From positions 1-59,940 of the forward strand of contig JBEKDJ010000001.1 of assembly GCA_050014415.1 (NCBI GenBank): 59,940 nt of DNA. Direction: 5' to 3'. Shown here piece after piece: positions 1 through 59,940 of the stretch. The notes beneath the pieces were generated by a model. That model worked only from the letters and a program-made list of their open reading frames with translations, did no database searches and was not told the origin of the DNA. How positions within the stretch are numbered: position 1 is the first letter of the stretch; the number at the start of each line of letters is the position of its first letter. A program made the translations under genes and the position numbers. The stretch is from Thermodesulfobacteriota bacterium (GTDB taxonomy: Bacteria > Desulfobacterota > BSN033 > UBA1163).

Positions 1-136
1 GGCAACTGTCGTCCACTGTATTTGTGAACCCCGTGGATGCTTCTTTGGGCCGAACTTTTACGTTCCGTCTCGCTTCCTACCGCCTCCCTTTTTCCAAAAA
101 AGAAGGACATCGCAAATAGCTCGTGATAAAAAGTCC

Positions 137-165
137 TTGCAGATTCGCTCAGGCTATGTTATGTT
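137..165 (+). promoter_or_regulatory. candidate sigma70-type promoter for rpmB
   Basis: TTGCAG (137-142), 17-nt spacer, TATGTT (160-165), about 28 nt upstream of the rpmB ATG. Hexamer match only. Confidence 0.3.
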
Positions 166-192
166 ATCTAAAATTCATCCTGAGGTTCGGAA

Positions 193-384
193 ATGGCAAA
201 AGTGTGTGAGATCTGTGGGAAAGGGCCTGTCTTTGGTCACAATGTGAGCCATGCAAATAACAAAACCCGAAAAGTCTGGTATCCCAATCTTCATAAGGTG
301 AAAGCCATCAAAGAGGGAAGGACGATTCGGATGAAGATTTGTTCCCGATGTCTTCGTTCAGGTTTGATCACCAAGGCAGCGTAA
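193..384 (+). CDS. rpmB: 50S ribosomal protein L28
   Basis: 63 aa. [10 protein letters not shown]...[17 protein letters not shown] is the classic L28 signature. GAGG-type RBS just upstream. Confidence 0.95.
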
Positions 385-417
385 TCCAGCGAGCAGAACG
401 AATGGCGTCAAACCCCT

Positions 418-2613
418 TCACATTTCACGCCCTACGGTTCTTCGAGATTCGGCCTGTGGTTCCACCCTCAACCTTTCCACACGATCAATCCCCTTGATCT
501 TCTCAACAGCCCTGATCACCTTTCTGAGGTGGTTAAGGTCCCGAATTTCCATCTCAAAGGTACTGACCGCTTTCTTTTCCTCTGTCGTATAGACTCTGGC
601 GTTGGTAATGTTGGCCTCGCTAGAGGAGATGGAGGTACTGATCTCTGCAAGCAATCCTTTTTTGTCGTCCGAATAGACTCGGATTCGGACCGGATAACTA
701 TATTCTTTCGTTGAATCCCATTCCACTTCCACCTTCCTGTGGGGATCGTCATCCAAGGCGTTGTGGCAATCGGCGGTATGAATCGTCACTCCTCTGCCCC
801 GGGTGATAAACCCGACCACCTTATCTCCTGGCAAGGGGTTGCAGCATCCGGCATAGCGGACCATCACGTTATCGATCCCTTTGATGAGGAGGGCATCTTT
901 GGGACCACGGGTAATCTTCTTGAAAAGACGTTTTAAGCGTCCTTCTTCTTGCTCTTCTCTTTGTTGTTCCAATCGCTCTTGGGGGAGGATCTTTCCAATA
1001 ATCTGGTTGGCAGTCACTTTCCCGTAGCCTACAGCAGCGATCAGATCATCAACTCCCTGGTAACTGAATTCATTTGCCACCTTCGCTAAATCGCCAGACT
1101 TCATCAATTTGACCTGTTGGAGGTTGTATTTCCGGAGTTCCTTATCCAGGATTTCTTTCCCGAGGGTGATCGATTTCTCCCTTTCTTCATTTGTGAACCA
1201 TTGGCGAATTTTCGTTTTTGCCCGTGACGTCTTGACATATTTAAGCCAATCTTTGCTGGGCCTCTGGTTGGGTGAGGTCATGATCTCGACCGTATCCCCG
1301 CTTCGAAGTTCATATCTCAAGGGGACGATCTTGCTGTTCACCTTTGCACCAGAACAATGGCTCCCCACATCGGAGTGAATGCTAAAAGCAAAATCAACGG
1401 GGGTTGCTCCAACGGGAAACTGCCTCACCGCTCCCTTCGGCGTGAAGACATAGACCTCATGAGGAAAAAGGTCCACCTTGAGGCTTTCGATAAATTCCGC
1501 ATCATCCGTTAAGTCCCGTTGCCATTCCAAAAGCTGCCTGAGCCAAGTAAAACGCTTATCATCCACCTCCTCGAAGGCCTTTCCCTCTTTGTATTTCCAA
1601 TGGGCAGCGATACCCTCTTCAGCAATCTTGTGCATCTCATGGGTTCGAATCTGGATCTCAATCCGCTCGCCGTAGGGGCCGATCACGGAGGTGTGGAGGG
1701 ATTGATACAAATTCTCCTTGGGAAGGCCGACATAATCCTTGAATTTCCCTGGAATTGGTTTCCAAAGAGAATGGATGATTCCCAGGACGTCATAACATTC
1801 CTTGATGGTGTCGACGACCACTCGAAATGCCGTGATGTCATACACCTGATCAAAGTCGATATTCTGGCCCTTCATTTTTAGGTAGATGCTGTAAACCTGT
1901 TTTAAACGGCCGGTCACTTCCCCTTGGATATGATTTTCATAGAGTTTCTTCATTAAGGTGCGCTTCACTTCATCGACATAGCGCAATCGTTCCTTCTCCT
2001 TTTTCGCAATCTTCCGTTTGATCTCTTCGTAGATGTCACCCCGAAGGTATTGAAAGGCCAGATCCTGCAGCTCCGACCTGATCCAATCGATTCCAAGCCG
2101 ATTTGCCAGGGGAGCGTAGATGTCAAGGGTTTCCTGAGCGATCTCTACCTGTTTCTCGGGAGAGTGGTATTTGAGGGTCCGCATGTTGTGGAGGCGGTCG
2201 GCCAGTTTGACTAAGATGACTCGGATATCTTTTACCATGGCCAGAATCATCTTTCGGAAATTTTCTGCCTGGCCGTCTTCAGAGGATTGAAGAGAGATCT
2301 GGCTGATCTTGGTCACTCCGTCCACCAACTGGGCGATCTCTTCCCCGAAGTTCTCACGCACCTCTTTGATGCTGGTTAAGGTATCCTCGACGGTATCGTG
2401 GAGCACCCCGGTTGCCACACTGGCAACGTCGAGTCTCAGCTGAGTCAAGATTCCGGCGACCTCCAAAGGGTGATTGAGATAGGGCTCTCCGGAAAGACGA
2501 ATCTGGCCCAGGTGAACCTTGGCAGAAAAGACGTAGGCTTTTCTTAACAGATCCGTGTCCGCATGAGGATTATAGGAAGTTAGCCTCTCCAAGATATCAT
2601 TAAATCTCAACAT
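418..2613 (-). CDS. rel: bifunctional (p)ppGpp synthetase/hydrolase (RelA/SpoT homologue)
   Basis: 731 aa. N-terminal HD hydrolase motif (HDTVEDT), RelA/SpoT synthetase core (YQSLHTSV, RIEIQIRT), then TGS and ACT-like C-terminal regions. Confidence 0.95.
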   Translation of the reverse strand: MLRFNDILERLTSYNPHADTDLLRKAYVFSAKVHLGQIRLSGEPYLNHPLEVAGILTQLRLDVASVATGVLHDTVEDTLTSIKEVRENFGEEIAQLVDGVTKISQISLQSSEDGQAENFRKMILAMVKDIRVILVKLADRLHNMRTLKYHSPEKQVEIAQETLDIYAPLANRLGIDWIRSELQDLAFQYLRGDIYEEIKRKIAKKEKERLRYVDEVKRTLMKKLYENHIQGEVTGRLKQVYSIYLKMKGQNIDFDQVYDITAFRVVVDTIKECYDVLGIIHSLWKPIPGKFKDYVGLPKENLYQSLHTSVIGPYGERIEIQIRTHEMHKIAEEGIAAHWKYKEGKAFEEVDDKRFTWLRQLLEWQRDLTDDAEFIESLKVDLFPHEVYVFTPKGAVRQFPVGATPVDFAFSIHSDVGSHCSGAKVNSKIVPLRYELRSGDTVEIMTSPNQRPSKDWLKYVKTSRAKTKIRQWFTNEEREKSITLGKEILDKELRKYNLQQVKLMKSGDLAKVANEFSYQGVDDLIAAVGYGKVTANQIIGKILPQERLEQQREEQEEGRLKRLFKKITRGPKDALLIKGIDNVMVRYAGCCNPLPGDKVVGFITRGRGVTIHTADCHNALDDDPHRKVEVEWDSTKEYSYPVRIRVYSDDKKGLLAEISTSISSSEANITNARVYTTEEKKAVSTFEMEIRDLNHLRKVIRAVEKIKGIDRVERLRVEPQAESRRTVGREM

Positions 2614-2702
2614 CGTAATTCCATCTTACTATAACTACTGGAAAATTCAAGGGGGTTGCGCCCTCCAACAGCAGCGGCGGTTTTGGTAAAAATCTCGAGA
2701 AT

Positions 2703-2732
2703 TTGACAAGCAGAAGATTGGAATTCTATAAT
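2703..2732 (+). promoter_or_regulatory. consensus sigma70 promoter for the HlyD/ABC-2 operon
   Basis: Perfect TTGACA (2703-2708), 18-nt spacer, perfect TATAAT (2727-2732). The predicted TSS near 2739-2741 lies downstream of the track TTG start at 2735. Confidence 0.5.
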
Positions 2733-2761
2733 GTTTGCAAAAATTTACGAAAGGTTTTTTT

Positions 2762-3766
2762 GTGAAACGAATTCTTGTTCTTGTGCTAGTCGTTGTGATT
2801 GCCGGCGTCCTGTTCTATCTAATCACGCGCGAAAAGGAGGACGTGAGCCATTTTATCAAGGTCTCCGGAAACGTCGAAGCCACAGAGGCTGATGTGGGAT
2901 TTAAAATTCCCGGAAGGATCATCAGCCGTTTCTATGAAGAGGGGGATTGGGTTGAAAAGGGAAAGGTTCTGGCTAAATTGGATGACGAGGATCTCCGTCA
3001 ACGTGTCGATCTGGCCAGGGCAACATTAATGTCAGGCCAGGCTCGATTGAGTAAGTTGCTTGCAGGCTCGAGGCCTGAGGAGTTGAGACAGGCCGAAGCC
3101 AATCTTCAACAGGCCCAGCTTGATATGAAGAATAAGGAAATCCATTATGAACGGGTGAAGACTCTTTATGAAAAAAGTGTGATTTCTAAGGAGATTTTTG
3201 ACAATGCAGAGACGAGTTTTAAGGTTGCTAAGGCCGCCTTACAGATGGCCACAGAGAATTATCAACTGGTAAAGGAAGGGCCGAGAAAAGAGGATATTGA
3301 AGATGCCAGAGCTCAGGTGGAGCAGGCCAAGGTCTCTCTGAGACTGGCCGAGACACAGCTGAGTTATTCCGTTCTCTATTGTCCGATCTCCGGGATTGTA
3401 TTGGTCAAATCGAGCGAAGTCGGTGAGGTGGTCAATCCTGGAACGTCGGTTCTCACTCTGGCGGACATCAATAACGTGTGGTTAAAGGCCTATATTTCAG
3501 AGACCGACCTCAGCAAGGTGAAGTGGGGCCAAGAAGTCATCGTCACGACAGACCTCCGCCCCCAGAAAGATTACAAAGGAAGGATCTCTTTCATTTCCTC
3601 ACAGGCTGAATTTACTCCCAAACAGATTCAAACGGAAAAAGAGAGGGTGACCCTGGTTTATCGCATCAAGATAGATATTCCAAACCCGGATCGAGAATTG
3701 AAGCCAGGTATGCCAGCGGATGCAAAGATTCTGCTGGCGACGCCGACATCTCAAACAAAGTCATAA
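2762..3766 (+). CDS. HlyD-family membrane fusion/periplasmic adaptor protein (YbhG-like)
   Basis: N-terminal TM anchor (KRILVLVLVVVIAGVLFYL), coiled-coil middle, beta-barrel C-terminus. I moved the start to GTG 2762 (GAAAGG 6 nt upstream) because the consensus promoter overlaps the track start at 2735. Confidence 0.85.
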   Translation: MKRILVLVLVVVIAGVLFYLITREKEDVSHFIKVSGNVEATEADVGFKIPGRIISRFYEEGDWVEKGKVLAKLDDEDLRQRVDLARATLMSGQARLSKLLAGSRPEELRQAEANLQQAQLDMKNKEIHYERVKTLYEKSVISKEIFDNAETSFKVAKAALQMATENYQLVKEGPRKEDIEDARAQVEQAKVSLRLAETQLSYSVLYCPISGIVLVKSSEVGEVVNPGTSVLTLADINNVWLKAYISETDLSKVKWGQEVIVTTDLRPQKDYKGRISFISSQAEFTPKQIQTEKERVTLVYRIKIDIPNPDRELKPGMPADAKILLATPTSQTKS

Positions 3767-3989
3767 TCTCTTACTCCCGCATGAAAGAGGTTTTCATTTT
3801 CCTAAATTTCAAATTACAAACCCGGAACGATTTCCAGATCCCAATTTCGAAAGAGCAAGACGGTTTTGTTTGAATTCCCGAACGGTTCAGAAGCATGTTT
3901 TTGAGATTTTGGTATTTGCGATTACTTGATATTTGTTACTCGCCCTGGCCCATATTGGGCACAGGGCATGGAATTTGGTGCTTGCCCTC

Positions 3990-4916
3990 ATGTTCTCAGT
4001 CCAGACAACCAACCTGACCAAGAGCTTCGGATCGCTGACGGCTGTCAATCGCCTTAATTTCGAGGTGACGTCCGGAGAAATCTATGGGCTGGTGGGACCG
4101 GACGCCTCAGGAAAGACGACTACCCTTCGGATGCTCTGTGGCATTCTCCCTCCTGATGAAGGGGAAGCAAAAGTGGCTGGATGCGATATCCGGGAAGAGG
4201 CGGAGTCTTTGAAGGAAAAGGTGGGGTACCTTCCCCAACGGTTCGGGCTCTATGGGGATCTCAGCGTGCTCGAAAACATCCATTTCTATGCAGATCTCTA
4301 TGAAGTTCCAAGGAAGAGAAGAACAGAGCGGATAGAGAGGCTGCTTCGATTTGCCAATCTTGAGCCCTTTGGGAAACGGAAAGCTCAGGATCTTTCGGGG
4401 GGAATGAAGCAGAAGTTGGGATTGATCTGCGCATTGATCCATACCCCTCAGATCCTCTTCCTGGACGAACCGACCACAGGAGTCGATCCCCTCTCTCGAA
4501 GGGATTTCTGGATGATCCTTTACGACCTGTTAAAAGAGGGAGTGACGATCCTTTTCTCAACTTCCTACCTGGACGAAGCAGAACGATGTAACCGAATCGG
4601 TTTGATCTACCAGGGTGAACTACTGGTCAGTGATACCCCCTCCAACGCAAAGGAACGGATAGGGGGAACGGTCTTGGAGCTTCGGTTGGAAGATCACCGG
4701 AAGGGAATGAAGCTGTTAGAAGGTGTCGAATCCCTTCGCAGCCTTGTCTTGTCCGGAGATAAGATTCATATCCTGGTGAACGACCCGCGCGAGGGTGAAA
4801 GAACGATTCGAGAGGTTCTGACGAAGCAGGGAATGGAGATATTGACGCTGATGGAGGTCAAACCCTCTCTGGAAGATGCCTTCGTCTCAATAGTTCGAGA
4901 GAAGAGAGAGAAATAA
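3990..4916 (+). CDS. ABC transporter ATP-binding protein (ABC-2/YbhF-like, first ATPase)
   Basis: Walker A GPDASGKTT, signature LSGGMKQK, Walker B LFLDEPT. The track start at 3933 (TTG) adds a non-homologous leader, so I use ATG 3990 (MFSVQTTNLTKSFG). Confidence 0.9.
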   Translation: MFSVQTTNLTKSFGSLTAVNRLNFEVTSGEIYGLVGPDASGKTTTLRMLCGILPPDEGEAKVAGCDIREEAESLKEKVGYLPQRFGLYGDLSVLENIHFYADLYEVPRKRRTERIERLLRFANLEPFGKRKAQDLSGGMKQKLGLICALIHTPQILFLDEPTTGVDPLSRRDFWMILYDLLKEGVTILFSTSYLDEAERCNRIGLIYQGELLVSDTPSNAKERIGGTVLELRLEDHRKGMKLLEGVESLRSLVLSGDKIHILVNDPREGERTIREVLTKQGMEILTLMEVKPSLEDAFVSIVREKREK

Positions 4917-5000
4917 TTTAGTCTTATGAATTTAGAATTAGGGGACCAACATATCATTCATAACTCATAACTCTAATCTCATGATTCACAGCAGTTAATT

Positions 5001-5933
5001 ATGCTAACTCTCGCAGTCGATGTAGAAAATCTTGTTAAAGCCTTTGGCCACTTCGTTGCCGTGGACCATATCAATTTTCGGGTGAAAGAGGGAGAAATCT
5101 TCGGATTTCTGGGGCCGAATGGATCCGGGAAGTCAACTACAATCCGGATGCTCTGCGGCCTTCTCATGCCCACCTCTGGAAAAGGGAAGGTGGTGGGATT
5201 TGATCTCATAAAAGAGCCGGAGAAGATTAAGCGAGTGATTGGTTATATGTCCCAGAGATTCTCACTCTATGAAGATCTGACGGTAGTGGAGAACCTTCAT
5301 TTCTTTGGTGGAATATACGGTCTCTCAGGTGCTTCCCAAAAGGAGAGGGAAGATCAGGTTTTGAAGATGGCAGGGCTTGAAGAGCTTCGAGATCGAATGA
5401 CTCGGACCCTGGCCGTAGGGTGGAAGCAACGTTTGGCATTGGGCTGTGCCATCCTCCATCAGCCTTCCCTTCTCTTTCTCGATGAACCCACCTCAGGGGT
5501 GGATCCGATCTCTCGCAGGAGTTTCTGGAGCCTGATTCAGCAGATGGGAGAAGAGGGAGTAACGACCTTTGTGACAACTCACTACATGGATGAGGCTGAA
5601 TATTGCGATCGGTTGGCCTTGATCTACCAAGGGAAGATCATCGCCTTGGGGACTCCTTCTGAGCTGAAATCGCAGACCCTTAAGCAAGGGGTGATGGAAG
5701 TTGAGTGCGACCCGCTCATTCTTGCCTTGGACCTTCTGAAGAAGGAGCCTTGGATTTATGAGACCGCGGTGTTTGGAAATTCCTTGCATGTGATCGGCAA
5801 GGAGGGTGTCGATTCGGAGAAGGCTATCACTGATCTGTTTCAAAGACAGGGGATCCTTTTAAGGAGAATGGACCGGATTAGGCCGTCTTTGGAGGATGTC
5901 TTCGTCTCACTGATTGAAAGGGAGGAGAGGTGA
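5001..5933 (+). CDS. ABC transporter ATP-binding protein (second ATPase)
   Basis: Walker A GPNGSGKST, a divergent signature-motif region (GWKQRLAL), Walker B LFLDEPTSG. Confidence 0.9.
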   Translation: MLTLAVDVENLVKAFGHFVAVDHINFRVKEGEIFGFLGPNGSGKSTTIRMLCGLLMPTSGKGKVVGFDLIKEPEKIKRVIGYMSQRFSLYEDLTVVENLHFFGGIYGLSGASQKEREDQVLKMAGLEELRDRMTRTLAVGWKQRLALGCAILHQPSLLFLDEPTSGVDPISRRSFWSLIQQMGEEGVTTFVTTHYMDEAEYCDRLALIYQGKIIALGTPSELKSQTLKQGVMEVECDPLILALDLLKKEPWIYETAVFGNSLHVIGKEGVDSEKAITDLFQRQGILLRRMDRIRPSLEDVFVSLIEREER

Positions 5934-7063
5934 AGCTCCCTCGGACCTGGGCGATTGCTCGAAAGGAGTTCATCCACATCTATCGAGATTCGAGGAGTCT
6001 TGCGTTGGTCGTCCTGATGCCTGCCCTCTTAATGCTCCTCTTTGGTTATGCGGTCTCCCTCGATGTGAAGAATGTTTCGATGTCCGTCTTGGATCATGCG
6101 CAGGACCAGGAAAGCAGATCTTTCATCCAGCGGTTTAGTGCGTCTCCCTATTTCAATCTTCGCATTTTTGCCAAAGATGAAAAAGAGGTGAAGCGACTCA
6201 TCGATGAGGGTAAGGTGAAGTTGGTATTAGTCCTTCCTTGGGATTTTTCAAGGACGGTCAAGGCCGGGAAGAAGGCCACGGTGCAGGTTTTGTTGGATGG
6301 CACCGATTCCAATACGGCGAATATCGTCCTCAGCTATGTCCAGGCGATTTCTCGCCAATATACTCAGGAAAAGACCTTTTTGAAAATAGACCGAATGGGA
6401 GGACAAAAGCCAACCGTGCCGCTAGAAGGCCAGTTGAGAGTGTGGTTTAATGAGGAACTGGAGTCAAAAAACTATTTCATTCCCGGATTGGTCGCAGTCA
6501 TCATGTCGATCATCGGAGTGCTCCTCACCGGCCAGGTGATTGTTCGGGAATGGGAGAAAGGAACGATGGAGCTCCTCATCTCCACCCCGGTTCGAAAAAG
6601 CGAGTTGATCATCGGAAAGTTGTTCCCTTATTTCTTCTTGGGTCTTTTGGACTTATCACTTGCTGTGTTGATGGGGGAATGGGTCTTCGATGTTCCGTTA
6701 AGGGGAAGCATTGCTCTGCTTTTTCTACTTTCTTGCATCTATCTCCTTGTAGCCTTGGCTATGGGACTGACTATTTCGACAATAGCAAAGACGCAACTTG
6801 TGGCCAACCAATTAGCTATGGTTATTGGATTTCTTCCTACTTTCCTCCTGTCGGGATTCACGTTCGTCATCGCCAATATGCCGATCTGGCTCCAAATCAT
6901 CACCTATGCGATTGCTCCGAGATATTACGTGACGATCCTGAAGGAGATCTTTTTGAAAGGCGCGGATATCTCCATTCTCTGGCGTGAGACTCTGGTATTG
7001 ATAGGGCTGGCAGTAGGAGGGCTTTGGGTAGCGGCGAAGCTCTTTAAGAAGGAGTTGAGCTAG
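5930..7063 (+). CDS. ABC-2 type transporter permease (YbhS/YbhR-like)
   Basis: 377 aa. One N-terminal TM, a large periplasmic loop, then five C-terminal TMs. The GTGA overlap with the upstream ATPase suggests translational coupling. Confidence 0.85.
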   Translation: MKLPRTWAIARKEFIHIYRDSRSLALVVLMPALLMLLFGYAVSLDVKNVSMSVLDHAQDQESRSFIQRFSASPYFNLRIFAKDEKEVKRLIDEGKVKLVLVLPWDFSRTVKAGKKATVQVLLDGTDSNTANIVLSYVQAISRQYTQEKTFLKIDRMGGQKPTVPLEGQLRVWFNEELESKNYFIPGLVAVIMSIIGVLLTGQVIVREWEKGTMELLISTPVRKSELIIGKLFPYFFLGLLDLSLAVLMGEWVFDVPLRGSIALLFLLSCIYLLVALAMGLTISTIAKTQLVANQLAMVIGFLPTFLLSGFTFVIANMPIWLQIITYAIAPRYYVTILKEIFLKGADISILWRETLVLIGLAVGGLWVAAKLFKKELS

Positions 7064-7066
7064 GCG

Positions 7067-8197
7067 ATGTTCGGACGAGTTCGATACCTCTTGGTCAAAG
7101 AGTTAGTCCAGGTTCTGAGGGATAAGCGGCTCAGAGTGACGCTCATCCTTCCACCCCTCATTCAATTGATCGTTTTCGGGTATGCGGCCAACTTGGATGT
7201 GAAGGATATCCACACCGCTGTTCGAGATCTCGATCAGAGCGTGGAGTCAAGGGATCTCATTTCTCGATTCAGCAGTTCAAGATATTTCGATATTGTCTCT
7301 TTTCCTCAAACCCGGGAAGAGATTGAAGGTCTCATTAAGAAAGGGGACATTGCATTGAGCCTTGAGATCCCGAGCGGTTTTTCCAGGCGGTTGAAAAAAG
7401 GGGACACCGCCTCTGTCCAGATTCTCATCGATGGAAGTGAATCAAACACGGCGATGATCGCCCTGGGCTATATCAATCGGATCCTTTCAGACTTCTCAAC
7501 CACGGTCCTCGTGAGAAGATTGAATCGAGCAGGGATGATCGGGTTTGAGGAGGCCGGAGTAGAGGTTGAACACCGGATCTGGTTCAATCCCAATTTTGAA
7601 AGTCGACTCTTCTTTATCCCAGGAGTGATTGCCAACATCGCCTTTCTGATCCCTATTATCTTGACAGCGATGGCCGTTGTAAGAGAAAGGGAGATAGGCA
7701 CACTTGAACAGATCATGGTCACCCCTTTGCGGCCTTGGGAGCTGGTGGTGGGGAAGACCCTTCCTTTTGCCCTGCTCGGCCTACTGGATGTTGTCATGAT
7801 CGTCCTCATCGGTGTGTTTTGGTTTGAGCTTCCATTCCGGGGGAATCCATTCATCCTCCTCTTAGGAAACATACTCTTTTTGATGAGCTCCGTTGGCATT
7901 GGCCTCTTCATCTCTACTATCTGTTCGACCCAGCAACAAGCCCAGATTTCAACTTTTTTCTTCTCCATGCCCGCCTTCATCCTTTCGGGCTTTGTCTTTC
8001 CATTGGAGAATCTGCCCGCCTGGATTGAATACCTCACCTACGTCAATCCCCTACGCTATTTCCAAGTCATTATCCGTGGTGTCTTTTTGAAGGGGAATGG
8101 GTTAGATACACTCTGGCCTCAGATGTTGGCCCTGGCGGTTTTGGGGGGTCTCATGGTTCTTTTCAGCTCCCTTCGATTCCAAAAAAGACTGGAATAG
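7067..8197 (+). CDS. ABC-2 type transporter permease (paralogue)
   Basis: 376 aa with the same architecture as 5930-7063 and clear paralogy (for example LDG..SNTA, REWEKGT/REREIGT). Confidence 0.85.
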   Translation: MFGRVRYLLVKELVQVLRDKRLRVTLILPPLIQLIVFGYAANLDVKDIHTAVRDLDQSVESRDLISRFSSSRYFDIVSFPQTREEIEGLIKKGDIALSLEIPSGFSRRLKKGDTASVQILIDGSESNTAMIALGYINRILSDFSTTVLVRRLNRAGMIGFEEAGVEVEHRIWFNPNFESRLFFIPGVIANIAFLIPIILTAMAVVREREIGTLEQIMVTPLRPWELVVGKTLPFALLGLLDVVMIVLIGVFWFELPFRGNPFILLLGNILFLMSSVGIGLFISTICSTQQQAQISTFFFSMPAFILSGFVFPLENLPAWIEYLTYVNPLRYFQVIIRGVFLKGNGLDTLWPQMLALAVLGGLMVLFSSLRFQKRLE

Positions 8198-8202
8198 GGT
8201 AA

Positions 8203-8310
8203 GGCAATGTCAAATGTCAAAGCTCAAAGTCCAAGTGAACCCAAAAATCTAAATGGCTTGAGGAGTTTTTGACATTAATCCATTTGTCATTGATTTGACA
8301 TTTGAATCAC
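8203..8310. repeat. AT-rich palindromic intergenic repeat, copy A (TTTGACATTTG family)
   Basis: Left arm TGTCAAATGTCAAAGCTCAAA (8208-8228) matches 18887-18907 at 20/21. Right arm ATTTGTCATTGATTTGACATT (8282-8302) is identical to 20800-20820. The arms are mutually inverted. Confidence 0.7.
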
Positions 8311-8450
8311 TCCGGGTACATTACCCGCGGCTTGCCGCGAATCCGTCATACCGGCGAAAGCCGGTATCCAGGAAATGCTACTGGATTCCGTGTCAAGCAC
8401 GGAATGACGTCCTAGGACTGAGAACGATACCCCGCTGCTTGCGGCGGGGT
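8311..8450. repeat. GC-rich array of four short stem-loops (REP-like element, 'IPAFAGMT' type)
   Basis: Four hairpins: CGCGG-CTTG-CCGCG (8326-8339); ATACCGGC-GAAA-GCCGGTAT (8348-8367); ATTCCGTG-TCAAG-CACGGAAT (8385-8405); CCCCGC..GCGGGG (8430-8449). The minus-strand translation gives WIPAFAGMT, a recurrent repeat-derived pseudo-ORF. Confidence 0.65.
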
Positions 8451-8493
8451 TATTCATACTGAGCAATATAAGAACAGCCCTCGTGATCGATCC

Positions 8494-9162
8494 ATGGAAA
8501 AGATTCTTATGAAAATATACCGGACACTTTACCAGGCTTATGGTCCTCGGCATTGGTGGCCCGGAGAGACCCCATTTGAGGTGATGGTAGGAGCGATCCT
8601 CACCCAAAATACCTCCTGGAGAAATGTGGAGAAGGCGATTCGACGTCTCAGAGAGGAAGGTGTTCTAAATGGCGCGGGGATTCATCAACTCAAGAAATCG
8701 GAGCTGGCTTCTCTGATCAAGTCCTCGGGTTACTATCGGATCAAGGCTGATCGGTTGAAGGCCTTTGTGAGTTTTTTATTCGAAGATTACAGCGGAAATA
8801 TCGAAAGGATGAGAAAAGAAGAACTCGGAACACTTCGACAGAAGCTGCTCGGGGTCAACGGAATTGGACCTGAAACTGCTGATAGTATCCTCCTCTATGG
8901 TCTGAAGAAGCCCATTTTCGTCGTCGATGCCTACACAAAGAGAATCCTCTTACTGCACGGGTTGATTTCTGAGAAAGCGTCCTATGAGGGAATTCAGGGA
9001 CTCTTTATGGATCACCTTCCTCATGATGAGAAGCTATTCAATGAATACCACGCCCTCTTTGTTCATTTGGGAAAAACGGTGTGCAAGAAGATACCTAGAT
9101 GCGATGGATGCCCAATCAAAGGCATAAGGCGAGAGGCGCGAAGTGGGAGGCGTGAGGTGTGA
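8494..9162 (+). CDS. endonuclease III-related HhH-GPD DNA glycosylase family protein
   Basis: 222 aa. HhH motif (LLGVNGIGPETADSILLY), catalytic-region Asp (VVDAYTKR), C-terminal Fe-S Cys cluster (CKKIPRCDGCPIKG). The start could instead be ATG 8509. Confidence 0.8.
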   Translation: MEKILMKIYRTLYQAYGPRHWWPGETPFEVMVGAILTQNTSWRNVEKAIRRLREEGVLNGAGIHQLKKSELASLIKSSGYYRIKADRLKAFVSFLFEDYSGNIERMRKEELGTLRQKLLGVNGIGPETADSILLYGLKKPIFVVDAYTKRILLLHGLISEKASYEGIQGLFMDHLPHDEKLFNEYHALFVHLGKTVCKKIPRCDGCPIKGIRREARSGRREV

Positions 9163-9217
9163 AAAACGGCCTGCACAATAGCAGCTTGCGACACACGAGT
9201 CACGACTGAAGGTTCCA

Positions 9218-9988
9218 ATGGCTTACTGGCAAAAAGAGATTCGGAGCTTGATGGGGAAAGCGATCCATCAATATGGGCTCATCCAGGATGGAGACCGGAT
9301 CTTGGTAGGGGTCTCTGGAGGAAAGGATAGCCTCACACTCTTTCGCCTCCTTCAAGAGCGGAGAAATCGAGTCCCCACCCATTATGAGTTGATCCCAGTT
9401 CACATCGACTTGGGTTTTGACGCGAAACGATCTGAGATCCTCAAAGACTTTTTCGAAGCCCAGGACCTCTTCTATCACATCGAGTTCACCGACATCGGAA
9501 GGAAGGCGAATAGCTCAGAGAATCGAGAGAATCCCTGTTTCCTCTGCTCGTGGGAGAGGAGAAAGCGGCTCTTCCATCTGGCCCATCGGTTTAAATGTAA
9601 TAAGATCGCCCTTGGGCATCACAAGGATGACATCATCGAAACCCTTCTCCTCAATATTTTTTATAGTGGTGAGATTAGCACCATGCTTCCCCTTCAAACA
9701 CTATTCAAGGGAAAGATAACCCTCATCCGGCCTCTCGCCCTCCTAGAGGAGAAGAAGGTTGAACGATTTGCCCGGGAGATAGGGTTACCTTTTGGACCGA
9801 GCGGGTGTCCCAGTTCTGGAAGGACAAAACGAAAGGAGGTCAAAGAATTGGTCGAAGCGCTGCAGAAGAAGAACCGTCGGGTGAAAGGGAATATCTTTCG
9901 GTCCTTATCCAATGTGAAATTGGATTATACATTGGCGGCGTGGAGAAAATCTGCTCCCAATATTGGCGATGAAATCGCCCATCCTTGA
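9218..9988 (+). CDS. ttcA: tRNA 2-thiocytidine biosynthesis TtcA-like PP-loop ATPase
   Basis: PP-loop SGGKDS, CFLCSWERR Cys pair, ALGHHKDD, second Cys region GCPSSG. Collinear with E. coli TtcA as I remember it. Confidence 0.75.
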   Translation: MAYWQKEIRSLMGKAIHQYGLIQDGDRILVGVSGGKDSLTLFRLLQERRNRVPTHYELIPVHIDLGFDAKRSEILKDFFEAQDLFYHIEFTDIGRKANSSENRENPCFLCSWERRKRLFHLAHRFKCNKIALGHHKDDIIETLLLNIFYSGEISTMLPLQTLFKGKITLIRPLALLEEKKVERFAREIGLPFGPSGCPSSGRTKRKEVKELVEALQKKNRRVKGNIFRSLSNVKLDYTLAAWRKSAPNIGDEIAHP

Positions 9989-10122
9989 GAGGACTTTGTT
10001 GTCTCCGTTGTCTTTTCAAACCAAAACCCAGGTCAAGATTCCATTCTTCATCTCAGCATTTGAATTTTAGATGTAGGTGATGAATAGAAGAGGAATGAGA
10101 GTTGGTAAACTGACATGAAGGG

Positions 10123-10920
10123 TTAAATCCTAATCTTCATAAGATCTTCTCCTAGGATTATCTCACCCTCATAAATTTGCTTACACTGTTCTCGGATATC
10201 AAATTGGTCACAGACTGGATAGAGATGTATGAGCAGCAGCCTCTTGCAGTGGGATTCCAATGCAATTCTTCCGGCGAGGGAAGGGGTGAGATGCCCTTCA
10301 ACTTTTTTCTCGTCGGGAAACGAACACTCCAGGATGAGGAGATCTGTCTCATAGGCCAGTTCGACAATATTCCTGCAATAATCTGTATCTCCCGATATCG
10401 CAATCGACTTACCATCTTTGAATTCGATGCGATACCCAACACTTCCAGGGAGATGAGCCACCCCCTTGGAAGAGATCTGCAAATCCCAGAGGGACAATGG
10501 CTTATCAGAAACTTCGTCGACCGTGAGATGGTAAGAATACGCATCCATCCAGGAACCGTAGACCTTCTTGAGCTGATCAAAATGGTGCTTAAATCCAGGT
10601 CCTCCAAAACATAATAGGTCTTTCTTGCGGGGAAAGTCCACATACTTGCAGGCGAAGAGAATCGGGATGAGGTCAGAGACATGGTCCGGATGGATGTGCG
10701 TATAAAGGAGAAGGTCCACATCTTGATATGTTATTCCAATCTCAAGCATCTTCCTCAATGTTCCCGACCCGCTATCAATCAGCACGATTGAGGCATCCGA
10801 GAAAACAAGAAGGCCCGGAGATCCCCTTCGCAAAGAAGGGATCCCTGTTCCCGAGCCCAGGATGATCAATTCAGGCAATTCGCAACTCCCTCCCTTCACT
10901 CCTCGATGTTCTGTTGACAT
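10123..10920 (-). CDS. MBL-fold metallo-hydrolase (RNase Z/BN-like)
   Basis: HIHPDH metal motif, N-terminal LILGSGTGIPS, C-terminal His. The start is uncertain; in-frame GTG 10899 and TTG 10881 are alternatives. Confidence 0.75.
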   Translation of the reverse strand: MSTEHRGVKGGSCELPELIILGSGTGIPSLRRGSPGLLVFSDASIVLIDSGSGTLRKMLEIGITYQDVDLLLYTHIHPDHVSDLIPILFACKYVDFPRKKDLLCFGGPGFKHHFDQLKKVYGSWMDAYSYHLTVDEVSDKPLSLWDLQISSKGVAHLPGSVGYRIEFKDGKSIAISGDTDYCRNIVELAYETDLLILECSFPDEKKVEGHLTPSLAGRIALESHCKRLLLIHLYPVCDQFDIREQCKQIYEGEIILGEDLMKIRI

Positions 10921-10949
10921 TATACCGCCTATCTCATAATTTAGGAAGA

Positions 10950-12020
10950 ATGGAATCTCGGGAGGGGGGCACGGTCGAAATTGATGGATCCTACGGAGAG
11001 GGAGGTGGGCAGATTTTAAGAACAGCGCTTGCCCTTTCTGCCATTCTAGGGAAAGGTTTCACCATCCACCACATCCGGTCAAACCGCAAGAACCCCGGTC
11101 TTCAAGCCCAACATCTCGAGGCCGCAGAGGCATTGGCTCGAATTACAGACGCTCACACGGAAGGAATTAAGTTTGGATCGCAAAGAATTTCGTTCTTTCC
11201 GCACAAGATTCTTCCGGGAGATTATCAATTGGAGGTGAGGACGGCGGGTTCTGTCACGCTCCTCCTACAGGCGGTTTTCCTCCCTCTTTGTCTCTCCCAT
11301 GGAGCCTCCAAGTTGACATTGACAGGAGGTACTCATGTCCCATGGAGCCCGCCTTTTCATTATTTCTCTGAAGTTTTGTTGCCCACTCTTAAACGCATGG
11401 GGATTTCTGCTGATGCTACCATTGAAGAGTGGGGTTGGTATCCGAGAGGAGGAGGGAAGATTCAAGTGAGAATCAATCCCGTTCGTGAATTGGAGCCGAT
11501 TTCTTTGCTTGAACGAGGTCCTCTGAAGAAGATTCGCGGACTTTCTGTTGTCTCCAAGCTTCCAAAACACATCGCAGATAGACAAAAGGAACATGCCTTG
11601 AAAAGGATCCAGAAGGAGCTTAAAATGGACGCCGAAATAAAAACCTTCTATGATGTCCCTTCGAAAGGGCCGGGTTCTTTCGTTTTTCTGGTAATTGAAT
11701 ATGAAAACGTTCTCGCGGGATTTTCGTCGTTAGGTTCAAGAGGGAAATCCGCAGAGAGGGTGGCTGATGATGCCATAGATGGTTTGAAAGACTATTTCGG
11801 GTCTGAGAGTTGTATTGATCCTCACTTGGCGGACCAACTTGTCCCTTTCATGGCTTTGACAAAAGGGAACTCTTCCTTTACCACCGCCCCAATGACAGAG
11901 CATCTTCTCACAAATCTCTGGGTCCTTCAGCACTTTCTGGAGGTAAGAATTCTGAGGTGGGGAGAGAAAGGCAATCGTGGGAGAGTTGAATTTCTCAATG
12001 AATATAAATCCTTGACTTGA
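10950..12020 (+). CDS. rtcA: RNA 3'-terminal phosphate cyclase
   Basis: IDGSYGEGGGQILRTALALSA and the downstream RtcA pattern. I moved the start to ATG 10950 (AGGAAG RBS), because the track TTG at 10914 overlaps the divergent gene. Confidence 0.9.
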   Translation: MESREGGTVEIDGSYGEGGGQILRTALALSAILGKGFTIHHIRSNRKNPGLQAQHLEAAEALARITDAHTEGIKFGSQRISFFPHKILPGDYQLEVRTAGSVTLLLQAVFLPLCLSHGASKLTLTGGTHVPWSPPFHYFSEVLLPTLKRMGISADATIEEWGWYPRGGGKIQVRINPVRELEPISLLERGPLKKIRGLSVVSKLPKHIADRQKEHALKRIQKELKMDAEIKTFYDVPSKGPGSFVFLVIEYENVLAGFSSLGSRGKSAERVADDAIDGLKDYFGSESCIDPHLADQLVPFMALTKGNSSFTTAPMTEHLLTNLWVLQHFLEVRILRWGEKGNRGRVEFLNEYKSLT

Positions 12021-12059
12021 TTTACCCAGCATATTAGAATATCTAGAAAGGAGAATTAG

Positions 12060-15267
<3,208 letters not shown>

Positions 15268-15269
15268 AA

Positions 15270-15500
15270 GGGAGTTTCCTTGAGTCCGCGGCGGCAAGGC
15301 CCCAGCGTGAGCCCTGGGCCTGGGACTCCGGCGAGCTCAGTCGAGCCGCTGGGATCGAAGGCTCAGTCGAATGCCCACCTTTGCCGGGGTAGGAAAATGT
15401 CACTTCCTTCGGCGCGCTCAGGATACTCAGTCCTTCGCAGGGCAGGGTCAACCCTGAGCGAGCTCCGGCCCTTCGGCCGGGGAGTCGAAGGGTTGAAATG
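15270..15500. repeat. GC-rich hairpin-rich intergenic element
   Basis: CAGGG-TCAA-CCCTG (15443-15456), CCGGCC-CTTC-GGCCGG (15465-15480), GCTC-AGTC-GAGC and an imperfect GGCCCAG/CTGGGCC hairpin. Only low-complexity ORFs on both strands. Same style as 8311-8450. Confidence 0.6.
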
Positions 15501-15559
15501 AAGTGTACTTTGCTCATCCGGATTCCAGTGATTTCCAGGGAGTCCAAGAGACCAACGGG

Positions 15560-17488
15560 ATGAAAAAGGGAATTGCGATATTAGTTGTTTTGGTCTTCGC
15601 CCTGCTCTACTACATGGGTTTGCTGACGAAGAGAGAAACCCTTCCCCTTTCGAAAGAATTCTTTTCGATAGAAACCCAATCATCACCGGAAGGGGTGTTG
15701 GATGTTAGAGAAAGGCAGTTGAAAACGCAGAATAAAGAGGGAAGACTCTCCTCCATCAGCACGAGGGATTTGGACCTTCTTTATCAACTGAAATTAGATA
15801 AAGGCATCCGAAATCTTCCGCTCCTCTCCCACTTGCTGATCCGAGAGGCGGAACAGACCCGGAAAGGAAGGGACGCTGATCAGAGCGTCCGGATCGCTGA
15901 TTATTCGGTGAGATTCTCACCTGAACTACCCCAACCCTATTTTGGATTGGCACGAAATCTGTGGCACCAGAGTCCTTTCATGGTCCATCAGGCCTTTTCA
16001 GAGGTGGTTAGAGGGTTCGTTGCACAGTTCCGACATTATCCAAGTTCCCTCAGGCTTGTTTACAATATCCTCTATATTCTTTGCAGTGCCATACTGATGA
16101 CTTTCATTATCTATGGAATCATCGTCTTGGTGAAATACCTGCCGCTTTTTTTCTACCAGATTCGAAGAGATTCTAACAAAGAGATTACAAAGCTTCTCAT
16201 CAACAGCCTCAGGATCCTTTCCCTCCTCATTCCTTTCTTCCTACGTCTGGATATGCTATGGGCAATCCTCTACTGGTCCGTCCTCATATGGGGTTATGTG
16301 ACGAAAAAGCAGCGTCGGTTTATTCTTTCCTTTTTTATCGTCTTAGTTTATGTTCCTTTTCTCCTCCATTCTTTTTCCATTTCCTTGAACGGGCCATCTT
16401 CCGATGTTTTCGTAGAGATGCATCGGGCGAACTATGAGGACTGGAACCGGGCGACCGGCGAGAAATTGCGGGCATGGCTACTCACCCATCCCGATGATCC
16501 AGAGGTTCTTTTCACCCTTGGATCGATGGAAAAAAGAGAAGGCCGCTATGCTCAGGCAGAAGAATTCTATCAAAGGGCGATTCAACAGAATCCCAAATTC
16601 AGTGAAGCTTTTTCAAACCTCGGGAATGTCCATTTGGCCCAGGGCAAAACCGACTCGGCTATCGATGCCTATCAACAAGCAATCCAGCTCTCTCCCAACA
16701 AGGCAGCTTATCACTATAATCTCTACCGGGCCTATGCTCAAGAGACCTACCTTTCCGGTAAAATCGATCAGGCTCTGCAAAAAGCACAACAACTAGACCC
16801 GCGACTTGTTGAGTACTATTCGATGATCGCATCCCCTAATATGAATCGGCTCGTCATCGATGAAGTTCTGCCTTCCTCGAGGTTCTGGGGACGTTTTTTC
16901 GCCGAATTGGTCGGGCGTGAAGGGATCCTGTTCCCTTTGTTTAAGGCTTGGTTCGAGAATATTCCATCAAGGGTGCCCTTTTTGATGCCTGTCTTTTTTC
17001 TGGGTTTCTTAATCGGGATGTCCAGGTACAGCCGGACGAAGCGGTTTTTGACGCGATGCCCCATGTGTGGAAGCCCAACCCACCGGTTCTACTTGGGAAC
17101 CTCGGAGCAAGAGTTCATCTGTTTCAATTGCCATCGAATATTCATTCAAAAGGAGAAGATTCATCCCAAGATTGAAGAAAAGAAATCACTGCAGGTGCGT
17201 CAATTTCAGAAGCAGAACCATTTTATAGGTCGGTTCCTCTCCCTCTTTTTTGTCGGTTTCGGTTACTTATGGGGAGATCACGTAGTCAAGGGACTCATTT
17301 TTCTCTTTTTGTCTTTTGTTTTCATCCTGAAATTTGCCTATTGGAACGGCGTCGTGCCCTCTTCCATCGCCCAAGTGGTAGGGTTCCCATGGGGACCCGT
17401 TTTGTGGGGGATCCTCTTTCTGCTTTTCTATTCCTATTCGCTTCGAAAGGTTCTTGGGTTAAAACCGAGATTCAAAACGGCAGAATGA
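15560..17488 (+). CDS. multi-pass membrane protein with TPR repeats and a zinc-ribbon
   Basis: N-terminal TM, a cluster of TMs, three or four TPR units (AEEFYQRAIQQNPKFSEAFSNLGNVHLAQGK...), CPMCGS..(17)..CFNCHRIF, then C-terminal TMs. Start taken at MKKGIAILVV (15560), not the track TTG at 15503. Confidence 0.7.
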   Translation: MKKGIAILVVLVFALLYYMGLLTKRETLPLSKEFFSIETQSSPEGVLDVRERQLKTQNKEGRLSSISTRDLDLLYQLKLDKGIRNLPLLSHLLIREAEQTRKGRDADQSVRIADYSVRFSPELPQPYFGLARNLWHQSPFMVHQAFSEVVRGFVAQFRHYPSSLRLVYNILYILCSAILMTFIIYGIIVLVKYLPLFFYQIRRDSNKEITKLLINSLRILSLLIPFFLRLDMLWAILYWSVLIWGYVTKKQRRFILSFFIVLVYVPFLLHSFSISLNGPSSDVFVEMHRANYEDWNRATGEKLRAWLLTHPDDPEVLFTLGSMEKREGRYAQAEEFYQRAIQQNPKFSEAFSNLGNVHLAQGKTDSAIDAYQQAIQLSPNKAAYHYNLYRAYAQETYLSGKIDQALQKAQQLDPRLVEYYSMIASPNMNRLVIDEVLPSSRFWGRFFAELVGREGILFPLFKAWFENIPSRVPFLMPVFFLGFLIGMSRYSRTKRFLTRCPMCGSPTHRFYLGTSEQEFICFNCHRIFIQKEKIHPKIEEKKSLQVRQFQKQNHFIGRFLSLFFVGFGYLWGDHVVKGLIFLFLSFVFILKFAYWNGVVPSSIAQVVGFPWGPVLWGILFLLFYSYSLRKVLGLKPRFKTAE

Positions 17489-17509
17489 AAAAGTGAGAGG
17501 TGCCGTCGA

Positions 17510-17700
17510 ATTGATGAAAGTCAAAAATAAACAGGAAAGTATGAAACACCCAATCTTATACCCTGTGCCTCTCCGGTATGGTATAGGGCAAGCATCCATA
17601 ACCCAGTATGGAACAAAATCGCGATGATCAAAATTCTGAGAGACCCTTAGTCTCTTGGTGATTGGGTATTGTTTGGGATTGGGTCATTGGCATTTTACAC
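17510..17700. repeat. possible degenerate copy of the AT-rich repeat family
   Basis: GTCAAAAATAAAC and GAAACACCCAATC on the left; the inverted GATTGGGTATT / GGATTGGGTCATTGGCATTTT on the right. Only loose similarity to copies A-C. Confidence 0.25.
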
Positions 17701-17759
17701 TTGGGGTCGGTGGAAGGCGCTTTCAGTCCAATAGCTAGATTCTCACGAAAGAGAAGACA

Positions 17760-18872
17760 GTGGCTTTGCAGGGAACGTTAAAAGACTTCAGCATTACAGA
17801 GATCATACAACTGATCGGCCAGCAGCTCAAAACGGGGGTTCTCAAGATTCGCCGAGGAAAGAATACCGTTGAGATCTCTTTTGTTGACGGGATGATCGTT
17901 CATGTCTACTCGAACTACCGTGGGAAGAAGGACCTCATCGGTGAGATTTTTGTAAAGGCCCAATTGATTACCGAAGAGCAATTGGAGCGGGTATTGAAGA
18001 TCCAAAAGGAGACCTTTAAATATCTGGGAGAAATACTCGTCGAACTCCAGTTGCTGACCAAAGAAGACGTATTGAAGGTCATTTCGACGCAGATCTACGA
18101 AACGATCTACGATCTTTTTTGGTGGGAGGACGGCGACTTTAACTTTGATCTGAAGTTGGTCGAAAGTTACCAGAAGATTCCATTCGCCCTCAGTACCGAG
18201 CAGGTTTTGTTAAGTATCCTTCGGATGGTGGATGAGTGGTCGGAGATTGAAAAAAAGATCTCTTCGCCCCACCTGGTTTTCAGGAAATCCGCCGGAATTG
18301 ATGAGAAGTCTCTCGCTGCACTGTCCTCTCAAGATTACATGAAGGAGAGACTGACCTCTGAACAGGAAATGATTTATAATATAATCGATGGAACTCGAAC
18401 GGTTCAGGATATTATCGACCGAAGCCTGCTCGGGAAGTTTAATGCAGGCGAGATTCTATCCGACCTCTTAGAAATGGGGCTGATTGAAGTTGTTGGAATC
18501 CATACCCCAAGCCTCGTTAGGAAAGTGAGCAAGATGAACCTCAAGGAGGCCTCGGTCTTTGTCTACTACGGAGCATCTCTGGCGGTAGTCTTTCTGCTCC
18601 TTTTCCACTTCCAGCCAGATGTCTTACGCTATCTTGGGGAATCGAAGATAGAACGAGTCGATATTGAAATTCCGGCTCAGTTCGTCCAGAGAAATCAATT
18701 GGACCGAATCAGGAATGCGTTGGAGCTTTACTACCTGGAAAAGGGGAGATATCCTAACCGTCTCGAAGACCTGGTCTCTGTTAAGCTCATTCGAAAGAGT
18801 GACCTCTTTTATCAAAAAGGGGCCTCCTATCAATATGAGTTGAAAGATGGAAAGTACTATCTGAAACACTGA
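17760..18872 (+). CDS. DUF4388 (PATAN-like) domain protein with TM segment and pseudopilin-like C-terminus
   Basis: GTG start. N-terminal LQGTLKDFSITEIIQLIGQQLKTGVLKI is a typical DUF4388 opening. One TM (ASVFVYYGASLAVVFLLLF). The C-terminus (IRNALELYYLEKGRYPNRLEDLV) resembles GspG-type pseudopilin globular domains. Confidence 0.7.
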   Translation: MALQGTLKDFSITEIIQLIGQQLKTGVLKIRRGKNTVEISFVDGMIVHVYSNYRGKKDLIGEIFVKAQLITEEQLERVLKIQKETFKYLGEILVELQLLTKEDVLKVISTQIYETIYDLFWWEDGDFNFDLKLVESYQKIPFALSTEQVLLSILRMVDEWSEIEKKISSPHLVFRKSAGIDEKSLAALSSQDYMKERLTSEQEMIYNIIDGTRTVQDIIDRSLLGKFNAGEILSDLLEMGLIEVVGIHTPSLVRKVSKMNLKEASVFVYYGASLAVVFLLLFHFQPDVLRYLGESKIERVDIEIPAQFVQRNQLDRIRNALELYYLEKGRYPNRLEDLVSVKLIRKSDLFYQKGASYQYELKDGKYYLKH

Positions 18873-18883
18873 GATGGGCAAGA

Positions 18884-19006
18884 CATTGTCAAATGTCGAA
18901 GCTCAAATGAAATCAAAAGCTTAAATGACAAGAAGAGGAAAAGGGTGAAGTTTTGACATTGAGCCATCGTGGCTTTCATTTGACATTTGGATTTTGATAT
19001 TTGAAC
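18884..19006. repeat. AT-rich palindromic intergenic repeat, copy B
   Basis: TGTCAAATGTCGAAGCTCAAA (18887-18907), TTTTGACATT (18951-18960), ATTTGACATTTG (18978-18989, same 12-mer as 8293-8304), GATTTTGATATTTGAAC tail. Confidence 0.7.
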
Positions 19007-19106
19007 TTTTCTATTATGTTTGGATAGATCTTGCAGCAGGAGTGCTTCCAAACCCCCGGAGGCTTACTTCCCTCCTTATTATTCGTCGAACAGAGAGTGA
19101 AGAGAG

Positions 19107-20669
19107 ATGGTGAAGAGACGGGTTCCGTTTGACAGGATACTCATTCTCGATTTTGGCTCCCAATATACCCAGCTTATTGCCAGACGGGTGAGGGAATGCC
19201 AGATCTATAGCGAAATTCATCCCTACGATACTGATGTGGAGAAAGTGAGATCGTTATCTCCAAAGGGGATGATTTTTTCTGGAGGTCCTGCGAGCGTTTA
19301 TGAGCATCATGCTCCTCACTGTGATCCCGCTCTCCTCAGAATGGGCATTCCTATTCTGGGAATTTGCTACGGGCTGCAGTTGATCAGCCATCTCCTGGGA
19401 GGGGAGGTCATCCGTTCTGAAAAGAGGGAATACGGAAAGGCCAAGCTGACACTGGATAGGGAAGGGGAGCTGTTCAAGCATCTTGGGGAAAAAGGAAGTC
19501 AACTCGTGGTGTGGATGAGCCACGGAGATCAACTCAAGGCCCTGCCCCGCGGGTTTCGTGCCACCGCCCATTCGAAGAACACGCCTTTTGCTGCGATTGA
19601 AGATACCCAGAGAAGGATCTACGGCCTCCAATTCCACCCGGAGGTTGTCCATACGCCGAGGGGTCTCGATCTGATCAGGAATTTTCTTTTTCGTGTTTGC
19701 AAGTGTTCCCATCCTTGGACGATGCGGTCTTTTTTGGACCAAACCAGCCGCGACCTTAGAAAAAGGATTGGATCGAAGAAAGTGATCTGTGCTTTGAGCG
19801 GAGGAGTTGATTCTACTGTCGTTGCACTTCTCCTACACCGTGTGGTGGGAGATGGTTTAAGGTGCATCTTTGTGAATAACGGTGTCTTAAGGAAGAACGA
19901 AGCCTCGCAAGTGGTGAGTTTATTTCGTCATCATTTTAAGATCCCCCTCATCTATGTAGATGCGGAAGACCACTTTCTCAGGGAGTTGAAAGGGGTCACC
20001 GACCCGGAAGATAAGAGGAAGAGGATTGGAAAGGCATTTATTTCCATCTTTGAGAGAGAAGCGAAAAAGATCGGGGCGGTAGAATATCTGGCTCAGGGGA
20101 CTCTCTATCCAGACGTCATCGAAAGCATCTCTTCGAAGGGGCCTTCTGCTACAATCAAGAGCCATCACAACGTGGGGGGACTACCCAAGAAGATGAAATT
20201 GAAGTTGGTGGAGCCCCTTCGGGAATTGTTCAAGGATGAAGTGAGGCAGTTAGGGAAAGTGTTGGGACTACCCGGGGAGATGATCAAACGTCAACCCTTT
20301 CCTGGGCCAGGGCTCGCCATCCGAATCATCGGGGAGGTTAATAGAGAGAGGCTTGAGATTTTGAGAACGGCAGATGAGATTGTCATGGAAGAGATGAAAA
20401 GAGGCCATTTCCTGGATCGGGTCTGGCAGTCCTTTGCCATTCTGCTTCCTGTGAAGACAGTCGGTGTGATGGGGGACGAACGGAGTTATGAAAATGTGAT
20501 TGCCTTAAGGGTGGTCGAGAGCCAGGATGGAATGACGGCGGATTGGGCAAGACTTCCTAATGAAATTTTGGAGAATATCTCGAATCGGATTATTAATGAG
20601 GTGAAAAGGGTCAATCGGGTCGTCTATGACATCAGTTCCAAACCGCCCAGCACAATCGAATGGGAATAG
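19107..20669 (+). CDS. guaA: GMP synthase (glutamine-hydrolysing)
   Basis: 520 aa. GATase domain ([25 protein letters not shown]), PP-loop SGGVDS, C-terminal dimerisation domain ending ...PPSTIEWE. Confidence 0.97.
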
Positions 20670-20707
20670 CGATGACACAGAAGTCATGCCAGATGTCTAA
20701 GCCCAGG

Positions 20708-20860
20708 GTTCAAACGAAAACCGAAATCCAAATATCAGACCTGAATATTGAAAATCGCCGGAAGAGATAGTAAGTCAAAGGAATATCTAATGCGGGGTTA
20801 TTTGTCATTGATTTGACATTCGGTCCCGCCTTAGCGGGATTGACATTTAGGATTGAATTC
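20708..20860. repeat. AT-rich palindromic intergenic repeat, copy C (with internal GC hairpin)
   Basis: Contains the 21-mer ATTTGTCATTGATTTGACATT (20800-20820), identical to 8282-8302. It is followed by CCCGC-CTTA-GCGGG and a second TTGACATTT. The left end GTTCAAAC..AAATCCAAATATCA mirrors the copy B tail. Confidence 0.65.
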
Positions 20861-20865
20861 AGCCG

Positions 20866-23800
20866 ATGCAGCACTCTCCTTTCATTCATCTTCACGTCCA
20901 TAGCCAATATAGCTTGTTAGACGGGACGATTCGATTTGAAGAAGTCTTCAATCTAGCCAAGAAATATGGAATGGACGCCGTGGCACTGACCGATCACGGC
21001 AATATGTTTGGAGTGATCGAATTCTATCAGATGGCCATCAAGCACGGGGTTAAGCCGATTGTGGGATGCGAGGTCTATGTCGCTCCGGGAAGTCGGTTTG
21101 AAAAGAAGGCGATGGAGGGGACGGAGGGGACTTACCATTTGACCCTGCTGGCAAAGAATCGGACGGGCTACTTCAATCTCATTAAACTGGTCAGCCTCGC
21201 ATACCTTGAAGGATTTTATTATAAGCCCAGGGTGGACAAGGAACTATTAGCGAAATATAACGAAGGATTGATTGCCCTTAGTGGTTGTTTGAAGGGCGAG
21301 ATTCCATTTCATGCCAGCCGCGGGGAGATGAAAAAGGGACTTCAGTCGGCAGAGGAATATGCACGGATATTCGATCAGCGTCGTTTTTTTATTGAAATTC
21401 AGAAAAACGGGGTAGAAAACCAGTTGGTCTTGAACGACCGGCTTTTGGAAATTGGGCATCAACTCTCTCTTCCCGTCGTTGCAACCAATGACTGCCATTA
21501 CCTCCACCGAAAAGATGTCGAGGCCCACGAGGTTCTCCTTTGCATTCAGACGGGAAAGACGCTTCAAGACAGCAATCGGATGAAGTTTTCGTCGGATGAA
21601 TTCTATTTTAGGTCAGCCGAAGAGATGATTGAGCTTTTTGAGAAGGTTCCGGAGGCCATCACCCATACGATCGAGATCGCAGAACAATGTAACCTGGAGC
21701 TCAGATTCGAGGAGAGACATATTCCCAGGATTTCAGTTCCTGCGGGTGAATCCTTGGACAGCCATTTGGAGAGGCTTTCCCGAGAGGGATTGGAGAAAAG
21801 GTTGGCTGCCTTCAAGGAGAGAGGTGATTTCGAAAAACGTTCTGCCCCTTATAGGGCCCGCCTTGAGGAAGAACTGAGAATCATCAAGTCGATGGGATAT
21901 TCGGGCTATTTTTTGATTGTTGCCGATTTCATTCACTTCGCCAAGAATAGAAGAATCCCTGTGGGCCCGGGGAGAGGTTCAGCTGCGGGAAGCCTGGTCG
22001 CTTATGCCTTGAGTATTACGGACCTTGACCCGATTGAATACGATTTGATCTTTGAAAGATTCTTGAACCCTGGAAGAAAGAGCAGCATGCCTGACGTGGA
22101 TGTCGATTTCTGTATGGAAGGACGAGACGATGTCATCCGATATGTGATGGAGAAATACGGCAAAGAGAATGTTGCCCAAATCATCACCTTCGGCAAGATG
22201 CAGGCGAGAGCAGTCATCAGGGATGTGGGGCGTGTGATGGGCATCCCCTATGCGGAGGTGGATCGAATTGCGAAACTCATCCCCAACACATTGAATATTT
22301 CCCTCGACCAGGCATTGAAGCAGGAGCCAAGATTAGAAGAATGGGCAAAAAAAGACCCGAGAATGGAATCCTTGTTCAATATCGCAAGATCATTGGAGGG
22401 GTTGAGCCGTCATGCTTCTACCCATGCGGCCGGTGTGGTCATATCGAACAAATCCCTCACGGAACACCTTCCGCTCTATCGTGGACCGAACGGGGAGGTC
22501 ATGACTCAGTATCCCATGAAGGAGGTCGAAGCGATCGGATTGGTGAAATTCGACTTCCTGGGCTTAAAGACCCTCACCGTGGTCAACCATGCGACCCAGC
22601 TCATTGAAAAAAATCACGGAGTGAAGATTGAGCTTTCCCAGATGCCGTTAGACGATCCTAGGGTTTTTGCACTCCTCGGTTCAGGCTCAACCCTTGGAAT
22701 CTTTCAACTGGAAAGCTCTGGAATGAAGGATTTGTTGATCAAACTGAAGCCAGAGAATTTCAGAGAGATTATTGCACTGGTTGCCTTATATCGACCCGGT
22801 CCGCTGCGAAGTGGCATGGTGGACGAGTTTATCAAACGGAAGCACGGGAAGGAATCGATTCGGTATGATACCAAAGCTCTCGAAGAGATATTGAAGGATA
22901 CTTACGGCGTGATCATCTATCAAGAACAGGTGATGAGAATTGCGAGTTCGCTCGCAAATTTCAGCTTGGAAGATGCCGATATCCTCCGCAGGGCGATGTC
23001 CAAAAAGGATCCGAAAGAGATGGAGATGCAGAAAGAGAAATTCCTCGAGGGGTCACGAAAAAACCGGATCCCTCCCAGTAAGGCGGAGAAGATATTTGAT
23101 CAGATGTCCAAATTCGCAGAATATGGGTTTAATAAGTCTCACAGCGCTGCCTACGCACTCATCGCCTATCAAACAGCATTTTTGAAAGCTCGTTACCCGG
23201 TTGAATTCATGGCCGCTTTGCTTACCAGTGAAGTCCAGAATGCGGAAAAGATCGTAAAGTATATTGCAGAATGCCGGGAAATGGGTATCCCCATTCTACC
23301 GCCGGATATCAACGAGAGTTACAGAAATTTCACCGTGGTTGGAAATCAAATTCGATTCGGGCTTGCAGGGGTAAAGAACGTGGGAGATGCTGCCATCGAT
23401 ACGATCATCGCGGAGCGAGAAGAGAAGGGCAGATTTCAATCCCTTTTCGATTTTTGTAAAAGGGTCGATCTCAGAAGAGTGAATCGTCGGGTGGTTGAAA
23501 GTCTGATCAAGTGTGGCGCTTTCGACTTCTCAAAGGTCCATCGATCCCAGATGTTGACTGTCCTGGAGGACATTCTTGGGCGTTCCCAACGTAAGAGAGG
23601 AGAGGCTCAGCTGAGTATGCTGACACCCCTCTTGAAGGAAACGGAGCAAGGCTACCCCGAAATCGAGGAATTTCCGGAGAATCAAATGATTGCTTTCGAG
23701 AAAGAAACGATCGGTTTTTATATCTCGCGACATCCTTTGTCGCGCTATCAAGAGGAAATCAGGAAACATACGAATGAGGATACCTCTACGCTCGCAAGAC

Positions 23801-24309
23801 TGCGAAACGGTGAAGAAGTACAGATTTGTGGCCTCGTCAGCAGCTTGAAAGAGATCGTTACCAAGAAAGGAGATCGAATGGCCTTCTTGAGCCTGGAGGA
23901 TTTAAAGGGATTTGTGGAGATCATTCTTTTTCCGGAAGTCTTTAAGGCCGCCTTGCCCTATTTGAGGGGAGGAGATCCCATACTCGTTCGAGGCGTGCTC
24001 GATCTTTCCGACGAGCAGATAAAGGTAAAGGGCACGGAGGTTCGACCTCTTTTGGATTCATCATCTCCTTCGGCAAAAGTCCTCCATCTAAAGATCCCCC
24101 TCGCCTCATTAACGACGTCCCGGCTCGCAGATCTGAAAGAGATTATCGTCAGCCATAGTGGATTCCACAAAGTCCTCATCCATTTTGTCGATGAAGAACG
24201 CCGAGAAACGATTGTCGCCTTGTCCGACCGCTACACCGTCGATCCTTCGCCGAGGTTCCAAGATCACGTTAAGAATCTCTTGGATTCTCCTGCTCTCTCT
24301 TTTGAATAA
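20866..24309 (+). CDS. dnaE: DNA polymerase III alpha subunit
   Basis: 1147 aa. PHP domain (FIHLHVHSQYSLLDG), polymerase core (GPGRGSAAGSLV, DFLGLKTL), OB-fold C-terminus. Confidence 0.97.
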   Translation: MQHSPFIHLHVHSQYSLLDGTIRFEEVFNLAKKYGMDAVALTDHGNMFGVIEFYQMAIKHGVKPIVGCEVYVAPGSRFEKKAMEGTEGTYHLTLLAKNRTGYFNLIKLVSLAYLEGFYYKPRVDKELLAKYNEGLIALSGCLKGEIPFHASRGEMKKGLQSAEEYARIFDQRRFFIEIQKNGVENQLVLNDRLLEIGHQLSLPVVATNDCHYLHRKDVEAHEVLLCIQTGKTLQDSNRMKFSSDEFYFRSAEEMIELFEKVPEAITHTIEIAEQCNLELRFEERHIPRISVPAGESLDSHLERLSREGLEKRLAAFKERGDFEKRSAPYRARLEEELRIIKSMGYSGYFLIVADFIHFAKNRRIPVGPGRGSAAGSLVAYALSITDLDPIEYDLIFERFLNPGRKSSMPDVDVDFCMEGRDDVIRYVMEKYGKENVAQIITFGKMQARAVIRDVGRVMGIPYAEVDRIAKLIPNTLNISLDQALKQEPRLEEWAKKDPRMESLFNIARSLEGLSRHASTHAAGVVISNKSLTEHLPLYRGPNGEVMTQYPMKEVEAIGLVKFDFLGLKTLTVVNHATQLIEKNHGVKIELSQMPLDDPRVFALLGSGSTLGIFQLESSGMKDLLIKLKPENFREIIALVALYRPGPLRSGMVDEFIKRKHGKESIRYDTKALEEILKDTYGVIIYQEQVMRIASSLANFSLEDADILRRAMSKKDPKEMEMQKEKFLEGSRKNRIPPSKAEKIFDQMSKFAEYGFNKSHSAAYALIAYQTAFLKARYPVEFMAALLTSEVQNAEKIVKYIAECREMGIPILPPDINESYRNFTVVGNQIRFGLAGVKNVGDAAIDTIIAEREEKGRFQSLFDFCKRVDLRRVNRRVVESLIKCGAFDFSKVHRSQMLTVLEDILGRSQRKRGEAQLSMLTPLLKETEQGYPEIEEFPENQMIAFEKETIGFYISRHPLSRYQEEIRKHTNEDTSTLARLRNGEEVQICGLVSSLKEIVTKKGDRMAFLSLEDLKGFVEIILFPEVFKAALPYLRGGDPILVRGVLDLSDEQIKVKGTEVRPLLDSSSPSAKVLHLKIPLASLTTSRLADLKEIIVSHSGFHKVLIHFVDEERRETIVALSDRYTVDPSPRFQDHVKNLLDSPALSFE

Positions 24310-24331
24310 GAGGACTCAGATCGGTATTCCA

Positions 24332-26089
24332 ATGGGAGCAAAAATCCAAATCTTACCAGAGCAGATTTCCCAAGCCATTGCTGCAGGGGAGGTGATTGAA
24401 AGACCTGCCTCGGTGGTTAAGGAGTTGATGGAAAACGCGATTGATGCGGGAAGTTCGGAGATCATCGTTGAATTGGAAACCGGGGGGCTCCAACGGATCT
24501 GCATTTGCGACAATGGAGAAGGAATGGATCGCGAGGACGCCCCACTTGCCCTTCGACGATATGCCACCAGCAAAATCAGAAAAGTGGAAGACCTCTACGC
24601 GATTCACACTCTCGGGTTCAGAGGGGAGGCCCTACCCAGCATCGCTTCTGTTTCCCAAATGACCATGAAGACCCGGGTATCGCATTCTATGAGCGGAACG
24701 AAAGTTGTTTGTGAAGGGGGGGAGATAAAAAGTATCTCTGAAGTTGGCTGTCCCATTGGGACAGAAGTCGAGGTCAAGAATATCTTTTACAATCTTCCTG
24801 CGAGAAGAAAATTCTTAAAATCGATTCGGTCAGAGCTTCGCTACGCTTTAAATCATTTCTTCCGGTTGAGTCTTTTTCATCCTACGATTTCGTTCAAGTT
24901 CATTCATGACGGCCGAATGCTTCACGAGTTCCTCAGAACGGAATCCCCGATGGTTCGAATCGAAGCGGTTTTGGGAAGAGACGTGTATGATCATCTCCGG
25001 CCCTTCGAATTTGAAAATGGGGAGGTCAGGATTTCAGGGTTTGCCAGCTTGCCCACCTTTTCGAAGGGAAGCGCTGATGGCATCTATATCTATGTCAATC
25101 AACGATTTGTGAAAGACCGGATCGTGACAAAAGCCATCCTCGAAGCCTATCGCCATGTCATCCCATCAGGAAAATTTCCCATTGTTCTCTTGTGGATTAC
25201 GCTCCCTCCGTATGCCGTTGACGTGAATGTTCATCCGACGAAGGCGGAAATAAAGTTCAGAAATCCAGAAAGGGTTTTTCAGGCCGTCATCGGGACGCTT
25301 AGTTCTCTCTATGAACGAAGAGATTTGCTGGAACAACCATTCCAAGGGGAGGGGGAAGGAGTTCCTTACAAGGCCGTGAAAGATAGTCTACCTTCCGTGA
25401 AACCTAAATCCTACGCCATTCCTTTCCCCGGGATGAAATCGGGAGAGGAAGACGTTGCGCTCGTCAGAGAACCTCTCATCCCGGAATGGAAGGCAGAGGA
25501 GAAGATTCCCTTCCGTATTCTGGGACAGATCCAAGAGACCTATATCCTTTGCGAAGGAGAAAAAGGGCTGATCATTATTGATCAACATGCAGCCCATGAA
25601 CGAATCCTCTTTGAAACGTACAAGAAGAAATACGAAACGGAGTCTGTCCCTTGCCTCCGATTCCTGATTCCACATCTGGTAGAACTTTCCGTCGAAGAAT
25701 CTTTTAACTTAATGTCACATCTCGAAGACTTCCAAAAGATCGGATTTGAAATCGATCCGATGGGTGAAAAGGTCTATGCCATTCGATCTATCCCTTCCTG
25801 GGTCGATCAAAAGGACCCCAAGGAAATGGTCAGGACGATACTCGATGAACTTCCTTTCTTGGAGAGAGAGAAGAAAAGGGCAGAAACCATTCATACCATT
25901 TTAGTGACGCTGGCCTGCCATTCTGCCATAAGAGGCAATTTCATGTTGAGGAGAGAAGAAATGGAAGAGCTAGTGAGAAGTCTATCTCCCTATGGCTTGT
26001 CTACTACTTGCCCTCATGGTAGGCCTGTCTTTTTTGTCGTTTCTCGGGAAGAACTGGCTAAAGAATTTAAAAGGAAATCCTCCTTCTAA
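24332..26089 (+). CDS. mutL: DNA mismatch repair protein MutL
   Basis: IQILPEQISQAIAAGEVIERPASVVKELMENAIDAG (GHKL ATPase) and a C-terminal endonuclease-type region (DQHAAHERI). The true ATG is 24332; the track start at 24158 is a spurious extension overlapping dnaE. Confidence 0.95.
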   Translation: MGAKIQILPEQISQAIAAGEVIERPASVVKELMENAIDAGSSEIIVELETGGLQRICICDNGEGMDREDAPLALRRYATSKIRKVEDLYAIHTLGFRGEALPSIASVSQMTMKTRVSHSMSGTKVVCEGGEIKSISEVGCPIGTEVEVKNIFYNLPARRKFLKSIRSELRYALNHFFRLSLFHPTISFKFIHDGRMLHEFLRTESPMVRIEAVLGRDVYDHLRPFEFENGEVRISGFASLPTFSKGSADGIYIYVNQRFVKDRIVTKAILEAYRHVIPSGKFPIVLLWITLPPYAVDVNVHPTKAEIKFRNPERVFQAVIGTLSSLYERRDLLEQPFQGEGEGVPYKAVKDSLPSVKPKSYAIPFPGMKSGEEDVALVREPLIPEWKAEEKIPFRILGQIQETYILCEGEKGLIIIDQHAAHERILFETYKKKYETESVPCLRFLIPHLVELSVEESFNLMSHLEDFQKIGFEIDPMGEKVYAIRSIPSWVDQKDPKEMVRTILDELPFLEREKKRAETIHTILVTLACHSAIRGNFMLRREEMEELVRSLSPYGLSTTCPHGRPVFFVVSREELAKEFKRKSSF

Positions 26090-26123
26090 TTTCGACGTTA
26101 CCCTGCCGTTGTATCTCGTCCTA

Positions 26124-26152
26124 TTGACTTCGCGATAGGGAAGTCGTAATAA
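26124..26152 (+). promoter_or_regulatory. candidate sigma70 promoter upstream of the amidohydrolase gene
   Basis: TTGACT (26124-26129), 17-nt spacer, TAATAA (26147-26152). Hexamer match only. Confidence 0.3.
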
Positions 26153-26181
26153 AACCTGATTACCCTTTGCTGAAGTTTTTG

Positions 26182-27732
26182 ATGTGCGATCTGATTCTCT
26201 TTAATGCGAACGTGATGACGATGGATCCCGCTCTGCCCCGGGCAGAACTGGTTGCGATTAGGGACGGTACGATCGTTCAGGTGACGCAGAATGACCGACT
26301 TCGCTCACTGATAGAAAAGAACACCCAGACAATCGACTGCAGGGGCAGAACAATACTGCCTGGTTTTATTGACGCCCATTGCCATGTTCCGGCCTATGCC
26401 GAAAGTCTCGTCTCGCTCAACCTCTCACCCCGCGAACATGTCCTTTCCATCGCCGATATCCAAAACAGAATCCGCGACGTCTGCAACGACCGTGCGCAGG
26501 GAACCTGGATAAGAGGTAGGGGCTATAACGAATTCTATCTGGCTGAAAAGCGTCACCCGAACCGATGGGATCTGGATGCCGCCACCTCTGCCCACCCGAT
26601 CAAACTCACCCACCGATCGGGCCATGCCCACGTCCTCAACAGCCTCGCACTGAAATATGTAAGGATTACCGTAGAGACGGGAGATCCGCCCGGAGGGCTG
26701 ATCGATCGCGATCCGGAGACGGGGGAGCCTACAGGCATCCTCTATGGCATGGGAGATTATCTTGCACAAAAAATACCGCCCATCGATGACGCCGAGATAG
26801 AGCGGGGATTGACCCTCGCAAATCAGAAGCTTCTTTCCTACGGGATTACCTCCGTTCAGGATGCTTCAGCACATAATGATCTGCGGCAATGGAGGCGGTT
26901 TGAAGCATGGAAGGCGCAGGGAATCTTTAAACCCCGTGTGACCATGATGATGGGCATCGAGGGTTTCGAAGAATCGAAACGCCAATCGTATTCATCATGC
27001 GTCGAGGAAGGCCAGCTCGGGCTTGGGGGTGTGAAGATTATTGTCGATGAAGTCACAGGTAGCCTTCATCCAAGCCGGGAAGAACTGAATGAGAGGGTTC
27101 TGGCAATCCATGAAGCAGGGCTCCAGGCGGTCATCCATGCTGTGGAAGAACCTGTAATCGAGGCTGCCTGCAATGCAATCGAAAATGCCCTGCAAGCTCA
27201 GCCTCGACAGGATCACCGGCATCGTATCGAGCACGGTTCTGTCTGTCCTCCGCCCTTGTTGCAGCGACTTCGTGCTCTCGGGATTGTGGTTGTGACGCAA
27301 CCTACTTTCGTCTATTATAGCGGGGATCGATACTTGAAAACTGTGCCCGACCGTCAACGGCAATACCTTTACCCGATAGGCTCAATGCTGAAAAACGGTA
27401 TACTCGTCGGTTCGAGTTCCGACTTCCCTATCGCCGATCCGAACCCATTGGTAGGCATCTATGCTGCGGCTACCCGAAGAACTGAAGGCGGAAAGAGCCT
27501 CTTGCCCAGGGAGAAAACAGGGCGGGATGAGGCTCTGCAGATGTGCACGCGGCTCGCCGCAGTCACTAATTTCGAGGAAGGGATCAAGGGGTCGGTGAGT
27601 CCCGGCAGAGTGGCCGACCTTGTCATGGTGAGTGAAGATCCTCTCGTGGTTGACGCCGACACCATAAAGGATATCCAAGTCGAGATGACCATCCTAGGTG
27701 GCGAGATAGTCTGGAGTCGAACGAGCCAATAA
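26182..27732 (+). CDS. Amidohydro_3/YtcJ-like metal-dependent amidohydrolase
   Basis: About 516 aa. HxH metal motif (IDAHCHV), later His/Asp ligands (IHAVEE, HRIEHG, SSSDFP). The start is either TTG 26167 or ATG 26182. Confidence 0.8.
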   Translation: MCDLILFNANVMTMDPALPRAELVAIRDGTIVQVTQNDRLRSLIEKNTQTIDCRGRTILPGFIDAHCHVPAYAESLVSLNLSPREHVLSIADIQNRIRDVCNDRAQGTWIRGRGYNEFYLAEKRHPNRWDLDAATSAHPIKLTHRSGHAHVLNSLALKYVRITVETGDPPGGLIDRDPETGEPTGILYGMGDYLAQKIPPIDDAEIERGLTLANQKLLSYGITSVQDASAHNDLRQWRRFEAWKAQGIFKPRVTMMMGIEGFEESKRQSYSSCVEEGQLGLGGVKIIVDEVTGSLHPSREELNERVLAIHEAGLQAVIHAVEEPVIEAACNAIENALQAQPRQDHRHRIEHGSVCPPPLLQRLRALGIVVVTQPTFVYYSGDRYLKTVPDRQRQYLYPIGSMLKNGILVGSSSDFPIADPNPLVGIYAAATRRTEGGKSLLPREKTGRDEALQMCTRLAAVTNFEEGIKGSVSPGRVADLVMVSEDPLVVDADTIKDIQVEMTILGGEIVWSRTSQ

Positions 27733-27827
27733 CGAAAGGCTGACCGGCCGGAGCCTCACCTGAGGGCTAACGACCCGGCAGTGAAAGGACTATCCTCCTT
27801 CTGTCTGTCTTTGTCACGGTCACCTTA

Positions 27828-29024
27828 CTAACCGATAATTCCTTTTTTAATATAGGACCGGATCTCTGCCTCAGGAAGGCCCAGCAACTCCGCAAGAATA
27901 TAGTGGGTGCCCTCGCCCAACAGAGGCGCAGCTTTCCAGCCTTTTGCTTTCTGACTCCCGAACATCAGAGGAGATCGATCTGAACACGTTGTCCCGAGAA
28001 TCGGATGTTTGAGGGGAATGAAAAAATGTCGAGCCGCCAGCTGATCATCCCTTGCAAGATCTTCCGCATTCTGGAGCACGCCTGCTGCAATACCGGCCTT
28101 TTGAAGGCGATGAACGATCCGTTCGGCAGTATGATTGATTGTCCAACGACCGATTAGCTCGTCTAGCTCTGCCTGATTTTCCATTCTTTTTGCCAGCGAG
28201 GAAAACCTGTCGTCTCTCAGTTCGGGTTGTTCGGCGACTCGGCAGAATGCCTGCCACTCCTCTTCGTCATAGACAGCAATGACACACCATCTATCATCAC
28301 CGAGGCAGCGGTAGCAGCCGTACGGGGCAGCAAGGTTATATTCATCACATCTCTGTCTCCTAGCGTTTTTTTCCGGTTCCATGGCAGCGTCCATGAAGGC
28401 AGGGCCAAGGAGCGTGCACACCGCTTCATATGCGGAAAGATCGATATATTGGCCTTCGCCAGTCATATCTCTATGCTCCAGGGCAGCGAGGATGGCGAGC
28501 ACCCCATAGAGACCAACGATCGTGTCCCCATAAGCATGGCCCAGACAAATTGGTGCATCAAGTCCATACGACATCGCAGAGGTGAGGCCTGAAAGGGCGT
28601 GGAACGTGGGTCCGAAGCCGACAAAATCCTTCCAGGGACCCGTCTGACCCATAGCTGAAATACTGGCCATAATGAGATCCGGTTTCACCTCTCTCAACCG
28701 GTCATAGGTTAATCCCCAGTTGGTCATGACCCGAGGAGAGAAACTCTCAACGAGCACATCGCTGATCGCTGCAAGTTTCATTGCGATATCTCTTGCCTCG
28801 GGATGGCTCAGGTTGAGGGTGACGCTCCGTTTGTTTCGATTCCATGTGTTGAAATACCCTGTGTTATTCTGCTCTACACCCTGCGCCGTCTTTTTGGACT
28901 GGATTTTTATCACTTCGGCACCGAAATCTGCGAGGACCCGCGTCGTGTAGGGTCCAGCGAGCATCCAGGTGAAATCAAGCACTCGTATTCTTTTTAGAAT
29001 CGCTCTATCGGTATTAGAGTCCAT
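27828..29024 (-). CDS. family III (CaiB/BaiF) CoA-transferase, paralogue 1
   Basis: 398 aa. N-terminal Rossmann-like VLDFTWMLAGPYTTRVLADFGAEVIKIQ. The catalytic-Asp motif is present (AYGDTIVGLYGVLAILAAL). Confidence 0.85.
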   Translation of the reverse strand: MDSNTDRAILKRIRVLDFTWMLAGPYTTRVLADFGAEVIKIQSKKTAQGVEQNNTGYFNTWNRNKRSVTLNLSHPEARDIAMKLAAISDVLVESFSPRVMTNWGLTYDRLREVKPDLIMASISAMGQTGPWKDFVGFGPTFHALSGLTSAMSYGLDAPICLGHAYGDTIVGLYGVLAILAALEHRDMTGEGQYIDLSAYEAVCTLLGPAFMDAAMEPEKNARRQRCDEYNLAAPYGCYRCLGDDRWCVIAVYDEEEWQAFCRVAEQPELRDDRFSSLAKRMENQAELDELIGRWTINHTAERIVHRLQKAGIAAGVLQNAEDLARDDQLAARHFFIPLKHPILGTTCSDRSPLMFGSQKAKGWKAAPLLGEGTHYILAELLGLPEAEIRSYIKKGIIG

Positions 29025-30265
29025 TAAATCACCTTCATTTTGGCAAGTTCCTCGATCCTTCTTCGACCGACTCCCAGCTTCTCTAAGATTTGTCTAGTAT
29101 GTTCGCCTAGCAAGGGGGCGGCCTTGGACGAAGGGGGTGAAAAGGAGCTGAACTTGTAGGGAGGGCCAGGAAGGGAAATCGCCAGGCCGGCTCCAGGCAG
29201 TTCTGTCTCGACGAAAAATCTGCGGGCTGCAAGCTGCGGGCTTTTGAGAACCTCCTCGGGAGAATCTACGGGCGCCCAGGGAAGGCGCATAGCCTGGCCC
29301 AATTCAAACAGTTCGACTTTCGTGTGGTTCCTGGTCCACCGTCCCACCACTTCCATAATATGATCGAAGTGCTCTTCCCGGTAGATTTGCTGCTGCCAAT
29401 CCTCTTGGAATAGGTTGTCTGCTTTTCCCTCGGAGCTCATCAATTCTAATAGGGTCTCCCAGTTCTGCAGGATCGTGATCTGAATGTGGCCATCCTTGCA
29501 GGGAAGAATGCAGAAAAGGCTATTTCCGTAAACGTTGCCTTGCCTTCTGGCTATGGTTTTGTCATCGAAGTAGTCAACCATGATATGGTCCAGCGTGGAA
29601 GCGACTGCCTCCTGAGTCGAAAGGTCGATAGAGCATCCCTTTCCCGTTAGTTTCCGCTTCCTCAGAGCCAGAAGAACGGCGACGGCCCCAAACAGAGATG
29701 CCGCATAATATGATTGCTGGCCGGGGGGTTTAACGGGTGGACCCGACGGGATACCGGACACATACATCTGACCGCCAGAAGCAGAAGCGATACTATCACA
29801 TGAACGATAATGACGCTTCGGTCCTTTCTGGCCAAATCCAGTGATCGAGACATGGATCAGGCTGGGATTGATGTGGCGTAGGAGTCCAAAACTCAAACGG
29901 AGTGCACGAAGATGCCCGGGAGGAAAGGTCTCTATCAAAACATCGGCTTTCTTCACCAATTTGTGGAAAATCCTCCGGCCCGCCTTCTTGTCCAGATCAA
30001 GGGTGAGCCCAAGCTTGTTCGTGTTGTGGTAAGAAAAGAAGAGGCTGCTCCTACCTCCATCCGTCTTCACATCATAAAAGGGTCCCACCCTTCTCGAAGA
30101 ATCGCCTTCTGGTTTTTCAACTTTGATCACGCGGGCGCCGAGGTCGGCGAGAAGCTTGGAGCAGAAACCGCCTTGTTCATCCGCCAAATCAAGGACTAGT
30201 ATGTCCCCGATGAAGGCCCTTTTTTCACTTTTATCGTTGGGATAATTTGTATTTTGAGCATTCAT
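29024..30265 (-). CDS. family III CoA-transferase homologue lacking the catalytic Asp, paralogue 2
   Basis: 413 aa with the same fold signature (VLDLADEQGGFCSKLLADLGARVIKVE). At the position aligned with the catalytic Asp it reads QQSYYAASLFGAVAVLLAL (Tyr186). Its stop overlaps the start codon of paralogue 1 by 1 nt. Confidence 0.8.
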   Translation of the reverse strand: MNAQNTNYPNDKSEKRAFIGDILVLDLADEQGGFCSKLLADLGARVIKVEKPEGDSSRRVGPFYDVKTDGGRSSLFFSYHNTNKLGLTLDLDKKAGRRIFHKLVKKADVLIETFPPGHLRALRLSFGLLRHINPSLIHVSITGFGQKGPKRHYRSCDSIASASGGQMYVSGIPSGPPVKPPGQQSYYAASLFGAVAVLLALRKRKLTGKGCSIDLSTQEAVASTLDHIMVDYFDDKTIARRQGNVYGNSLFCILPCKDGHIQITILQNWETLLELMSSEGKADNLFQEDWQQQIYREEHFDHIMEVVGRWTRNHTKVELFELGQAMRLPWAPVDSPEEVLKSPQLAARRFFVETELPGAGLAISLPGPPYKFSSFSPPSSKAAPLLGEHTRQILEKLGVGRRRIEELAKMKVI

Positions 30266-30488
30266 GCTTGGTACAGATTTCGTGGTTCCAACTTGGAATT
30301 TGCTCTACTCAGACCCATGCTTGCATCAGTGTTAGAAGAAAATTTCTAGACTCGACCATGTAAGAATCTAACATAACGAAAGTGAATTTGTACACAGAAA
30401 GACCGAGCGATTTCGGCTTTCGAATTAGATGCCCTTTAAGGGGGTGTATGAAGTGCTCAATTATTCCTGTCTAATATCTTTTCTTTTT

Positions 30489-30497
30489 TGTTATAAT
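30489..30497 (+). promoter_or_regulatory. extended -10 element (TGtTATAAT) immediately upstream of the MFS gene
   Basis: TGTTATAAT at 30489-30497, only 8 nt before ATG 30506. No Shine-Dalgarno sequence in between. Confidence 0.35.
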
Positions 30498-30505
30498 AGT
30501 CTCCT

Positions 30506-32134
30506 ATGTCTGAGAACAGAACTTCCCCTCCGTCAGCCTGGCGTCCCCTGAAGAGACCCTTTTACCGAATGCTCTGGATTGCGAATTCGTTCTCGATGAT
30601 AGGGGTATGGATGCACGATGTGGGTGCTGCGTGGCTTATGACTTCCCTTGCACCTAACCCATTCATGGTTGCCATGATCCAGACTGCCTCGGCATTGCCT
30701 CTGGCTTTGCTCGCCCTCCCAGCAGGCGCTTTGGCGGATATCTTCGATCGCAAGAGGCTCATCCTCACAACTCTTGTCTGGAGGATAATCGTGTCAGGAG
30801 GGTTGGGTTTCATTACTGTCTTCGGGTATACTACCCCCTCTGTCCTTCTCGCAGCCACCTTCGCCTTGGGTTTTGGCATGGCCATGAGTGCGCCGGCATG
30901 GCAGGCCGTCATTCCTGATGTTGTGCCGCGCGATGAAGTGCCGGAGGCCGTCACGCTGGGAGCTGTAGCCTTTAATGTAACCCGCGGTGTAGGGCCTGCC
31001 TTGGGAGGTTTCGTCGTGGCTGCAATGGGCTCAGGTGGGACATTTCTTCTCAATGCAGCCTCTTTATTTTGGATTACCCTCGTCATAGGCTCATGGAAAC
31101 ACACGGTTGCCAAGAGTGCCCTGCCTGAAGAGCGGCTGATCGGAGCGATCCGGACCGGGATACGATATGTGGGGAACTCTCCAGAGGTCAAGAATGCGCT
31201 TATCCATACGGGGGCATTCGCCATCTGTGCAAGCGCCATGTGGGCACTCTTGCCTATTGTGGCAAAACAGTACATGGGACTGACGTCAGTCGGCTACGGT
31301 ACGCTCCTCGGCGTCTTCGGAATAGGGTGTTTCTTGGGTGTTCTCATCCTCCCGAGGATTCGGCAAAGATTCACGATCAACCAACTCATTTCTATAACCG
31401 TGGTCCTGTTCTCCGTAGTTCTCTTTGCCATGGCCTATGTCCGGGACTTTGCATTATTGGCCTGTGCTATGCTCATCGCCGGTGCTTCGTGGTTGGCTCT
31501 CCTTTCTTCGCTCATGGCCTCACTCCAGTCAGTGACGCCCTCATGGGTGCTGGGGAGGGTGATGTCCGTACATGCCCTGGTTTTCTTCGGCACCCAGGCT
31601 GCTGGGAGCGCCTTTTGGGGATTTGCAGCAGGTGCGATCGGACTACCCGGGGTGCTGACGGGTGCCGGTGTGCTCCTCATTGCAAGTCTCGCTCTGACGC
31701 ACCGGTACAAAGTGACAGCCGGTGAACGGCTTGACCTGAGCCCATCCAGAGAATACACCCAGGCACCTCTTGTCAACCGACCCGGCATGGAGGAAGGGCC
31801 TGTGCTTGTGACGATCGAATACCGAATTGATCCCATGAAGGCGTCCGATTTCCTCCGGGCTATGGGTCCTATGAAGGCAATCAGGCGCAAATATGGAGCG
31901 ATCCGGTGGACCCTTTTCAGAGATGTGGCTGATCCAAGCCATTACCGCGAGTCTTTTGCCGTAGAATCGTGGGTCGAGCATCTCCGACAGCATGACCGAT
32001 TTACAATCTCCGACATAGCAATCTTGGAGCGAGTCTACTCCTTTAATCTTGATGGAAGGCCCAAAAGGGTGGATCACTTTATTGCTGAGCCTGTGCCCAA
32101 GGTCAGTGCAGGCCATCTGGAGATAGAACCATAA
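30506..32134 (+). CDS. MFS transporter with C-terminal ABM/Dabb-like cytoplasmic domain
   Basis: 542 aa. About 12 TM helices, followed by a roughly 110-aa soluble tail (VLVTIEYRIDP...SFAVESWVEHLRQHDR) with an antibiotic-biosynthesis-monooxygenase-like pattern. Confidence 0.85.
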   Translation: MSENRTSPPSAWRPLKRPFYRMLWIANSFSMIGVWMHDVGAAWLMTSLAPNPFMVAMIQTASALPLALLALPAGALADIFDRKRLILTTLVWRIIVSGGLGFITVFGYTTPSVLLAATFALGFGMAMSAPAWQAVIPDVVPRDEVPEAVTLGAVAFNVTRGVGPALGGFVVAAMGSGGTFLLNAASLFWITLVIGSWKHTVAKSALPEERLIGAIRTGIRYVGNSPEVKNALIHTGAFAICASAMWALLPIVAKQYMGLTSVGYGTLLGVFGIGCFLGVLILPRIRQRFTINQLISITVVLFSVVLFAMAYVRDFALLACAMLIAGASWLALLSSLMASLQSVTPSWVLGRVMSVHALVFFGTQAAGSAFWGFAAGAIGLPGVLTGAGVLLIASLALTHRYKVTAGERLDLSPSREYTQAPLVNRPGMEEGPVLVTIEYRIDPMKASDFLRAMGPMKAIRRKYGAIRWTLFRDVADPSHYRESFAVESWVEHLRQHDRFTISDIAILERVYSFNLDGRPKRVDHFIAEPVPKVSAGHLEIEP

Positions 32135-32146
32135 TTCCTGCCGCAC

Positions 32147-32727
32147 ATGGGCCGTACTTCCTATCTAGTGTCTGACGTGCTATGTCTGAATTCATATGCG
32201 GGGGAGAATGCCACGAAATATGCAGCAGAAATGAAAGAAGAGAAAGGGTATGATGTAGATAGAAGGATAGATGGGGACCTTCTCATTATGGCGAGAACAG
32301 ATTTTCTGTCAGTCTTTAGCCTAGAGGATGCTATTGAGCGGGCCAACAGGTATTGGGAGGCAGGCGCAGATCCCCTATTTGTCGAGGCTCCGACTTCGAA
32401 AGAAGAAATGATAAGAATTAATCACGAGATTAATGCTCCCACCATGGCGATACAGATAGAACAAGGCAGAACGGCTATCCTTACCACAACAGAGTTAGAG
32501 GAGATAGGGTTCAATACAGTGGTCTATCCTGGAACTAGTTTTTTGTTGCCGCTTTTGCAATAAAGAAGGTCATGGAAGAGCTTAACCATAAGGGGACCAC
32601 AACAGGTTTCTTGGACAAAATGATCCTTTTTGATGATCTTAATAGACTCGCGGGTCTAGAGAAGGTCCGGGAGATCGAAGCCTATTATCATAAGGACCTT
32701 TTGAACCAGCAAGGAAGAAACCATTAA
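32147..32727 (+). pseudogene. isocitrate lyase/PEP mutase family remnant (methylisocitrate lyase / carboxyvinyl-carboxyphosphonate phosphorylmutase-like), 5'-truncated and frameshifted
   Basis: DLLIMARTD...AIERANRYWEAGADPLFVEAP...TTELEEIGFNTVVYPG matches only the C-terminal half of the family. A stop at 32561-32563 is followed by the family's C-terminal tail in another frame (32572-32727, MEELNHKGTTTGFLDKM...). Confidence 0.65.
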
Positions 32728-32849
32728 TCCAGCTATTGACCTTGATGAATTTGGGACCATTCCATTGGAATGCTCCGCATTGAAAGAAGGATGAACCCAT
32801 AGTGACGAACCCGGGTGGAAAGAGAGGCGCTAAGAAAAGGAGGTAACAA

Positions 32850-33632
32850 ATGAAAAGAGGAATGGAGGGTAGAGTGGCATTGGTGACCGGTGGAGCCTCG
32901 GGCATCGGGAGGGCAACGGCCCAGATGTTTGCCCGAGAAGGGGCGAAGGTCATTGTGACTACCGATTCAAATGTAAAAGGCGGCGAGGAGACGGTCCGAC
33001 TCATTCAGGAAGCCGGGGGCGAAGCGGCTTTTATCCAGTGTGATGTATCGAAGGCAGAAGAGGTTGAGGCAACGGTCAACAAAGGTGTGAAGATCTATGG
33101 GTCACTCGATTATGCCTTCAACAACGCCGGTATCGGTCCCGATGGCAAACGCGTACCGGTTGTCCCAATTGTTGACTGCCCGGAAGAACTCTGGGACCGC
33201 ACGATAAGCGTCAACCTGACGGGGGTCTTTCTTTGCATGAAGTATGAGATGAGGCAGATGCTCAAGCAGAGGTATGGAGCCATTGTGAACTGTTCCTCTG
33301 TTGGAGCCTTTAAGGCAGTGCCCGGCTTTGCAGCATATGACGCAAGTAAAAGCGGATTGTTCGGGCTCACCAAAGCGGCAGCCCTGGAGGGTGCCACCTC
33401 AGGCATCAGGGTCAACGTGATATGCCCTGGTCCTACTTGGCGGACCCTTTTATATGACAATCTGACAAGTGCTCAGCCGGAAATGAAGGAGCAATTGCCG
33501 GAAATAATCCCGATGAAGCGGATGGCCGAACCCGAAGAGATGGCTGAGGCTGTCATCTGGCTCTGTTCAGACGCGGCTTCCTTTGTCACCGGTCACGCCA
33601 TGCCCGTTGACGGTGGTATGACTTCAGCTTGA
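32850..33632 (+). CDS. SDR family oxidoreductase
   Basis: TGGASGIG cofactor motif, NNAG, catalytic Ser and YDASK (YxxxK), C-terminal PVDGG. Confidence 0.9.
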   Translation: MKRGMEGRVALVTGGASGIGRATAQMFAREGAKVIVTTDSNVKGGEETVRLIQEAGGEAAFIQCDVSKAEEVEATVNKGVKIYGSLDYAFNNAGIGPDGKRVPVVPIVDCPEELWDRTISVNLTGVFLCMKYEMRQMLKQRYGAIVNCSSVGAFKAVPGFAAYDASKSGLFGLTKAAALEGATSGIRVNVICPGPTWRTLLYDNLTSAQPEMKEQLPEIIPMKRMAEPEEMAEAVIWLCSDAASFVTGHAMPVDGGMTSA

Positions 33633-33920
33633 TCGCTCTGCCCCTCATGCGAAAGAGGGGATAATGAGGAGGAATAAAGCCCGGGTCTCGGGGGAAGCCT
33701 TCACCCCTTTCCTACTCGTGGAACGTCTTCACGGGCGCAACGTGTGGTGCAGTATCCATGACGCCGGATATTTTGGAAATGATTCTTTGGAATGGATGGA
33801 GAGATAGCAGGCATGTTTTTTCCAAGACCACGAAGATGGAAGTTTTCGAAAACAGTTCCGGTTCTTTCTCACAATGGGAAAGATCATCTATCTTTTTCTC
33901 CACAAGCGGCCCGTTACTTC

Positions 33921-35273
33921 TTAAATCGGCTTAAGGTATTTCTTCATTATTCTTAGAGCTTTCTCCGGTTCGGATTGGGCAAGCAGACCTGTCGCATACA
34001 TGATGTAGTCTTGGTCAAGATAGAAGTCCGCTCTCCTCGGTTTCAGCAGGCTCCCACTCTCAGAATCAGCGAGGACTCCGCTCAGGATTTCTCTAGGAGA
34101 GGAAGAGCACGTGATGGGACCGCCTGTGCCGATTACGTTGGTCACTTCCGTCAAGTCTTTGCCCACCTGAATGAGCATTTCTCCGTGGGGGCCATAAGCA
34201 ATTTCTAGTTTTCCGACATGCCTCTCAAAGGATGTTTCTACCGCAACACGGGCCAGTTGACCATCCACCGCCATTTCTTTCTCATTTCTTGGAATTCTGC
34301 CTGGGTCAGAGCGGAAGATGGAGACAATCTCTTCGTCCACCGCAATTCCTTTTTTCTTGCAAATTTCCACCAGGGCATCTATATTGTGCCGCACACCAAG
34401 ATCGCCCTCCACGGTTCTTTTTGCGAACGGCTCCGGCAGACCTTTCAAGAATACCACTCCTCTGGTCGGAGTTCCTTGTGCGATGGAATAGACATCCGTC
34501 GTGGCGCCTCCCACATCAATGACGATGATTTCCCCCAGTCCCTCGCCTTCTTTGGCGCCGGTACTGAGGAGGACTGCAGCATTCAATACGGCTACAGGGG
34601 TAGGCATGATGATATTGCTCACCAGTTCCTTGGCCTTGTCTAACCCCTTGGTCTTAACGATGTTCTGCATGAATACTTCTCTTATAGCCTCACGACAAGC
34701 CTGGACTTCCAGTTTTCCTATCTCGGGCATCACATTCTCGACAAACCTTGCCGTCTTAGCTGAGGCGCTGAAAATCTGGCCGATCTTATCATAGGCGCAC
34801 TTATTACCCGCTACGACGATTGGAGCATCTATTTGGGATCGCGACAGAAGACCCGCATTGTGGACGATGGCGCTTTCATTCCCTCCGTTGGTACCGCCGG
34901 CGAGAAGGATAAGGTCTGGAGAGGTTTCCTCTATCTGACTGATCTCCCTGTGAGTAAGTTGATAGCAGTAATGGCCTACCATTTTTGCCCCGGCCCCCAA
35001 AGCAGCTCGCTTGGCTGCCTCGGAGCTAAGCTCGGGTACCAGGCCGATAGAAACCATGCGCAGCCCTCCCGCAGCACTGCTGCACGCGATCATTTCCTTC
35101 GCCTTTGTGCTCCCGATCTTTTCCTCTATCTTTCCTAAAGCATTCTTAAGGCCAATGGTGACGTCCTCTTTGACGGTCGTGGGTGCTTTGGCTGTTGAAA
35201 GAACCAGTTCTTCGTCCAGGTCTATGGCTACCGCCTTAGTAAAGGTGCTCCCTATGTCGATCAACAGCTTCAT
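33921..35273 (-). CDS. glmL: GlmL/MutL-type glutamate mutase accessory protein (ASKHA-fold reactivase/chaperone candidate)
   Basis: MKLLIDIGSTFTKAVAIDL opening, a second phosphate motif VIDVGGATTDV, about 450 aa. The start is ATG 35273 or 35288. Confidence 0.75.
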   Translation of the reverse strand: MKLLIDIGSTFTKAVAIDLDEELVLSTAKAPTTVKEDVTIGLKNALGKIEEKIGSTKAKEMIACSSAAGGLRMVSIGLVPELSSEAAKRAALGAGAKMVGHYCYQLTHREISQIEETSPDLILLAGGTNGGNESAIVHNAGLLSRSQIDAPIVVAGNKCAYDKIGQIFSASAKTARFVENVMPEIGKLEVQACREAIREVFMQNIVKTKGLDKAKELVSNIIMPTPVAVLNAAVLLSTGAKEGEGLGEIIVIDVGGATTDVYSIAQGTPTRGVVFLKGLPEPFAKRTVEGDLGVRHNIDALVEICKKKGIAVDEEIVSIFRSDPGRIPRNEKEMAVDGQLARVAVETSFERHVGKLEIAYGPHGEMLIQVGKDLTEVTNVIGTGGPITCSSSPREILSGVLADSESGSLLKPRRADFYLDQDYIMYATGLLAQSEPEKALRIMKKYLKPI

Positions 35274-35506
35274 GCCCTTCGTCACCATTCTCCCTCATGC
35301 GGAAAGCAACAGAACGCATTCTCCGATCGCGATGCCAAAGCTTGTTTGCCGCTTCTTGTTATGCACGGACATTTACTCTCAGGTCCATTATAGTCCGACT
35401 TTTTTTTATATTTATGATCTAAATCATTGCCGTAATTCAAGGATAACCTATAAAGTAGTGCAAGCTGAATTGCATTGCGAGTGTTTTCGGTTCGAGGTAG
35501 ACTCGG

Positions 35507-37279
35507 ATGATCACAATGCCCAAGGAACTTAGCGACATTATTGGAGCCGCTCTACGTCCCAGAAGGGACGGCGAAGGAAAACTGCTGAGCCTCGACGAGG
35601 CGGTGGGACGTTATGTTAGGCCACGAATGAAACTGCACCTTGCTGCGGGGATTGGAGGACCGAGTGCCGCCATCTGTGAAATCCTCAGGCAATATTCTGG
35701 AAAGACCCCGGAATTTACATTAATTCAAAGCACATTGTCGGGACACGCGCTTAACCTCGTCCATTGCAACCTTGTTAAGAAACTCATCTGCTCAGTCTGC
35801 GCAGACATTTCGGCATCCGGACGGCCCAGCAGGATCATCCAAAGGGCCTACGGAGACAACACAATTCAATTAGAGAATTGGTCCCTTTGTTCGCTTCAGC
35901 AGAGACTCATGGCAGGTGCCCTCGGTGTTCCCTTCCTGCCGACGAGGTCTGTTCTTGGCAGCAGTATTGCCTCTGATAACAAGGAATCTTTCAGAGAAAT
36001 GGAAGATCCTTTTGGGTCTGAAGAGAAGGTTGGCATTGTAGAGGCTCTTAACCCCGATATTTCCATCATCCACGGATGTGTGGGGGATTTGGAAGGAAAC
36101 ATCATTCTGTCCTCTCCCTATGGTGAAGATCTGTGGGGTCCTCTGGCAAGCAGCAACGGAGTCTTGGCGACAGTAGAGAAGATTGTTCCTACCGAATTCA
36201 TAAAGAAATACTCGGCCCTGGTCAAAATCCCGGGCTGTGTTGTCAACGCCGTGTGTGTGGCTCCTTTGGGTTTGCATCCCTTCTCGCTCCCTAACCCGGG
36301 TATCACCGACTTTGATCCTTATGAAAAAGACATTGATTTCTTGAACGAGCTCCATGGGGCATCAAAGAGCGAAAGCACCTTGGACGGCTGGATAAAGGAA
36401 TGGGTCACAGACTGTGCCACACACCAACACTACCTGGACAAATTGGGACAGGGCAGAATAACAAGCCTAAAAGAGAAATCGAAGGACTCAAGAAGCAGAG
36501 TCATGTCAGCTTCCATTCCACAGTCTGAATCGCGAAAAGAAATTGATTCCGATGAAATGATGCTCATCGCCCTATCCAGAGAAATTGTGAACAGCGTGCG
36601 GACCCACGGGCACAGACTGATCCTTGCAGGAGCCGGCACTCGCGGCATCGCAGCATGGTTAGCCTACTACCAGCTTAAGACTGAGGAGTGTGAAATTGAG
36701 CTGATTACAGGAAACGGACAAATTGGCTACCTGCCACTTCCAGGGGAATCGATACTTTCAAGTGAGGCTAGCGTGCGAAGCTCGAAGATGCTGACCGATA
36801 CCATCACGACGCAAGGGGTCTTTGTTGGAGGAAAGAACAACAAGTGTCTCAGCGTGCTGGGTGCAATTCAGATCGATAAATACGGGAACATCAACTCGAC
36901 AATGACTTCTACGAGACAGTTTCTAATGGGTTCTGGTGGGGCAAACGATGCCATGAATGCCCGAGAGGTGATTGTGGCCCTCGATCAATCAAAGGATCGC
37001 TTTGCAGAAGAACTTCCCTATATCACAGGCCGGGGTAAGGCGGTAACTACTGTCGTATCAACGATGGGCATTTTCAAAAAACCAAGCCCCCAGGAGGAAC
37101 TTCATCTTGTCGCATGTTTTCCGAGCGCACAGCCGACGAGCGTGAGAGAAAAGGTAAAGGAAGTTCAGGATCGTTGTGGATGGCCCCTGAAGTTGGCGTC
37201 TCAGATTAAGGAGATATCCAAACCGAGTCAGGGGGAGTTGGATCTGCTTCGGTGGCTTCTCTCCTCACCTTCGTCTTAG
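35507..37279 (+). CDS. fused alpha+beta family I CoA-transferase-like protein (glutaconate/3-oxoacid CoA-transferase fold), catalytic Glu not conserved
   Basis: 590 aa. The N-terminal half is GctA/AtoD-like and the C-terminal half AtoA-like (GAIQIDKYGNINST, MGSGGANDA). The SENG motif position reads TGNG (36707-36718). Confidence 0.8.
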   Translation: MITMPKELSDIIGAALRPRRDGEGKLLSLDEAVGRYVRPRMKLHLAAGIGGPSAAICEILRQYSGKTPEFTLIQSTLSGHALNLVHCNLVKKLICSVCADISASGRPSRIIQRAYGDNTIQLENWSLCSLQQRLMAGALGVPFLPTRSVLGSSIASDNKESFREMEDPFGSEEKVGIVEALNPDISIIHGCVGDLEGNIILSSPYGEDLWGPLASSNGVLATVEKIVPTEFIKKYSALVKIPGCVVNAVCVAPLGLHPFSLPNPGITDFDPYEKDIDFLNELHGASKSESTLDGWIKEWVTDCATHQHYLDKLGQGRITSLKEKSKDSRSRVMSASIPQSESRKEIDSDEMMLIALSREIVNSVRTHGHRLILAGAGTRGIAAWLAYYQLKTEECEIELITGNGQIGYLPLPGESILSSEASVRSSKMLTDTITTQGVFVGGKNNKCLSVLGAIQIDKYGNINSTMTSTRQFLMGSGGANDAMNAREVIVALDQSKDRFAEELPYITGRGKAVTTVVSTMGIFKKPSPQEELHLVACFPSAQPTSVREKVKEVQDRCGWPLKLASQIKEISKPSQGELDLLRWLLSSPSS

Positions 37280-37427
37280 GCAATGGGTGGAGGAGCATGT
37301 CCCAGGAAGTCCGGGCCGGACATTGTCTGACGGCGGCAGCTTGTAAAAACTCTCGTGACAGATTATTCTCCTAATAGGCAGGTGATTTGACCCCAGCCCA
37401 TGATAATCAGCTAAGAAGGAGATATTT

Positions 37428-38651
37428 ATGAGCGGCCCCTTACGAGGTGTTCGGGTTATAGAATGTGCCGGGTATCTGAGCGCTCCGACAGCCTGTTACA
37501 TGCTGGGTGACCTAGGAGCCGAAATCATTAAGGTGGAGGATAGAGAAAAGGGGGACCCTGCCCGTGGAACATCGGCTCTCTTCGGTACGTCCATGTCTTT
37601 GCCGGACGGAGGCAATATTCTGTTTGAAACGGCCAACCGAAATAAGAAAAGCATCACCCTCGACCTGAAAAAGGAGAAAGGGAGAAAGATCCTCTATCAG
37701 CTGGTTGAATTATCGGAAGTATTTTGTACAAACTTTTCCCAATCAGCGATTGGCAATCTGCAGATTGACTACCAAACCCTGAGCAAGTACAATCCAAAGC
37801 TGATCTATGGGGTTGCGACAGGATACGGGTTGTTAGGGCCCGACAGTAACAAACGAGCTTTCGACAGTATTGCGCAGGCCCGATCCGGAATGATGTATGC
37901 CGCGGGTGGGGACCCCGATGCCCCTCCGTCTCAGATCGGGGGACCGATATTTGATCAGATGACCGGGACTCTTCTGGCCTATGCAATACTGGCTGCGCTT
38001 GTGGCCAAAGATAGGCAGGGGATTGGGCAACAGGTAGAGGTGTCGTTGCTCGGTTCGGCCATACATTTGCAGGCCTACAACATTAATACGGCATTGCTAC
38101 GAGGGCGTCAGATTCCAAGGCCTTCGAGGCGAACATTGAAAAACCCGATGGCCAACCATTACGAGTGTGCCGATGGAGAATGGCTGCTGCTGTCAGAGGC
38201 CCAGTCAGATAGATTCTGGCACAACTTCTGCGTCGCGCTGGGCATTGAGCATCTGGAAAAGAATGAGAAGTTTGCAGACGCTGCCAGAAGGCGTGACAAT
38301 TTCCGGGAGCTCACCGGAATCATTGAAGAAGTCTTCAAGACGAAGAAAAGAGGTGAGTGGATAGCGATTCTGAATGAGAAAGGCGGTGGCCTTGCGTTTT
38401 CACCCGTTCTGAAACCTACCGATCTCTCCTCGGACCCACAAGTGGTACAAAATGACTATATCGTCGAGGTTGACCATCCTTCGCTGGGTCGAATCAGTGT
38501 GATAGGCAATCCAGTCAGTTTCACTGGAACGCCCGTACACATCGACGGCTATGCGCCTCAGTTTGGACAGCATACGGAAGAGGTATTGCTGGATGTGTGT
38601 GGCTACTCCTGGGAACAAATACAGGAATTGAAGGATGAGGAAGTGATTTAG
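37428..38651 (+). CDS. family III (CaiB/BaiF) CoA-transferase, paralogue 3
   Basis: 407 aa. VIECAGYLSAPTACYMLGDLGAEIIKVE, AFDSIAQARSG, catalytic Asp motif PIFDQMTGTLLAYAILAAL. Confidence 0.85.
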   Translation: MSGPLRGVRVIECAGYLSAPTACYMLGDLGAEIIKVEDREKGDPARGTSALFGTSMSLPDGGNILFETANRNKKSITLDLKKEKGRKILYQLVELSEVFCTNFSQSAIGNLQIDYQTLSKYNPKLIYGVATGYGLLGPDSNKRAFDSIAQARSGMMYAAGGDPDAPPSQIGGPIFDQMTGTLLAYAILAALVAKDRQGIGQQVEVSLLGSAIHLQAYNINTALLRGRQIPRPSRRTLKNPMANHYECADGEWLLLSEAQSDRFWHNFCVALGIEHLEKNEKFADAARRRDNFRELTGIIEEVFKTKKRGEWIAILNEKGGGLAFSPVLKPTDLSSDPQVVQNDYIVEVDHPSLGRISVIGNPVSFTGTPVHIDGYAPQFGQHTEEVLLDVCGYSWEQIQELKDEEVI

Positions 38652-38672
38652 GGCTCGGAGAAGGAGGAATAG

Positions 38673-40136
38673 ATGGAGCCTAAGATCAGGAATAAACGGA
38701 TAGACGAAGACAGGTTCTTGAAAATGAGGGAGCCAGTCCTTGCTCTTTGGCCGACTGGCAAGGAAGTGGATCTCGATGAGGCGATTGAGTATCAGAAGAA
38801 CCTACCTGAGACCAAGAGCTTCTTAAAAGTGATTGAAAGACTCCATCGAGAAGAGAAAACAGTCGTCTTCCCGAGGGCAGGAACGCCGATTCTGGAGGAT
38901 CAGATAAGTCTCTGCAAAAACCTGGAGAGATCGGGAGTTCCGTTCATACCGGTAACAACGGATAGTTACACGCGCTTGCTCCAGTTTAAGAAGGTTGAGG
39001 AGGCGCTTGAGGAGAGCATCAGGACCGCCAAACCAATGCTCAATGGGTATCCTCTTATCAACCATGGGGTAAAAAAGACAAGGAAAGTGATTGAAAGCGT
39101 GAGTGAAGGTGCCTTTGACCCGAGGCTATCGCGTCTGTCCTATCCCCTGGCATCGGAAATTGCCTTTGCCTCAGGGATGACGGGAATTGCGGCCAGTCCG
39201 TTTATCTCATTCGGTGCTTACGAAAAGACTTGTACCCTTGAGGAGTCGATGGCCCAGTGTCAGTACGTTCAGAGGCTGGTCGGGTACTATGCGGATCGGG
39301 GCGTTATCATCACGACCGATAACCACGGATGGATTCCCACCGGTGTCTTCCCGTTGAGCGTCAATCTGGCGACCATGATCGTCGACGCCCTTACCTGTGC
39401 GGAGCAGGGTGTGAAGAGCATTGTCCCGTTGGTTCACAGCATGGGAAACCTTGCTCAGGATCTGGCTTGGATCAGGGTCACGCCGCGATTGATGAGGGAG
39501 TACCTTGACAGATTCGCCTATAAGGACGTGGTCATTCCAGGTAATTTTGCCGCTCAGACGCCGCTCTATCCGATGCCCCAGGGGCTGGGAGGGGCCTTTG
39601 CGTTTCTCAACTATACCGCCGTGCTGGCTGCGCTGGGGAAGGTGGAGTCAGTATTCCTCAGGACAATCGACGAGGGTGCGGGTGTCCCGACGGAAGAGGC
39701 TCATGCACTCAGTTACACATCAGCCAACTGGCTTTTCAATGTGATCAGGGGACAGAAGATCGAATTTGAGATGAAAGGGGTGGATGAGGAAGAGAGAATA
39801 GCAGAAATGGAAATCAGGGCTATTCTGGACAAACTTCTGGAGATAGGAGACGGTGATATCATTGTTGGGTCCACCCGGGGGGTTGAAGCTGGAATGATCG
39901 ATTCGTCCTTCAGCCCGAACAGGACGGTAAGGGACTTGGTCCTCGGAGTGAAAGACAGTAAAGGCGCAGTCCGTTATGCGGAGTTTGGAAATCTTCCCCT
40001 GCCCAAAGAGGCCAAGGAATTCCATCGCCAGAAGCTGGCAGAGAGGGCGAAAGAAGAGGGAAGAAAAATGGATTATGTTGTCACGGTTGAGGATTTCTGG
40101 TCCTTTAGCAAGGGACACCTGATCGGGAAACCGTAA
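38673..40136 (+). CDS. glmE: methylaspartate (glutamate) mutase E-subunit homologue
   Basis: 487 aa, collinear with clostridial GlmE as I remember it (WPTGKEVDL, PRAG, DSYTR, LNGYP, RYAEFGNLP, KGHLIGKP). The central substrate-pocket segment is divergent. Confidence 0.85.
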   Translation: MEPKIRNKRIDEDRFLKMREPVLALWPTGKEVDLDEAIEYQKNLPETKSFLKVIERLHREEKTVVFPRAGTPILEDQISLCKNLERSGVPFIPVTTDSYTRLLQFKKVEEALEESIRTAKPMLNGYPLINHGVKKTRKVIESVSEGAFDPRLSRLSYPLASEIAFASGMTGIAASPFISFGAYEKTCTLEESMAQCQYVQRLVGYYADRGVIITTDNHGWIPTGVFPLSVNLATMIVDALTCAEQGVKSIVPLVHSMGNLAQDLAWIRVTPRLMREYLDRFAYKDVVIPGNFAAQTPLYPMPQGLGGAFAFLNYTAVLAALGKVESVFLRTIDEGAGVPTEEAHALSYTSANWLFNVIRGQKIEFEMKGVDEEERIAEMEIRAILDKLLEIGDGDIIVGSTRGVEAGMIDSSFSPNRTVRDLVLGVKDSKGAVRYAEFGNLPLPKEAKEFHRQKLAERAKEEGRKMDYVVTVEDFWSFSKGHLIGKP

Positions 40137-40183
40137 TAGGTCCTATGTGCCCCATAGGATCTATTAGAAGGAGGATGGTGATC

Positions 40184-40606
40184 ATGAAAAGTCCGACAGT
40201 GATCACAGGCACAGTAGGTATGGATGCTCACGTCATTGGCACCAAAATACTATCCCGTGCTTTACGGGAGGCTGGTTTCAACGTCGTGGAGCTGGGAATC
40301 TTGACTCCTCCGGAGGAGTTTATTCAAGTCGCCATCGAAACAAATGCGGATGCGATCTTAATGAGCTCCCTTTACGGCATGGCCGAGCTAGATGTAAGGG
40401 GATTCAAGGAGAAGTGCGTCGAAGCGGGGCTCGAAAATGTGCTGCTTTACATCGGCGGTATCCTTGGCGTGGGCAGGCACGATTTCAAAGAGGATGAAAT
40501 CAAATTCAAAAGGCTGGGCTTCGACAGGGTCTATCCGCCCGAGGTGGATCTCAAGGGGCCCATTGCAGATCTCTGGACAGACTTGAAGGCCAAAGGGAAG
40601 GCTTGA
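40184..40606 (+). CDS. glmS: methylaspartate mutase S-subunit homologue (B12-binding)
   Basis: DxHxxG base-off/His-on motif (MDAHVIG), ILMSSLYG, LLYIGG. Start placed at ATG 40184, 9 nt after GGAGG; the track start is 40145. Confidence 0.9.
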   Translation: MKSPTVITGTVGMDAHVIGTKILSRALREAGFNVVELGILTPPEEFIQVAIETNADAILMSSLYGMAELDVRGFKEKCVEAGLENVLLYIGGILGVGRHDFKEDEIKFKRLGFDRVYPPEVDLKGPIADLWTDLKAKGKA

Positions 40607-40616
40607 GGTTTGTGAG

Positions 40617-41864
40617 ATGCAAAGAAGGAGAATGTTAGAAGGCTGCCGCGCACTAGACTTGACAGACGAAAAAGGATTTCTGTGCGGCAAGATCCTTGCC
40701 GACCTGGGCATGGATGTTATCAAGGTCGAAAGACCGGGCGGGGACCCATCCCGAAGGCTCGGCCCGTTCTGGAACGATCAAGCTGACCCGGAGAAGAGTC
40801 TCTACTGGTTTGCTTACAACAGTGACAAGCGTGGGATCACCCTCGACATCGAATCAAAAGACGGGAAGAGGATCTTTGAAGAACTGGTCAGGAAATCGGA
40901 CGTTGTCATCGAGTCCTTCAAACCCGGTTATCTAGACAAGCTGGGATTGGGGTATGCTGCATTGAGCGGGATCAAGAAAGAGATCATCGTAACGTCCATA
41001 ACACCCTTCGGTCAGACGGGTCCTTACAGCAGCTATGAGGCGTCTGACATCGTGCTTATGGGAATGGCAGGAGAGCTCTTCCTGACCGGCGAGGGGGACC
41101 GTCCGCCGTTGAACATTAGTGTACCGCAGGCCTGTCTCCATGCGGGTGCGGATGCAGCAGTGGGCACAATGATCGCGTACCACCATAGAAGGAAGACCGG
41201 AGAAGGGCAGCACGTCGATGTGTCGATGCAGCAAAGCGCCGCGTGGTTCCTGGCCTTCACCGTGCCCTACTGGGAGATCGACAAGGTCATCCTGGGCAGG
41301 GTAGGTCCTTTCAGAAGAAGCAGCAGCAGCGGCACCGTACAACGACAGGTGTGGCCGTGCAAGGACGGTTACGTCTTCTTCTACATGATGGGAGGTCAGC
41401 AGGGCGCAAGGCAGTGCCGCCCGCTGGTTAGATGGATGGAAGAGGAGGGGGCGGGTGACGAGTTCCTCCGGACCTTTGAGTGGGAGCGCTTCGACATGCC
41501 GACGGCCACCCAGGAACTCATAGACAAAATCTCGAAGCCCATCGCCGATTTCTTCCTCACCCGGACGAAGATAGAGGCCCTGGATGCCGCAGCATCGAGA
41601 AACATTCCCATCTGCCCGCTCTTGGGCATGCAGGACATACTCGACGATCCAAACCTCTCGGTGAGGGGGTACTGGTCCCAACTCGAATACCCAGAGCTGA
41701 ATGTAACCATCCCCTACCCGAAGCAGTTTGTGAGGTCTTCTGAGAACGAGGTGTCGACTGGTTTCAGGGCGCCGCTTATCGGCGAACACAACGCCGAGGT
41801 TTATGGTGAGATCGGATTCTCTCGACATCAAATTGTGGCCTTGAAAGAGGCAGGGGTGATCTAG
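40617..41864 (+). CDS. family III (CaiB/BaiF) CoA-transferase, paralogue 4
   Basis: 415 aa. ALDLTDEKGFLCGKILADLGMDVIKVE. Catalytic Asp motif HAGADAAVGTMIAY. Confidence 0.85.
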   Translation: MQRRRMLEGCRALDLTDEKGFLCGKILADLGMDVIKVERPGGDPSRRLGPFWNDQADPEKSLYWFAYNSDKRGITLDIESKDGKRIFEELVRKSDVVIESFKPGYLDKLGLGYAALSGIKKEIIVTSITPFGQTGPYSSYEASDIVLMGMAGELFLTGEGDRPPLNISVPQACLHAGADAAVGTMIAYHHRRKTGEGQHVDVSMQQSAAWFLAFTVPYWEIDKVILGRVGPFRRSSSSGTVQRQVWPCKDGYVFFYMMGGQQGARQCRPLVRWMEEEGAGDEFLRTFEWERFDMPTATQELIDKISKPIADFFLTRTKIEALDAAASRNIPICPLLGMQDILDDPNLSVRGYWSQLEYPELNVTIPYPKQFVRSSENEVSTGFRAPLIGEHNAEVYGEIGFSRHQIVALKEAGVI

Positions 41865-42036
41865 CACCAAGTTGCATTGAAGCTGCAACTCTGGGCAGAG
41901 ATCAAGGCCGAGGTTAAGATCAGATCACAAGCATTTTCATCAGCTCAACTTAAGCCCTAGCCTTTGATTGCTTGCCAGCATCACACATAATGGAGGGAAG
42001 ACGTGTAGATGTTAGCCAGAAGGAAGTGAGAAACAA

Positions 42037-42600
42037 ATGAGTGGCCACACTCGATTCGAGAAGCTGCTTGAGCCAGGTTATATCGGGTCGGTAAAGACCA
42101 GGAACCGGATCATAAAAACCGGTGCGGGAATGCTCATGTGGCACAAGGACGACGTCCACATGAGGGAAGAGGTAAAGGCTTTCTACGAAAGGATGGCCAG
42201 GGGCGGAGTGGGGCTGCTCATCGTAGAGTCGCCCACCATCGATTATCCTCTGGGCGCGCGCTGGAGGCAACGCTATCGCATCGACGATGACAAATACATT
42301 GAAGGTCTCGGAAAACTGGTTGAGGTCGTCCATAAACACGGCTGTCCCACTTTAATCAGTGAGGTCAAGGAATATGTAGAGATAACGGGCAAGGGGCTCA
42401 CCATTATCAATAAAGAAGGAGAAAGGCAGGTCATCGAGGCCGATACCGTCCTAACCGTCCTGCCGTTGACGCCCAATATGGGGCTGGTGAAGAGCCTGAA
42501 AGGAAAGGTTTCCGAGGTCTACGGCATTGGCGACTGCAAGGAGCCCCATTTGATAGCGGATGCCATCGGCATCAGCCTCCGGACCGCTCGCGCCGTCTAG
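42037..42600 (+). pseudogene. internally deleted OYE-type 2-enoate/2,4-dienoyl-CoA reductase remnant
   Basis: The first 105 aa or so are the start of an OYE TIM barrel (IGSVKTRNRIIKTGAG...ARGGVGLLIVE...VHKHGCPT). This joins directly to the last 80 aa or so of the FAD/NAD(P) domain (VYGIGDCKEPHLIADAIGISLRTA). About 450 aa are missing relative to the intact paralogue at 54333-56222. Confidence 0.6.
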
Positions 42601-42652
42601 GAGCGGTGCCCTCAGTATCAGTCATTAAAACTTCGATGTCTTAGAGGGAAGC

Positions 42653-43870
42653 ATGGAGAACAGAGTATTTTCGGATCTCAAAATTGTCGCTTTCAGCACG
42701 GCCATGGTGGGTCCATTGACACTCAAGTTCTTCGCCGACTATGGCGCGACAGTCATCAGGGTGGAAACGAGCACCCGCCCGTGTGCTACGAGAACATCTT
42801 CTCCTTTCAAAGACGGGAAGCCGGGTCTCAACAGAAGCGGTTATTTCAATCACTTCAGCGCAAATATGATGAGCATGTCTCTCAACATGTCCCATCGCCT
42901 CGCCCTGGGTCTTGCGAAGGAACTCATAGCGCAGTCCGACGTAGTAATGGAGAACTTCACGCCGCAGATCATGGATCGATGGGGTCTTGGTTACGAGGAG
43001 CTGAGGAAGATAAAGCCTGACATCATCATGGTCCGGCAGAACGGTTTCGGCTCGGATGGTCCTTACAGGAACCTGGCTGCCTTCGGCATGACACTGGCTG
43101 CAATTGCCGGGATACCCAATTTCATAGGCTGGGCTGACCGCGGGCCACTGCCGGTAGGTGTAGGTGCATATACCGACTGCATCAGCCCGCGGCTTGCATC
43201 TGCTGCTCTCATTGCGGCCCTTGACTATCGTGGCAGGACTGGCAAGGGCCAACTCATAGAGCTATCCCAGTTTGAAACGGCGCTTTACTTTGTGCTGCCG
43301 GGGCTTCTCGACGCGGCAGTGAACGGTAGGGAGCCGGTCAGAAACGGAAACGCGGTAGCCTATGCTGCTCCACATAACGTCTATGCGTGCAAAGGGAAGG
43401 AGCGGTGGTGTACGATTGCCGTCCTCAATGACACCCATTGGGTAAGGTTGTGCGAGGCTATGGGCAAGCCGGAACTGGCTGGTGATGCACGGTTCGACAC
43501 CTTCCTGAGTCGGAAAGAGCATGAGACAGAACTCGATGAGTTGATCAGGGGGTGGACGGCCCACTATACGGCGGAGGAGGTAACGGCCCGGCTCCAGGGT
43601 GCTGGTGTGCCTGCCGGCGTGGTGGAGAACGCAGCTGACCTCTATGAGGATCCCCAGTTAAGACAGCGTGGCCTCTTGTGGCGTATAAACCACGCCGAGA
43701 TGGGACCATTCACCCATTTGGGCGCGAGTATGCAATTGTCAAGAACACCCGCGCAGGCTTACAGGCCAAGTCCCTGTCTGGGTGAACATACCGAATATGT
43801 CTTAACCAAGATACTAGGAAAGACGGATGAGGAGTTTGTGGAGCTTCTGGGAGCAGGGGTGCTGGAGTGA
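42653..43870 (+). CDS. family III (CaiB/BaiF) CoA-transferase, paralogue 5
   Basis: 405 aa. VAFSTAMVGPLTLKFFADYGATVIRVE. Catalytic Asp motif AYTDCISPRLASAALIAAL. Confidence 0.85.
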   Translation: MENRVFSDLKIVAFSTAMVGPLTLKFFADYGATVIRVETSTRPCATRTSSPFKDGKPGLNRSGYFNHFSANMMSMSLNMSHRLALGLAKELIAQSDVVMENFTPQIMDRWGLGYEELRKIKPDIIMVRQNGFGSDGPYRNLAAFGMTLAAIAGIPNFIGWADRGPLPVGVGAYTDCISPRLASAALIAALDYRGRTGKGQLIELSQFETALYFVLPGLLDAAVNGREPVRNGNAVAYAAPHNVYACKGKERWCTIAVLNDTHWVRLCEAMGKPELAGDARFDTFLSRKEHETELDELIRGWTAHYTAEEVTARLQGAGVPAGVVENAADLYEDPQLRQRGLLWRINHAEMGPFTHLGASMQLSRTPAQAYRPSPCLGEHTEYVLTKILGKTDEEFVELLGAGVLE

Positions 43871-43927
43871 GAAGGGTTTTAGGTGCCAGTGTGAAGAGTC
43901 TGATCAATCTCTTTGGAGGAAAAAGTC

Positions 43928-44794
43928 ATGGAATATGAATATGTCTTGTACAAAAAGGAAGGGCAAGTTGCTTATATTACGTTAAACAGGCCCGAAAGGC
44001 TGAATGCAGTGTCTCCGGAATTGGTCCGCGACTGGTCGGCTGCAATGACCGAAGCAGAGGACGATGAAGATGTCAAGGTCATCGTCTTCAAGGGTGCTGG
44101 TCGGGCCTTCAGCGCAGGAGCAGATCTGACAGGGGTTGGATTTGTCTATGGCATGAAGGAGCCCAAGCCGGGTGAGAAGGGTGGTCGAGTCCCTTTACGG
44201 GTAAAGCTGAAATTCGATAGAAACCTATTTCTGGAATTTCACAGGAAAGTCCTGCTGTGCCCAAAACTGACGATTGCCCAGATGCACGAATACTGTCTGG
44301 GGATTGCCTTCAACATCGTGCTCCACTGTGATCTGCTCATTGCGAGTGAAGACTGTAAGGTGGGTCACGTTGAAGAGAGGTTAGGCCAGGGAGGCATGAC
44401 GATTTCGCCGATCATGGTTTTGAGATGTGGATTAACGAGGGCCCTGGACCTGTGTCTTACGGGTAAGATGATTGACGGGAAGAAGGCAGCAGAATGGGCT
44501 CTTGTCAATAGGGCAGTGCCTAAGGAGATTCTTGATGATGAGGTTCGGGAGCTTGCAAATGGACTGGCTCTCTATCCCAAAGATGGTATTGCTGTTGGTA
44601 AGGTAGCGAGACACATGCTATATCAAACAATGGGTGTGGAAAAGGGGTTAGTGGATCATTTCATTATGCACACTCTTCAAACAAATAAGGTCTATGACCC
44701 AGGGGAGTTTAACTTCTTTAAACAGAGAAGGGACAAAGGAGTGAGGGACGCCGCCCATGAAAAGCACGACCTATTTAAGGCTCTGGATAAATGA
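43928..44794 (+). CDS. crotonase-superfamily (enoyl-CoA hydratase/isomerase family) protein
   Basis: YITLNRPERLNA, FSAGADL oxyanion region. The active-site segment CLGIAFNIVLHCDLLIASEDCKVGHVEERLG has Asn at the first catalytic Glu position and keeps the second Glu. Start at ATG 43928 after GGAGGA. Confidence 0.85.
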   Translation: MEYEYVLYKKEGQVAYITLNRPERLNAVSPELVRDWSAAMTEAEDDEDVKVIVFKGAGRAFSAGADLTGVGFVYGMKEPKPGEKGGRVPLRVKLKFDRNLFLEFHRKVLLCPKLTIAQMHEYCLGIAFNIVLHCDLLIASEDCKVGHVEERLGQGGMTISPIMVLRCGLTRALDLCLTGKMIDGKKAAEWALVNRAVPKEILDDEVRELANGLALYPKDGIAVGKVARHMLYQTMGVEKGLVDHFIMHTLQTNKVYDPGEFNFFKQRRDKGVRDAAHEKHDLFKALDK

Positions 44795-44833
44795 CGCATA
44801 AGGCAGGATGACTATCGGCAGGAGGTTAAAAGT

Positions 44834-46213
44834 GTGGATGCAACGTACTTATTTGCAAAGAATCTGACAAATATTCGATATGAAGACCTTCCCCCAGGAG
44901 TCGTGGAGGCGACAAAAAAGCAGGTTCTCGATCTGTTGGGTGTTGCAGTCGGTGGCTTTTCCAAACCCGGGCCGAAGGAGCTGCGAGAAATCGTAACAGA
45001 TTGGGGAGGTAAAGAGGAGAGCAGCATTATTGGCTGCACACAGAAGTTCCCGGCACCCAATGCGGCACACGTGAACGCGACCATGGCCCATGCCCTCGAT
45101 TATGATGATGTCCACGAGACGGCCATCATGCATTCAGGCGTTGCTATTATACCAACGTGCATAGCAATGGCCGAGTGTCGAGGCAATGTAAGCGGTAGGG
45201 AGCTAGTTGCAAGTATTGCCTTGGGGGTAGATATGATGTGCAGGCTGGCATTAGCCACCACCCCAGGAACCCGCCCTCTCAACACCGGCTGGCATCTCAC
45301 GACGCTGTATGGTTTCTTGGGTGCGGCTGGTACTGCTGCAAGAATGTTGAGGCTCGATGAAGGGGGAATCCTAAATGCCCTTGGAATTGCGTATCACCAG
45401 TGCAGCGGGAATGGGCAATGTGTCATTGATGGCGCATTAACCAAAAGGATGGGACCTGGATTTTCGGTGAAGGGGGGTATTACTGCCGCCCTGCTTGCTG
45501 AAAAGGGTGTGAGTGGGGCTAAGAACTGCCTGGAAGGAGAGTGGGGTCTGTACAAGCTCTACCACCGTGGAAATTACAATGCCAAAGCCTTGACGATGGA
45601 TTTGGGAGAAACCTTTGAGGGGATTAACGTTGCCATAAAACCATACCCTTGTTGCAGAGGCGTTCATCCCGCGATCGATGCTGCCCTAGCCCTGGTAGAT
45701 GAACACAACATCAAGGCTGAAGACGTGCAGAAAATCACACTGTCTGTGAGCGAGGGGCACTATCATTTACTCTGTGAGCCTGAAGATGCGAAGCTCAAAC
45801 CCCGGAACCCGGTGGATGCGCAGTTCAGCATACCTTGGGGAGTGGCGACCGCGATTGTCAGGAAGGGAGTCACCCTGGAACATTTTACGGAAGCAGCCGT
45901 CAAGAGCCAAGACATCCTCGGGGTCGTTAACAAGATGAGCATAGAGCAGGATACCAGCCTAAATCGGTCAGAAAAGATTGAACCCACCCGGGTGAAGATA
46001 AGAACGAAAGAAGGGAGTGTTTATTCCAAAGAAGTGGAAGATCCCTTGGGTAGCCTCGAAAGACCTATGTCGTTCGATGACTGTGCCAGGAAATTCAGGG
46101 ATTGTGCGAAGCAGCTGCGGGACGAACAAGCAGATAGGGTGATAGAACTGATTGGAAGGCTCGAGCGGCTTAACGACATCAGAGAGATAATCAAACCGCT
46201 CAGCCTGGGGTAA
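44834..46213 (+). CDS. MmgE/PrpD family protein (2-methylcitrate dehydratase-like)
   Basis: 459 aa, GTG start. Typical family length and motifs (ATMAHALDYDDVH, GWHLT, YHQCSGN, IKPYPCCR). Confidence 0.85.
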   Translation: MDATYLFAKNLTNIRYEDLPPGVVEATKKQVLDLLGVAVGGFSKPGPKELREIVTDWGGKEESSIIGCTQKFPAPNAAHVNATMAHALDYDDVHETAIMHSGVAIIPTCIAMAECRGNVSGRELVASIALGVDMMCRLALATTPGTRPLNTGWHLTTLYGFLGAAGTAARMLRLDEGGILNALGIAYHQCSGNGQCVIDGALTKRMGPGFSVKGGITAALLAEKGVSGAKNCLEGEWGLYKLYHRGNYNAKALTMDLGETFEGINVAIKPYPCCRGVHPAIDAALALVDEHNIKAEDVQKITLSVSEGHYHLLCEPEDAKLKPRNPVDAQFSIPWGVATAIVRKGVTLEHFTEAAVKSQDILGVVNKMSIEQDTSLNRSEKIEPTRVKIRTKEGSVYSKEVEDPLGSLERPMSFDDCARKFRDCAKQLRDEQADRVIELIGRLERLNDIREIIKPLSLG

Positions 46214-46307
46214 GTTTCGACGGCCCTCTCGACCAGGCGACCCTGGCCGGGAAGTGCAAACAAGTAGGACAGGAGTTAGAATTCGTATTGTAAGGAGGCG
46301 TCAGAAA

Positions 46308-47069
46308 ATGGCGGAAGGGTTTGAGGGAAAGGCAGTGCTGGTAACCGGAGGAGGCTATGGGATAGGTCGGGCAGCGGCCTTAGGCTTTGCTCGGAGGGGG
46401 GCAAAAGTCGCGGTAGCAGACATAGACATCAAGAATGGGAAAGAAACCGTTCGCCGTATCAAAGAGGCGGGAGGTGATGCGGTTTTCGTGAAGGCCGACG
46501 TGTCACAGGAGGCTGAGGTCGAAGCCCTTATTAAGAAAACCGTCGAAACTTACGGCAAGCTAGACTGCGCCTTCAACAATGCGGGTATTCACAAGGTGTT
46601 TGTCTCCACCGTCGACTTCACTGAAAAGGACTGGAATGAAATGATCGACATCAACCTCAAAAGCGTATGGCTCTGTATGAAATATGAAATCCCCGAGATG
46701 CTGAAACAGGGCAAAGGAGCCATCGTTAATACGTCGTCGGCAGCAGGTTTGATCGCCGCGCCGAGCAACCCTGCCTATCCCGCGAGCAAGCACGGGGTTG
46801 TGGGATTGACAAAATCGACTGCCGTGGAGTTTGCGAGGAGGGGCATCCGGGTCAATTGCGTCTGCCCTGGCCCCACACGGACAGGAATGCATGACAGCTT
46901 GGTGGCCATTGCTCCACAAATCGTTGAGGCGATGAATATGAAGGTGCCGATGGGGCGGATAGCCGAGCCCGAAGAGGTTGCTGCAGCTGCCGTCTGGCTC
47001 TGCTCAGACGAGGCCTCCTATATTACGGGTCACGCCCTGCCCGTAGATGGCGGTCTGGTAGTGGATTGA
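46308..47069 (+). CDS. SDR family oxidoreductase
   Basis: TGGGYGIG, NNAG, YPASK (YxxxK), PVDGG. ATG 46308 is preceded by AAGGAGG; the track start at 46254 is an unlikely extension. Confidence 0.9.
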   Translation: MAEGFEGKAVLVTGGGYGIGRAAALGFARRGAKVAVADIDIKNGKETVRRIKEAGGDAVFVKADVSQEAEVEALIKKTVETYGKLDCAFNNAGIHKVFVSTVDFTEKDWNEMIDINLKSVWLCMKYEIPEMLKQGKGAIVNTSSAAGLIAAPSNPAYPASKHGVVGLTKSTAVEFARRGIRVNCVCPGPTRTGMHDSLVAIAPQIVEAMNMKVPMGRIAEPEEVAAAAVWLCSDEASYITGHALPVDGGLVVD

Positions 47070-47472
47070 CGGGCCGGGAGGCCGACGGAGCTGCTTTCTA
47101 GCGCTGGCAGGGAAAAATGCGGTCCAACAGAGTTTCGGCTTCTGAAATGGAGGATGCCCAACGCTGAATGGTTCGTAACATTTTAGCTCGTTGAAAAGGA
47201 ATGGGATTGCTCCCCTGGTTCCCACCCAGGGCGGGGGTTCCAAAGTCTTAGAATGCGGCCTTTCATATTCATGGTACTGGCATAGGGAGAGTAGACAAAA
47301 CGCTGCAACACTCTTCGAGGCATCTGAATAATCCAATAATAGGTATGTGCTCCAAGACTTTTCCAGTCTCGTCCTCGGCGGGAACCAATGCTCCAAAGGG
47401 ACGGTTTTGCCAAGTGTCAAACTATTAAAGTGGTTCTACCACGCAGAAATCAAAAAGGAGATAAGGTGAAAT

Positions 47473-48945
47473 ATGGTAGAAATTACTGAGAACACCGATC
47501 TCGTTGTGATCGGGTCTGGAGCAACAGGCACGGTGGCAGCCTTGACCGCCGCAGAAGGCGGCGCCAAGGTGATCCTTATTGAGAAGATGCGAAGCCTGGG
47601 GGGGGTCTCGAATTTCGCCGAAGGGATGTTTGCTGCGGAGAGTGATATGCAGCGTCCACAGTATGTCACCTACGATCGCGACGTCGCCTTCAAGACGATC
47701 ATGGAGTACAGCCACTGGCGCGCCAACCCGCGTTTAGTGAGGGCGTTTGTGAACGAGACTGCCGCCACAATCAGCTGGTTGCAAGAGCGCGGAGTGGAGT
47801 TCGAGGAACTCTCGACTAACATGCCCGACGGCCCTCTGGTCTGGCATGTCTTGAAGGGGCCGGATCGAGAGCGGGCATCCCTTATGATGAAGACGCTGGC
47901 TGCCAAGGCCAAAGAGAGAGGCGTTGCCTTCTGGCTGGGGACACCGGCAAAAGAACTGATCAAGGAGGGCGGCAAGATCACCGGCGTGACTGTCGAGAAG
48001 GATGGCAAAGAAGCCCAGGTGAGCGCCAAAGCTGTCCTTGTGGCTACGGGTGGCTACGCAAACAACAAGGAATGGATCAAGAAGTATACGGGATTTGACC
48101 TCGGTGTCAATCTGATTCCAATCGGTAACATTGATAAGATGGGTGAAGGCATCCGGATGGCCTGGCAGGTAGGCGCGGCTGAAGAGGGCATGGGCGTCCT
48201 CCAACTCCTCAGGGGAGGACCGGTATTGGGCCCGGGTCTCAGTTTCATTGGACCGATCGAAAGCGCGGCGTCCCAGCCCGGCCTTTGGGTGAATCAGGAT
48301 GGAGAGCGCTATTGCGACGAAAGCATTCAAGGCAACTTTTCCCTCGATGGCAACGCCATGGTCAGCCAGAGAGGGAGATATGTCTATGCGATTTTTGATG
48401 AGTCGAATGTTCGTCATTGGATGGAAAAGGGAACGGACCTGGGTACAGGCCGCATTTTCCCTCCCGGGAGCCGCCTCAATATCGGTCCGGCGCTGAAGGA
48501 TGCACTTAAAAACAACGCCCCTGACATATATGCCGCGAAAACCATAGAAGAGCTGGCCGTGAAAATCGGGATGGATCCCCTCATCCTAGAGGCTACCGTC
48601 GAGGAATACAACGGATTCTGTGAGAAGGGCCATGACGACCTCTTTGCCAAGGATCCAAAATACCTCCGACCCTTGAAGGAACCGAAGTTTTATGCCCTCA
48701 AGTGTAACGCAGTCTTCCTGGGAACACTCGGCGGCATCAAGATCAACCACAAAATGGAAGTAGTGGACAAGAAGGACAATCCGATCCCAGGACTCTACGC
48801 AGGGGGAATGGATGCGGGAGGAATCTATGGAGACTCTTATGACGTAATGACGTGTGGCGGGACCCTTGCCTTCGCCATCAATTCCGGCCGCATTGCGGGG
48901 AGAAATGCCCTGGAATATATCGGCAAACAAACTCGCCTGTGCTGA
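47473..48945 (+). CDS. soluble FAD_binding_2 flavoprotein (fumarate reductase / 3-ketosteroid dehydrogenase / TcuA-like), paralogue 1
   Basis: 490 aa. N-terminal dinucleotide fold DLVVIGSGATGTVAALTAAEGGAKVILIEK, ATGGYANN, C-terminal GLYAGG. No signal peptide. Confidence 0.85.
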   Translation: MVEITENTDLVVIGSGATGTVAALTAAEGGAKVILIEKMRSLGGVSNFAEGMFAAESDMQRPQYVTYDRDVAFKTIMEYSHWRANPRLVRAFVNETAATISWLQERGVEFEELSTNMPDGPLVWHVLKGPDRERASLMMKTLAAKAKERGVAFWLGTPAKELIKEGGKITGVTVEKDGKEAQVSAKAVLVATGGYANNKEWIKKYTGFDLGVNLIPIGNIDKMGEGIRMAWQVGAAEEGMGVLQLLRGGPVLGPGLSFIGPIESAASQPGLWVNQDGERYCDESIQGNFSLDGNAMVSQRGRYVYAIFDESNVRHWMEKGTDLGTGRIFPPGSRLNIGPALKDALKNNAPDIYAAKTIEELAVKIGMDPLILEATVEEYNGFCEKGHDDLFAKDPKYLRPLKEPKFYALKCNAVFLGTLGGIKINHKMEVVDKKDNPIPGLYAGGMDAGGIYGDSYDVMTCGGTLAFAINSGRIAGRNALEYIGKQTRLC

Positions 48946-49013
48946 CTTGGCAAGTCGCGGGAGGAGAGGTCTTTTCCCGCGTGGGTTATTGAACCAAAGA
49001 TTAAGGATCAACA

Positions 49014-50681
49014 ATGAATTATGAGCGGGTTTTTGCGAAGGCTAGATCTGACTGCAGCTATCTCAGTGATCGAGGTTACATCAAGATTTATGTTGGATCG
49101 TCGACAGACGATTCGGTTGCTGCCAGTGTATTGAGCAGTCTTCAAGCGGAGACTGCCAAACGCAGCATGAAAGTAAAAGTGATCGCAACGGGATCTTTCG
49201 GATACGATGATCTTGAGCCCCTTGTATTGATCGAGAAACCAGACAAACCTGCTGTCTTGTACAACAACATGACTCCGGAGAAAGCTTCTGAGCTGCTAAG
49301 CGACTATTTGCTGAACGACAACCCTAGACCGGACATGGCCCTTTGTAGCATCGGCAGTGACAGAATAGAGAATATCCCTCATAGCTCTGATCTGCCTTTA
49401 TTCAATCTGCAAGAACGAATCGCCTTACGCAACTGCGGCACCATCGACCCGGGAAATATCAACCACTCTATAGTGCGCGGGCAAGGCTATAGCGGACTTT
49501 CAAAGGCTTTGCAGATGGACCGACCGGACGTGGTAGAAGAAGTTAGAAAGTCCGGGTTGAGGGGGCGAGGGGGGGCTGGCTATGCAACGGCAGACAAATG
49601 GAAAGCCTGCCTCGATGCAGAAGGAAGCGACAAATATGTGATCTGCAATGCTGTCGATGCAGATCCGCGAGCACGTACGGCGCGACTGCTTCTGGACGGC
49701 GACCCTCACTCTGTTCTGGAAGGTCTGATGATCGGGGCATACGCTGTTGGCGCATCGCATGGCATCGTTTGTGTGAACGCAGGGTACGGCCGTGCAATAG
49801 AAAGGCTTAGGAGGGCATTAGCTCAGATGAGGGAATATGGACTTCTGGGCAATGACGTCCTGGGTTCAACCTTCAGTTCCGAAATAGAGATCGAGGAAGT
49901 GACAGCATCTCTTGTCTCAGGTGAGGAGACTGCCCTCCTCCGTTCCCTAGAAGAAAAACAGGTGCTGCCTTACTTGCGCCCACCCTATCCCGCTATGAGT
50001 GGATACTCAGGCAAGCCCACGTTGATCAGTAATGTAGAGACCCTGTCCGACGTGTCGGCCATTTTTCAAAATGGTTCGAAATGGTACTCCCGTTTTGGAA
50101 CGGAACAGAGCAAGGGAACCAAGGTGGTTACTCTATCAGGCAATGTAGCTCATCAATATACTGTTGAAATTCCCTTTGGAACAACCCTTCGGCGCATCGT
50201 CGAGAATATCGGGGGAGGAGTTCCGAACGGTAAAACGATCAAAGCGGTGCAGGTGGGCGGCCCGACGGGAGCCTATTTTGCTTCTGATTCTCTGGACCTT
50301 CAAGTCGATTATGAGATTATCAGGGAAGCGGGGTCTATGATCGGTTCGGGAACAGTCGAAGTCTTCGATAGCGATTCATGCGCTGTTGAAATGACCGAAG
50401 AGATCCTCTCTTATGTTCAGACTCAGTCATGCGGTAAATGCGTTTTCTGCCGTGAAGGGACCTATCAGATGTCTGATATCTTGAAAGACATTTCTGAATA
50501 TATGGGCAAGCCTCAGGACCTTGCGCTGCTGAGTGAGCTGGGTGAAGAGATGAAGATCGGCTGTATATGCGGTCTCGGCCAAACTGCTTCTAATCCTGTT
50601 CTGAGCAGCATCAGACTCTTCCGCCACGAGTATGATGCCCATATCAATGGGAAAAGATGTCCCACGAATAGCAAGCCTTAG
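49014..50681 (+). CDS. NuoF-like NAD(H)/FMN/[4Fe-4S] subunit with Cys-poor thioredoxin-like N-domain
   Basis: GLRGRGGAGYATADKW (FMN site), ICNAVDADP (NADH site variant), SLBB region, N3-type cluster CGKCVFCREG...C. The first 120 aa or so lack a four-Cys cluster. Confidence 0.85.
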   Translation: MNYERVFAKARSDCSYLSDRGYIKIYVGSSTDDSVAASVLSSLQAETAKRSMKVKVIATGSFGYDDLEPLVLIEKPDKPAVLYNNMTPEKASELLSDYLLNDNPRPDMALCSIGSDRIENIPHSSDLPLFNLQERIALRNCGTIDPGNINHSIVRGQGYSGLSKALQMDRPDVVEEVRKSGLRGRGGAGYATADKWKACLDAEGSDKYVICNAVDADPRARTARLLLDGDPHSVLEGLMIGAYAVGASHGIVCVNAGYGRAIERLRRALAQMREYGLLGNDVLGSTFSSEIEIEEVTASLVSGEETALLRSLEEKQVLPYLRPPYPAMSGYSGKPTLISNVETLSDVSAIFQNGSKWYSRFGTEQSKGTKVVTLSGNVAHQYTVEIPFGTTLRRIVENIGGGVPNGKTIKAVQVGGPTGAYFASDSLDLQVDYEIIREAGSMIGSGTVEVFDSDSCAVEMTEEILSYVQTQSCGKCVFCREGTYQMSDILKDISEYMGKPQDLALLSELGEEMKIGCICGLGQTASNPVLSSIRLFRHEYDAHINGKRCPTNSKP

Positions 50682-50686
50682 ACCTA

Positions 50687-52807
50687 TTGGGGAAGTGTGA
50701 TTTGGAAGCAATTAAACTTAACATCGACGGGCGTGCGATCGACACACAAAAAGGGAAAAGCATACTCGAGGCGTCCCTTGAAGGGGGCCTATACATTCCG
50801 CATCTTTGTCATCATCCTGATCTTTCGCCCATCGGCGCCTGCAGATTATGCGTCGTAGAAGTGGAAGGCATAAAAGGACTTCTAACTTCGTGTACGACGC
50901 CGGCTTCGGACGGAATGATCGTCAAGACCAAGACTGAGAATACAAACCACATGCGCCGGCTCGCCATGGAACTGATGCTTGCCGGGCATCCGCCCGATTG
51001 TGGAACATGCATCAAGTACCTCAATTGTGAGCTTCAGTCTATCAAGCAGTATCTCATGAGCGAGCATTTAAGTGTAAAGAGACGTTCAAAACTATTCCCG
51101 GTTAATACAGGCAACCCGCTCTTTGCACACGATCCCAACAAGTGCGTTCTTTGCGGCCGCTGTGTGAGGGCATGCCATGAACTTCGCGGTGTCGGTGTGC
51201 TCTTCTACAAAAAGAAGGGGAAAGAGACCTATATTGGCACAGCTTCAGATCTACCACTTGCTGATTCCGGCTGCAGATTCTGCGGCGCCTGTGCTGAAGT
51301 CTGCCCTAGCGGCGCCATCATGGATAAGGAAGAGTTTGCAAAAGGGAAAAGCCGAAGAGTTGCTCTGGTTCCCTGTAGATATGTCTGTCCGGCGGAAATA
51401 GATGTTCCGAGATATGTCCGCTTTATCAAGGAAAAGGATTATTCTGCAGCCACCGCCGTCATAAGGGAAAAGGTTCCTTTTCCCAAAGTGCTCGGTTATG
51501 TATGCGATCATCCCTGTGAAACGGCCTGTCGCAGGGGTGAGGTCAATCAGCCGATATCGATCAGGGATCTCAAGCGCTACGCTGCTGAGCATGATGAGCA
51601 AAGTTTTTGGAAGAAGCATGCAAACAAGAAACCTTCAACCGGCAAGGAGGTTGCCATTATCGGCTCTGGCCCAGCGGGTCTCACTGCGGCTTACTATCTT
51701 TCAAATCAAGGTCATGGAGTGACCGTATATGAGGCATTGCCTCTTGCAGGAGGAATGTTGCGTTTTGGAATTCCCGCATACCGTCTCCCCAGAAAGGTGC
51801 TCGATAGTGAGATCGAAGATATGGAAAATATAGGTGTGGAGATACTGACCAACACGCGTATCGAATCCATTGATAGGCTTTTTGAGCAGGGTCATGACGC
51901 CGTTCTTGTAGCGATCGGGGCCCATAAGGGCATGAAACTTTCCATTCCCGGAGCTGATAAAGAGGGTGTACTGATCAGCATTGATTTCTTGAGGGATGTC
52001 AATACAGGAAAGAAGGTCAGTCTTGGGAAGAAGGTTATGGTGTTGGGCGGCGGCAATGTCGCCTTTGACTGCGCCCGCATTGCGCGACGACTCGGTGCTG
52101 AACAGGTGTACATCGCCTGCCTTGAATGCAGAGCGGATATGCCAGCCGCCTGCGATGAAATCGATCAGGGAGAAGAGGAAGGTATTTCGATCCATCCTTC
52201 CAGGACGTTTACGCGGATTCTCAGTGAGAACGGGAAGATTACGGGAGTGGAATTCCTGGAGGTTGAGTCATTTAGCTTTGACGAAGATAAAAACGTTCAG
52301 ATTCAAGTTATTGAAAATTCCCATCATGTTCTTGAAGCGGATACCGTTATCTTCGCGGTGGGTCAGCGGCCAGAAATTCCAGCAGGCTTCGGCCTTGACA
52401 CTGCTGCAAATAGCCTCATAGAGCTAGACTCCTACACTTTTAGTACAAGCAGGGAAGGGGTGTTTGCCGCAGGCGACGCGGTGATCGGAACGGCATCTGT
52501 CATCAAGGCCATCGCTTCAGGCAGAAGGGGCGCGATCGCCGTGGACAAGTTTCTTGAAGGCACGGGAAATATCGATCAGAAGCTGGCTCCCGTTTCAGAG
52601 CCTGAAAAATGTCTCGGCCCGGGAGAAGACTTTTCATCAATGACCCGTTGCGAAGAATCCTGCATGCTGCCGGAAGAACGGCTACAGAGTTTCTGCAAGG
52701 TGGTGCAAGATATGGCTGAGAAAACTGCGGATTACGAATCGAAGCGTTGTCTGCAGTGCGACCTAAGACTGAAGATTGCGCCTGTGAAATTCTGGGGGAA
52801 TTACTAA
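50687..52807 (+). CDS. Fe-S / flavin fusion: NuoG-type [2Fe-2S]+His-ligated [4Fe-4S], 2x[4Fe-4S] ferredoxin, and GltD/NfnB-like NAD(P)H FAD oxidoreductase
   Basis: IDGRAI..CRLCVVEV, HPPDCGTCIKYLNCELQ, CVLCGRCVRAC / CRFCGACAEVCP, then the Fer4_20-type Cys region (CPAEIDVP, CDHPCETAC), VAIIGSGPAGLTAAYYL and VLGGGNVAFDCA. The start is TTG 50687 or TTG 50702. Confidence 0.85.
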   Translation: MGKCDLEAIKLNIDGRAIDTQKGKSILEASLEGGLYIPHLCHHPDLSPIGACRLCVVEVEGIKGLLTSCTTPASDGMIVKTKTENTNHMRRLAMELMLAGHPPDCGTCIKYLNCELQSIKQYLMSEHLSVKRRSKLFPVNTGNPLFAHDPNKCVLCGRCVRACHELRGVGVLFYKKKGKETYIGTASDLPLADSGCRFCGACAEVCPSGAIMDKEEFAKGKSRRVALVPCRYVCPAEIDVPRYVRFIKEKDYSAATAVIREKVPFPKVLGYVCDHPCETACRRGEVNQPISIRDLKRYAAEHDEQSFWKKHANKKPSTGKEVAIIGSGPAGLTAAYYLSNQGHGVTVYEALPLAGGMLRFGIPAYRLPRKVLDSEIEDMENIGVEILTNTRIESIDRLFEQGHDAVLVAIGAHKGMKLSIPGADKEGVLISIDFLRDVNTGKKVSLGKKVMVLGGGNVAFDCARIARRLGAEQVYIACLECRADMPAACDEIDQGEEEGISIHPSRTFTRILSENGKITGVEFLEVESFSFDEDKNVQIQVIENSHHVLEADTVIFAVGQRPEIPAGFGLDTAANSLIELDSYTFSTSREGVFAAGDAVIGTASVIKAIASGRRGAIAVDKFLEGTGNIDQKLAPVSEPEKCLGPGEDFSSMTRCEESCMLPEERLQSFCKVVQDMAEKTADYESKRCLQCDLRLKIAPVKFWGNY

Positions 52808-52850
52808 TCTGGATCCAACGGCATTTCAACCAGAGCAAGGGAGGGGAACC

Positions 52851-54299
52851 ATGGACAGAACAACTGCAGAAACCGACGTTATCGTGATCGGCTCCGGTGT
52901 TTCAGGACTGGCTGCGGCACTAACCTCGGCAGAAGGCGGCGCAAAGGTCATCGTTTTTGAAAAGCAGCGCTCTCTGGGAGGAACTTCCAACTTCTTCGAT
53001 GGCATGTTTGCAGTAGAAAGCGAGATGCAGCGGCAGAGATACATCAAATATAGCCGGGATGAAGCATTTAGGAAGATCATGGAATACAGCCACTGGCGGG
53101 CAAATGCTCGTCTGGTGAGAGCCTTTGTCAATGAATCGGGAGGTACCATTGCCTGGCTGCAGGAGAAAGGGGTTGAGTTTAGCGACGCGACGATCAATAT
53201 GCCCGACGCCCCCCGGACCTATCACGTGGTTAAAGGACAGGGAGCGGCTGTGGTGAAAGCACTTTCTACCAGAGCAAAAGAAAAGGGAGTTGATCTCCGG
53301 CTGGCAATACCTGTCCAAAGAATCCTCAAAGAAGGCGGCAGGGTCGCCGGCGTCATTGCGGAGGAGAATGGTGAGGACATGCAGGTGGCTGGGAAGGTGG
53401 TCATCATTGCCAGCGGCGGCTATGCCAACAATAAGGAATGGATAAAGAAATACGCGGGGTTTGATCTGGATGTCAATGTGATTCCCGTTGGCAACGTCGA
53501 TAAGATGGGAGACGGCATTCGCATGGCCTGGGAGGTCGGTGCGGCTGAGGAAGGTCTTGGGGTATTAGAGTTGTTCCGCGTTGGTCCTGTGGGACCGGAA
53601 TTTGCCATGAAGGGGCAGATCGAGTTTATCGCCGCCCAACCTGACCTCTGGGTCAACCCACGGGGGGAACGGTTCTGCGATGAAGGGATTGCATTCTACG
53701 ATACTTCAGTAGGCAATGCGAATGCCAGACAGAAAGAAGGTTTCACCTATAGTCTATTTGATGAGTCGATCAAGGCGTACGTGATTGAGAAAGGAATTGA
53801 CAGGGGTGTGGGGATGGATAATCCTCCTGGCACCCGGCCCGTGGACTTCGACAAAGAACTGAACGCCGCCGTTGAAAAGGGGAGCACAGAGGTATTTGTG
53901 GCAGACTCCATAGAGGAATTGGCCGGGAAAATGGGGGTGAACCCAACTGTATTGAAGACGACGGTTCTTGAATACAACGGATTTTGCGAGAAAGGCCATG
54001 ATGATTTCTTCGCCAAGGACCCGAGATACCTCCGGCCGCTCAAGGGCCCGAAATTCTACGCCGTGAAGGCCCGAACTGTCTTTTTGGGAACCCTCGGAGG
54101 GATCAAGATCAACCACAAGATGGAAGTGGTGGATAAGAAGGGCAAAGTCATTCCCGGCCTCTACGCTGTCGGGTTTGATGCAGGTGGTATGTGGGGAGAC
54201 AGCTATAGCATCAGGAATTCCTCCGGCGCTTCGGCAGGGTTTGCGACTAATTCCGGCCGCATTGCCGGAAAGAATGCCCTGAAATACATCGGGAAATAG
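52851..54299 (+). CDS. soluble FAD_binding_2 flavoprotein, paralogue 2
   Basis: 482 aa, collinear with 47473-48945. By eye, roughly half to two-thirds of positions are identical (for example GGYANNKEWIKKY, EYNGFCEKGHDD, LGTLGGIKINHKMEVVDKK). Confidence 0.85.
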   Translation: MDRTTAETDVIVIGSGVSGLAAALTSAEGGAKVIVFEKQRSLGGTSNFFDGMFAVESEMQRQRYIKYSRDEAFRKIMEYSHWRANARLVRAFVNESGGTIAWLQEKGVEFSDATINMPDAPRTYHVVKGQGAAVVKALSTRAKEKGVDLRLAIPVQRILKEGGRVAGVIAEENGEDMQVAGKVVIIASGGYANNKEWIKKYAGFDLDVNVIPVGNVDKMGDGIRMAWEVGAAEEGLGVLELFRVGPVGPEFAMKGQIEFIAAQPDLWVNPRGERFCDEGIAFYDTSVGNANARQKEGFTYSLFDESIKAYVIEKGIDRGVGMDNPPGTRPVDFDKELNAAVEKGSTEVFVADSIEELAGKMGVNPTVLKTTVLEYNGFCEKGHDDFFAKDPRYLRPLKGPKFYAVKARTVFLGTLGGIKINHKMEVVDKKGKVIPGLYAVGFDAGGMWGDSYSIRNSSGASAGFATNSGRIAGKNALKYIGK

Positions 54300-54332
54300 T
54301 GGATTGGAGTATTCGGGAAGGGGGGTTCTGAG

Positions 54333-56222
54333 ATGGCGGAATACAAACATATCTTTACACCCATAAAAATTGGCAGGCTGACGGTAAAGAACCGGATCGA
54401 GGCTGCTCCTGCAGGGCCCATGCTGGCTGGCATCGATGGTGATGTCACAAGAGAATTAGTTGAATGGGAAAGGGCGTTAGCCAAAGGGGGAGCAGGGATT
54501 GTCACGATAGGTGATACTCCTGTCGTAAGTGAAATTCCTATGAGGGTGGGGCATCTCATTGATCTGGGAACGGATAAATCGGTCAACGTGTTGAACAGGC
54601 TTGCGGAACCCATACAGAGGTACGGCGCCAAGGCATCCATTGAATTGACCTATCATGACTACTTTGTTCACCACTCTCCTACAGAGATGACGCTGGAAGA
54701 AATCAAGAGGCTCATCGATGCTCATGCCAACGCGGCTTACCGCTGCTTGATTGCGGGCATGGATATGATTATGGTTCACACGGCCCATGGACATCTGGTG
54801 AGTCAGTTCCTTTCACCGAAGAATAACTATCGTACCGACGCCTATGGTGGTTCCTTCAAGAACAGGGCGAGGTTTGCCATCGAAATACTTGAAGCGATCA
54901 GAAATAAGGTGGGAGACAGATTGGCGATTGAGTATCGTATCAGCGGTGATGAATTGGCGCCCGATGGATTAACGTTAGAAGAGCAGCTTGAGTTCTCCAG
55001 AATGATTCAGGATAAGATTGACCTGATACACGTATCGGCGGGGAAGCTTTATGAAGAGAAAACTATTCCGAGGATCTTCCAACCCATATATATCCCCCGT
55101 GGTGTCAACGTTTATCTTGCGGAGCGGTTCAAGAAAGAACTGAAAATACCTGTTACCACAGTCGGGTCCCTTAACCTTGAAATGGCTGAACAGATCCTTG
55201 CCGAAAACAAAGCGGATATTGTTGCCATGGCCCGTAGTCTTATTGCCGATCCCGACGCTGTCAATAAGGCAAAGAAAAGGAATGAGGATACGATCAGGCC
55301 GTGTGTCCGCTGCAATACGTGTATTGATCTGTCACACAGGACCTTATTGCCCGTTCATTGTGCCGTCAACCCCCTTGCTGGGAGAGAAGCGGAATTTTTG
55401 AGCCTTCCATTACCTGCCAAAAAGAGAAAGGTCGTTGTCGTGGGCGGAGGACCGGCAGGTATGGAGGCTGCAAGAAGAGCTGCAGATCGAGGCCATGAGG
55501 TGGTTCTCTTTGAAAAAGACGCACAGTTAGGTGGATCTTTAGTCATGGCTTCTGCGATGCCCTTTAAGACCGATATGAAAGCATATCTGGATTGGGCAAT
55601 ACGTACAACAATGAATACCCTTCGTTTGACGGTCAAATTATCTACGGAAGCGACGCCTGAGAGAATAAGGGTGGAGAACCCCGATGCCCTGATTGTCGCC
55701 GTGGGTTCTACTCCTATTATTCCGAAAATGCCAGGGATTAATAGGAAAAATGTTGTTTGGGCGGGAGATGTAGACTTGGGGAGAGTAAAGGTTGGCGAAA
55801 GGGTGCTTGTGGCAGGTGCAGGAATGACAGGTTCAGAAACGGCATTATACCTGACACAGCAGGGAAAGAAGGTCACCTTGATTGATATGCTATCTTTGGA
55901 AGAGATCGATGCAGAATATCCTTTTGTCAATATTATATCTTTACGGGGAATGATGAAGGATCTCAAGGTTGACATTAAGACAGAAGTGAAACTGGAAGCG
56001 ATCACGGACACAGGCGCTGTTGTTACAGACAAAAACTGGAACAAGGTCGAAATACCCTGCGATACCGTCGTTCTTGCTGTGGGTGTGAAACCTCGTACCG
56101 AAGTTGTCCGCATGTTTGAGGCTTTGGCCCCTGAGGTCTATATGGCTGGTGACTGCAATAAGGAAAGGGGCAATTTGTATAGCGCCACGCTGCAAGGATT
56201 CTTCGCAGCGATGGAGATCTGA
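54333..56222 (+). CDS. OYE-family FMN/[4Fe-4S]/FAD 2-enoate reductase / 2,4-dienoyl-CoA reductase-like oxidoreductase
   Basis: 629 aa. OYE barrel (IGRLTVKNRIEAAP, HTAHGHLVSQFLSP), Cys cluster CVRCNTC...C, then VVVVGGGPAGMEAA and VAGAGMTGSE dinucleotide folds, and AGDC near the C-terminus. Confidence 0.85.
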   Translation: MAEYKHIFTPIKIGRLTVKNRIEAAPAGPMLAGIDGDVTRELVEWERALAKGGAGIVTIGDTPVVSEIPMRVGHLIDLGTDKSVNVLNRLAEPIQRYGAKASIELTYHDYFVHHSPTEMTLEEIKRLIDAHANAAYRCLIAGMDMIMVHTAHGHLVSQFLSPKNNYRTDAYGGSFKNRARFAIEILEAIRNKVGDRLAIEYRISGDELAPDGLTLEEQLEFSRMIQDKIDLIHVSAGKLYEEKTIPRIFQPIYIPRGVNVYLAERFKKELKIPVTTVGSLNLEMAEQILAENKADIVAMARSLIADPDAVNKAKKRNEDTIRPCVRCNTCIDLSHRTLLPVHCAVNPLAGREAEFLSLPLPAKKRKVVVVGGGPAGMEAARRAADRGHEVVLFEKDAQLGGSLVMASAMPFKTDMKAYLDWAIRTTMNTLRLTVKLSTEATPERIRVENPDALIVAVGSTPIIPKMPGINRKNVVWAGDVDLGRVKVGERVLVAGAGMTGSETALYLTQQGKKVTLIDMLSLEEIDAEYPFVNIISLRGMMKDLKVDIKTEVKLEAITDTGAVVTDKNWNKVEIPCDTVVLAVGVKPRTEVVRMFEALAPEVYMAGDCNKERGNLYSATLQGFFAAMEI

Positions 56223-56370
56223 ATAAGGCTTTTCTTTTCAAAAAAATGTCTGGAATAAAAGAAGCTTAGCAGGATTCCGCGAGGCACCCTTGAAGCACTC
56301 GTGCCAGATAACCTGGGGAAGTACCGCACCTCATCACTGGTGGCATGCACGGTGACGGTACAGTATTCAT

Positions 56371-57786
56371 ATGTTGAGAGATAAACGTGAATCCTTGTCC
56401 GAAAAAGGGAAAGGAGAGACTTTTCCCTGGATAGGTACTGCCCTGACGAAAGACTGGACAAAGGGCTCCATCCTTGGCAACCTCCTATCGTTGTCCTGGC
56501 CCATGATGATGATGGAGACTCTCTACGTGGTGAGCCAGATCGTTGAGATGATCTGGATAGGGAGGCTGGGACCATCTGCTATTGCCGGGGTGGGCGTTGC
56601 CAATATCGTTCTTTTTTCAGTGATGTCTATGGATTTCGGATTCATCATCGGGATGAGAGCCATGGTCGCCCGTCACGTGGGAGCTGGTAATATCGCAGGC
56701 GCAAATTACATTGCAGGGCAGGCCTTTGTTCTGAGTGTTATCTGGGGTGTATTGATCACGGGAGCAGGTGTCCTTCTGGCCGAACCGATCATCAGGATGT
56801 TCGGTGTGGAGTCTCAGGTTATAACGGAAGGAACGGCATATCTGCGCGTTATGTTTGCTGGCTGGGTGACCATGGAAGTCCTGGTCATGGGCCTCTACGT
56901 TATCCAGTCTTCAGGAGATACGATGACCCCACTGAAAATAGAATTTTCTATCAGAGTGGTCCACGTGACTCTTTGCCCCTTCCTTGTCAAAGGCTTATGG
57001 ATATTCCCTCAACTCGGTGTCAGAGGAGCAGCTCTCAGTAATGTCATTTCTCAGATCCTGGGAGCAGGTCTGGGGTTATGGTTACTCTTTAGAGGGCATA
57101 CCAGGCTGAGGCTTACTCTGAGCCATTTCCGTTTTAGTCCCAATATTATCTGGCATATCTTGAAGATTGGCGTTCCTGCCTTGGTCATGAACCTGCAGAG
57201 ATCCTTGGGTGATATCGCATTGACATTGTTTATTGTCCCCTTTGGTACTCTGGCTGTGGCTGCTCATAGTCTTGCATCGAGGGTAGACATGTTCCTGTCC
57301 CTGCCGGGGATGGGATTGGGTTCAGGGGCTGGTGTGCTGGTTGGTCAAAACCTTGGGGCGCATCAGCCTGAGAGGGCAGAGAGAGGCGCCTGGCTCGCAG
57401 TGGGATTTGTGGAAGCCTTTATGGTTGCCTGTTCGATAGTGATTCTTTTATGGGCGGAAAATATAATAGGCATCTTCACGACCGAGGCCAGTCTTATACG
57501 CCTGGGTAGCATCTTCCTCAGAATAGCCACCGGAAGCTACCTGATATTGGCTCTCGTCTTTGTGTTGCAGAGTTGTATCGCAGGCGCCGGCGATACCATC
57601 CCCAATATGATCATTAATATAGGCATGATTTGGGTGGTGCAATTGCCCCTTGCATTTCTTTTACCTTGTATCACCGACCTCGGCATCTTCGGAGTGCGGT
57701 GGGCGATCGTGGCGAGCACATTCGCAGGGACAATCGTCTACGTGACCTACTTCAAATGGGGAAGATGGAAGACCAAGAGGGTATAG
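56371..57786 (+). CDS. MATE family efflux transporter
   Basis: 471 aa, 12 predicted TM helices, typical MATE N-terminus (ILGNLLSLSWPMMMMETLYVVSQIVEMIWIGRLG). Confidence 0.85.
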   Translation: MLRDKRESLSEKGKGETFPWIGTALTKDWTKGSILGNLLSLSWPMMMMETLYVVSQIVEMIWIGRLGPSAIAGVGVANIVLFSVMSMDFGFIIGMRAMVARHVGAGNIAGANYIAGQAFVLSVIWGVLITGAGVLLAEPIIRMFGVESQVITEGTAYLRVMFAGWVTMEVLVMGLYVIQSSGDTMTPLKIEFSIRVVHVTLCPFLVKGLWIFPQLGVRGAALSNVISQILGAGLGLWLLFRGHTRLRLTLSHFRFSPNIIWHILKIGVPALVMNLQRSLGDIALTLFIVPFGTLAVAAHSLASRVDMFLSLPGMGLGSGAGVLVGQNLGAHQPERAERGAWLAVGFVEAFMVACSIVILLWAENIIGIFTTEASLIRLGSIFLRIATGSYLILALVFVLQSCIAGAGDTIPNMIINIGMIWVVQLPLAFLLPCITDLGIFGVRWAIVASTFAGTIVYVTYFKWGRWKTKRV

Positions 57787-57983
57787 GGTGTTCGATACAG
57801 AAATCTCATCAAGAGGGTGAGGAAGGGACATGACTATATCAAGACTCAGGAGATATATTGTGACAGACGTAAAACGCAACCCAGAGTTTTTTTCTTATCG
57901 AACCGATCCTGCTCAAGACTTATCCAGCCCTCGCAGTTTGCCAACCCCAGTACTGCACAGTCGGCGGAAATAGTGCAGAACGC

Positions 57984-58745
57984 TTGGTCAAATCGATGGA
58001 GAGCAATATGACTTCTCCTCAACAGGATTTGGTCATTTTGGAAAAATTCAATTTCGACGTGAAACCTGTGACTGCGAGCTTCCTGATCAGGCCACCTGAA
58101 AGAGTCCCGAGACTGGAGGCGAAGATGACCTTCTGTCAGATGATAAGAAGGGCTCAGGAGGGCGAACCGTTCTACGCGGATTCAGAGAATCATGCCTGCG
58201 AAGTGGGGCCCTTCATACTGGGGGGTCAGGATATTCCACCGCCTTTTTTTCGGGGAGAATATGGGGTGGCGCATAAACACTTCAGGGAACCGCGGGCTAT
58301 GAGAAGGATTTATCGAATAATCCCGAAGCTGGAAAAGAATGTCGTGAGCTGCGTTGCCTTTTCCACAGTGGATCAACTGTCAATTGAACCGGATGTGATC
58401 ATCTTTGTGGCTGATTTTGATCAGACGCAGATTCTGTTAAGGGCAATGAGTTATACCACCGGACAGCCTTACACCAGCAAGTTCACAGGCGTGATGGGCT
58501 GCGCATGGCTCTTCATCTATCCGTACCTGACGGGAAAACTGAATTATGTGCCTGCGAACTTCAGTGCAGGAATGAAGTTGCTCAAAGTCTTTCGTGACGG
58601 TACGATCGTAACATCTATTCCTTATCAATTGTTGCCTACGGTCTTAAGAAACCTGCAGGAAATGCCGTGGATTCTGCCTCTTCATCAAGCGGATGGAGAA
58701 GAGTTCCGGGAGCGACTGAGAAGAGACCTGGGGATTGATGGATGA
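57984..58745 (+). CDS. DUF169 family protein (uncharacterised)
   Basis: About 250 aa. The FCQMIRRAQEGEPFYADSENHACEVGPFILG pattern resembles DUF169/COG2043 as I recall it. Start ambiguous: TTG 57984, ATG 57996 or ATG 58008. Confidence 0.55.
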   Translation: MVKSMESNMTSPQQDLVILEKFNFDVKPVTASFLIRPPERVPRLEAKMTFCQMIRRAQEGEPFYADSENHACEVGPFILGGQDIPPPFFRGEYGVAHKHFREPRAMRRIYRIIPKLEKNVVSCVAFSTVDQLSIEPDVIIFVADFDQTQILLRAMSYTTGQPYTSKFTGVMGCAWLFIYPYLTGKLNYVPANFSAGMKLLKVFRDGTIVTSIPYQLLPTVLRNLQEMPWILPLHQADGEEFRERLRRDLGIDG

Positions 58746-58784
58746 TAGGGGACAAAGCAAATGGATAGAGACTTGGGAGGTCAT

Positions 58785-59940
58785 ATGGAAGCCGACGTCG
58801 TGGTGATTGGTTCGGGTGCTGCCGGGATGGCTGCGGGATTAACCGCTGCAGAAGGAGGCGCGAAGGTCATTCTTTTTGAGAAGATGCGCCACCACGGTGG
58901 GACTTCTAATTTTGCTCAAGGATTGTTTGCCGTTGAAAGTGACATGCAGCGGCAGAAGTACATCGGTATTACATGTGATGAAGCGTTCAAGACAGCCATG
59001 GACTACAGCCACTGGCGTGCTAACCCCCTTCTGGTGAGAGCCGTCATCGATAAATCTGCCGACACGATTAAATGGCTACAGAAACAAGGGGTTGAATTCG
59101 TCGAGCCTGTGACCATGTTCTATAACGCCCCTCGAACCTGGCATATACTAAAAGGTAAACCCAGGGCCGGAGGTAGAGGCTCGGCTATGATTAAGGTTCT
59201 TGCGGCAAGGGCAAAGGAGAGGGGAGCCGATCTAAGGCTGGCCATGCCAATAAGGAAGATCATCAAAGAGGGTGGCAAGATCATCGGCGTCATTGCTGAA
59301 AAAAGCGGCAAAACCATAAGGGTGAACGGGAAGGCCGTCATTATCGCCACTGGGGGGTATGCCAACAACAAAGAATGGGTGAAAAAATACTCTGGATTTG
59401 ATCTGGACATTAATCTTTTCCCCCTAGGGAATATCAACAAGATGGGAGATGGTATTCGTTTGGCCTGGGAGGTTGGAGCCGCTGAAGAAGGGATGGGTAT
59501 TCTGCAGCTTTGGAGGAGCATATTGATTGGGCAGGGAGTCAGGGAACTGGGAAACCTTAATGCGGCGGCCCTCCAGCCCCACCTCTGGGTGAATCAGCGT
59601 GGAGAACGTTTCTGTGACGAGACGATCGCAAACATCGATCCCTTTGAAGGTAATGCGTGTGCCAGACAAAAGAATGGCTATAGCTATACGATATTTGACG
59701 AAGCCATCAGGCGGCACATGATGGAAAAAGGGATTGACAAGAATATGGGAACCGAAAATCCTCCTGGCACCCCACTTGTCAATTTTGATGCTGAGCTCAA
59801 AGGTGCGCTCGAAAAGAGAAATCCCCACATATTCTCGGCGGATTCTGTGGATGAGCTGGCCGGTAAGATAGGGGCAAACCCGACCGTTCTGAAGGCCACC
59901 GTTAAAGAATATAACCGATTCTGTGAAAAGGGCCATGATG
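58785..59940 (+). CDS. soluble FAD_binding_2 flavoprotein, paralogue 3 (3'-partial, runs off the window)
   Basis: Absent from the ORF track because it has no stop in the window. ATG 58785 follows GGGAGG. My own translation reads MEADVVVIGSGAAGMAAGLTAAEGGAKVILFEK...GGYANNKEWVKKY...EYNRFCEKGHD, collinear with the other two paralogues. Confidence 0.85.
   Translation, partial: MEADVVVIGSGAAGMAAGLTAAEGGAKVILFEKMRHHGGTSNFAQGLFAVESDMQRQKYIGITCDEAFKTAMDYSHWRANPLLVRAVIDKSADTIKWLQKQGVEFVEPVTMFYNAPRTWHILKGKPRAGGRGSAMIKVLAARAKERGADLRLAMPIRKIIKEGGKIIGVIAEKSGKTIRVNGKAVIIATGGYANNKEWVKKYSGFDLDINLFPLGNINKMGDGIRLAWEVGAAEEGMGILQLWRSILIGQGVRELGNLNAAALQPHLWVNQRGERFCDETIANIDPFEGNACARQKNGYSYTIFDEAIRRHMMEKGIDKNMGTENPPGTPLVNFDAELKGALEKRNPHIFSADSVDELAGKIGANPTVLKATVKEYNRFCEKGHD

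Follow-up and report, generated by a model that had tools for sequence, protein, structure and literature searches.

A conserved gene cluster around a GlmE-like B12 mutase that probably serves the breakdown of a small dicarboxylic acid other than glutamate

What does a glutamate-mutase-like gene set do when it is surrounded by CoA-transferase genes and lacks methylaspartate ammonia-lyase (methylaspartase)? The question is raised by a 59,940-nucleotide stretch of DNA from a Thermodesulfobacteriota bacterium, referred to here as the window, for which a complete GlmE/GlmS/GlmL set had been predicted. A profile search of the window confirmed the genes for GlmL, the GlmE-like protein and GlmS at or near the coordinates originally given, and the DxHxxG motif of GlmS is intact, reading D-A-H-V-I-G.

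Results and Discussion

Gene content of the locus

The mutase genes lie in a co-directional array that is longer than first described, reaching position ~57786 (Table 1); glmL is divergent from this main array. As predicted, family III CoA-transferase genes bracket the GlmE/GlmS pair, with gaps of 21 bp from CaiB_1 and 10 bp to CaiB_2, and a crotonase, an MmgE/PrpD protein and two SDRs were found nearby by profile search.

Table 1. Predicted features of the mutase locus. Positions are those of the window.
Feature	Position	Strand	Evidence
Two neighbouring family III CoA-transferase genes	27828-29024, 29024-30265	minus	PF02515 339 and 287 bits
MFS_3 transporter	30506-32134	plus	PF05977 535 bits
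Methylisocitrate-lyase/PEP-mutase family fragment, pseudogene remnant	32147-32563	plus	profile positions 136-223 of 240 only
SDR1 oxidoreductase	32850-33632	plus	PF13561 229 bits; synteny
GlmL, mutase accessory (reactivating chaperone-type) protein	33921-35288	minus	PF13941 543 bits; NF040745 577 bits (cut-off 475)
GctA-like + GctB-like fused protein (family I-like fusion)	35507-37279	plus	PDB matches to 1POI chains
CaiB_1, family III CoA-transferase	37428-38651	plus	SUGCT 9BR6_A 173 bits, Asp aligned
GlmE-like catalytic subunit, adenosylcobalamin carbon-skeleton mutase	38673-40136	plus	PF06368 432 bits
GlmS B12-binding subunit	40145-40606 (other start 40184)	plus	NF002612 190 bits (cut-off 110); 1I9C_A 146 bits
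CaiB_2, family III CoA-transferase, BbsE-like	40617-41864	plus	9FN0_A 233 bits
OYE/Fe-S/FAD reductase remnant (2,4-dienoyl-CoA reductase or enoate reductase type)	42037-42600	plus	tblastn
CaiB_3, family III CoA-transferase, BbsF-like	42653-43870	plus	PF02515 322 bits
Crotonase-fold enzyme	43913-44794	plus	PF00378 110 bits
MmgE/PrpD family protein	44834-46213	plus	PF03972 + PF19305
SDR2 oxidoreductase	46254-47069	plus	NF004818 348 bits (cut-off 336); synteny
Flavocytochrome-c/fumarate-reductase-type flavoprotein (FAD_binding_2)	47473-48945	plus	Pfam
NuoF-like protein	49014-50681	plus	Pfam
2Fe-2S/4Fe-4S/GltD-like protein	50687-52807	plus	Pfam
Second FAD_binding_2 flavoprotein	52851-54299	plus	Pfam
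Full-length OYE/FAD reductase	54333-56222	plus	Pfam annotation of identical contig; tblastn
MatE exporter, last gene of co-directional array	56371-57786	plus	Pfam annotation of identical contig

The first pair of CoA-transferases in Table 1, neither of which reached NCBIfam equivalog level in the profile search, stands at the edge of the island, and its membership of the pathway is uncertain. The MFS_3 transporter gene has no counterpart in related loci and lies beside the cluster in this genome only. Two neighbours are clearly degraded. The lyase fragment, which has a counterpart in none of 80 related loci, scores 86 bits on TIGR02317 (cut-off 354), and the OYE remnant carries an in-frame deletion of residues 111-618 that joins residues 2-110 to 619-701 (tblastn), where relatives hold a gene of ~700 aa. 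The full-length OYE is 30% identical to an orthologue of the deleted gene (tblastn). Such damage could mean that the whole cluster is a decaying, non-functional remnant. However, no damage is seen in the mutase genes or in any core partner, which show 53-89% identity across phyla and keep their cofactor motifs. The partners are of catabolic enzyme types and no NRPS or PKS genes were found near the cluster, which also argues against biosynthesis of a branched natural-product building block; decay and biosynthesis together are very improbable explanations.

Absence of methylaspartase

In agreement with the original prediction, a tblastn probe for methylaspartase, identical to PDB 1KCZ, matched neither the window nor any of 88 related loci (1.38 Mb in all) at E<1. 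Against a canonical control locus of the order GlmS-GlmL-GlmE-MAL, in which the lyase is adjacent, this probe reached 535 bits. The 80 species-level relatives (Acidobacteriota, Dehalococcoidales, Syntrophorhabdaceae and others) were likewise free of a methylaspartase gene up to 10 kb from the mutase. Neither a thiolase nor a citramalyl-CoA-type lyase was found in the cluster.

Active site and clade of the GlmE-like protein

Aligned to 1CCW and 6H9E, the GlmE-like protein retains Arg66, Arg100, Arg149 and Tyr181, and it has Ala for Glu171, Leu for His150 and Ile for Asn170; Gly172 and Gly173 of Clostridium GlmE are Ala and Ser in the window loop. For Glu171 and the arginines we adopt the functions published for the Clostridium enzyme. 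Of 83 clade members, 80 carry all of Arg-Arg-Arg-Tyr and none has His150; at position 171, 69 of the 83 have A, G, P, S or N. The enzyme lacks the residues that hold the amino group of glutamate, so its substrate is probably another small dicarboxylic acid. The loop reads Gly/Ala-Ile/Val-Ala-Ala-Ser/Cys in the window's subclade. In sister subclades the loop carries Lys172, Asn or even Glu171, so polar substituents are likely for at least some clade members.

The GlmE-like protein sits in a clade of its own. Of 1.84 billion representatives scanned in full, two fell in this clade, at 544 and 541 bits, with the next score at 349 bits. Clade members share 53-78% identity with each other and 33-40% with Clostridium GlmE. 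The three arginines occur together with Glu171 and His150 in 26 of 111 full-length representatives. Among these 26 are the ones nearest to Clostridium GlmE and the ones whose N-terminal extension matches a B12-binding domain in size.

These data bear on whether this is an ordinary glutamate mutase with its methylaspartase and mesaconase genes elsewhere in the genome. GlmS and GlmL score above NCBIfam methylaspartate-mutase equivalog cut-offs, and IMG names GlmE relatives "methylaspartate mutase epsilon subunit". However, the GlmE-like protein itself scores 366.9 bits on TIGR01503, under the equivalog cut-off of 390.1, and the replacement of Glu171 and His150, the gap of nearly 200 bits around its clade and the lack of a lyase within 10 kb in all 80 species, unlike the control, make this explanation most unlikely. 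Its residues, score and separate clade set the protein apart from true glutamate mutases. The methylaspartate cycle in a bacterial form, also raised originally, is unlikely because an alpha-amino acid should not fit the enzyme and the lyase is never adjacent in the loci searched.

Conservation of the operon

The order Gct-like, CaiB, GlmE, GlmS, CaiB, OYE, CaiB, crotonase, PrpD, SDR, and with it the CaiB-GlmE-GlmS-CaiB arrangement singled out in the original prediction, recurs in ~20 Acidobacteriota species and a delta-proteobacterial MAG; in Dehalococcoidales the operon recurs with rearrangements. This near gene-for-gene recurrence in other phyla argues that the arrangement is not due to chance. 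In related loci CaiB_1 is always paired with the Gct-like gene, and in Dehalococcoidales the CaiB_3 orthologue directly adjoins that of CaiB_2. Synteny shows the MmgE/PrpD protein to be the most widely retained partner of the mutase clade. SDR1 orthologues (73-77% identity) adjoin the mutase in Dehalococcoidales, and SDR2 orthologues (75-79% identity) are found in Acidobacteriota clusters. Nearly all cluster variants include C=C reductase-type flavoproteins: OYE genes in Acidobacteriota, FAD_binding_2 genes in Dehalococcoidales and both types in the window. Redox-module genes also lie beside the mutase in loci L057 and L058 and in Actinomycetota loci; the window's module scores 386 bits on the VprA model (cut-off 600) and 184 bits on TcuA. 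Loop type at residues 166-181 goes with operon type. No published account of the operon was found in the searchable literature.

CoA-transferases and the Gct-like protein

CaiB_1 is nearest to human succinyl-CoA:glutarate/hydroxymethylglutarate CoA-transferase (SUGCT) and keeps the catalytic Asp. CaiB_2 is nearest to benzylsuccinate CoA-transferase chain A (second match 153 bits); IMG names its relatives BbsE and those of CaiB_3, its probable partner, BbsF. The family I-like CoA-transferase fusion is present as predicted, with best PDB matches to 1POI_A (78.6 bits) and 1POI_B (32-37 bits) and further matches to AibA 5MZW and IpdA 6CO6, but its catalytic glutamate is lost, all 30 orthologues reading TGNG in place of SENG. 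The protein probably has no transferase activity and is a candidate glutaconyl-CoA-type decarboxylase or retro-Claisen hydrolase.

The BbsEF relationship of CaiB_2 and CaiB_3 could instead indicate a bulky 2-substituent (alkyl, aryl-alkyl or alicyclic) and a substituted succinate degraded by benzylsuccinate-type beta-oxidation. The task of the mutase would then be to reshape the succinyl part, the crotonase and SDR would be analogous to BbsH and BbsCD, and the Gct-like protein would replace thiolase as an IpdAB-like retro-Claisen hydrolase, consistent with its match to IpdA. Syntrophorhabdaceae and a delta-proteobacterial MAG carry several paralogous mutase copies per genome whose loops differ from copy to copy, which also favours this alternative. 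It is nonetheless unlikely: Ala and Ser for Gly172 and Gly173, and Ile for Asn170, tend to make the pocket smaller, not larger, CaiB_1 is nearest to a short-chain dicarboxylate transferase, and no fumarate-adding glycyl radical enzyme was found in the window or close loci.

Crotonase and PrpD-family enzymes

The predicted crotonase gene is present, but its product keeps a single hydratase glutamate of the usual two; motif conservation among 40 orthologues has Asn for the first Glu and the second kept. Among its neighbours in the PDB are 3-hydroxypropionyl-CoA dehydratase and HCHL, and it appears hydratase/lyase- or isomerase-like. The MmgE/PrpD protein has its best PDB matches in B. subtilis IRG1 (130 bits), IDS epimerase and cis-aconitate decarboxylase, and scores 34-45 bits on PrpD equivalog models, far under their cut-offs.

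The constancy of this partner favours an alternative in which C2 bears a polar, non-amino substituent. The mutase would convert 2-hydroxyglutarate to 3-methylmalate (or use the 2-oxo analogue), the PrpD-family enzyme would dehydrate 3-methylmalate to mesaconate or citraconate on the model of PrpD with 2-methylcitrate, structurally a 2-substituted 3-methylmalate, and transferases, crotonase and SDR would handle the product. Clostridial glutamate mutase slowly rearranges 2-hydroxyglutarate, and both the SDRs, conserved at 73-79% identity, and the polar loop residues of some subclades are consistent with such a route. However, the loop of the window's subclade offers a hydroxyl no obvious hydrogen-bond partner, and the PrpD homologue falls nearest the IRG1/IDS-epimerase/cis-aconitate-decarboxylase branch, with low PrpD equivalog scores. 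We consider this alternative improbable.

Proposed pathway

We favour, with moderate confidence, a non-glutamate GlmE/GlmS-type mutase that would interconvert a free-acid 2-substituted glutarate and a 3-methylsuccinate, served by side-specific CoA-transferases. The glutarate-/methylsuccinate-type interconversion proposed originally fits both the loss of amino-binding residues with retention of the arginines and the SUGCT-like upstream and BbsE/BbsF-like downstream transferases. Of the earlier interpretation, the mutase set, the absence of methylaspartase and the skeleton idea are supported, and the methylaspartate cycle and the family I transferase are not. We infer the substrate class from sequence and gene neighbourhood, and likewise the individual transferase roles and the direction of flux.

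The free dicarboxylate would be bound by the conserved three-arginine claw, with a small, uncharged position beside C2, and would undergo a reversible 1,2-shift to the matching 3-methylsuccinate, the substituent being H, methylene or methyl. Candidate pairs are glutarate / methylsuccinate, 2-methyleneglutarate / 3-methylitaconate and 2-methylglutarate / 2,3-dimethylsuccinate. We know of no precedent among B12 mutases for migration of an unactivated carboxymethyl group, as in the first pair; the shift is chemically easier if C2 is sp2 or bears a heteroatom. The other pathway steps would run on CoA thioesters and the mutase on the free acid, which would account for one CoA-transferase per side in the operon. 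On the glutarate side, CaiB_1 would act with the Gct-like protein, which lacks the transferase glutamate and would probably decarboxylate a glutaconyl-CoA-type intermediate or cleave a beta-keto thioester. On the substituted-succinate side, the BbsE/BbsF-like heteromer would be followed by the one-glutamate crotonase, the PrpD-family enzyme and an SDR. Enoate/fumarate-reductase- and OYE-type flavoproteins would add or remove a C=C bond, with electron input from the NuoF/GltD-like module.

The cluster is conserved among uncultured anaerobes from five or more phyla, and its sequences suggest that it probably encodes a breakdown pathway not yet described, built around a B12 mutase for another small dicarboxylic acid.

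Genes of the B12 mutase cluster

All of the genes that the original prediction assigned to a glutamate-mutase-like cluster were recovered by ORF listing and profile searches of the window, a contig of a Thermodesulfobacteriota MAG, and they are listed in the table with the genes lying beyond them. From position 35507 on, the genes share one direction and are tightly spaced, with gaps of 21 bp and 10 bp flanking the GlmE/GlmS pair, and this co-directional array continues past the end point of the prediction. Upstream of about 26 kb the window holds housekeeping genes (DnaE, MutL, GuaA and GuaB). Between an MFS transporter gene and the first short-chain dehydrogenase gene, SDR1, lies a 138-amino-acid fragment of the methylisocitrate-lyase/PEP-mutase family (32147-32563), which covers profile positions 136-223 only and has no counterpart among the 80 related loci. 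No B12 riboswitch or other Rfam family reached the gathering threshold in the window, and over the stretch from 32.5 to 48 kb promoter- and terminator-like sites were no more numerous than in shuffled sequence.

Features of the mutase cluster and of its downstream extension
Feature	Position	Strand	Profile match or remark
SDR1 (short-chain dehydrogenase)	32850-33632	+	PF13561; PRK06172-type
GlmL	33921-35288	minus	NF040745 577 bits, cut-off 475
Gct-like (fused family I-like CoA-transferase homologue)	35507-37279	+	PF01144
CaiB_1 (family III CoA-transferase)	37428-38651	+	PF02515
GlmE-like	38673-40136	+	PF06368 432 bits
GlmS	40145 or 40184 to 40606	+	DAHVIG motif; NF002612 190 bits, cut-off 110
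CaiB_2 (family III CoA-transferase)	40617-41864	+	PF02515
CaiB_3 (family III CoA-transferase)	42653-43870	+	PF02515
Crotonase	43913-44794	+	PF00378
MmgE/PrpD protein	44834-46213	+	PF03972 and PF19305
SDR2 (short-chain dehydrogenase)	46254-47069	+	PF13561; PRK06172-type
Flavocytochrome-c/fumarate-reductase-type flavoproteins (n=2)	47473-48945 and 52851-54299	+	array extension
NuoF-like protein	49014-50681	+	array extension
2Fe-2S/4Fe-4S/GltD-like protein	50687-52807	+	array extension
Full-length OYE/FAD reductase	54333-56222	+	array extension
MatE exporter	56371-57786	+	array extension

Active site and family placement of the mutase

The window shares with the GlmES and GlmL proteins of Clostridium cochlearium and C. 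tetanomorphum (1CCW, 1I9C, 6H9E) a two-subunit layout and a GlmL helper. Both subunits are present, a GlmE-type catalytic subunit and a GlmS with the DxHxxG motif. The GlmE-like protein is 35% identical to Clostridium GlmE over its full length, and GlmS matches its counterpart with 146 bits. In the Clostridium enzyme three arginines hold both carboxylates of the substrate, and Glu171 holds its amino group. Alignment of the window protein to C. cochlearium GlmE (1CCW and 6H9E; Clostridium numbering) showed that Arg66, Arg100, Arg149, Tyr181 and Glu330 are kept. Unlike the Clostridium enzyme, the window protein has Ala in place of Glu171, Leu in place of His150 and Ile in place of Asn170, so that the signature His150 ... 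E-GG-I-YN-PY is absent, and the stretch TSNEGGG-ISYN of Clostridium GlmE is replaced by TGIAASPFISFG. It scores 366.9 bits on the subunit E equivalog model TIGR01503, below the cut-off of 390.1, and is annotated by NCBI as hypothetical.

The window protein falls in a clade of its own, whose members are 53-78% identical to it and 33-40% identical to the Clostridium enzyme. A full scan of 1.84 billion representatives gave scores of 544 and 541 bits, followed by a next score of 349 bits, and the clade is well separated in sequence. The window protein has the three-arginine claw (Arg66, Arg100 and Arg149), as do 80 of the 83 clade members; none of the 83 has His150.

These substitutions were set against the superfamily in a census of 111 full-length PF06368 representatives of 50%-identity clusters, drawn from proteins P0121-P0270. 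Only 26 have the three arginines together with His150 and Glu171; they include the representatives closest to Clostridium GlmE as well as N-terminally extended forms in which the extension is the size of a B12-binding domain. Another 23 keep the arginines and have lost both Glu171 and His150, and in 52 at least one claw arginine is gone as well. Judged by this active-site signature, most metagenomic clusters of the GlmE family are not glutamate mutases, and the superfamily holds a large uncharacterised diversity of putative B12 mutases.

Conservation of the operon and absence of methylaspartase

Relatives of the window protein were found in 80 species-level genomes, all of them MAGs, from Syntrophorhabdaceae, 'delta proteobacteria', Acidobacteriota, Dehalococcoidales, Actinomycetota, Moorellales and two Betaproteobacteria. 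When the ORFs of these relatives were compared against the window proteins, the order Gct-like, CaiB, GlmE, GlmS, CaiB, OYE, CaiB, crotonase, PrpD, SDR was seen nearly gene for gene in about 20 Acidobacteriota and in one delta-proteobacterial MAG. Dehalococcoidales carry the cluster in two rearranged versions, and the Actinomycetota version is centred on PrpD, SDR and flavoproteins. G+C lies at 0.46-0.50 in the upstream housekeeping region of the window and climbs from about 0.47-0.48 to 0.52-0.54 over the catabolic island (about 26000-54000); this shift, together with the spread of the operon across phyla, hints that the island was acquired by transfer.

The original prediction had noted the lack of a methylaspartase and asked whether the arrangement would recur without one. 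Both points are borne out. Neither the window nor any of 88 loci (1.38 Mb) gave a match at E<1 to a methylaspartase probe identical to PDB 1KCZ, and among these loci the arrangement recurs in the neighbourhoods of the closest GlmE homologues with methylaspartase never adjacent. In a canonical control locus with a Glu171-type GlmE, in the order GlmS-GlmL-GlmE-methylaspartase (MAL), the probe scored 535 bits. Because the amino-group ligand is missing, the equivalog score is below its cut-off and the association with the lyase is absent, the window mutase is, on its sequence, not a glutamate mutase (methylaspartate mutase, EC 5.4.99.1). The literature searched yielded no description of the clade or of the operon. 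The finding is real and not an artefact.

An ORF of about 900 amino acids in a Rubrivivax locus (L024) had the appearance of a CaiB-GlmE fusion. tblastn placed the two genes at 8760-9980 and 10001-11455, in frames that differ. The apparent length of the ORF comes from an upstream extension through high-GC DNA, and it is not evidence of coupling.

The loop formed by residues 166-181 follows operon type in its sequence, which suggests that several related specificities may exist within the clade.

Variant clusters and additional copies

A distant mutase subclade, with the loop TAMPNSF-FGW, occurs in Actinomycetota and a Bacillota MAG (L048:5297-14223, L050 and L045:17-10323). Beside it stand genes for a dehydratase/lyase-class glycyl radical enzyme and for the activase of this enzyme, together with a PrpD-family gene and the hydantoinase/acetone-carboxylase-like genes HyuA and HyuB; enzymes of the B12 radical and the glycyl radical type are thus found in one cluster. 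We considered whether the L048 glycyl radical enzyme is of the fumarate-adding type; it groups with HypD and sulfopropanediol dehydratase, and not clearly with benzylsuccinate synthase. An enzyme of this kind is absent from the subclade of the window. The version in Gaiellales/Thermoleophilia (L083:90-13861 and L074) consists of an IclR regulator, PrpD, HyuA, HyuB with an acetone-carboxylase gamma-like tail, an SDR, a tungsten-type aldehyde:ferredoxin oxidoreductase, GlmE-like, a second SDR, an FAD_binding_2 flavoprotein and an ABC binding protein. In these two loci GlmE-like has no separate GlmS detected next to it.

Several genomes carry more than one copy. One delta-proteobacterial MAG (L006, L011, L015, L023) has at least five GlmE-like copies with differing active-site loops. 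A Syntrophorhabdaceae contig (L009/L085) has two intact GlmE-GlmS pairs in tandem and a third copy split into two ORFs, and in that MAG a further GlmE-like gene is an orphan, lacking a GlmS in its vicinity (L086).

Partner enzymes

PF02515 scores 263-358 bits on the three transferases of the array; the catalytic Asp was checked by residue for CaiB_1 only. The nearest match to CaiB_1 is human succinyl-CoA:glutarate/hydroxymethylglutarate CoA-transferase (SUGCT; 9BR6, 173 bits), with the catalytic Asp aligned to that of SUGCT. Its constant companion is the Gct-like gene, the two halves of which match GctA and GctB of glutaconate CoA-transferase, and also AibA and IpdA, subunits of a methylglutaconyl-CoA decarboxylase and of a ring-opening hydrolase, respectively. 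In family I CoA-transferases the catalytic glutamate of the beta-subunit motif S-E-N-G forms the enzyme-CoA thioester. All 30 orthologues examined, like the window protein itself, read T-G-N-G here, with Gly in place of Glu, an assignment of moderate confidence from a low-scoring alignment. On account of this replacement the Gct-like protein is probably not a transferase. It would share this feature with AibAB (3-methylglutaconyl-CoA decarboxylase) and IpdAB (steroid ring-opening hydrolase), which have the Gct fold without the catalytic glutamate of the beta subunit; the fold of the Gct-like protein itself is seen from its matches to 1POI, 5MZW and 6CO6. Unlike these two, it is a single fused polypeptide, and it is distant from AibA and IpdA (at most 39 bits).

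The best structural match of CaiB_2 is benzylsuccinate CoA-transferase chain A (9FN0), at 233 bits; the next structure scores 80 bits lower. Members of its cluster are named BbsE in IMG and relatives of CaiB_3 are named BbsF; orthologues of the two stand side by side in Dehalococcoidales. This fits a heteromeric transferase that would act on a substituted succinate.

The crotonase has Asn in place of the first catalytic glutamate (Glu144 in rat), a position taken by N, S, T or D in orthologues, and the second (Glu164 in rat) is kept in 38 of 40, the motif having been assigned by eye against the known consensus. With its one glutamate, the crotonase is more reminiscent of hydratase/lyases and isomerases than of plain hydratases. 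The PrpD-family protein is the most constant partner across the whole clade. Its nearest structures are IRG1, IDS epimerase and cis-aconitate decarboxylase (90-130 bits), and it reaches 34-45 bits on the PrpD equivalog models, against cut-offs of 458-950, and so is not placed with 2-methylcitrate dehydratase. Orthologues of SDR1 and SDR2 in Dehalococcoidales and Acidobacteriota (L014, L059, L066) are 73-79% identical, compared with 55-69% for the mutase in the same loci; since SDR identity exceeds mutase identity, the SDRs may carry a strongly constrained step.

Relatives have a gene for an OYE/Fe-S/FAD reductase of about 700 amino acids between the BbsE- and BbsF-like genes. The 187-aa ORF at this place in the window (42037-42600) might be taken for a conserved small protein. 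It is instead a deletion remnant: tblastn showed residues 2-110 of the Acidobacteriota orthologue joined to 619-701, with an in-frame deletion of residues 111-618. The same deleted form is present in contigs of three other samples (L002-L004). Downstream of the remnant, a distant full-length OYE paralogue and two flavoproteins of the VprA/fumarate-reductase type, with the NuoF-like and 2Fe-2S/4Fe-4S/GltD-like proteins, form a redox module (47473-56222). The module looks like an NADH-linked, perhaps also ferredoxin-linked, C=C reductase system. In two Chloroflexota loci (L057, L058) the mutase is directly preceded by the NuoF/GltD/flavoprotein trio.

Comparison with known pathways

In the haloarchaeal methylaspartate cycle (GlmES, methylaspartase, succinyl-CoA:mesaconate CoA-transferase, mesaconyl-CoA hydratase), a GlmES-type mutase is joined by a CoA-transferase of family III and by an enzyme for enoyl-CoA hydration of a branched C5 dicarboxylate (PMC5592240), and the window holds enzymes of the same three kinds. 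The original prediction considered a bacterial variant of this cycle, which is unlikely. Unlike the cycle, the window lacks methylaspartase and Glu171 and has a crotonase instead of a MaoC-type hydratase, and its transferases score 159-186 bits on the mesaconate-transferase model, with a cut-off of 700. The system is not the methylaspartate cycle.

The second likeness is to beta-oxidation of benzylsuccinate (BbsEF, BbsG, BbsH, BbsCD, BbsAB). In the bbs operon a crotonase and an SDR come after the BbsEF transferase genes, an order also seen behind CaiB_2 and CaiB_3 in the window. Unlike that pathway, the window has no acyl-CoA dehydrogenase, thiolase or benzylsuccinate synthase, and its operon carries insertions, namely a B12 mutase and a PrpD-family protein. 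It thus borrows benzylsuccinate-type transferases without the remainder of the pathway.

To our knowledge, the only other B12 mutase acting on a free non-amino C5-type dicarboxylate is 2-methyleneglutarate mutase (Mgm, EC 5.4.99.4) of nicotinate fermentation in Eubacterium barkeri. It converts 2-methyleneglutarate to 3-methylitaconate and has a GlmL-like helper, MgmL. Some clade members are E-S fusions of 641-656 amino acids, a layout similar to that of single-chain Mgm. Judged from annotation, the window ORFs belong to families other than those of the remaining nicotinate-pathway genes of E. barkeri. The system would work like glutamate mutase and 2-methyleneglutarate mutase.

A proposed route between linear and branched dicarboxylates

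The gene order can be read as three blocks: a glutarate side (Gct-like and the SUGCT-like transferase), the mutase, and a substituted-succinate side made up of the BbsEF-like pair, crotonase, PrpD and SDR. The mutase would carry out a 1,2-rearrangement of the free acids between a 2-substituted glutarate and a 3-methylsuccinate, with CoA taken off on one side and restored on the other, probably via succinate and succinyl-CoA. The arrangement of the blocks fits such a free-acid rearrangement. Because the pocket beside C2 is small and uncharged in the subclade of the window, H, methylene or methyl is favoured as the C2 substituent there; polar or bulky substituents are real alternatives, above all in the sister subclades. 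The rearrangement of 2-methyleneglutarate to 3-methylitaconate has precedent, and the unsubstituted case, glutarate to methylsuccinate, would be new chemistry.

We offer as possible rather than probable the proposal that the enzyme catalyses a reaction never described for a B12 mutase, acting on an unactivated C5 dicarboxylate (glutarate to methylsuccinate) or on some other non-amino, non-methylene 2-substituted glutarate. An anaerobic route, widespread and unrecognised, would have this reaction as its key step and would join linear to branched dicarboxylates in Acidobacteriota, Dehalococcoidales, Syntrophorhabdaceae and Actinomycetota; the sister subclades, with their differing loops, would each convert one of a set of related substrates.

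Fewer than ten carbon-skeleton mutase reactions of adenosylcobalamin are known to us, and only two of these act on free acids. A separated clade with the dicarboxylate claw and without the amino-group ligand is thus a concrete candidate for a new reaction. Its operon includes two atypical enzymes, a Gct-like protein without the catalytic Glu and a one-glutamate crotonase, and suggests a testable design principle, that of a free-acid mutase with one CoA-transferase per side. The relevance to the fields of B12 enzymes and anaerobic carbon metabolism is considerable, the operon being kept in at least five phyla of abundant, uncultured anaerobes of soil, peat and sediment. The relatives are labelled 'methylaspartate mutase epsilon subunit', 'benzylsuccinate CoA-transferase BbsE/BbsF' and '2-methylcitrate dehydratase PrpD' by public pipelines. 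Read literally, such names would lead metabolic reconstructions of these MAGs astray, towards glutamate fermentation, toluene degradation and a methylcitrate cycle.

Follow-up and report, generated by a model that had tools for sequence, protein, structure and literature searches.

The locus described here raises the question of which reaction is catalyzed by a protein that carries the automatic annotation methylaspartate mutase. The gene is located in a window of 59,940 nucleotides, the whole stretch of Thermodesulfobacteriota DNA that was analyzed. An earlier, sequence-only reading had tentatively proposed that this protein, which we name GlmE*, resembles the catalytic subunit of glutamate mutase but acts on a substrate that is not an alpha-amino acid.

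GlmE* is an intact GlmE homologue with intact partner subunits

The gene at positions 38673..40136 (+ strand) encodes a GlmE-type catalytic (epsilon) subunit of an AdoCbl-dependent mutase of 487 aa. It is a full-length homologue of GlmE: it matches the Pfam model PF06368 (Met_asp_mut_E TIM barrel) with an E-value of 2.9e-129, and the structures 6h9e_B/1cb7_B in the PDB match it over the full length (E~1e-95; identity 35%). The AF2 model (pLDDT 90) superposes on GlmE of Clostridium cochlearium with a TM-score of 0.95 and an rmsd of 1.6 Å (Foldseek). GlmE* scores below the cut-off of the NCBIfam equivalog model for GlmE (TIGR01503, 366.9 bits; cut-off 390.1). We also considered that GlmE* might be a decaying pseudogene, which is ruled out by the intact ORF, the intact partner subunits and clear purifying selection across the clade to which it belongs.

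The B12-binding (sigma) subunit of the GlmS type is encoded at 40145..40606 (+ strand). It scores above the equivalog cut-offs of NF002612 (190 bits; cut-off 110) and TIGR01501 (161 bits; cut-off 135.8), and contains the DxHxxG motif as DAHVIG at residue 27. Translation probably begins at the Met at 40184, which yields a protein of 140 aa, the form annotated in other assemblies. A divergently transcribed gene at 33921..35288 (- strand; PF13941, 5e-163) encodes a GlmL/MutL-type accessory protein, a putative mutase reactivase, which exceeds the cut-off of NF040745 (577 bits; cut-off 475) and is syntenic in the related loci L004 and L010.

The arginine claw is complete and the amine site is replaced

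The glutamate mutase pocket binds the glycyl carboxylate through R66 and R149, the acrylate carboxylate through R100 and Y177, and the glycyl amine through a hydrogen bond with E171 (PMC10947579). The pocket segment of GlmE*, which comprises barrel strands beta3-beta4 and the next helix, is encoded at 39114..39221 (+ strand) and reads FDPRLSRLSYPLASEIAFASGMTGIAASPFISFGAY, corresponding to residues 148-183 of the 487-aa ORF. We aligned it using HMMER and MAFFT and followed its conservation across the clade.

The clostridial sequence that the sequence-only reading had quoted matches PDB 6h9e_B/1cb7_B exactly, and alignment to the PDB GlmE shows that it was correct in stating that the motifs PRAG (R68) and DSYTR (R101) are retained. 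It had also found no counterpart of the RHG triplet, which it aligned with PRL. This was off by one residue: RHG corresponds to RLS in DPRLS, and the Arg is kept. Both HMMER and MAFFT put R149 on R151, and therefore the third claw Arg is conserved and the arginine claw is complete (R66, R100 and R149 of GlmE are R68, R101 and R151 of GlmE*). Retention of the full claw speaks for a substrate that remains a dicarboxylate with a glutamate-like geometry.

The loss of the His, on the other hand, was read correctly, since both aligners place L152 at the position of H150. Both likewise place A173 at the position of E171, so that the acidic residue of NEGGG is indeed lost; the counterpart of this motif, however, is not GIAAS, as had been proposed, but IAASP, which is followed by a one-residue insertion, and the loop formed by GGG172-174 is remodelled. 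Thus, of the third Arg, the His and the acidic residue, whose joint conservation had been named as the observation that would speak against a diverged pocket segment, the Arg is conserved and the other two are not. The position of Y177 is occupied by F180 according to HMMER and by S179 according to MAFFT, which places the gap elsewhere; neither gives a Tyr. Y181 is retained as Y183.

The positions aligned with G68 and N123, which are adenosine contacts in glutamate mutase according to the literature, are conserved in GlmE*. The position aligned with E330 is conserved too and K326 is replaced by Arg. We take E330 and K326 to be functional residues of the adenosine cavity of glutamate mutase.

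The replacements define a discrete and conserved clade

GlmE* belongs to a clade that is large, strongly conserved and spread horizontally. It comprises at least 120 clusters, and the clade-wide counts given here are based on 120 cluster representatives (>=67% identity), which are harbored by MAGs of Thermodesulfobacteriota, Syntrophorhabdaceae, Acidobacteriota and Proteobacteria. A scan of genome contigs returned MAGs only and no cultivated carrier, and a full-text literature search found no description of the clade or its operon. The clade is discrete by score, with 544 and 541 bits inside and then 349 bits outside, and it is monophyletic in an NJ tree. Genomes contain two to four paralogues with differing pocket loops, some of them without an adjoining GlmS gene (L006, L022).

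All three claw arginines are kept across the 120 representatives; in a set of 36 clade members, R101 and R151 never vary and R68 hardly does. Position 150, by contrast with the invariant His of the canonical enzymes, is L, M, V or I in 116 of the 120 representatives, and position 171 is A in 87, S in 30 and E in one. The equally invariant Tyr177 is replaced throughout by Phe or Trp, and the N170 position by I or M. Since the former amine site (E171, H150) is now small or hydrophobic (A/S and L/M/V/I, respectively), it would face a hydrogen, a methylene, an alkyl group or similar. In total, 24 canonical-invariant positions are altered in the clade, 11 of which lie at the C-terminal ends of the barrel strands, i.e., on the catalytic face (binomial p~1e-4). 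Beyond E171, H150, Y177 and the GGG172-174 loop, twenty more canonical-invariant positions differ, among them K326R, N340H, R213T, W194x and F297M. Several bulky residues have become smaller: W194 is S, N or C, R213 is T or A, L158 is A or G, E171 is A and F297 is M. The clade has also gained an invariant Glu184 beside Y183, and new invariant residues His218, His255 and His344. Judging from the sequence, these four residues may extend into the pocket and bring back polar or acid-base functions, perhaps including the binding of an amine.

These data bear on the possibility that GlmE* is a divergent but genuine glutamate mutase. Its automatic annotation, the GlmS and GlmL proteins that pass the glutamate-mutase equivalog models and the intact arginine claw would all fit this. 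However, E171, H150 and Y177 are replaced throughout the clade, the canonical enzymes form a separate clade in the NJ tree, and GlmE* remains below the TIGR01503 cut-off. In addition, E171 is reportedly required for efficient catalysis by the clostridial enzyme, as judged by mutagenesis, and methylaspartase is absent from all loci scanned (see below). We therefore consider a genuine glutamate mutase highly improbable.

Another possible substrate is the oxygen analogue of glutamate, in which case GlmE* would interconvert 2-hydroxyglutarate and 3-methylmalate (or act on a 2-oxoglutarate-type acid). The clostridial glutamate mutase acts slowly on 2-hydroxyglutarate, giving 3-methylmalate, and glutaconate CoA-transferase also accepts 2-hydroxyglutarate; 3-methylmalyl-/citramalyl-CoA chemistry would moreover suit the family-III CoA-transferases encoded nearby, which give weak mesaconate-/mesaconyl-CoA-type matches. 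What makes this substrate quite unlikely is that the surroundings of C2 have become more hydrophobic (H150L, N170I/M, E171A), whereas an OH or C=O group should have a base or hydrogen-bond partner. This objection is weaker if the Ser at position 171 (30/120) or the new His residues take the role of partner.

The mutase genes are embedded among CoA-transferase genes

The window contains an operon in which the order CoAT1 - CoAT3a - GlmE* - GlmS - CoAT3b - (OYE) - CoAT3c - ECH - PrpD-like is conserved in four phyla. CoAT1 (35507..37279, + strand; PF01144) is a fused alpha-beta family-I CoA-transferase that resembles glutaconate CoA-transferase (best PDB matches 1poi_A and 1poi_B) and is syntenic in L004, L005, L007, L008 and L021. 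CoAT3a (37428..38651, + strand; PF02515, 7e-107) is a family-III CoA-transferase whose closest solved relative is SUGCT, the succinate-hydroxymethylglutarate/glutarate CoA-transferase (PDB 9br6_A, 173 bits); its score of 203 bits with NF052585 (succinate-glutarate CoA-transferase) is below the cut-off.

Two more family-III enzymes are counterparts of the two chains of benzylsuccinate CoA-transferase. CoAT3b (40617..41864, + strand), which is part of the core synteny, matches chain A (PDB 9fn0_A) with 233 bits and chain B with 96 bits, and CoAT3c (42653..43870, + strand) matches chain B (9fn0_B) with 256 bits, the next match having 163 bits. Like chain B, CoAT3c has a Gly ('aaFGmtl' vs 'mgYGvnl') where CoAT3a has AFD, the Asp of which is presumably the catalytic Asp of family III. 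In L004 and L019-L021 the genes of the pair lie side by side, and all that separates them in the window, L005 and L008 is an OYE gene or its remnant. CoAT3b and CoAT3c are only ~35-40% identical to BbsE/F, and therefore specificity for benzylsuccinate is not implied.

The gene between them in the window (42037..42600, + strand) is the in-frame deletion remnant, of 187 aa, of an OYE/Pyr_redox Fe-S flavoenzyme: in a blastp comparison with the L005 orthologue, its residues 2-108 align with 10-116 and its residues 91-187 with 611-706. The full-length gene (~700 aa) occupies the same operon position in Acidobacteriota, and the remnant is also present in L001-L003. Downstream of CoAT3c lies a gene for a crotonase-superfamily protein (ECH; 43913..44794, + strand; PF00378). 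Alignment to 5zai and 3q0j shows that the protein lacks the first catalytic Glu (GGxE is GIAF[N/T/S]) and keeps the second (GHVEERLG), a motif that is conserved in 8 orthologues. The MmgE/PrpD-family protein encoded next (44834..46213, + strand; PF03972, PF19305) is closest to the B. subtilis IRG1 homologue, IDS epimerase and cis-aconitate decarboxylase (CAD; PDB 7bra, 130 bits; 2hp3, 118 bits; CAD, 96 bits), and scores only 34-45 bits with the PrpD equivalog models. Its active site is generally conserved relative to CAD and IDS epimerase, and the alignment does not separate decarboxylase, epimerase and dehydratase. The operon ends with an SDR oxidoreductase gene (46254..47069, + strand; Pfam; NF004818, 347.6 bits, cut-off 336); in some operons of Acidobacteriota, an SDR domain with 31-32% identity to this protein is fused to the PrpD-like protein (753 aa in L005). 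We deduce the functions of these neighbours from matches to characterised enzymes at 30-40% identity.

In the related loci, the expansion of GlmE* paralogues is accompanied by VprA-like and OYE-type C=C reductases and LivK-type transporters. Two FAD_binding_2 proteins were considered as tricarballylate dehydrogenases, a candidate we rejected because vinylphenol reductase scores higher; all these scores are below the cut-offs. Relatives of GlmE* at ~50% identity (L011-L015, L018) lack the CoA-transferase/ECH/PrpD context. In Clostridium, mutS-mutL-mutE-mal operons link glutamate mutase to methylaspartate ammonia-lyase. Pfam searches of 50 ORFs of the window, and the gene tables of L001-L006 and L018-L023, revealed no methylaspartate ammonia-lyase domain.

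The many CoA-transferases could have another meaning, namely that they supply the CoA thioester of a dicarboxylic acid as the true substrate of GlmE*. Four to six CoA-transferase genes surround the mutase, and Y177, which in glutamate mutase forms a hydrogen bond with the distal carboxylate, is lost. A thioester is nevertheless difficult to reconcile with the conservation of the carboxylate-binding arginines R68, R101 and R151. Moreover, the GlmE* model, superposing on GlmE at 1.6 Å, has neither an extra domain nor a channel-forming insertion, and the known CoA-dependent mutases belong to the MCM family, to which its similarity is remote (TM ~0.5, Foldseek). We thus give this option a slim chance.

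A proposed mutase for a free dicarboxylic acid without an amino group

The proposal that the substrate is not an alpha-amino acid is supported by the changes in the pocket (E171, H150), the score below the equivalog cut-off, the absence of methylaspartase and the CoA-transferase neighbours. The clade is always found among CoA-transferase genes, so a non-amino dicarboxylic acid is most likely what is rearranged. Based on these sequence features, our preferred reading, which we hold with moderate confidence, is that GlmE*/GlmS, together with the GlmL-like protein, constitute a functional AdoCbl-dependent carbon-skeleton mutase acting on a free dicarboxylic acid that has no alpha-amino group.

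By homology with glutamate mutase, binding of the substrate through the retained claw (R68, R101, R151) would lead to homolysis of the Co-C bond, the 5'-deoxyadenosyl radical would then abstract a hydrogen, and a 1,2-shift would interconvert a 2- or 3-substituted glutarate and the matching branched (methyl- or alkyl-substituted) succinate. The homologies of the neighbours suggest a logic for the operon: the glutaconate-CoA-transferase-like and SUGCT-like enzymes may serve the glutarate-type compound, both as acid and as CoA ester, the mutase would act on the free acid, and the BbsE/BbsF-like heteromeric transferase may (re)activate the substituted succinate from a CoA donor. Further processing might involve the single-Glu crotonase, the IRG1/IDS-epimerase-like protein and the SDR and, elsewhere, the enoate-reductase-type flavoenzyme.

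A special case of this preferred reading is that GlmE* is an isofunctional 2-methyleneglutarate mutase (2-methyleneglutarate <-> (R)-3-methylitaconate) built on the glutamate-mutase scaffold. To our knowledge, this is the only other AdoCbl mutase reaction, and hence the sole precedent, on a free dicarboxylate. A general base is dispensable for an sp2 methylene at C2, which would lie against a hydrophobic wall (E171A, H150L, N170I), the product is a substituted succinate that suits the BbsEF-like CoA-transferase, the single-Glu crotonase could serve as a double-bond isomerase, and the CAD-like protein could make or handle methylene-dicarboxylates. However, the window and the related loci show no recognisable genes of the nicotinate pathway (a Mo-hydroxylase/enamidase-type set, a PrpF-type isomerase), 2-methyleneglutarate has no known source in anaerobes of peat and soil, and the several paralogues of a genome, which differ in their pocket loops, speak for a range of substrates and not a single one. 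All in all, we regard this particular reaction as unlikely.

GlmE* might instead rearrange saturated or bulky free acids, i.e., alkyl- or arylmethyl-succinates and 3-substituted glutarates, the simplest case being methylsuccinate <-> glutarate, a reaction that no B12 enzyme is known to catalyze. The mutase is flanked by CoA-transferases for glutarate-type acids (Gct- and SUGCT-like) and for substituted succinates (BbsE/F-like), many canonical-invariant bulky residues have shrunk (W194, R213, L158, E171, F297), and the paralogue expansion goes together with the VprA-like/OYE-type reductases and LivK-type transporters. On the other hand, the reaction would require fragmentation to a non-stabilised carboxymethyl radical, which is harder chemistry than the glycyl-radical route, and no fumarate-adding glycyl-radical enzyme is encoded nearby. 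In addition, BbsE/F is the sole heteromeric family-III transferase among the PDB matches, so that the similarity may signal 'heteromeric, substituted succinate' and not bulk. We consider these substrates a minor possibility, if one of some weight.

Implications

About a dozen AdoCbl-dependent isomerase reactions are known to us, only two of which use free dicarboxylic acids. The GlmE* clade, which we judge to be a good experimental lead, points to the existence of at least one further reaction of this type, and of a new pathway linked to CoA-transferases, in uncultivated anaerobes from peat, soil and sediment. If alkyl- or arylmethyl-succinates are interconverted with 3-substituted glutarates, these anaerobes would be able to connect branched-succinate metabolites with glutaryl-CoA-type catabolism, and the two to four paralogues in each genome would serve a range of substituents. 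Of the 127 full-length GlmE-superfamily sequences of the tree set, a sample biased toward relatives of GlmE*, only 26 have the canonical pocket, which suggests a much wider uncharacterised radiation of this superfamily. The database names of ten diverse superfamily representatives are all automatic 'methylaspartate mutase' labels that offer no clue to function, and their wholesale application inflates the capacity for glutamate fermentation and the methylaspartate cycle that is inferred from metagenomes.

Comparison with known systems

The reference system is glutamate mutase, GlmES/MutES, of C. cochlearium and C. tetanomorphum (EC 5.4.99.1; PDB 1cb7, 1ccw, 1i9c, 6h9e). GlmE*/GlmS has in common with it a TIM-barrel E subunit, a small Rossmann-fold B12-binding S subunit with DxHxxG and a GlmL-type accessory gene; unlike GlmES, it has no methylaspartase neighbour and is set among CoA-transferases instead. 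The methylaspartate cycle and glutamate fermentation via 3-methylaspartate likewise combine a GlmE-type mutase with family-III C5-dicarboxylate CoA-transferases (mesaconate CoA-transferase in haloarchaea), but no methylaspartate ammonia-lyase, MaoC-type mesaconyl-CoA hydratase or malyl-CoA/citramalate lyase was recognised here.

2-Methyleneglutarate mutase of Eubacterium barkeri (EC 5.4.99.4), which we compared by description only, is an AdoCbl mutase for a free non-amino dicarboxylate with a C5 backbone, and the only known functional precedent for what the GlmE* pocket suggests. It is a single polypeptide of ~614 aa from the nicotinate fermentation pathway, whereas the window has no genes of that pathway. 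Finally, the benzylsuccinate beta-oxidation module of Thauera, Aromatoleum and Geobacter (CoA-transferase BbsEF, hydratase BbsH, dehydrogenase BbsCD) is similar in that BbsE/F have their counterparts in CoAT3b/CoAT3c, followed by a crotonase and an SDR. Unlike that module, the GlmE* operon does without benzylsuccinate synthase, the acyl-CoA dehydrogenase BbsG and the thiolase BbsAB, and contains a crotonase that is one Glu short, a B12 mutase and a PrpD/IRG1-like protein.

Results

The ORF at 38673..40136 (+) encodes a full-length GlmE homologue of 487 aa, in which the stretch 39114-39221, translating to FDPRLSRLSYPLASEIAFASGMTGIAASPFISFGAY, corresponds to residues 148-183. It matches Pfam Met_asp_mut_E over the entire profile (2.9e-129), and its sole solved relatives by sequence are structures of C. 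cochlearium GlmE (6h9e_B and 1cb7_B; E~1e-95, residues 5-487). We refer to the variant clade of catalytic (epsilon) subunits that includes this protein as GlmE*. An AlphaFold2 model of GlmE* with 36 clade sequences as input (mean pLDDT 90.1, pTM 0.92) superposes on GlmE (35% identity) with a TM of 0.95 and an rmsd of 1.6 A; the next structural matches, lysine aminomutase and methylmalonyl-CoA mutase, reach a TM of ~0.5. With TIGR01503, the NCBI equivalog model for GlmE, the window protein scores 366.9 bits, below the cut-off of 390.1, and in accordance with this GenBank names it 'hypothetical'; JGI labels it 'methylaspartate mutase epsilon subunit'.

Residue correspondence was taken from HMMER and, independently, from 231 members of the family aligned with MAFFT; the two agree at most positions. 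The GlmE residues R66, R100 and R149 align with R68, R101 and R151 of the window protein, H150 with L152, N170 with I172, E171 with A173, Y181 with Y183, K326 with R330 and E330 with E334. The GGG172-174 loop of GlmE is ASP followed by a one-residue insertion, and the counterpart of Y177 is F180 (HMMER) or S179 (MAFFT), in neither case a tyrosine. In GlmE, an arginine claw formed by R66, R100 and R149 grips both carboxylates of the substrate, the glycyl amine is hydrogen-bonded by E171, and the acrylate carboxylate is bound by R100 and Y177 (PMC10947579). Given these roles, and because the claw arginines are kept and E171 is replaced, the window protein has retained the dicarboxylate grip and lost the amine contact. 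The sequence-only reading had quoted a clostridial segment that is identical to the PDB sequence, and both alignments bear out its assignment of R68 and R101 to the claw as well as its claim that the acidic residue of NEGGG is lost. Its alignment of RHG with PRL was off by one residue. The true counterpart of RHG is RLS, and the third claw arginine, which it had thought missing, is present; the loss of His150 stands. The earlier finding is thus real and its interpretation largely correct, apart from the mis-called third arginine.

Several features make it very likely that the GlmE*/GlmS enzyme is active. The next gene (40145..40606) encodes a canonical GlmS that passes both GlmS equivalog models and carries the base-off/His-on motif DAHVIG, and an accessory protein of GlmL type, likewise above the cut-off of its equivalog model, is encoded upstream at 33921..35288, on the strand opposite to the mutase. 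G68 and N123, whose backbone carbonyls hydrogen-bond the adenosine, are conserved in GlmE*, as is E330, a ribose contact. Some relatives have E and S joined in a single protein of 641-656 aa.

A search of 5.8 billion proteins (8000 candidates scored) gave 1158 matches at E<=1e-20; each of the best 120 shares at least 67% identity with the window protein. Among these 120, the three claw arginines are retained with a single exception (Lys at position 66), 116 have L, M, V or I at position 150, and at position 171 there are 87 with Ala and 30 with Ser. Only two close representatives (544 and 541 bits) were present in a library clustered at 50% identity, and the next match fell to 349 bits. Our tree set comprised 127 full-length GlmE-superfamily sequences (111 representatives at 50% identity, from P0121-P0270, C. 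cochlearium GlmE and 15 window-clade members); in this set, which is biased because it was ranked by similarity to the window protein, only 26 have the canonical R66/R100/R149/H150/E171/Y177 pocket. By neighbour-joining, GlmE* is monophyletic and well apart from the canonical glutamate mutases, all of which read R-R-R-H-E-Y. The other non-clade sequences form many deep clades with differing pocket signatures, several without one or two claw arginines; every source-named non-canonical sequence among them is labelled 'methylaspartate mutase'.

Across the whole GlmE* clade, 24 positions that are (near-)invariant in the 26 canonical enzymes are replaced. Eleven of them lie at the C-terminal ends of barrel strands, that is, on the catalytic face, which makes up 13% of the sequence (binomial p~1e-4). 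The same face carries the clade-specific invariant residues D216, H218, W220, H255, R330 and H344, and E184, adjoining Y183, is also invariant within the clade. The pocket changes are neither chance nor decay. As a caveat, E184 or one of the clade's new histidines may extend into the pocket.

One 69% identical clade member (P0114; L022 10001-11464) has Lys at the R66 position and the loop 'IEAS', with Glu where other members have Ala or Ser; beside it lie two FAD_binding_2 genes and one gene of the glyoxalase fold, but no CoA-transferase genes. Single loci of other genomes (L006 8462-13538; L021 3545-11458; L023 626-13748) hold two to four GlmE* paralogues, which differ in the 170-177 loop and some of which lack an adjacent GlmS. 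Several paralogues in one locus suggest a family of related substrates.

The mutase operon is conserved across MAGs that carry the labels Thermodesulfobacteriota, Syntrophorhabdaceae, Acidobacteriota and Proteobacteria. It comprises a fused family-I CoA-transferase, for which the two glutaconate CoA-transferase subunits are the best matches of solved structure; a family-III CoA-transferase, a (37428..38651, +), nearest to succinate-hydroxymethylglutarate (glutarate) CoA-transferase; GlmE* and GlmS; two further family-III CoA-transferases, b (40617..41864, +) and c (42653..43870, +); a crotonase (43913..44794, +); an MmgE/PrpD-family protein; and an SDR. GlmE*(S), b, c, crotonase and the PrpD-like protein form the minimal core, present everywhere. 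Because b specifically matches chain A of benzylsuccinate CoA-transferase 9fn0 (233 bits; chain B, 96) and c chain B (256 bits; next match, 163), the two most probably assemble into a BbsE/F-like heteromer with a substituted succinate as substrate. In the crotonase the first catalytic Glu is replaced (GGxE to GIAF-N/T/S, with GIAFN in the window; 8/8 orthologues examined), part of the oxyanion-hole glycines is lost as well, and the second Glu (GHVEERLG) is retained, which makes a simple hydratase improbable. The PrpD-like protein falls closest to the IRG1/cis-aconitate decarboxylase/iminodisuccinate-epimerase branch, whose enzymes all use or make substituted succinates.

Between b and c, Acidobacteriota operons carry a gene for an OYE (old-yellow-enzyme-type)/Fe-S flavoenzyme of ~700 aa. 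The window has an OYE/Pyr_redox Fe-S remnant of 187 aa there (42037..42600, +) with an in-frame internal deletion of about 495 codons; what is left corresponds to the two ends of the Acidobacteriota orthologue (~108 aa at the N-terminus, ~97 aa at the C-terminus). Since three independent assemblies (ENA, Logan and JGI) contain this remnant, it is not an assembly artefact.

The window contains five family-III and one family-I CoA-transferases in total. A second adjacent family-III pair lies at 27828..30265 (-), 3.6 kb upstream of the GlmL gene; in L010 the place of b and c beside the crotonase is taken by a pair weakly similar to it. Immediately downstream of the operon, the block 47473..56222 (+) encodes two FAD_binding_2 flavoproteins, for which vinylphenol reductase VprA is the best NCBIfam match though below cut-off, together with a NuoF-like protein, a NuoG/GltD-like fusion and an OYE enzyme similar to BaiCD/bilirubin reductase. 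This gene content suggests an NAD(P)H-linked system for C=C reduction. In L021, too, the operon is followed by the NuoF and GltD pair, and in L006 and L022 VprA-like genes stand alongside GlmE* paralogues. Directly after an MFS transporter gene, a 138-aa ORF (32148..32564, +) aligns with no more than the C-terminal half of the PEP-mutase/isocitrate-lyase family, to which methylisocitrate and 2,3-dimethylmalate lyases belong; the gene is apparently truncated, and no full-length counterpart was seen in related loci.

Discussion

In the glutamate mutase reaction, a 2-substituted glutarate becomes a 2-substituted 3-methylsuccinate. The simplest reading, which we hold to be reasonably probable, is that GlmE* would catalyze a skeleton change of this type on a non-amino dicarboxylic acid. 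The dicarboxylate would be gripped by a GlmES-type AdoCbl mutase through the arginine claw, a small, hydrophobic surface would face the former site of glutamate's amine, and by homology a radical mechanism (Co-C homolysis, H abstraction, 1,2-shift) would operate. The mutase is flanked by glutarate/glutaconate-type transferases on one side and a substituted-succinate transferase on the other. For the substrate pair, our first, tentative preference is a saturated or alkyl/aryl-substituted one (methylsuccinate/glutarate and homologues), followed by 2-methyleneglutarate/3-methylitaconate, which we think rather unlikely, and thirdly by 2-hydroxy- or 2-oxoglutarate-type acids, which seem doubtful. 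A CoA ester as substrate, which the flanking transferases could supply, is likewise improbable, given the retained claw.

In full-text searches of the literature, neither the GlmE* clade nor its operon was found described. GlmE* represents a new, widespread variant of glutamate-mutase-type enzyme and a worthwhile target for enzymology, and caution is needed with metagenomes, in which GlmE* genes are annotated 'methylaspartate mutase'.

GlmE* shares with glutamate mutase its fold, its cofactor-binding partner and the claw. However, it fails three defining features (E171, H150/Y177 and the curated equivalog score), and the usual methylaspartase linkage is absent: no methylaspartate ammonia-lyase domain was detected in the 50 larger ORFs scanned in the 60-kb window, or in the Pfam-annotated gene tables of related loci. 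For these reasons GlmE* should not be classed as a glutamate mutase, and a genuine one appears very improbable. For action on a free dicarboxylate that bears no amino group, 2-methyleneglutarate mutase is the functional precedent.

Follow-up and report, generated by a model that had tools for sequence, protein, structure and literature searches.

We identified, at positions 47,473 to 59,940 of the window (the whole stretch of DNA analysed, 59,940 nt), three genes for FAD_binding_2 flavoproteins, here called Flavo1, Flavo2 and Flavo3, interspersed with other genes (Table 1). ORF translation and Pfam searches confirmed all the coordinates and domain calls that an earlier sequence-only reading had given for this region. 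Every gene from 47,473 to 56,222 lies on the plus strand, with intergenic gaps of 5–68 nt. Flavo2 begins 43 nt downstream of the gene for an Fe-S/GltD fusion protein, for which a TTG at 50,687 is an alternative start, giving a length range of 701–706 aa. Flavo3 is cut by the end of the window; its full length of 489 aa was read from a contig of a near-identical strain (L159), where two SDR genes and one for hydantoinase A come after it.

Table 1. Genes at positions 47,473–59,940 of the window
Feature	Position	Strand	Length	Basis
Flavo1, FAD_binding_2 flavoprotein, cytoplasmic	47473..48945	+	490 aa	Pfam PF00890
NuoF/BfuB-like subunit	49014..50681	+	555 aa	Pfam Complex1_51K + NADH_4Fe-4S
Fe-S/GltD fusion	50702..52807	+	701 aa from ATG 50702	Pfam
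Flavo2, FAD_binding_2 flavoprotein	52851..54299	+	482 aa	Pfam, NCBIfam
OYE-type Fe-S flavoenzyme	54333..56222	+	629 aa	Pfam Oxidored_FMN + Pyr_redox_2
MATE family transporter	56371..57786	+	471 aa	Pfam MatE, TIGR00797
DUF169 protein	57984..58745	+	253 aa	Pfam PF02596
Flavo3, third FAD_binding_2 paralogue	58785..59940 (window end)	+	385 of 489 aa	Translation, Pfam

The flavoproteins had been described as paralogues, and they share 59–61% pairwise identity; the blocks GGYANNKEW[IV]KKY and LGTLGGIKINHKMEVVDKK were found as well. All three belong to FAD_binding_2, with PF00890 scores of 185.6, 181.4 and 149.4 bits against a Pfam cutoff of 20.4, and Foldseek confirmed the fold. Each ORF begins at the first possible start codon past the upstream stop and the GxGxxG dinucleotide motif begins at residues 9–14, so that an N-terminal signal or Tat peptide is impossible. 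In addition, a Pfam scan of the flavoproteins found no FMN_bind domain and no cytochrome domain. The combination that marks periplasmic respiratory flavin reductases, a signal or Tat peptide with an FMN_bind or multihaem domain, is therefore missing, in agreement with the proposal that these are cytoplasmic proteins and not periplasmic enzymes of the UrdA/ArdA type.

Among curated families (NCBIfam), the best match for all three paralogues was the VprA equivalog NF053717, with 385.6 bits for Flavo1, 381.0 for Flavo2 and 290.2 for the partial Flavo3 against an equivalog cutoff of 600. VprA of Lactiplantibacillus plantarum, compared here via the curated model only, is likewise a leaderless, single-domain, cytoplasmic FAD_binding_2 protein of about 480–490 aa that reduces a C=C bond, and its model aligned with the flavoproteins over positions 5–480 of 481. 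However, VprA is encoded alone with a LysR regulator, whereas the flavoproteins here sit with a GltD/NuoF module. The models for KstD (179 and 152 bits; cutoff 789, PRK12844) and TcuA (NF006130, 184 and 195 bits; cutoff 369, PRK08274) aligned end to end with the flavoproteins in the NCBIfam search but scored well below their cutoffs. HMM placement thus leaves the flavoproteins outside any characterised orthologous group; membership of one with a known stand-alone function would have told against the sequence-only reading.

JGI annotates homologues of these proteins as ‘fumarate reductase flavoprotein subunit’, and the best PDB sequence matches of Flavo1 are Shewanella Fcc3 and UrdA, structures that Foldseek recovered with E about 1e-35 and TM-scores of 0.62–0.70. 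The flavoproteins and Fcc3/UrdA (1d4d, 1qjd, 6t85) have in common their fold, their catalytic arginine and the FAD motifs of the family, and a glutamate-mutase-like GlmE/S/L set lying upstream could yield mesaconate. It is nevertheless highly improbable that the flavoproteins are ordinary soluble fumarate (or urocanate, mesaconate) reductases. Their identity to Fcc3 and UrdA is only 26–29%, and the flavocytochrome c model gave 206 bits against a cutoff of 285. When aligned to 1d4d, the carboxylate-binding residues His365, His504 and Arg545 of Fcc3 are replaced by Gly, Gly and Tyr, which are invariant across the flavoprotein clade and lie within GDSY and LGTLGG motifs; the sole one of the four fumarate-site residues to be kept is Arg402, whose equivalent is R279 (GERYCDE). 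Moreover, Fcc3 and UrdA are enzymes of the periplasm with an input domain of the haem or FMN_bind type, while the flavoproteins have no such domain.

The NuoF-like protein consists of a cysteine-less thioredoxin-like N-domain, an FMN domain and an N3/B1 [4Fe-4S] site, and it contains the motifs GRGGAGY, GEETAL, SCGKCVFCREG and CGLGQTA. Its best PDB matches are 7t2r_B, 9n5u_B (NfnB) and 8oh5_B (StnB), but the alignment stops short of the C-terminal domain of these proteins. The polypeptide ends just past the NADH_4Fe-4S domain, at 555 aa compared with 597–638 aa for true BfuB, and a motif scan and Pfam found no CxxCxxCxxxC motif in its tail, hence no B3/B4 dicluster domain. The canonical acidic NADH loop is [DE][GS][DE]PG (ADEGDPGAFMDR); the protein in the window has AVDADPRARTAR instead.

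The adjoining fusion protein combines Fer2_4, NADH-G_4Fe-4S_3, a Fer4 dicluster, Fer4_20 and Pyr_redox_2 (Pfam). It is predicted to carry a NuoG-N-type [2Fe-2S] cluster, three [4Fe-4S] clusters and two GltD [4Fe-4S] clusters, together with FAD and an NADPH site of the GxGxxA type; RCLQCD is a conserved motif of its C-terminal part. The best PDB matches are 9bov_A, 8oh5_C (StnC) and 9n5u_A (NfnA), and 7687 homologues were found at E<=1e-50. Identity across phyla is 54–78%, with the cluster cysteines, the FAD motif GSGPAG and GGGNVA all invariant; the Stn paper reads the GxGxxA pattern of the last of these as one for NADP(H).

Judging from this domain make-up, the module is a cut-down, permuted relative of the Stn/NfnABC (Bfu) transhydrogenases (8oh5, 9n5u, 9bov). 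As in these enzymes, a BfuB-type subunit provides the FMN site and the B1 (N3) [4Fe-4S] cluster, and a BfuA-type chain joins NuoG-N clusters to an NfnL/GltD-type FAD-NADPH domain; the NfnABC structure has the same FAD-to-Fe-S-to-FMN wire as we propose for the module. Unlike them, the module lacks the NuoE/BfuC subunit (Pfam found no 2Fe-2S_thioredx domain, and no NuoE-type gene lies in the operon, with its short gaps), the B3/B4 dicluster domain, the N-terminal thioredoxin-like cysteines, a canonical NADH loop and the molybdopterin-like domain; the fusion is permuted, with NuoG-N before GltD, and a FAD_binding_2 subunit is added. The sequence-only reading had not recognised the locus as a described system. 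This is so for the triad of NuoF-like protein, GltD fusion and flavoprotein, of which no description was found in the literature searched, the Bfu survey listing no ‘third reaction’ of a flavoprotein-linked kind, but it does not apply to the module with its StnABC/NfnABC relatives. The same reading had also proposed coupling to ferredoxin, which is not supported, because the NuoE-like subunit and the NuoF C-terminal dicluster domain, the ferredoxin-reducing parts of Bfu enzymes, are absent.

A motif census of 82 NuoF-like partners found the N3 cluster cysteines in 79, the FMN loop in 35 and the canonical NADH loop in six, and in gut relatives the FMN domain itself is gone. The census points to electron relay, rather than NADH oxidation, as the conserved role of this subunit, and since the NADH loop of the protein in the window is non-canonical, NADPH acting via the GltD domain is the more secure donor. 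NADH or another second site may nonetheless be used, as the protein in the window keeps its FMN motifs.

The ancestry of the module raises the possibility that the triad represents a hitherto unrecognised class of flavin-based enzyme that bifurcates (or confurcates) electrons on a remodelled Nfn/Bfu scaffold. Strongly exergonic C=C reduction by NAD(P)H would then drive the reduction of ferredoxin, flavodoxin or a second pyridine nucleotide (NAD+ at the NuoF FMN), by analogy with Bcd-Etf or caffeyl-CoA reductase, and the drop in potential from NAD(P)H to an enoate is large enough to cover the cost of reducing ferredoxin. The module descends from bifurcating enzymes, with NfnA/NfnB, StnB/StnC and HydB as best PDB matches, and it has two flavin sites (GltD FAD and NuoF FMN), with a third on the flavoprotein. 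In NfnSL, the GltD/NfnL-type FAD is itself described as the bifurcating site (PMC12018979). Nevertheless, we consider bifurcation improbable, given that the BfuC/NuoE [2Fe-2S] subunit and the B3/B4 dicluster domain, reported to be essential (PMC11829005 for the C-terminal B3/B4 [4Fe-4S] domain of BfuB), are absent, that the operon has no ferredoxin gene, that the NADH loop is degenerate, that the FMN domain is lost in gut relatives and that the NuoF-like gene is wholly absent at some loci. If it did occur, energy-limited anaerobes of sediments and the gut would conserve energy while disposing of or exploiting unsaturated organics.

The sequence-only reading had linked the flavoproteins to the NuoF/GltD genes, an idea that a lack of conserved synteny in related genomes would have undermined. 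The order NuoF, GltD fusion, flavoprotein recurs in MAGs of Dehalococcoidia, Desulfobacterota, Syntrophorhabdia, Acidobacteriota and Actinomycetota, spanning at least five phyla. Of the 61 loci that could be assessed for having sufficient flanking sequence, 31 have the GltD fusion 17–362 nt upstream of a clade flavoprotein, and 44 have it no more than 10 kb away. When the scan was reversed, fusions at least 57% identical were accompanied by a flavoprotein in 27/29 assessable loci (within 500 nt in 26), and those 48–56% identical had one within 6 kb in 31/41. Close adjacency holds across phyla even though the sequences fall to 36–60% identity. Furthermore, on five independent metagenome contigs a NuoF remnant and the flavoprotein form one polypeptide of 918–982 aa, with NADH_4Fe-4S, Fer4 dicluster and FAD_binding_2 domains, encoded directly 3′ of the GltD fusion. 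The paralogy of 60% and the recurrent synteny are far beyond chance; as genomic evidence, adjacency and gene fusions show functional coupling and say nothing on stoichiometry. Where the fusion immediately precedes a flavoprotein, roughly one locus in three shows no NuoF-like gene there (for example L015 and L078), so this subunit may be dispensable or encoded elsewhere.

Two relatives of the fusion that have no flavoprotein (L116 and L136) are accompanied by a NuoE-like gene and a NuoF of 636–638 aa that retains the canonical NADH loop and the C-terminal dicluster. Such complete Bfu-type versions are consistent with the NuoF/GltD pair being an Nfn/Stn-like transhydrogenase in its own right, which would serve redox balance and merely share a transcript with the flavoprotein reductases; the latter would act alone, with NAD(P)H or free reduced flavin as their direct electron source. 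The gene for VprA, the nearest relative to have been characterised, stands by itself beside that of its regulator, and many satellite paralogues have no nearby module. Such independence is quite unlikely in our view, as natural fusion proteins link the NuoF remnant to the flavoprotein and the tight adjacency persists across phyla despite the divergence. In addition, it is precisely the flavoprotein-linked lineages that have lost the NADH loop, NuoE and the ferredoxin-reducing domain, losses that would leave a transhydrogenase crippled.

In a neighbour-joining tree, the flavoproteins encoded next to the module fall in the Flavo2 clade, whose members directly follow the GltD fusion at most loci; the clades of Flavo1 and Flavo3 are satellites. 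Flavo2 is therefore best read as the resident catalytic partner of the module, and Flavo1 and Flavo3 are most likely alternative catalytic subunits that dock on the same module with other substrate specificities. A Flavo1 orthologue with 76% identity occupies the same position in L003, where the gene order repeats that of the window, and Flavo3 orthologues with 75% identity occur at three further loci (L048, L061 and L068). A Syntrophorhabdaceae contig (L004/L052) carries four flavoproteins, two OYE enzymes and one module in about 25 kb. On the other hand, many satellites of the Flavo1 and Flavo3 types have no module within 10 kb and may need no partner, which seems to be the case for VprA in Lactobacillus. 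The earlier suggestion of a set of enzymes sharing one module is thus backed for the Flavo2 clade by its habitual adjacency, and sharing by Flavo1 and Flavo3 is plausible by extension.

From the observed domain content, motif states, adjacency, gene fusions and contrast with complete Bfu-type relatives, we read the region, with a probability of roughly 55%, as a soluble, multi-subunit, NAD(P)H-dependent C=C reductase system with Flavo2 as its resident and Flavo1 and Flavo3 as its alternative subunits. Complex formation, the preference for NADPH, the reductive direction, the use of one module by all three subunits and the substrate class are what we infer in the following scheme. Hydride from NADPH would enter at the FAD of the GltD-like domain of the fusion, and single electrons would pass first through the pair of GltD [4Fe-4S] clusters, next through those of the NuoG type and on to the N3/B1 [4Fe-4S] cluster of the NuoF-like subunit, whose FMN is probably also on the path. 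They would then reach the non-covalent FAD of the FAD_binding_2 subunit, which would reduce the C=C bond with Arg279 as the putative proton donor. The substrates would not be fumarate or urocanate; probably they are acids or CoA esters that arise as unsaturated intermediates in the pathway of the adjacent island, where genes for CoA-transferases, a B12 mutase, a hydratase, a PrpD-like protein and SDRs are found. A reductive step amid this mostly catabolic island is a point against the reductase reading.

With C=C/CH-CH couples at about 0 mV and NAD(P)H at about -320 mV, the NAD(P)H-linked direction is reduction. The flavoproteins could instead be oxidative KstD/TcuA-like desaturases, the module passing electrons to NAD(P)+ or another acceptor, with the new double bond then hydrated by neighbouring ECH or PrpD-like enzymes. 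This would complete a beta-oxidation-like sequence in an island that contains no acyl-CoA dehydrogenase; PrpD-like genes recur beside satellite flavoproteins, the TcuA and KstD models match end to end, and the top Foldseek TM-scores, 0.70–0.75, are to 3-ketosteroid dehydrogenases. We regard it as unlikely, however, because oxidation of a saturated C-C bond by NAD(P)+ is strongly endergonic, electrons have no obvious way out of the module other than its pyridine-nucleotide sites, the locus encodes neither a quinone-linked nor a membrane partner, and the scores fall far short of every KstD and TcuA cutoff. TcuA is also a stand-alone FAD_binding_2 protein of similar length, which depends on a separate Fe-S protein, TcuB, for electron exchange. 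TcuB sits in the membrane and serves the oxidative direction, handing electrons on to the respiratory chain, whereas the partner at this locus is soluble and NAD(P)H-linked.

The proposed reductase shares its logic with the cytoplasmic NADH:fumarate, acrylate and cinnamate reductases (FRD, ARD and Crd) that Bogachev and Bertsova reportedly described in Klebsiella and Vibrio: a soluble FAD_binding_2 domain is fed from pyridine nucleotide by a dedicated flavin module, and the electron source is not the quinone pool. The input of those enzymes is said to be an OYE-like NADH dehydrogenase domain and FMN_bind with covalent FMN, with no Fe-S clusters. In contrast, the system at this locus has no FMN_bind domain, and its input is the GltD/NuoG/NuoF Fe-S wire.

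Thousands of uncultured anaerobes and gut bacteria have this pairing, some of them in the form of a single fused protein, which points to a widespread soluble reductase of a type not described in the literature searched. ‘Fumarate reductase-like’ flavoproteins are abundant in Dehalococcoidia, Desulfobacterota, Syntrophorhabdia and some gut bacteria, and are routinely mis-annotated. Synteny and gene fusions define a dedicated soluble electron-input module for one large flavoprotein clade, turning a vague annotation into a testable three-protein enzyme with a rule for spotting members in metagenomes. The scaffold of a bifurcating transhydrogenase would here have been trimmed and given a new task, that of supplying electrons to another catalytic subunit. 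Should the substrates prove to be unsaturated compounds of plant, humic or hydrocarbon origin, these enzymes may play a part in the turnover of carbon in anoxic sediments and in the reduction of xenobiotic or dietary compounds in the gut.

The sequence-only reading had also placed the OYE, MATE and DUF169 genes between the flavoproteins. Their placement holds in the window, but by the survey of loci they are not conserved members of the unit. The OYE-type protein has an FMN barrel, a CxxCxxC...C cluster motif (CVRCNTC...C) and a Pyr_redox_2 FAD/NAD(P)H domain, as expected of an OYE-type Fe-S flavoenzyme; it reached no equivalog cutoff in NCBIfam (BaiCD, 430 bits against 825), and its best PDB matches are 2-naphthoyl-CoA reductase (NCR, 6qkg, 275 bits) and DCR (1ps9, 229 bits). 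By its domains it is predicted to be a self-sufficient enzyme in the same operon, and its homologues are present at only some loci. The transporter scored 252 bits against the TIGR00797 cutoff of 147, and a MATE gene was found at only 2 of 77 loci, so its synteny is not conserved. The DUF169 gene lies 39 nt upstream of Flavo3 and was otherwise not conserved near flavoproteins in the loci surveyed. At L136, a DUF169 gene lies directly 3′ of the GltD fusion.

The three FAD_binding_2 flavoproteins, Flavo1, Flavo2 and Flavo3, are 59-61% identical to one another, and the identical blocks quoted by the sequence-only reading as a sign of their paralogy are present. Its description of the surrounding genes was matched exactly by the open reading frame map and domain scans (table). 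That reading had also denied the flavoproteins a leader peptide and a place among periplasmic reductases of the UrdA/ArdA type. Each flavoprotein reading frame begins at the first start codon past a stop, with GxGxxG at residues 9-14, which leaves no room for a leader, and the Pfam scan found no FMN_bind domain and likewise no haem domain; a periplasmic respiratory reductase is thus ruled out. In the contig of a near-identical strain (L159) the full Flavo3 is 489 aa long and has the same C-terminal motifs. Promoter and terminator scans gave uninformative counts at chance level, and Rfam and tRNA scans of the window found nothing. The window sequence also occurs in JGI sample 3300038425, and ENA ERZ25039515 matches it at 97-99% protein identity. 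The nearest genomes point to an uncultured, Desulfobacterota-like host.

Genes of the flavoprotein locus and other features of the window
Feature	Position (strand)	Length	Domains or content
Flavo1	47473-48945 (+)	490 aa	FAD_binding_2
NuoF-like	49014-50681	555 aa	Complex1_51K + NADH_4Fe-4S
GltD fusion	50687/50702-52807	701-706 aa	Fer2_4, NADH-G_4Fe-4S_3, Fer4 dicluster, Fer4_20, Pyr_redox_2
Flavo2	52851-54299 (+)	482 aa	FAD_binding_2
OYE-type enzyme	54333-56222	629 aa	OYE + Pyr_redox_2 Fe-S flavoenzyme
MATE	56371-57786	471 aa	transporter
DUF169	57984-58745	253 aa	function unassigned
Flavo3	58785 to window end (+)	385 aa in window	FAD_binding_2
Catabolic island	from ~26 kb		amidohydrolase, MFS_3 transporter, several SDRs; five family-III and one family-I CoA-transferases; crotonase, PrpD-like protein
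Glutamate-mutase-like B12 set	33921-35288 (-), 38673-40136 (+), 40145-40606 (+)		complete set
CoA-transferase-related protein	35507-37279 (+)	590 aa	family-I CoA-transferase domain in N-terminal half only
OYE-related reading frame	42037-42600 (+)	187 aa	OYE/Pyr_redox_2 remnant

For all three flavoproteins the best curated NCBIfam family was the vinylphenol reductase (VprA) equivalog, aligned end to end; its scores of 381-386 bits fall short of the cutoff of 600. The models for flavocytochrome c, TcuA and KstD gave 150-206 bits, each under its own cutoff. The nearest solved structures by sequence are the Shewanella fumarate reductase Fcc3 and urocanate reductase (E ~1e-41, 26-29% identity). A PDB fold search with an AlphaFold model of Flavo1 (pLDDT 79, pTM 0.81) returned no nearer relative than the sequence search, the top TM-scores of 0.70-0.75 belonging to 3-ketosteroid dehydrogenases. 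Aligned with Fcc3, the flavoproteins keep the catalytic arginine (R279, in GERYCDE), and the carboxylate-binding His365, His504 and Arg545 are replaced by Gly, Gly and Tyr. None of these positions varies among 18 members of the clade. These substitutions and the sub-cutoff family scores rule out a fumarate or urocanate reductase identity, and with its substrate-binding residues replaced a plain fumarate reductase is highly improbable. Judged from sequence, the flavoproteins are a distinct clade related to VprA. The clade is large, with at least 3610 matches scored among 8000 candidates, nearly all metagenomic, and its members are usually auto-named 'fumarate reductase flavoprotein subunit'.

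The sequence-only reading had proposed conserved synteny between the flavoproteins and the NuoF/GltD genes as a test, and this held in both directions. Scanning one genome per species with the flavoprotein clade returned 264 relatives, most of which belong to MAGs of Dehalococcoidia, Desulfobacteraceae, Syntrophorhabdaceae, Acidobacteriota and Actinomycetota. Upstream sequence was sufficient in 61 loci: in 31 of them the flavoprotein begins 17-362 nt after the end of the GltD fusion, and in 44 the fusion lies within 10 kb of it. Of the 29 loci in which the two are neighbours and upstream sequence reaches 4.2 kb or more, 21 have a NuoF-like gene immediately before the fusion. In the reciprocal metagenome scan, fusions at least 57% identical were accompanied by a flavoprotein in 27 of 29 assessable loci (26 within 500 nt), and fusions 48-56% identical, human-gut contigs included, had one within 6 kb in 31/41. 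Synteny gives no support to DUF169 and MATE as conserved partners, save for one DUF169 gene beside a fusion.

The gut-type loci have the order fusion, NuoF remnant, flavoprotein. The remnant, of 400 aa, comprises NADH_4Fe-4S and a Fer4 dicluster, and its FMN domain is not detectable. In five independent metagenome contigs this remnant and the flavoprotein form one polypeptide of 918-982 aa, a classic Rosetta-stone indication that the two act together. These fused proteins (L123 8010-10766, L131 4300-7086, L142 4435-7212, L152 2416-5193, L154 4051-6999) consist of NADH_4Fe-4S remnant, Fer4 dicluster and FAD_binding_2, lie directly 3' of the GltD fusion, and some come from human gut. A motif census of 82 NuoF-like partners found the N3 cysteines in 79, the FMN loop in 35 and the canonical NADH loop in only 6. 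Loci such as L015 and L078, in which the fusion directly precedes the flavoprotein and there is no NuoF-like gene, point to the fusion-flavoprotein pair as the tightest core.

The electron module clearly descends from the Bfu family of electron-bifurcating transhydrogenases. The best matches of the NuoF-like protein are the BfuB subunits 7t2r_B, NfnB 9n5u_B and StnB 8oh5_B, and HydB, and those of the fusion are StnC 8oh5_C, NfnA 9n5u_A and 9bov_A. The NuoF-like protein ends just after the N3/B1 cluster domain and therefore lacks the C-terminal two-cluster ferredoxin domain. Every cysteine of its N-terminal thioredoxin-like domain has been lost and its NADH loop, ADEGDPGAFMDR, is replaced by AVDADPRARTAR; the FMN motifs GRGGAGY and GEETAL and the N3 cysteines are kept. 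Unlike its Stn/NfnABC counterparts, the fusion has a permuted domain order, with the NuoG-N clusters first and then the GltD/NfnL module, and no molybdopterin-like domain. All its cluster cysteines, the FAD motif, GGGNVA and the C-terminal RCLQCD are invariant across phyla at 54-78% identity (GxGxxA is given as the NADP(H) motif in the Stn paper). No NuoE/BfuC gene was found in the operon. Without clusters C1, B3 and B4 the module lacks what defines the Bfu family, and canonical Bfu/Stn membership is ruled out because BfuC and the B3/B4 domain are missing. The ferredoxin coupling that the sequence-only reading suggested for its NAD(P)H module is not supported. It is also distinctly unlikely that the triad is a new bifurcating or confurcating enzyme, since the parts essential to Bfu are missing.

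Relatives of the fusion that lack a flavoprotein (L116 and L136) are accompanied by a NuoE-like gene and by a NuoF of 636-638 aa that carries the canonical loop and a C-terminal dicluster; the ferredoxin- and NAD-specific parts were thus lost precisely where the flavoprotein was gained. That the module is an independent transhydrogenase, merely co-transcribed with the flavoproteins, is rather improbable in view of the fused genes and of the lost NADH and ferredoxin parts. The order in these loci is NuoE-like gene, long canonical NuoF and NuoG-N/GltD fusion (L136 3588-8873, L116 3614-8121), which makes a complete, compact two-and-a-half-gene Nfn-Bfu/Stn-like enzyme without a molybdopterin-like domain. 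In L136 a DUF169 gene lies directly 3' of the fusion, as the DUF169 gene of the window precedes Flavo3. A Dehalococcoidales contig with a flavoprotein module (L014, 15447-20365) separately encodes a long NuoF of the canonical kind, 636 aa in length with the canonical NADH loop and two ferredoxin motifs, and after it a 987-aa NuoG-like protein, together a bona fide Bfu-type enzyme.

Our preferred reading, to which we assign a probability of roughly 0.55, is that electrons would pass from NADPH along an Fe-S chain to the flavoprotein FAD for C=C reduction. NADPH would donate a hydride to the GltD FAD, from which single electrons would travel by way of both GltD clusters and then the NuoG-type clusters to the N3 cluster of the NuoF-like protein, and also to its FMN where this is kept. 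The flavoprotein FAD would then be reduced and in turn reduce the C=C bond, with the conserved arginine as putative proton donor. Enoate couples lie at ~0 mV and NAD(P)H at ~-320 mV, which favours the reductive direction. The opposite role, as oxidative KstD/TcuA-like desaturases supplying the neighbouring hydratases, is unlikely since such a reaction would be endergonic with NAD(P)+.

Regarding the three paralogues, a neighbour-joining tree of 140 flavoproteins placed Flavo2 in a clade almost always found directly downstream of the fusion, and Flavo1 and Flavo3 in separate clades whose members are near it or unlinked. Each has orthologues of 75-82% identity in other MAGs, so their duplication is old. 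The window order recurs in a Desulfobacteraceae MAG (L003: Flavo1 orthologue, another flavoprotein, NuoF, fusion, Flavo2 orthologue), and a Syntrophorhabdaceae contig holds four flavoproteins, two OYE enzymes and one module in ~25 kb. To have several catalytic subunits per module is therefore a recurring design, and we infer that the paralogues actually share the module.

The sequence-only reading did not recognise the arrangement as a described system, and in the full-text literature searched we likewise met no account of a GltD/NuoG/NuoF module feeding a FAD_binding_2 enzyme. The components themselves are of known kinds: VprA-like flavoproteins, Stn/NfnABC scaffolds and OYE Fe-S flavoenzymes. 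The steroid reductases OsrA and OsrB were rejected as relatives, as both are OYE-type Fe-S flavoenzymes and bear only on the OYE-type gene of the locus; the isoprene reductase cluster of Acetobacterium has a GltD-family protein and Hyp chaperones and no FAD_binding_2 partner. THDR of the equol gene cluster is presumably a FAD_binding_2 protein. That cluster also comprises a 'glutamate synthase' gene of unspecified kind beside an OYE enzyme and an SDR, and no evidence of a GltD/NuoG/NuoF module could be obtained from it. A survey of gut flavin reductases covers mainly secreted enzymes and makes no mention of a GltD/NuoG/NuoF module, and the Bfu family survey chose BfuB proteins with a ferredoxin domain and lists no such third reaction. 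The system can thus be classed with soluble FAD_binding_2 reductases that have an input module of their own, in this case a module of a new type. It occurs widely, lends itself to testing and has an instructive evolutionary history.

The first 26 kb of the window are housekeeping (RelA/SpoT, ABC transporter genes, IMPDH, GuaA, DnaE, MutL). GC content rises at ~26000 from ~0.47-0.48 on the DnaE/MutL side to 0.52-0.54 in the catabolic island, whose genes have counterparts 52-80% identical in other phyla, and together these suggest that the island was horizontally transferred. In L159, two SDR genes and then a hydantoinase A/acetone-carboxylase-type gene come after Flavo3 (19550-22106, past the window end), the first SDR overlapping the Flavo3 stop codon by 4 nt; the island therefore continues beyond the window. 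Homologues of its CoA-transferase, GlmE, ECH, PrpD-like and SDR genes (52-71% identity) surround satellite flavoproteins, those of the Flavo1 and Flavo3 type, in Dehalococcoidia (e.g. L018, L034, L050), and the OYE enzyme resembles 2-naphthoyl-CoA reductase, DCR and BaiCD. Judging by this complement of enzymes, candidate substrates are branched or alicyclic acids activated with CoA.

The glutamate-mutase-like set scored 577 bits for GlmL (cutoff 475), 190 for GlmS (cutoff 110) and 367 for a GlmE-like protein (just under the cutoff of 390). Its position among CoA-transferases is unusual for a free-acid mutase, and it may represent a variant mutase pathway. The 187-aa reading frame matches residues 4-99 and 557-610 of the OYE-type enzyme (629 aa), with an internal deletion of ~450 aa, and in the sister strain it is broken up further, into pieces of 139 aa and 40 aa; it is probably a pseudogene. 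Finally, the 590-aa protein, which has no NCBIfam match, may belong to an uncharacterised type of CoA-transferase in which alpha and beta parts are fused.

Follow-up and report, generated by a model that had tools for sequence, protein, structure and literature searches.

Two adjoining open reading frames, first described in an earlier note, were recovered at 49014–50681 and 50687–52807 on the + strand of the window (the whole stretch of DNA analysed, 59,940 nucleotides). The first encodes a NuoF-like subunit of 555 aa, hereafter B, identified by Pfam, solved-structure matches and a family alignment, and the second a fusion subunit, hereafter A, of 706 aa in its longest open reading frame (Pfam, NCBIfam, solved-structure matches, alignment). 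On the same strand the pair is preceded by a short-chain dehydrogenase (SDR; 46254–47069; Pfam) and a FAD_binding_2 protein of 490 aa (47473–48945; Pfam, NCBIfam), and followed by a second FAD_binding_2 flavoprotein of 482 aa, hereafter R (52851–54299; Pfam, synteny), and by an OYE/FadH/BaiCD-type Fe-S flavoenzyme of 629 aa that continues the same run of genes (54333–56222; Pfam, NCBIfam). Intergenic gaps between 47473 and 56222 are short, which counts for a joint unit, and no terminator-like sites were found on the + strand of this interval. At least four family III CoA transferases, an enoyl-CoA hydratase, MmgE/PrpD, SDRs and a B12 mutase were assigned by Pfam in the surrounding window.

Cofactor sites of the two subunits

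Subunit A matched Pfam Fer2_4, NADH-G_4Fe-4S_3, 4Fe-4S dicluster, Fer4_20 and Pyr_redox_2; these matches and the alignment agree with its initial description as a NuoG-type N-terminus joined to ferredoxin-type clusters and an NfnB/GltD-like flavin domain, and the N-terminal part is of the NuoG/HoxU type. Translation probably begins at TTG 50702 and not at 50687, giving 701 aa: database copies have this length, most relatives begin at this point, and the sequence GGGGAAG precedes it. Six clusters are predicted (one [2Fe-2S] and five [4Fe-4S]), and all predicted ligands are invariant across 36 relatives. On the + strand these are C41, C52, C55 and C69 for the [2Fe-2S] cluster (50807–50893; Pfam Fer2_4), H101, C105, C108 and C114 in a His-ligated [4Fe-4S] motif (50987–51028; Pfam NADH-G_4Fe-4S_3), C153/156/159/163 and C196/199/202/206 for two ferredoxin-type [4Fe-4S] clusters (51143–51304; Pfam Fer4_7, Fer4_Nqo3), and C230, C234, C273, C277 and C281 for [4Fe-4S] ligation in the GltD domain (51374–51529; Pfam Fer4_20). 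The invariant C-terminal CLQC (C688, C691; 52748–52759, +), aligned to 9bov_A, 8oh5_C and 4ylf_B, gives Fe-S ligands that are found N-terminally in stand-alone NfnB, a circular permutation also present in StnC. The two GltD-domain clusters were not listed in the earlier note.

The flavin domain of A contains a FAD-binding fold, GSGPAG (aa 326–331), with a conserved R366 (51647–51772, +; alignments), the equivalent of StnC Arg239 (PMC7483475). A second dinucleotide fold, GGGNVAFDCAR...IACLECR, follows at 52034–52144 (+; alignments), with invariant E480 at the place where NfnB and StnC, which depend on NADPH, have YRR. With the invariant CLE instead of YRR, the domain is not of the NADPH type and an Stn-like role as an NADPH transhydrogenase is unlikely. 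By the general Rossmann-fold rule, this E-type site would be specific for NADH.

Subunit B matched Pfam Complex1_51K (3.3e-33) and NADH_4Fe-4S (3.2e-27), with a weak SLBB match, and scored 370.8 with TIGR01959, below the cut-off of 558.65. The B subunit of a bifurcating NiFe-hydrogenase, 7t2r_B, aligned to residues 21–552 (E 4.8e-143). Pfam and ligand alignment support the proposed NuoF-like identity of B, its FMN site and its N3 cluster: the N3/B1 [4Fe-4S] ligands are C473, C476, C479 and C519 (50430–50570, +; Pfam NADH_4Fe-4S, alignment), of which C479 is kept in at least 90% of 35 relatives and the others are invariant. The degenerate thioredoxin-like N-terminal domain (approximately aa 1–150; 49014–49463, +) was aligned to the HydB N-terminal domain (7t2r_B 6–100), and B has Y, T, S and Y at the positions of the four cysteines that bind [2Fe-2S] there. 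The first 140 aa hold only two cysteines (C14 and C111), and the [2Fe-2S] ligand set of this domain is missing family-wide in the B alignment, in accord with the original view that the region lacks a four-Cys cluster. B also stops short of the 2x[4Fe-4S] domain with which Bfu B subunits end, a feature that had gone unmentioned, and no C-terminal CxxCxxCxxxC motifs were found in B.

The glycine-rich FMN/NADH loop GLRGRGGAGYATADKW of B (aa 181–196; 49554–49601, +; alignment) is near-invariant among 35 relatives and is the counterpart of NfnB loop 1, which contacts NADH (PMC11829005). NADH contacts in the NfnB structure, namely Phe159, Lys164, Glu274, Phe294 and Gly156 (PMC11829005), are kept in the alignment as Y/F190, K195, E304/E305, Y325 and G187, respectively. 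The motif CNAVDADPRARTAR (aa 211–224; 49644–49685, +; alignments) is atypical, canonical proteins having CNADEGDPGAFMDR. Its CNAVDADP core, already flagged as unusual, was confirmed as such against CNADEGDP and is conserved across the family (V214 in 22/35, D215 in 34/35, D217 in 33/35 and P218 in 35/35).

Related enzymes and loci

Stn (8oh5) and NfnABC (9n5u, 9bov) were among the best solved matches to both subunits (9bov_A, 8oh5_C and 9n5u_A for A). The Bfu/Stn-like label of the earlier note stands as regards homology to the large subunits and fails as regards the defining Bfu features: BfuC and the C-terminal ferredoxin domain of BfuB are both missing, and membership of Bfu or Stn was rejected. 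These two parts together form the ferredoxin site, and BfuC cluster C1 belongs to the [B1-FMN-C1] bifurcation site (PMC9304861, PMC11829005, PMC12018979). A further difference lies in domain order, the GltD part being inserted after the [2Fe-2S] domain in StnC and appended C-terminally in A; comparison with StnC shows no molybdopterin-like domain in A. On sequence grounds, the two-gene module is a stripped-down relative of the electron-bifurcating Nfn/Stn enzymes, with the bifurcation parts gone.

NuoE, stated earlier not to be encoded here, was not found in the 60-kb window by Pfam in the large ORFs (≥140–150 aa, all but 40617–41864), by Cys-motif search of the window, or by an HMM from real NuoE proteins run against six-frame stop-to-stop frames of at least 60 aa, which returned nothing even at E ≤ 10. 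Among 86 related loci, the GltD domain was of the E type in 83 and of the YRR type in two (L057, L059). Complete, cluster-bearing NuoE was detected in 0/83 E-type loci, many of which are short contigs. Two of them (L031, L046) carry a cluster-less N-terminal half of NuoE adjoining a NuoF-like protein with CNAAEGDP and were counted as intermediates; the remainder gave no match. The two YRR loci were the sole loci with a complete NuoE, which is adjacent, and have a canonical 643-aa BfuB with CNADEGDPGAFM, sharing approximately 53% identity with B, and no FAD_binding_2 protein. The B motif tracks NuoE across loci, with NADEGDPG accompanying the full protein, NAAEGDP the truncated form, and the modal NAVDADP type none.

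The link between the pair and FrdA-like neighbours drawn in the earlier note was strengthened by the survey. Flanks of 2 kb or more were available on each side in 40 E-type loci, and in 37 of these a FAD_binding_2 protein is encoded within 5 kb of the pair. In five loci a NuoF relic is fused to FAD_binding_2; in one of these (L063:8010–10766, 918 aa) the relic, with N3 and 2x[4Fe-4S], and its FAD_binding_2 part come directly after the fusion gene. The R gene directly follows the pair in L001, L002, L004, L005, L008 and L009/L010, and L001, as in the window, has several FAD_binding_2 paralogues near the pair. The three-gene unit is constant amid flanks that vary by locus (Fur/FeoAB, FAD_binding_4/CCG, CoA transferases), and L008 and L009 have it without CoA-dependent catabolic pathway genes around it. 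SDR genes are found close to the pair in many related loci, as is an OYE-type enzyme in L001, L002 (locus edge), L011, L012, L013, L045 and L053/L054.

The FAD_binding_2 proteins flanking the pair are 60% identical. R was found to lack a signal peptide and to contain no domain for electron input. Fumarate-reductase catalytic residues are not conserved in R, the catalytic Arg being Tyr in the window protein. The top NCBIfam model for both paralogues was VprA, a reductase, at 381–386 bits (below the cut-off of 600). Judged from sequence, R is likely the catalytic reductase and the conserved third gene of the module, with the 47473–48945 paralogue as a possible alternative client.

Proposed electron path and alternatives

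The explanation considered best, at somewhat better than an even bet, is that A, B and R make up a soluble iron-sulfur flavoenzyme, a non-Bfu, NADH-linked wire serving an FrdA-like substrate reductase. Its basis is homology, cofactor ligands, losses, the E-for-RR switch, synteny and gene fusion in relatives, all seen directly. The cofactors would be FAD, one [2Fe-2S] and five [4Fe-4S] clusters in A and FMN with one [4Fe-4S] cluster in B; R would be an FrdA/UrdA/VprA-like flavoprotein, and the three may form a complex. A and B would have descended from the Nfn-Bfu/Stn lineage, losing NuoE together with its [2Fe-2S] cluster C1 and, within B, both the N-terminal cluster and the C-terminal domain that binds ferredoxin. 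The linear wire left would run from the GltD-type FAD through its two clusters and the NuoG-type clusters to N3/B1 and FMN, the path seen in NfnABC structures, where the GltD-type FAD is not the flavin that bifurcates and electrons leave it along one path only, A7-A6-A3-A2-A1-B1 (PMC12018979). NADH would be taken at one of the flavin sites of the pair, and electrons would flow towards R. Against this reading, the C-terminal cluster domain that connects the relic with R in fused relatives is missing from window B; the NuoF-like gene is absent from 11 related loci in which the upstream flank reaches 2.3 kb or more, so B is dispensable in those loci; and L011 has the pair and an OYE-type enzyme with no FAD_binding_2 within 8 kb. 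No description of a NuoE-less NADH-linked wire serving FrdA-like reductases was found in the literature.

A new flavin-based electron-bifurcating or confurcating enzyme is the strongest competitor, though an unlikely one. NADH would be oxidised at one flavin, e.g., the GltD-type FAD as in NfnSL, with one electron passing downhill to the FrdA-like subunit and a high-potential C=C substrate and the other to a low-potential acceptor (ferredoxin or an OYE-type reductase); the reverse could also operate. Three flavin sites would be available (FMN, FAD and the FAD of R), and, if the substrate of R is an enoate-type C=C compound, its gap from NADH would be comparable in size to the one between NADH (-320 mV) and crotonyl-CoA (-30 mV), approximately 300 mV, which is exploited through bifurcation by anaerobe Bcd/EtfAB and CarCDE (PMC12018979). 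Also in its favour are the hosts, which include the energy-limited anaerobes Dehalococcoidia and Syntrophorhabdales, the Nfn flavin-tuning Arg (StnC R239) retained as R366, the recurrence of OYE-type Fe-S flavoenzymes and AFOR genes near related pairs, and the module variants of gut Lachnospiraceae, which retain the B3/B4-type cluster domain, the ferredoxin-binding part of Bfu enzymes. However, the known Bfu site is unable to form without NuoE, the GltD-type FAD of NfnABC has one exit path and does not bifurcate, the cluster domain of the fused relatives leads to R rather than to ferredoxin, and no conserved ferredoxin gene adjoins the module.

Less probable still is an oxidative module, in which the FAD_binding_2 proteins (and the OYE-type enzyme) would act as desaturases in CoA-dependent catabolism, comparable to KstD or ChcC, and A and B would pass the electrons to NAD+, whose reduction needs extra driving input. 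The surrounding genes, the B12 mutase among them, have a catabolic look. The nearby CoA transferases, hydratase, SDR and PrpD would fit such a pathway with R as a dehydrogenase, as would the failure to find an acyl-CoA dehydrogenase or ETF among the window ORFs scanned, the matches of R to ketosteroid and oxocyclohexanecarboxylate dehydrogenase models (NCBIfam), and the Tyr in place of the fumarate-reductase Arg. Nevertheless, C-C desaturation (~0 mV) cannot reduce NAD+ (-320 mV) uncoupled and a coupling site is not evident; the three genes of L008 and L009 do without these pathway genes, and the best model of both paralogues, below its cut-off, is a reductase.

It is improbable that A and B are a stand-alone NADH-dependent oxidoreductase (e.g., a diaphorase, an NADH:ferredoxin reductase or an artificial-acceptor reductase) unrelated to the flavoprotein neighbours, with synteny reflecting shared regulation only. 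The pair would suffice as a complete wire between two flavins, and L011 lacks a nearby FAD_binding_2, but the association elsewhere extends across phyla in otherwise unrelated surroundings, the NuoF relic is covalently fused to FAD_binding_2 in relatives, and R has no electron-input domain. Least likely of all is a canonical Bfu/Stn-type bifurcating transhydrogenase with NuoE encoded elsewhere in the genome, for which the Stn and NfnABC matches, the other NuoE-bearing Bfu clusters usual in Dehalococcoidia genomes (PMC9304861) and the view of 60 kb of the genome speak, and against which stand the 83 E-type loci, in none of which a complete NuoE was detected, unlike the YRR-type pairs, which it adjoins, the C-terminal ferredoxin domain that the ferredoxin site needs and B lacks (PMC12018979), the change of the NADPH-type YRR to CLE in A, and the truncated NuoE of L031 and L046, which indicates decay, not relocation.

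Under the preferred explanation, A and B most likely supply the FAD_binding_2 flavoproteins with electrons from NADH. A point against it is that the pair has two flavin sites of the pyridine-nucleotide type, the FMN of B and the FAD of A, where a simple NADH:substrate reductase would need fewer, which hints at some form of coupling. The wire would be tied to NADH, not NADPH, and re-used for electron delivery to R, which, having no NAD(P)H site, would reduce a C=C or similar bond of an organic substrate other than fumarate.

Gene string and domains of the two proteins

Genes on the + strand were read in the order short-chain dehydrogenase (SDR; 46254-47069, 271 aa), FAD_binding_2 flavoprotein (47473-48945, 490 aa), NuoF-like protein B (49014-50681, 555 aa), fusion protein A with a NuoG-type N-terminus and a GltD domain (50687-52807, 706 aa), FAD_binding_2 flavoprotein R (52851-54299, 482 aa) and OYE/FadH-type flavoenzyme (54333-56222, 629 aa). 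The earlier note had placed the pair between two FrdA-like flavoproteins, and FAD_binding_2 matches were obtained on both sides. Gaps between genes of the string 47473-56222 were 5 to 68 nt, and no + strand terminator-like site was found inside it by a promoter and terminator scan, whose counts were otherwise at chance level. The start codon of the A gene is probably TTG 50702, in keeping with the 701-aa length of database copies and with a purine-rich GGGGAAG upstream.

B was matched by the Nuo51 FMN domain PF01512 (3.3e-33), the NuoF Fe-S domain PF10589 (3.2e-27) and, weakly, SLBB (20.5 bits, cut-off 27) in Pfam, and all four cysteines of the N3 cluster (the NuoF-type [4Fe-4S], or B1) were conserved in the family alignment, which bears out the FMN site and N3 cluster predicted from the sequence. 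The FMN-binding (IPR011538), SLBB (IPR019554; weak) and NuoF Fe-S (IPR019575) domains of the Bfu definition are thus present in B, and its C-terminal 4Fe-4S ferredoxin-type domain (IPR017896; clusters B3/B4) is missing. No CxxCxxCxxxC motif was found in B, whose chain is 555 residues long and does not extend into the two-cluster ferredoxin domain; two of these motifs are present in each of the canonical B subunits of three loci from other genomes or metagenomes (L057, L059 and L006). B is ~53% identical to canonical BfuB over its whole length. Assignment as a true complex I NuoF was ruled out (TIGR01959 equivalog, 370.8 bits, cut-off 558.65).

The N-terminal region of B was aligned with 7t2r_B, the B subunit of a bifurcating NiFe-hydrogenase. 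A thioredoxin-like domain is kept and the four [2Fe-2S] cysteines are replaced by Y, T, S and Y, as expected of a region said to lack the cluster; these cysteines are missing across the whole B family. The atypical NADH-site motif is real, B reading CNAVDADPRARTAR where CNADEGDPGAFMDR is expected, and is conserved in the family. We did not take CNAVDADP to prove that NADH binding has been lost: B keeps the NADH-contacting residues of the NfnB structure, and its FMN site may therefore still bind NAD(H). Across loci, the NAVDADP-type loop tracks loss of NuoE, not loss of NADH contacts; in work on Aquifex and E. coli NuoEF this loop was reportedly linked to the adjacent NuoE cluster.

Domains of A were ordered Fer2_4, His-ligated NuoG cluster motif, 4Fe-4S dicluster, Fer4_20, FAD fold and second dinucleotide fold (Pfam). 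The ligands predicted for its six clusters, one [2Fe-2S] and five [4Fe-4S], were all invariant in 36 relatives, and with the Pfam matches these ligands uphold the proposed NuoG-type N-terminus, two ferredoxin-type clusters and NfnB/GltD-like domain. The [2Fe-2S] ferredoxin (IPR001041) and 4Fe-4S ferredoxin-type (IPR017896) domains of the Bfu definition are both found in A (Fer2_4, NADH-G_4Fe-4S_3 and Fer4_7 matches). At the end of the second Rossmann strand, A has IACLECR where 9bov_A has LYRRTR, 8oh5_C IYRRTI and 9n5u_A VYRRSK, and E480 within this motif was invariant in the 36 relatives. Because an invariant Glu stands in place of two Arg, the GltD-type site of A would prefer NADH to NADPH by the standard Rossmann-fold rule. 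Fusions with CLE at this position are called E-type below. Assignment of A as an NADPH-dependent glutamate synthase small subunit or NfnB was ruled out (NF009454, 483.8 versus 916; NF009410, 455.7 versus 516), and the JGI label of formate dehydrogenase subunit was rejected because the molybdopterin domain is missing.

Elsewhere in the window, a putative catabolic island starts near 26 kb, after the housekeeping genes relA, dnaE, mutL, guaA and guaB. Glutamate-mutase-like B12 enzyme genes were located at 33921-35288 (- strand), 38673-40136 and 40145-40606 (parts: Met_asp_mut_E, B12-binding subunit and MutL-type reactivase), set among at least four family III (CaiB/BaiF) CoA transferases, a CoA_trans protein, enoyl-CoA hydratase, MmgE/PrpD and SDRs. 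The ORF 42037-42600 (187 aa) holds the first ~100 residues of OYE (Oxidored_FMN) and an apparent FadH-type C-terminal tail, and is probably the leftover of an internally deleted gene. A MatE-DUF169 pair occurs at 56371-58745 and in L001, and DUF169 alone in L014 and L057; DUF169 genes repeatedly adjoin the module or its relatives at these loci.

NuoE search and comparison with known systems

The missing NuoE partner reported in the earlier note was sought by Pfam, motif and dedicated HMM, and none was found in the 59.9-kb window. Pfam gave no NuoE in ORFs of at least 140-150 aa (all large ORFs except 40617-41864), a motif search gave no NuoE CX4C...CX3C motif in the window, and the HMM gave no NuoE at E ≤ 10 in six-frame stop-to-stop frames of at least 60 aa. 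Six genuine NuoE ORFs, representing five distinct genes, went into the HMM, which scored 218-286 bits on true NuoE genes of control loci; it was used because an earlier phmmer probe, the HydB N-terminal domain, had detected L006, L007 and L059 and missed the true L057 NuoE. Neither the Bfu subunit BfuC (NuoE-like, IPR002023/PF01257) with its [2Fe-2S] cluster C1 nor a Stn/NfnABC heterotrimer with NuoE-like StnA/NfnC was therefore found in the window.

The likeness to Bfu and Stn put forward earlier held for the homologous domains and the top structure matches. The three best solved matches of A, and chains within the top five of B, were Stn/NfnABC (StnABC of Sporomusa ovata, PDB 8oh5; NfnABC, PDB 9n5u and 9bov). 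Shared features were the NuoF-type FMN and [4Fe-4S], the [2Fe-2S], His-[4Fe-4S] and 2x[4Fe-4S] clusters, and the GltD-type FAD domain with two clusters. In both, the CxxC ligands come after the GltD core, an order circularly permuted with respect to stand-alone NfnB. The likeness broke down in subunits, motif and domain order. Stn is defined as a heterotrimer including a NuoE-like subunit (PMC7483475), whereas the window pair has none, and in B neither the C-terminal 2x[4Fe-4S] domain nor the N-terminal metal site is present. In StnC/NfnA the order is [2Fe-2S], inserted GltD, NuoG/Fdh-like; in A, GltD is last, at the C-terminus, and there is no molybdopterin-like/Fdh-like domain (706 aa versus 963-1178 aa in StnC/NfnA). 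The NADPH motif YRR of Stn/NfnABC is CLE in A. The partner in the window, unlike that of Stn/NfnABC, is a FAD_binding_2 flavoprotein, by which the ferredoxin has apparently been replaced.

Non-bifurcating NuoF-type diaphorases (HoxFU, FdsBG, NuoEFG) resemble the pair in joining a NuoF-type subunit to an Fe-S subunit of the HoxU/NuoG-N-terminal type; A is matched at aa 8-222 by NF005745 HoxU, and FdsB aligns with B from residue 36. Electron transfer in the pair is plausibly linear, as in these enzymes, none of which has a fused GltD domain or a FAD_binding_2 client. To our knowledge, HoxFU of NAD-reducing hydrogenase, FdsBG of NAD-dependent formate dehydrogenase and complex I NuoEFG all keep a NuoE-type [2Fe-2S] subunit or domain. 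NfnSL (NfnAB) and GltD/DPD-type NADPH domains share with A the FAD, two [4Fe-4S] clusters and second dinucleotide fold (4ylf_B, 217 bits), and differ from it in that the GltD domain of A is circularly permuted and fused, has E480 for the NADPH-binding arginines and has no NfnS-type partner.

On balance, the window pair was read as a module that would simply supply FrdA-like reductases with electrons from NADH; derived from Bfu/Stn, it would have lost its bifurcation core and been re-used for flavoprotein reductases. In NfnABC, the GltD-type FAD opens a single path A7-A6-A3-A2-A1-B1 (PMC12018979); by homology, a linear wire would run from the FAD of A to the N3 cluster and FMN of B.

A new bifurcating or confurcating design is unlikely. 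The Bfu family (HydABC-type; Schut et al. 2022) is defined by a BfuBC core (PMC9304861), and its bifurcation site is the [B1-FMN-C1] flavobicluster (PMC11829005). This flavobicluster cannot form in the window pair because two defining features, the BfuB ferredoxin-type domain and BfuC, are missing, and Bfu-type bifurcation is not expected because C1 and both C-terminal domains are missing. It is equally doubtful that E-type fusion, NuoF-derived adaptor and FrdA-like reductase make up an unrecognised class of flavin-based electron-bifurcating enzymes. If they did, the class would have arisen from Nfn-Bfu, a high-potential C=C reductase having taken the place of the BfuC/ferredoxin end, and NADH oxidation would drive both substrate reduction and the making of low-potential reductant. 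Members of such a class would be found widely, ranging from Dehalococcoidia of the subsurface to abundant Lachnospiraceae of the human gut (such as Agathobacter rectalis), and, being naturally 'C1-less', could be used to test the flavobicluster model for bifurcation in Bfu enzymes.

The partner flavoprotein

For a supply module, the client would be R or its paralogue. FAD_binding_2 partners of the window (~482-490 aa) have the flavoprotein fold only (Pfam), and no signal peptide was found in the window FAD_binding_2 copy. Their best-scoring NCBIfam model was that of vinylphenol reductase VprA; scores were below cut-off over a full-length alignment (NF053717 equivalog, 381.0 and 385.6 bits, cut-off 600), and VprA was ruled out. 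Other models gave 140 bits (Fcc3) and 124 bits (UrdA). R was ruled out as a fumarate reductase or flavocytochrome c3, as H365, R402, H504 and R545 align to F242, Y283, G413 and R455: both substrate-binding His are missing, and the catalytic Arg R402 is Tyr in R and Y, D, N or W in relatives.

R falls in the superfamily of the soluble FAD_binding_2 reductases (flavocytochrome c3, UrdA, VprA, THDR) and differs in its predicted donor, the NuoF/NuoG/GltD module rather than a haem domain, flavinylated FMN domain or Etf. Tetrahydrodaidzein reductase (THDR) of the equol cluster is fumarate-reductase-like, 486 aa long, and turns over substrate without added NAD(P)H; the cluster comprises an OYE-type reductase, an SDR, THDR and putative electron-transfer genes without assigned role (PMC4965515, PMC8898433). 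This cluster parallels the window string in gene types and THDR size. A module that runs oxidatively is rather improbable, and supply of electrons from NADH to R is preferred.

Relatives in other genomes and metagenomes

More than 100 relatives of B were recovered (55-74% identical, ~555 aa), the named ones from Dehalococcoidia or Chloroflexota. The A family is better conserved (at least 70% identical, 701 aa) and includes Syntrophorhabdales and Spirochaetes MAGs. A contig scan with a single B protein gave only 4 loci, too few for statistics, and was replaced by context look-ups of exact proteins and by a search of metagenomes with the A-family alignment; the latter gave at least 551 relatives, and the best 80 loci were annotated. 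Looked-up loci had the order NuoF-like, fusion, FAD_binding_2 (482-486 aa) in unrelated surroundings (Fur/FeoAB, FAD_binding_4/CCG and CoA transferases, once each). A tungsten-type aldehyde:ferredoxin oxidoreductase (AFOR) gene was found within ~10 kb of the module in L002 (18184-20013), L009 (15796-17616), L011 (12132-14021) and L053 (4938-6794), not in the window, a recurrence reminiscent of the published Wor-Bfu association.

Fusions were E-type ('ACLE'-type) in 83 of 86 non-identical loci; one locus ended before the motif, and L057 and L059 had YRR, as do NfnB, StnC and NfnA. Only two of the 86, L057 and L059, had a complete NuoE (PF01257; L057, 162.7 bits) together with a 643-aa B subunit of canonical type, carrying CNADEGDPGAFM and CxxCxxCxxxC twice, and had no FAD_binding_2 nearby. 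At L057 (7576-12118) and L059, NuoE and BfuB are followed by a 705-aa BfuA with GltD at its C-terminus, like A in architecture but with the subunits that the window lacks; this looks like a compact Nfn-Bfu architecture unlike the 960-1180-aa StnC/NfnA. L031 (2888-4872) and L046 (795-2785) appear to be evolutionary intermediates: their truncated NuoE gene, an N-terminal half, covers HMM positions 4-77 only and so is without the [2Fe-2S] domain, and the NuoF-like neighbour (567-569 aa) keeps the N-terminal cysteines and reads CNAAEGDP. We describe the history of A and B as reductive evolution of an Nfn-Bfu-type enzyme.

Partners of the E-type fusion were a full-length NuoF-like gene on the upstream side, the arrangement of the window (22 loci), a ~400-aa relic downstream without FMN-domain match and with N3 and a 2x[4Fe-4S] domain (25 loci, human gut), such a relic joined to FAD_binding_2 in one 918-aa protein (5 loci), or a partial or other NuoF-like gene upstream (7 loci); none was seen in 24 loci, 11 of which had at least 2.3 kb upstream. 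The human-gut metagenome contig L083 (5708-13337) encodes a 705-aa E-type fusion, a 403-aa relic (no Complex1_51K, or FMN-domain, match; N3 and 2x[4Fe-4S] present) and a 483-aa FAD_binding_2 protein, a three-part variant also found among L060-L093. Its 90%-identity clusters hold 1682, 812 and 656 member sequences. L083, the one gut locus looked up, is Lachnospiraceae / Agathobacter rectalis; the 1682-member cluster is the gut fusion protein, with NCBI labels 'MULTISPECIES [Lachnospiraceae]' and Agathobacter rectalis. The 918-aa protein of L063 (8010-10766), directly 3' of the fusion gene, joins a relic (NADH_4Fe-4S and 4Fe-4S dicluster) to FAD_binding_2, and the same type occurs in L072, L081, L091 and L093. 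In L063 and L034, the fusion gene has an FMN_red-family gene just 5' of it.

A tie of the pair to its FrdA-like neighbours, raised as a possibility from the window, gained support: FAD_binding_2 lay within 5 kb in 37 of the 40 E-type loci whose flanks reached 2 kb or more on each side, and the relic is fused to it in five loci. This fusion is the strongest evidence that module and flavoprotein would act as one enzyme, and suggests electron exit via the NuoF-derived subunit. In three more loci the third gene was SDR-displaced, a few kb off, or an OYE-type enzyme instead; that the pair is a stand-alone oxidoreductase with no relation to these neighbours is nonetheless very unlikely. Each characterised NuoF-type flavoprotein known to us (complex I, Hox, Fds and all Bfu enzymes) has a NuoE-type [2Fe-2S] partner. 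Supply of NuoE in trans to the pair is the most improbable reading, a complete NuoE being detected by HMM in 0 of the 83 E-type relatives.

The pair belongs to a large conserved family without a detected complete, cluster-bearing NuoE and with step-wise intermediates in metagenomes. No description of the NuoF-like/fusion/FAD_binding_2 gene combination was found in the searchable literature, and the current annotations 'NADH-quinone oxidoreductase subunit F', 'formate dehydrogenase beta subunit' and 'glutamate synthase-like' are all misleading. Variants without NuoE offer natural tests of the part that the NuoE cluster and the C-terminal domain of BfuB play in bifurcation. Many cytoplasmic FAD_binding_2 reductases, such as THDR, have no NAD(P)H site or known donor, and the module is a candidate donor. 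Since relatives occur in abundant gut Lachnospiraceae, it may matter for the reductive metabolism of dietary or host compounds.
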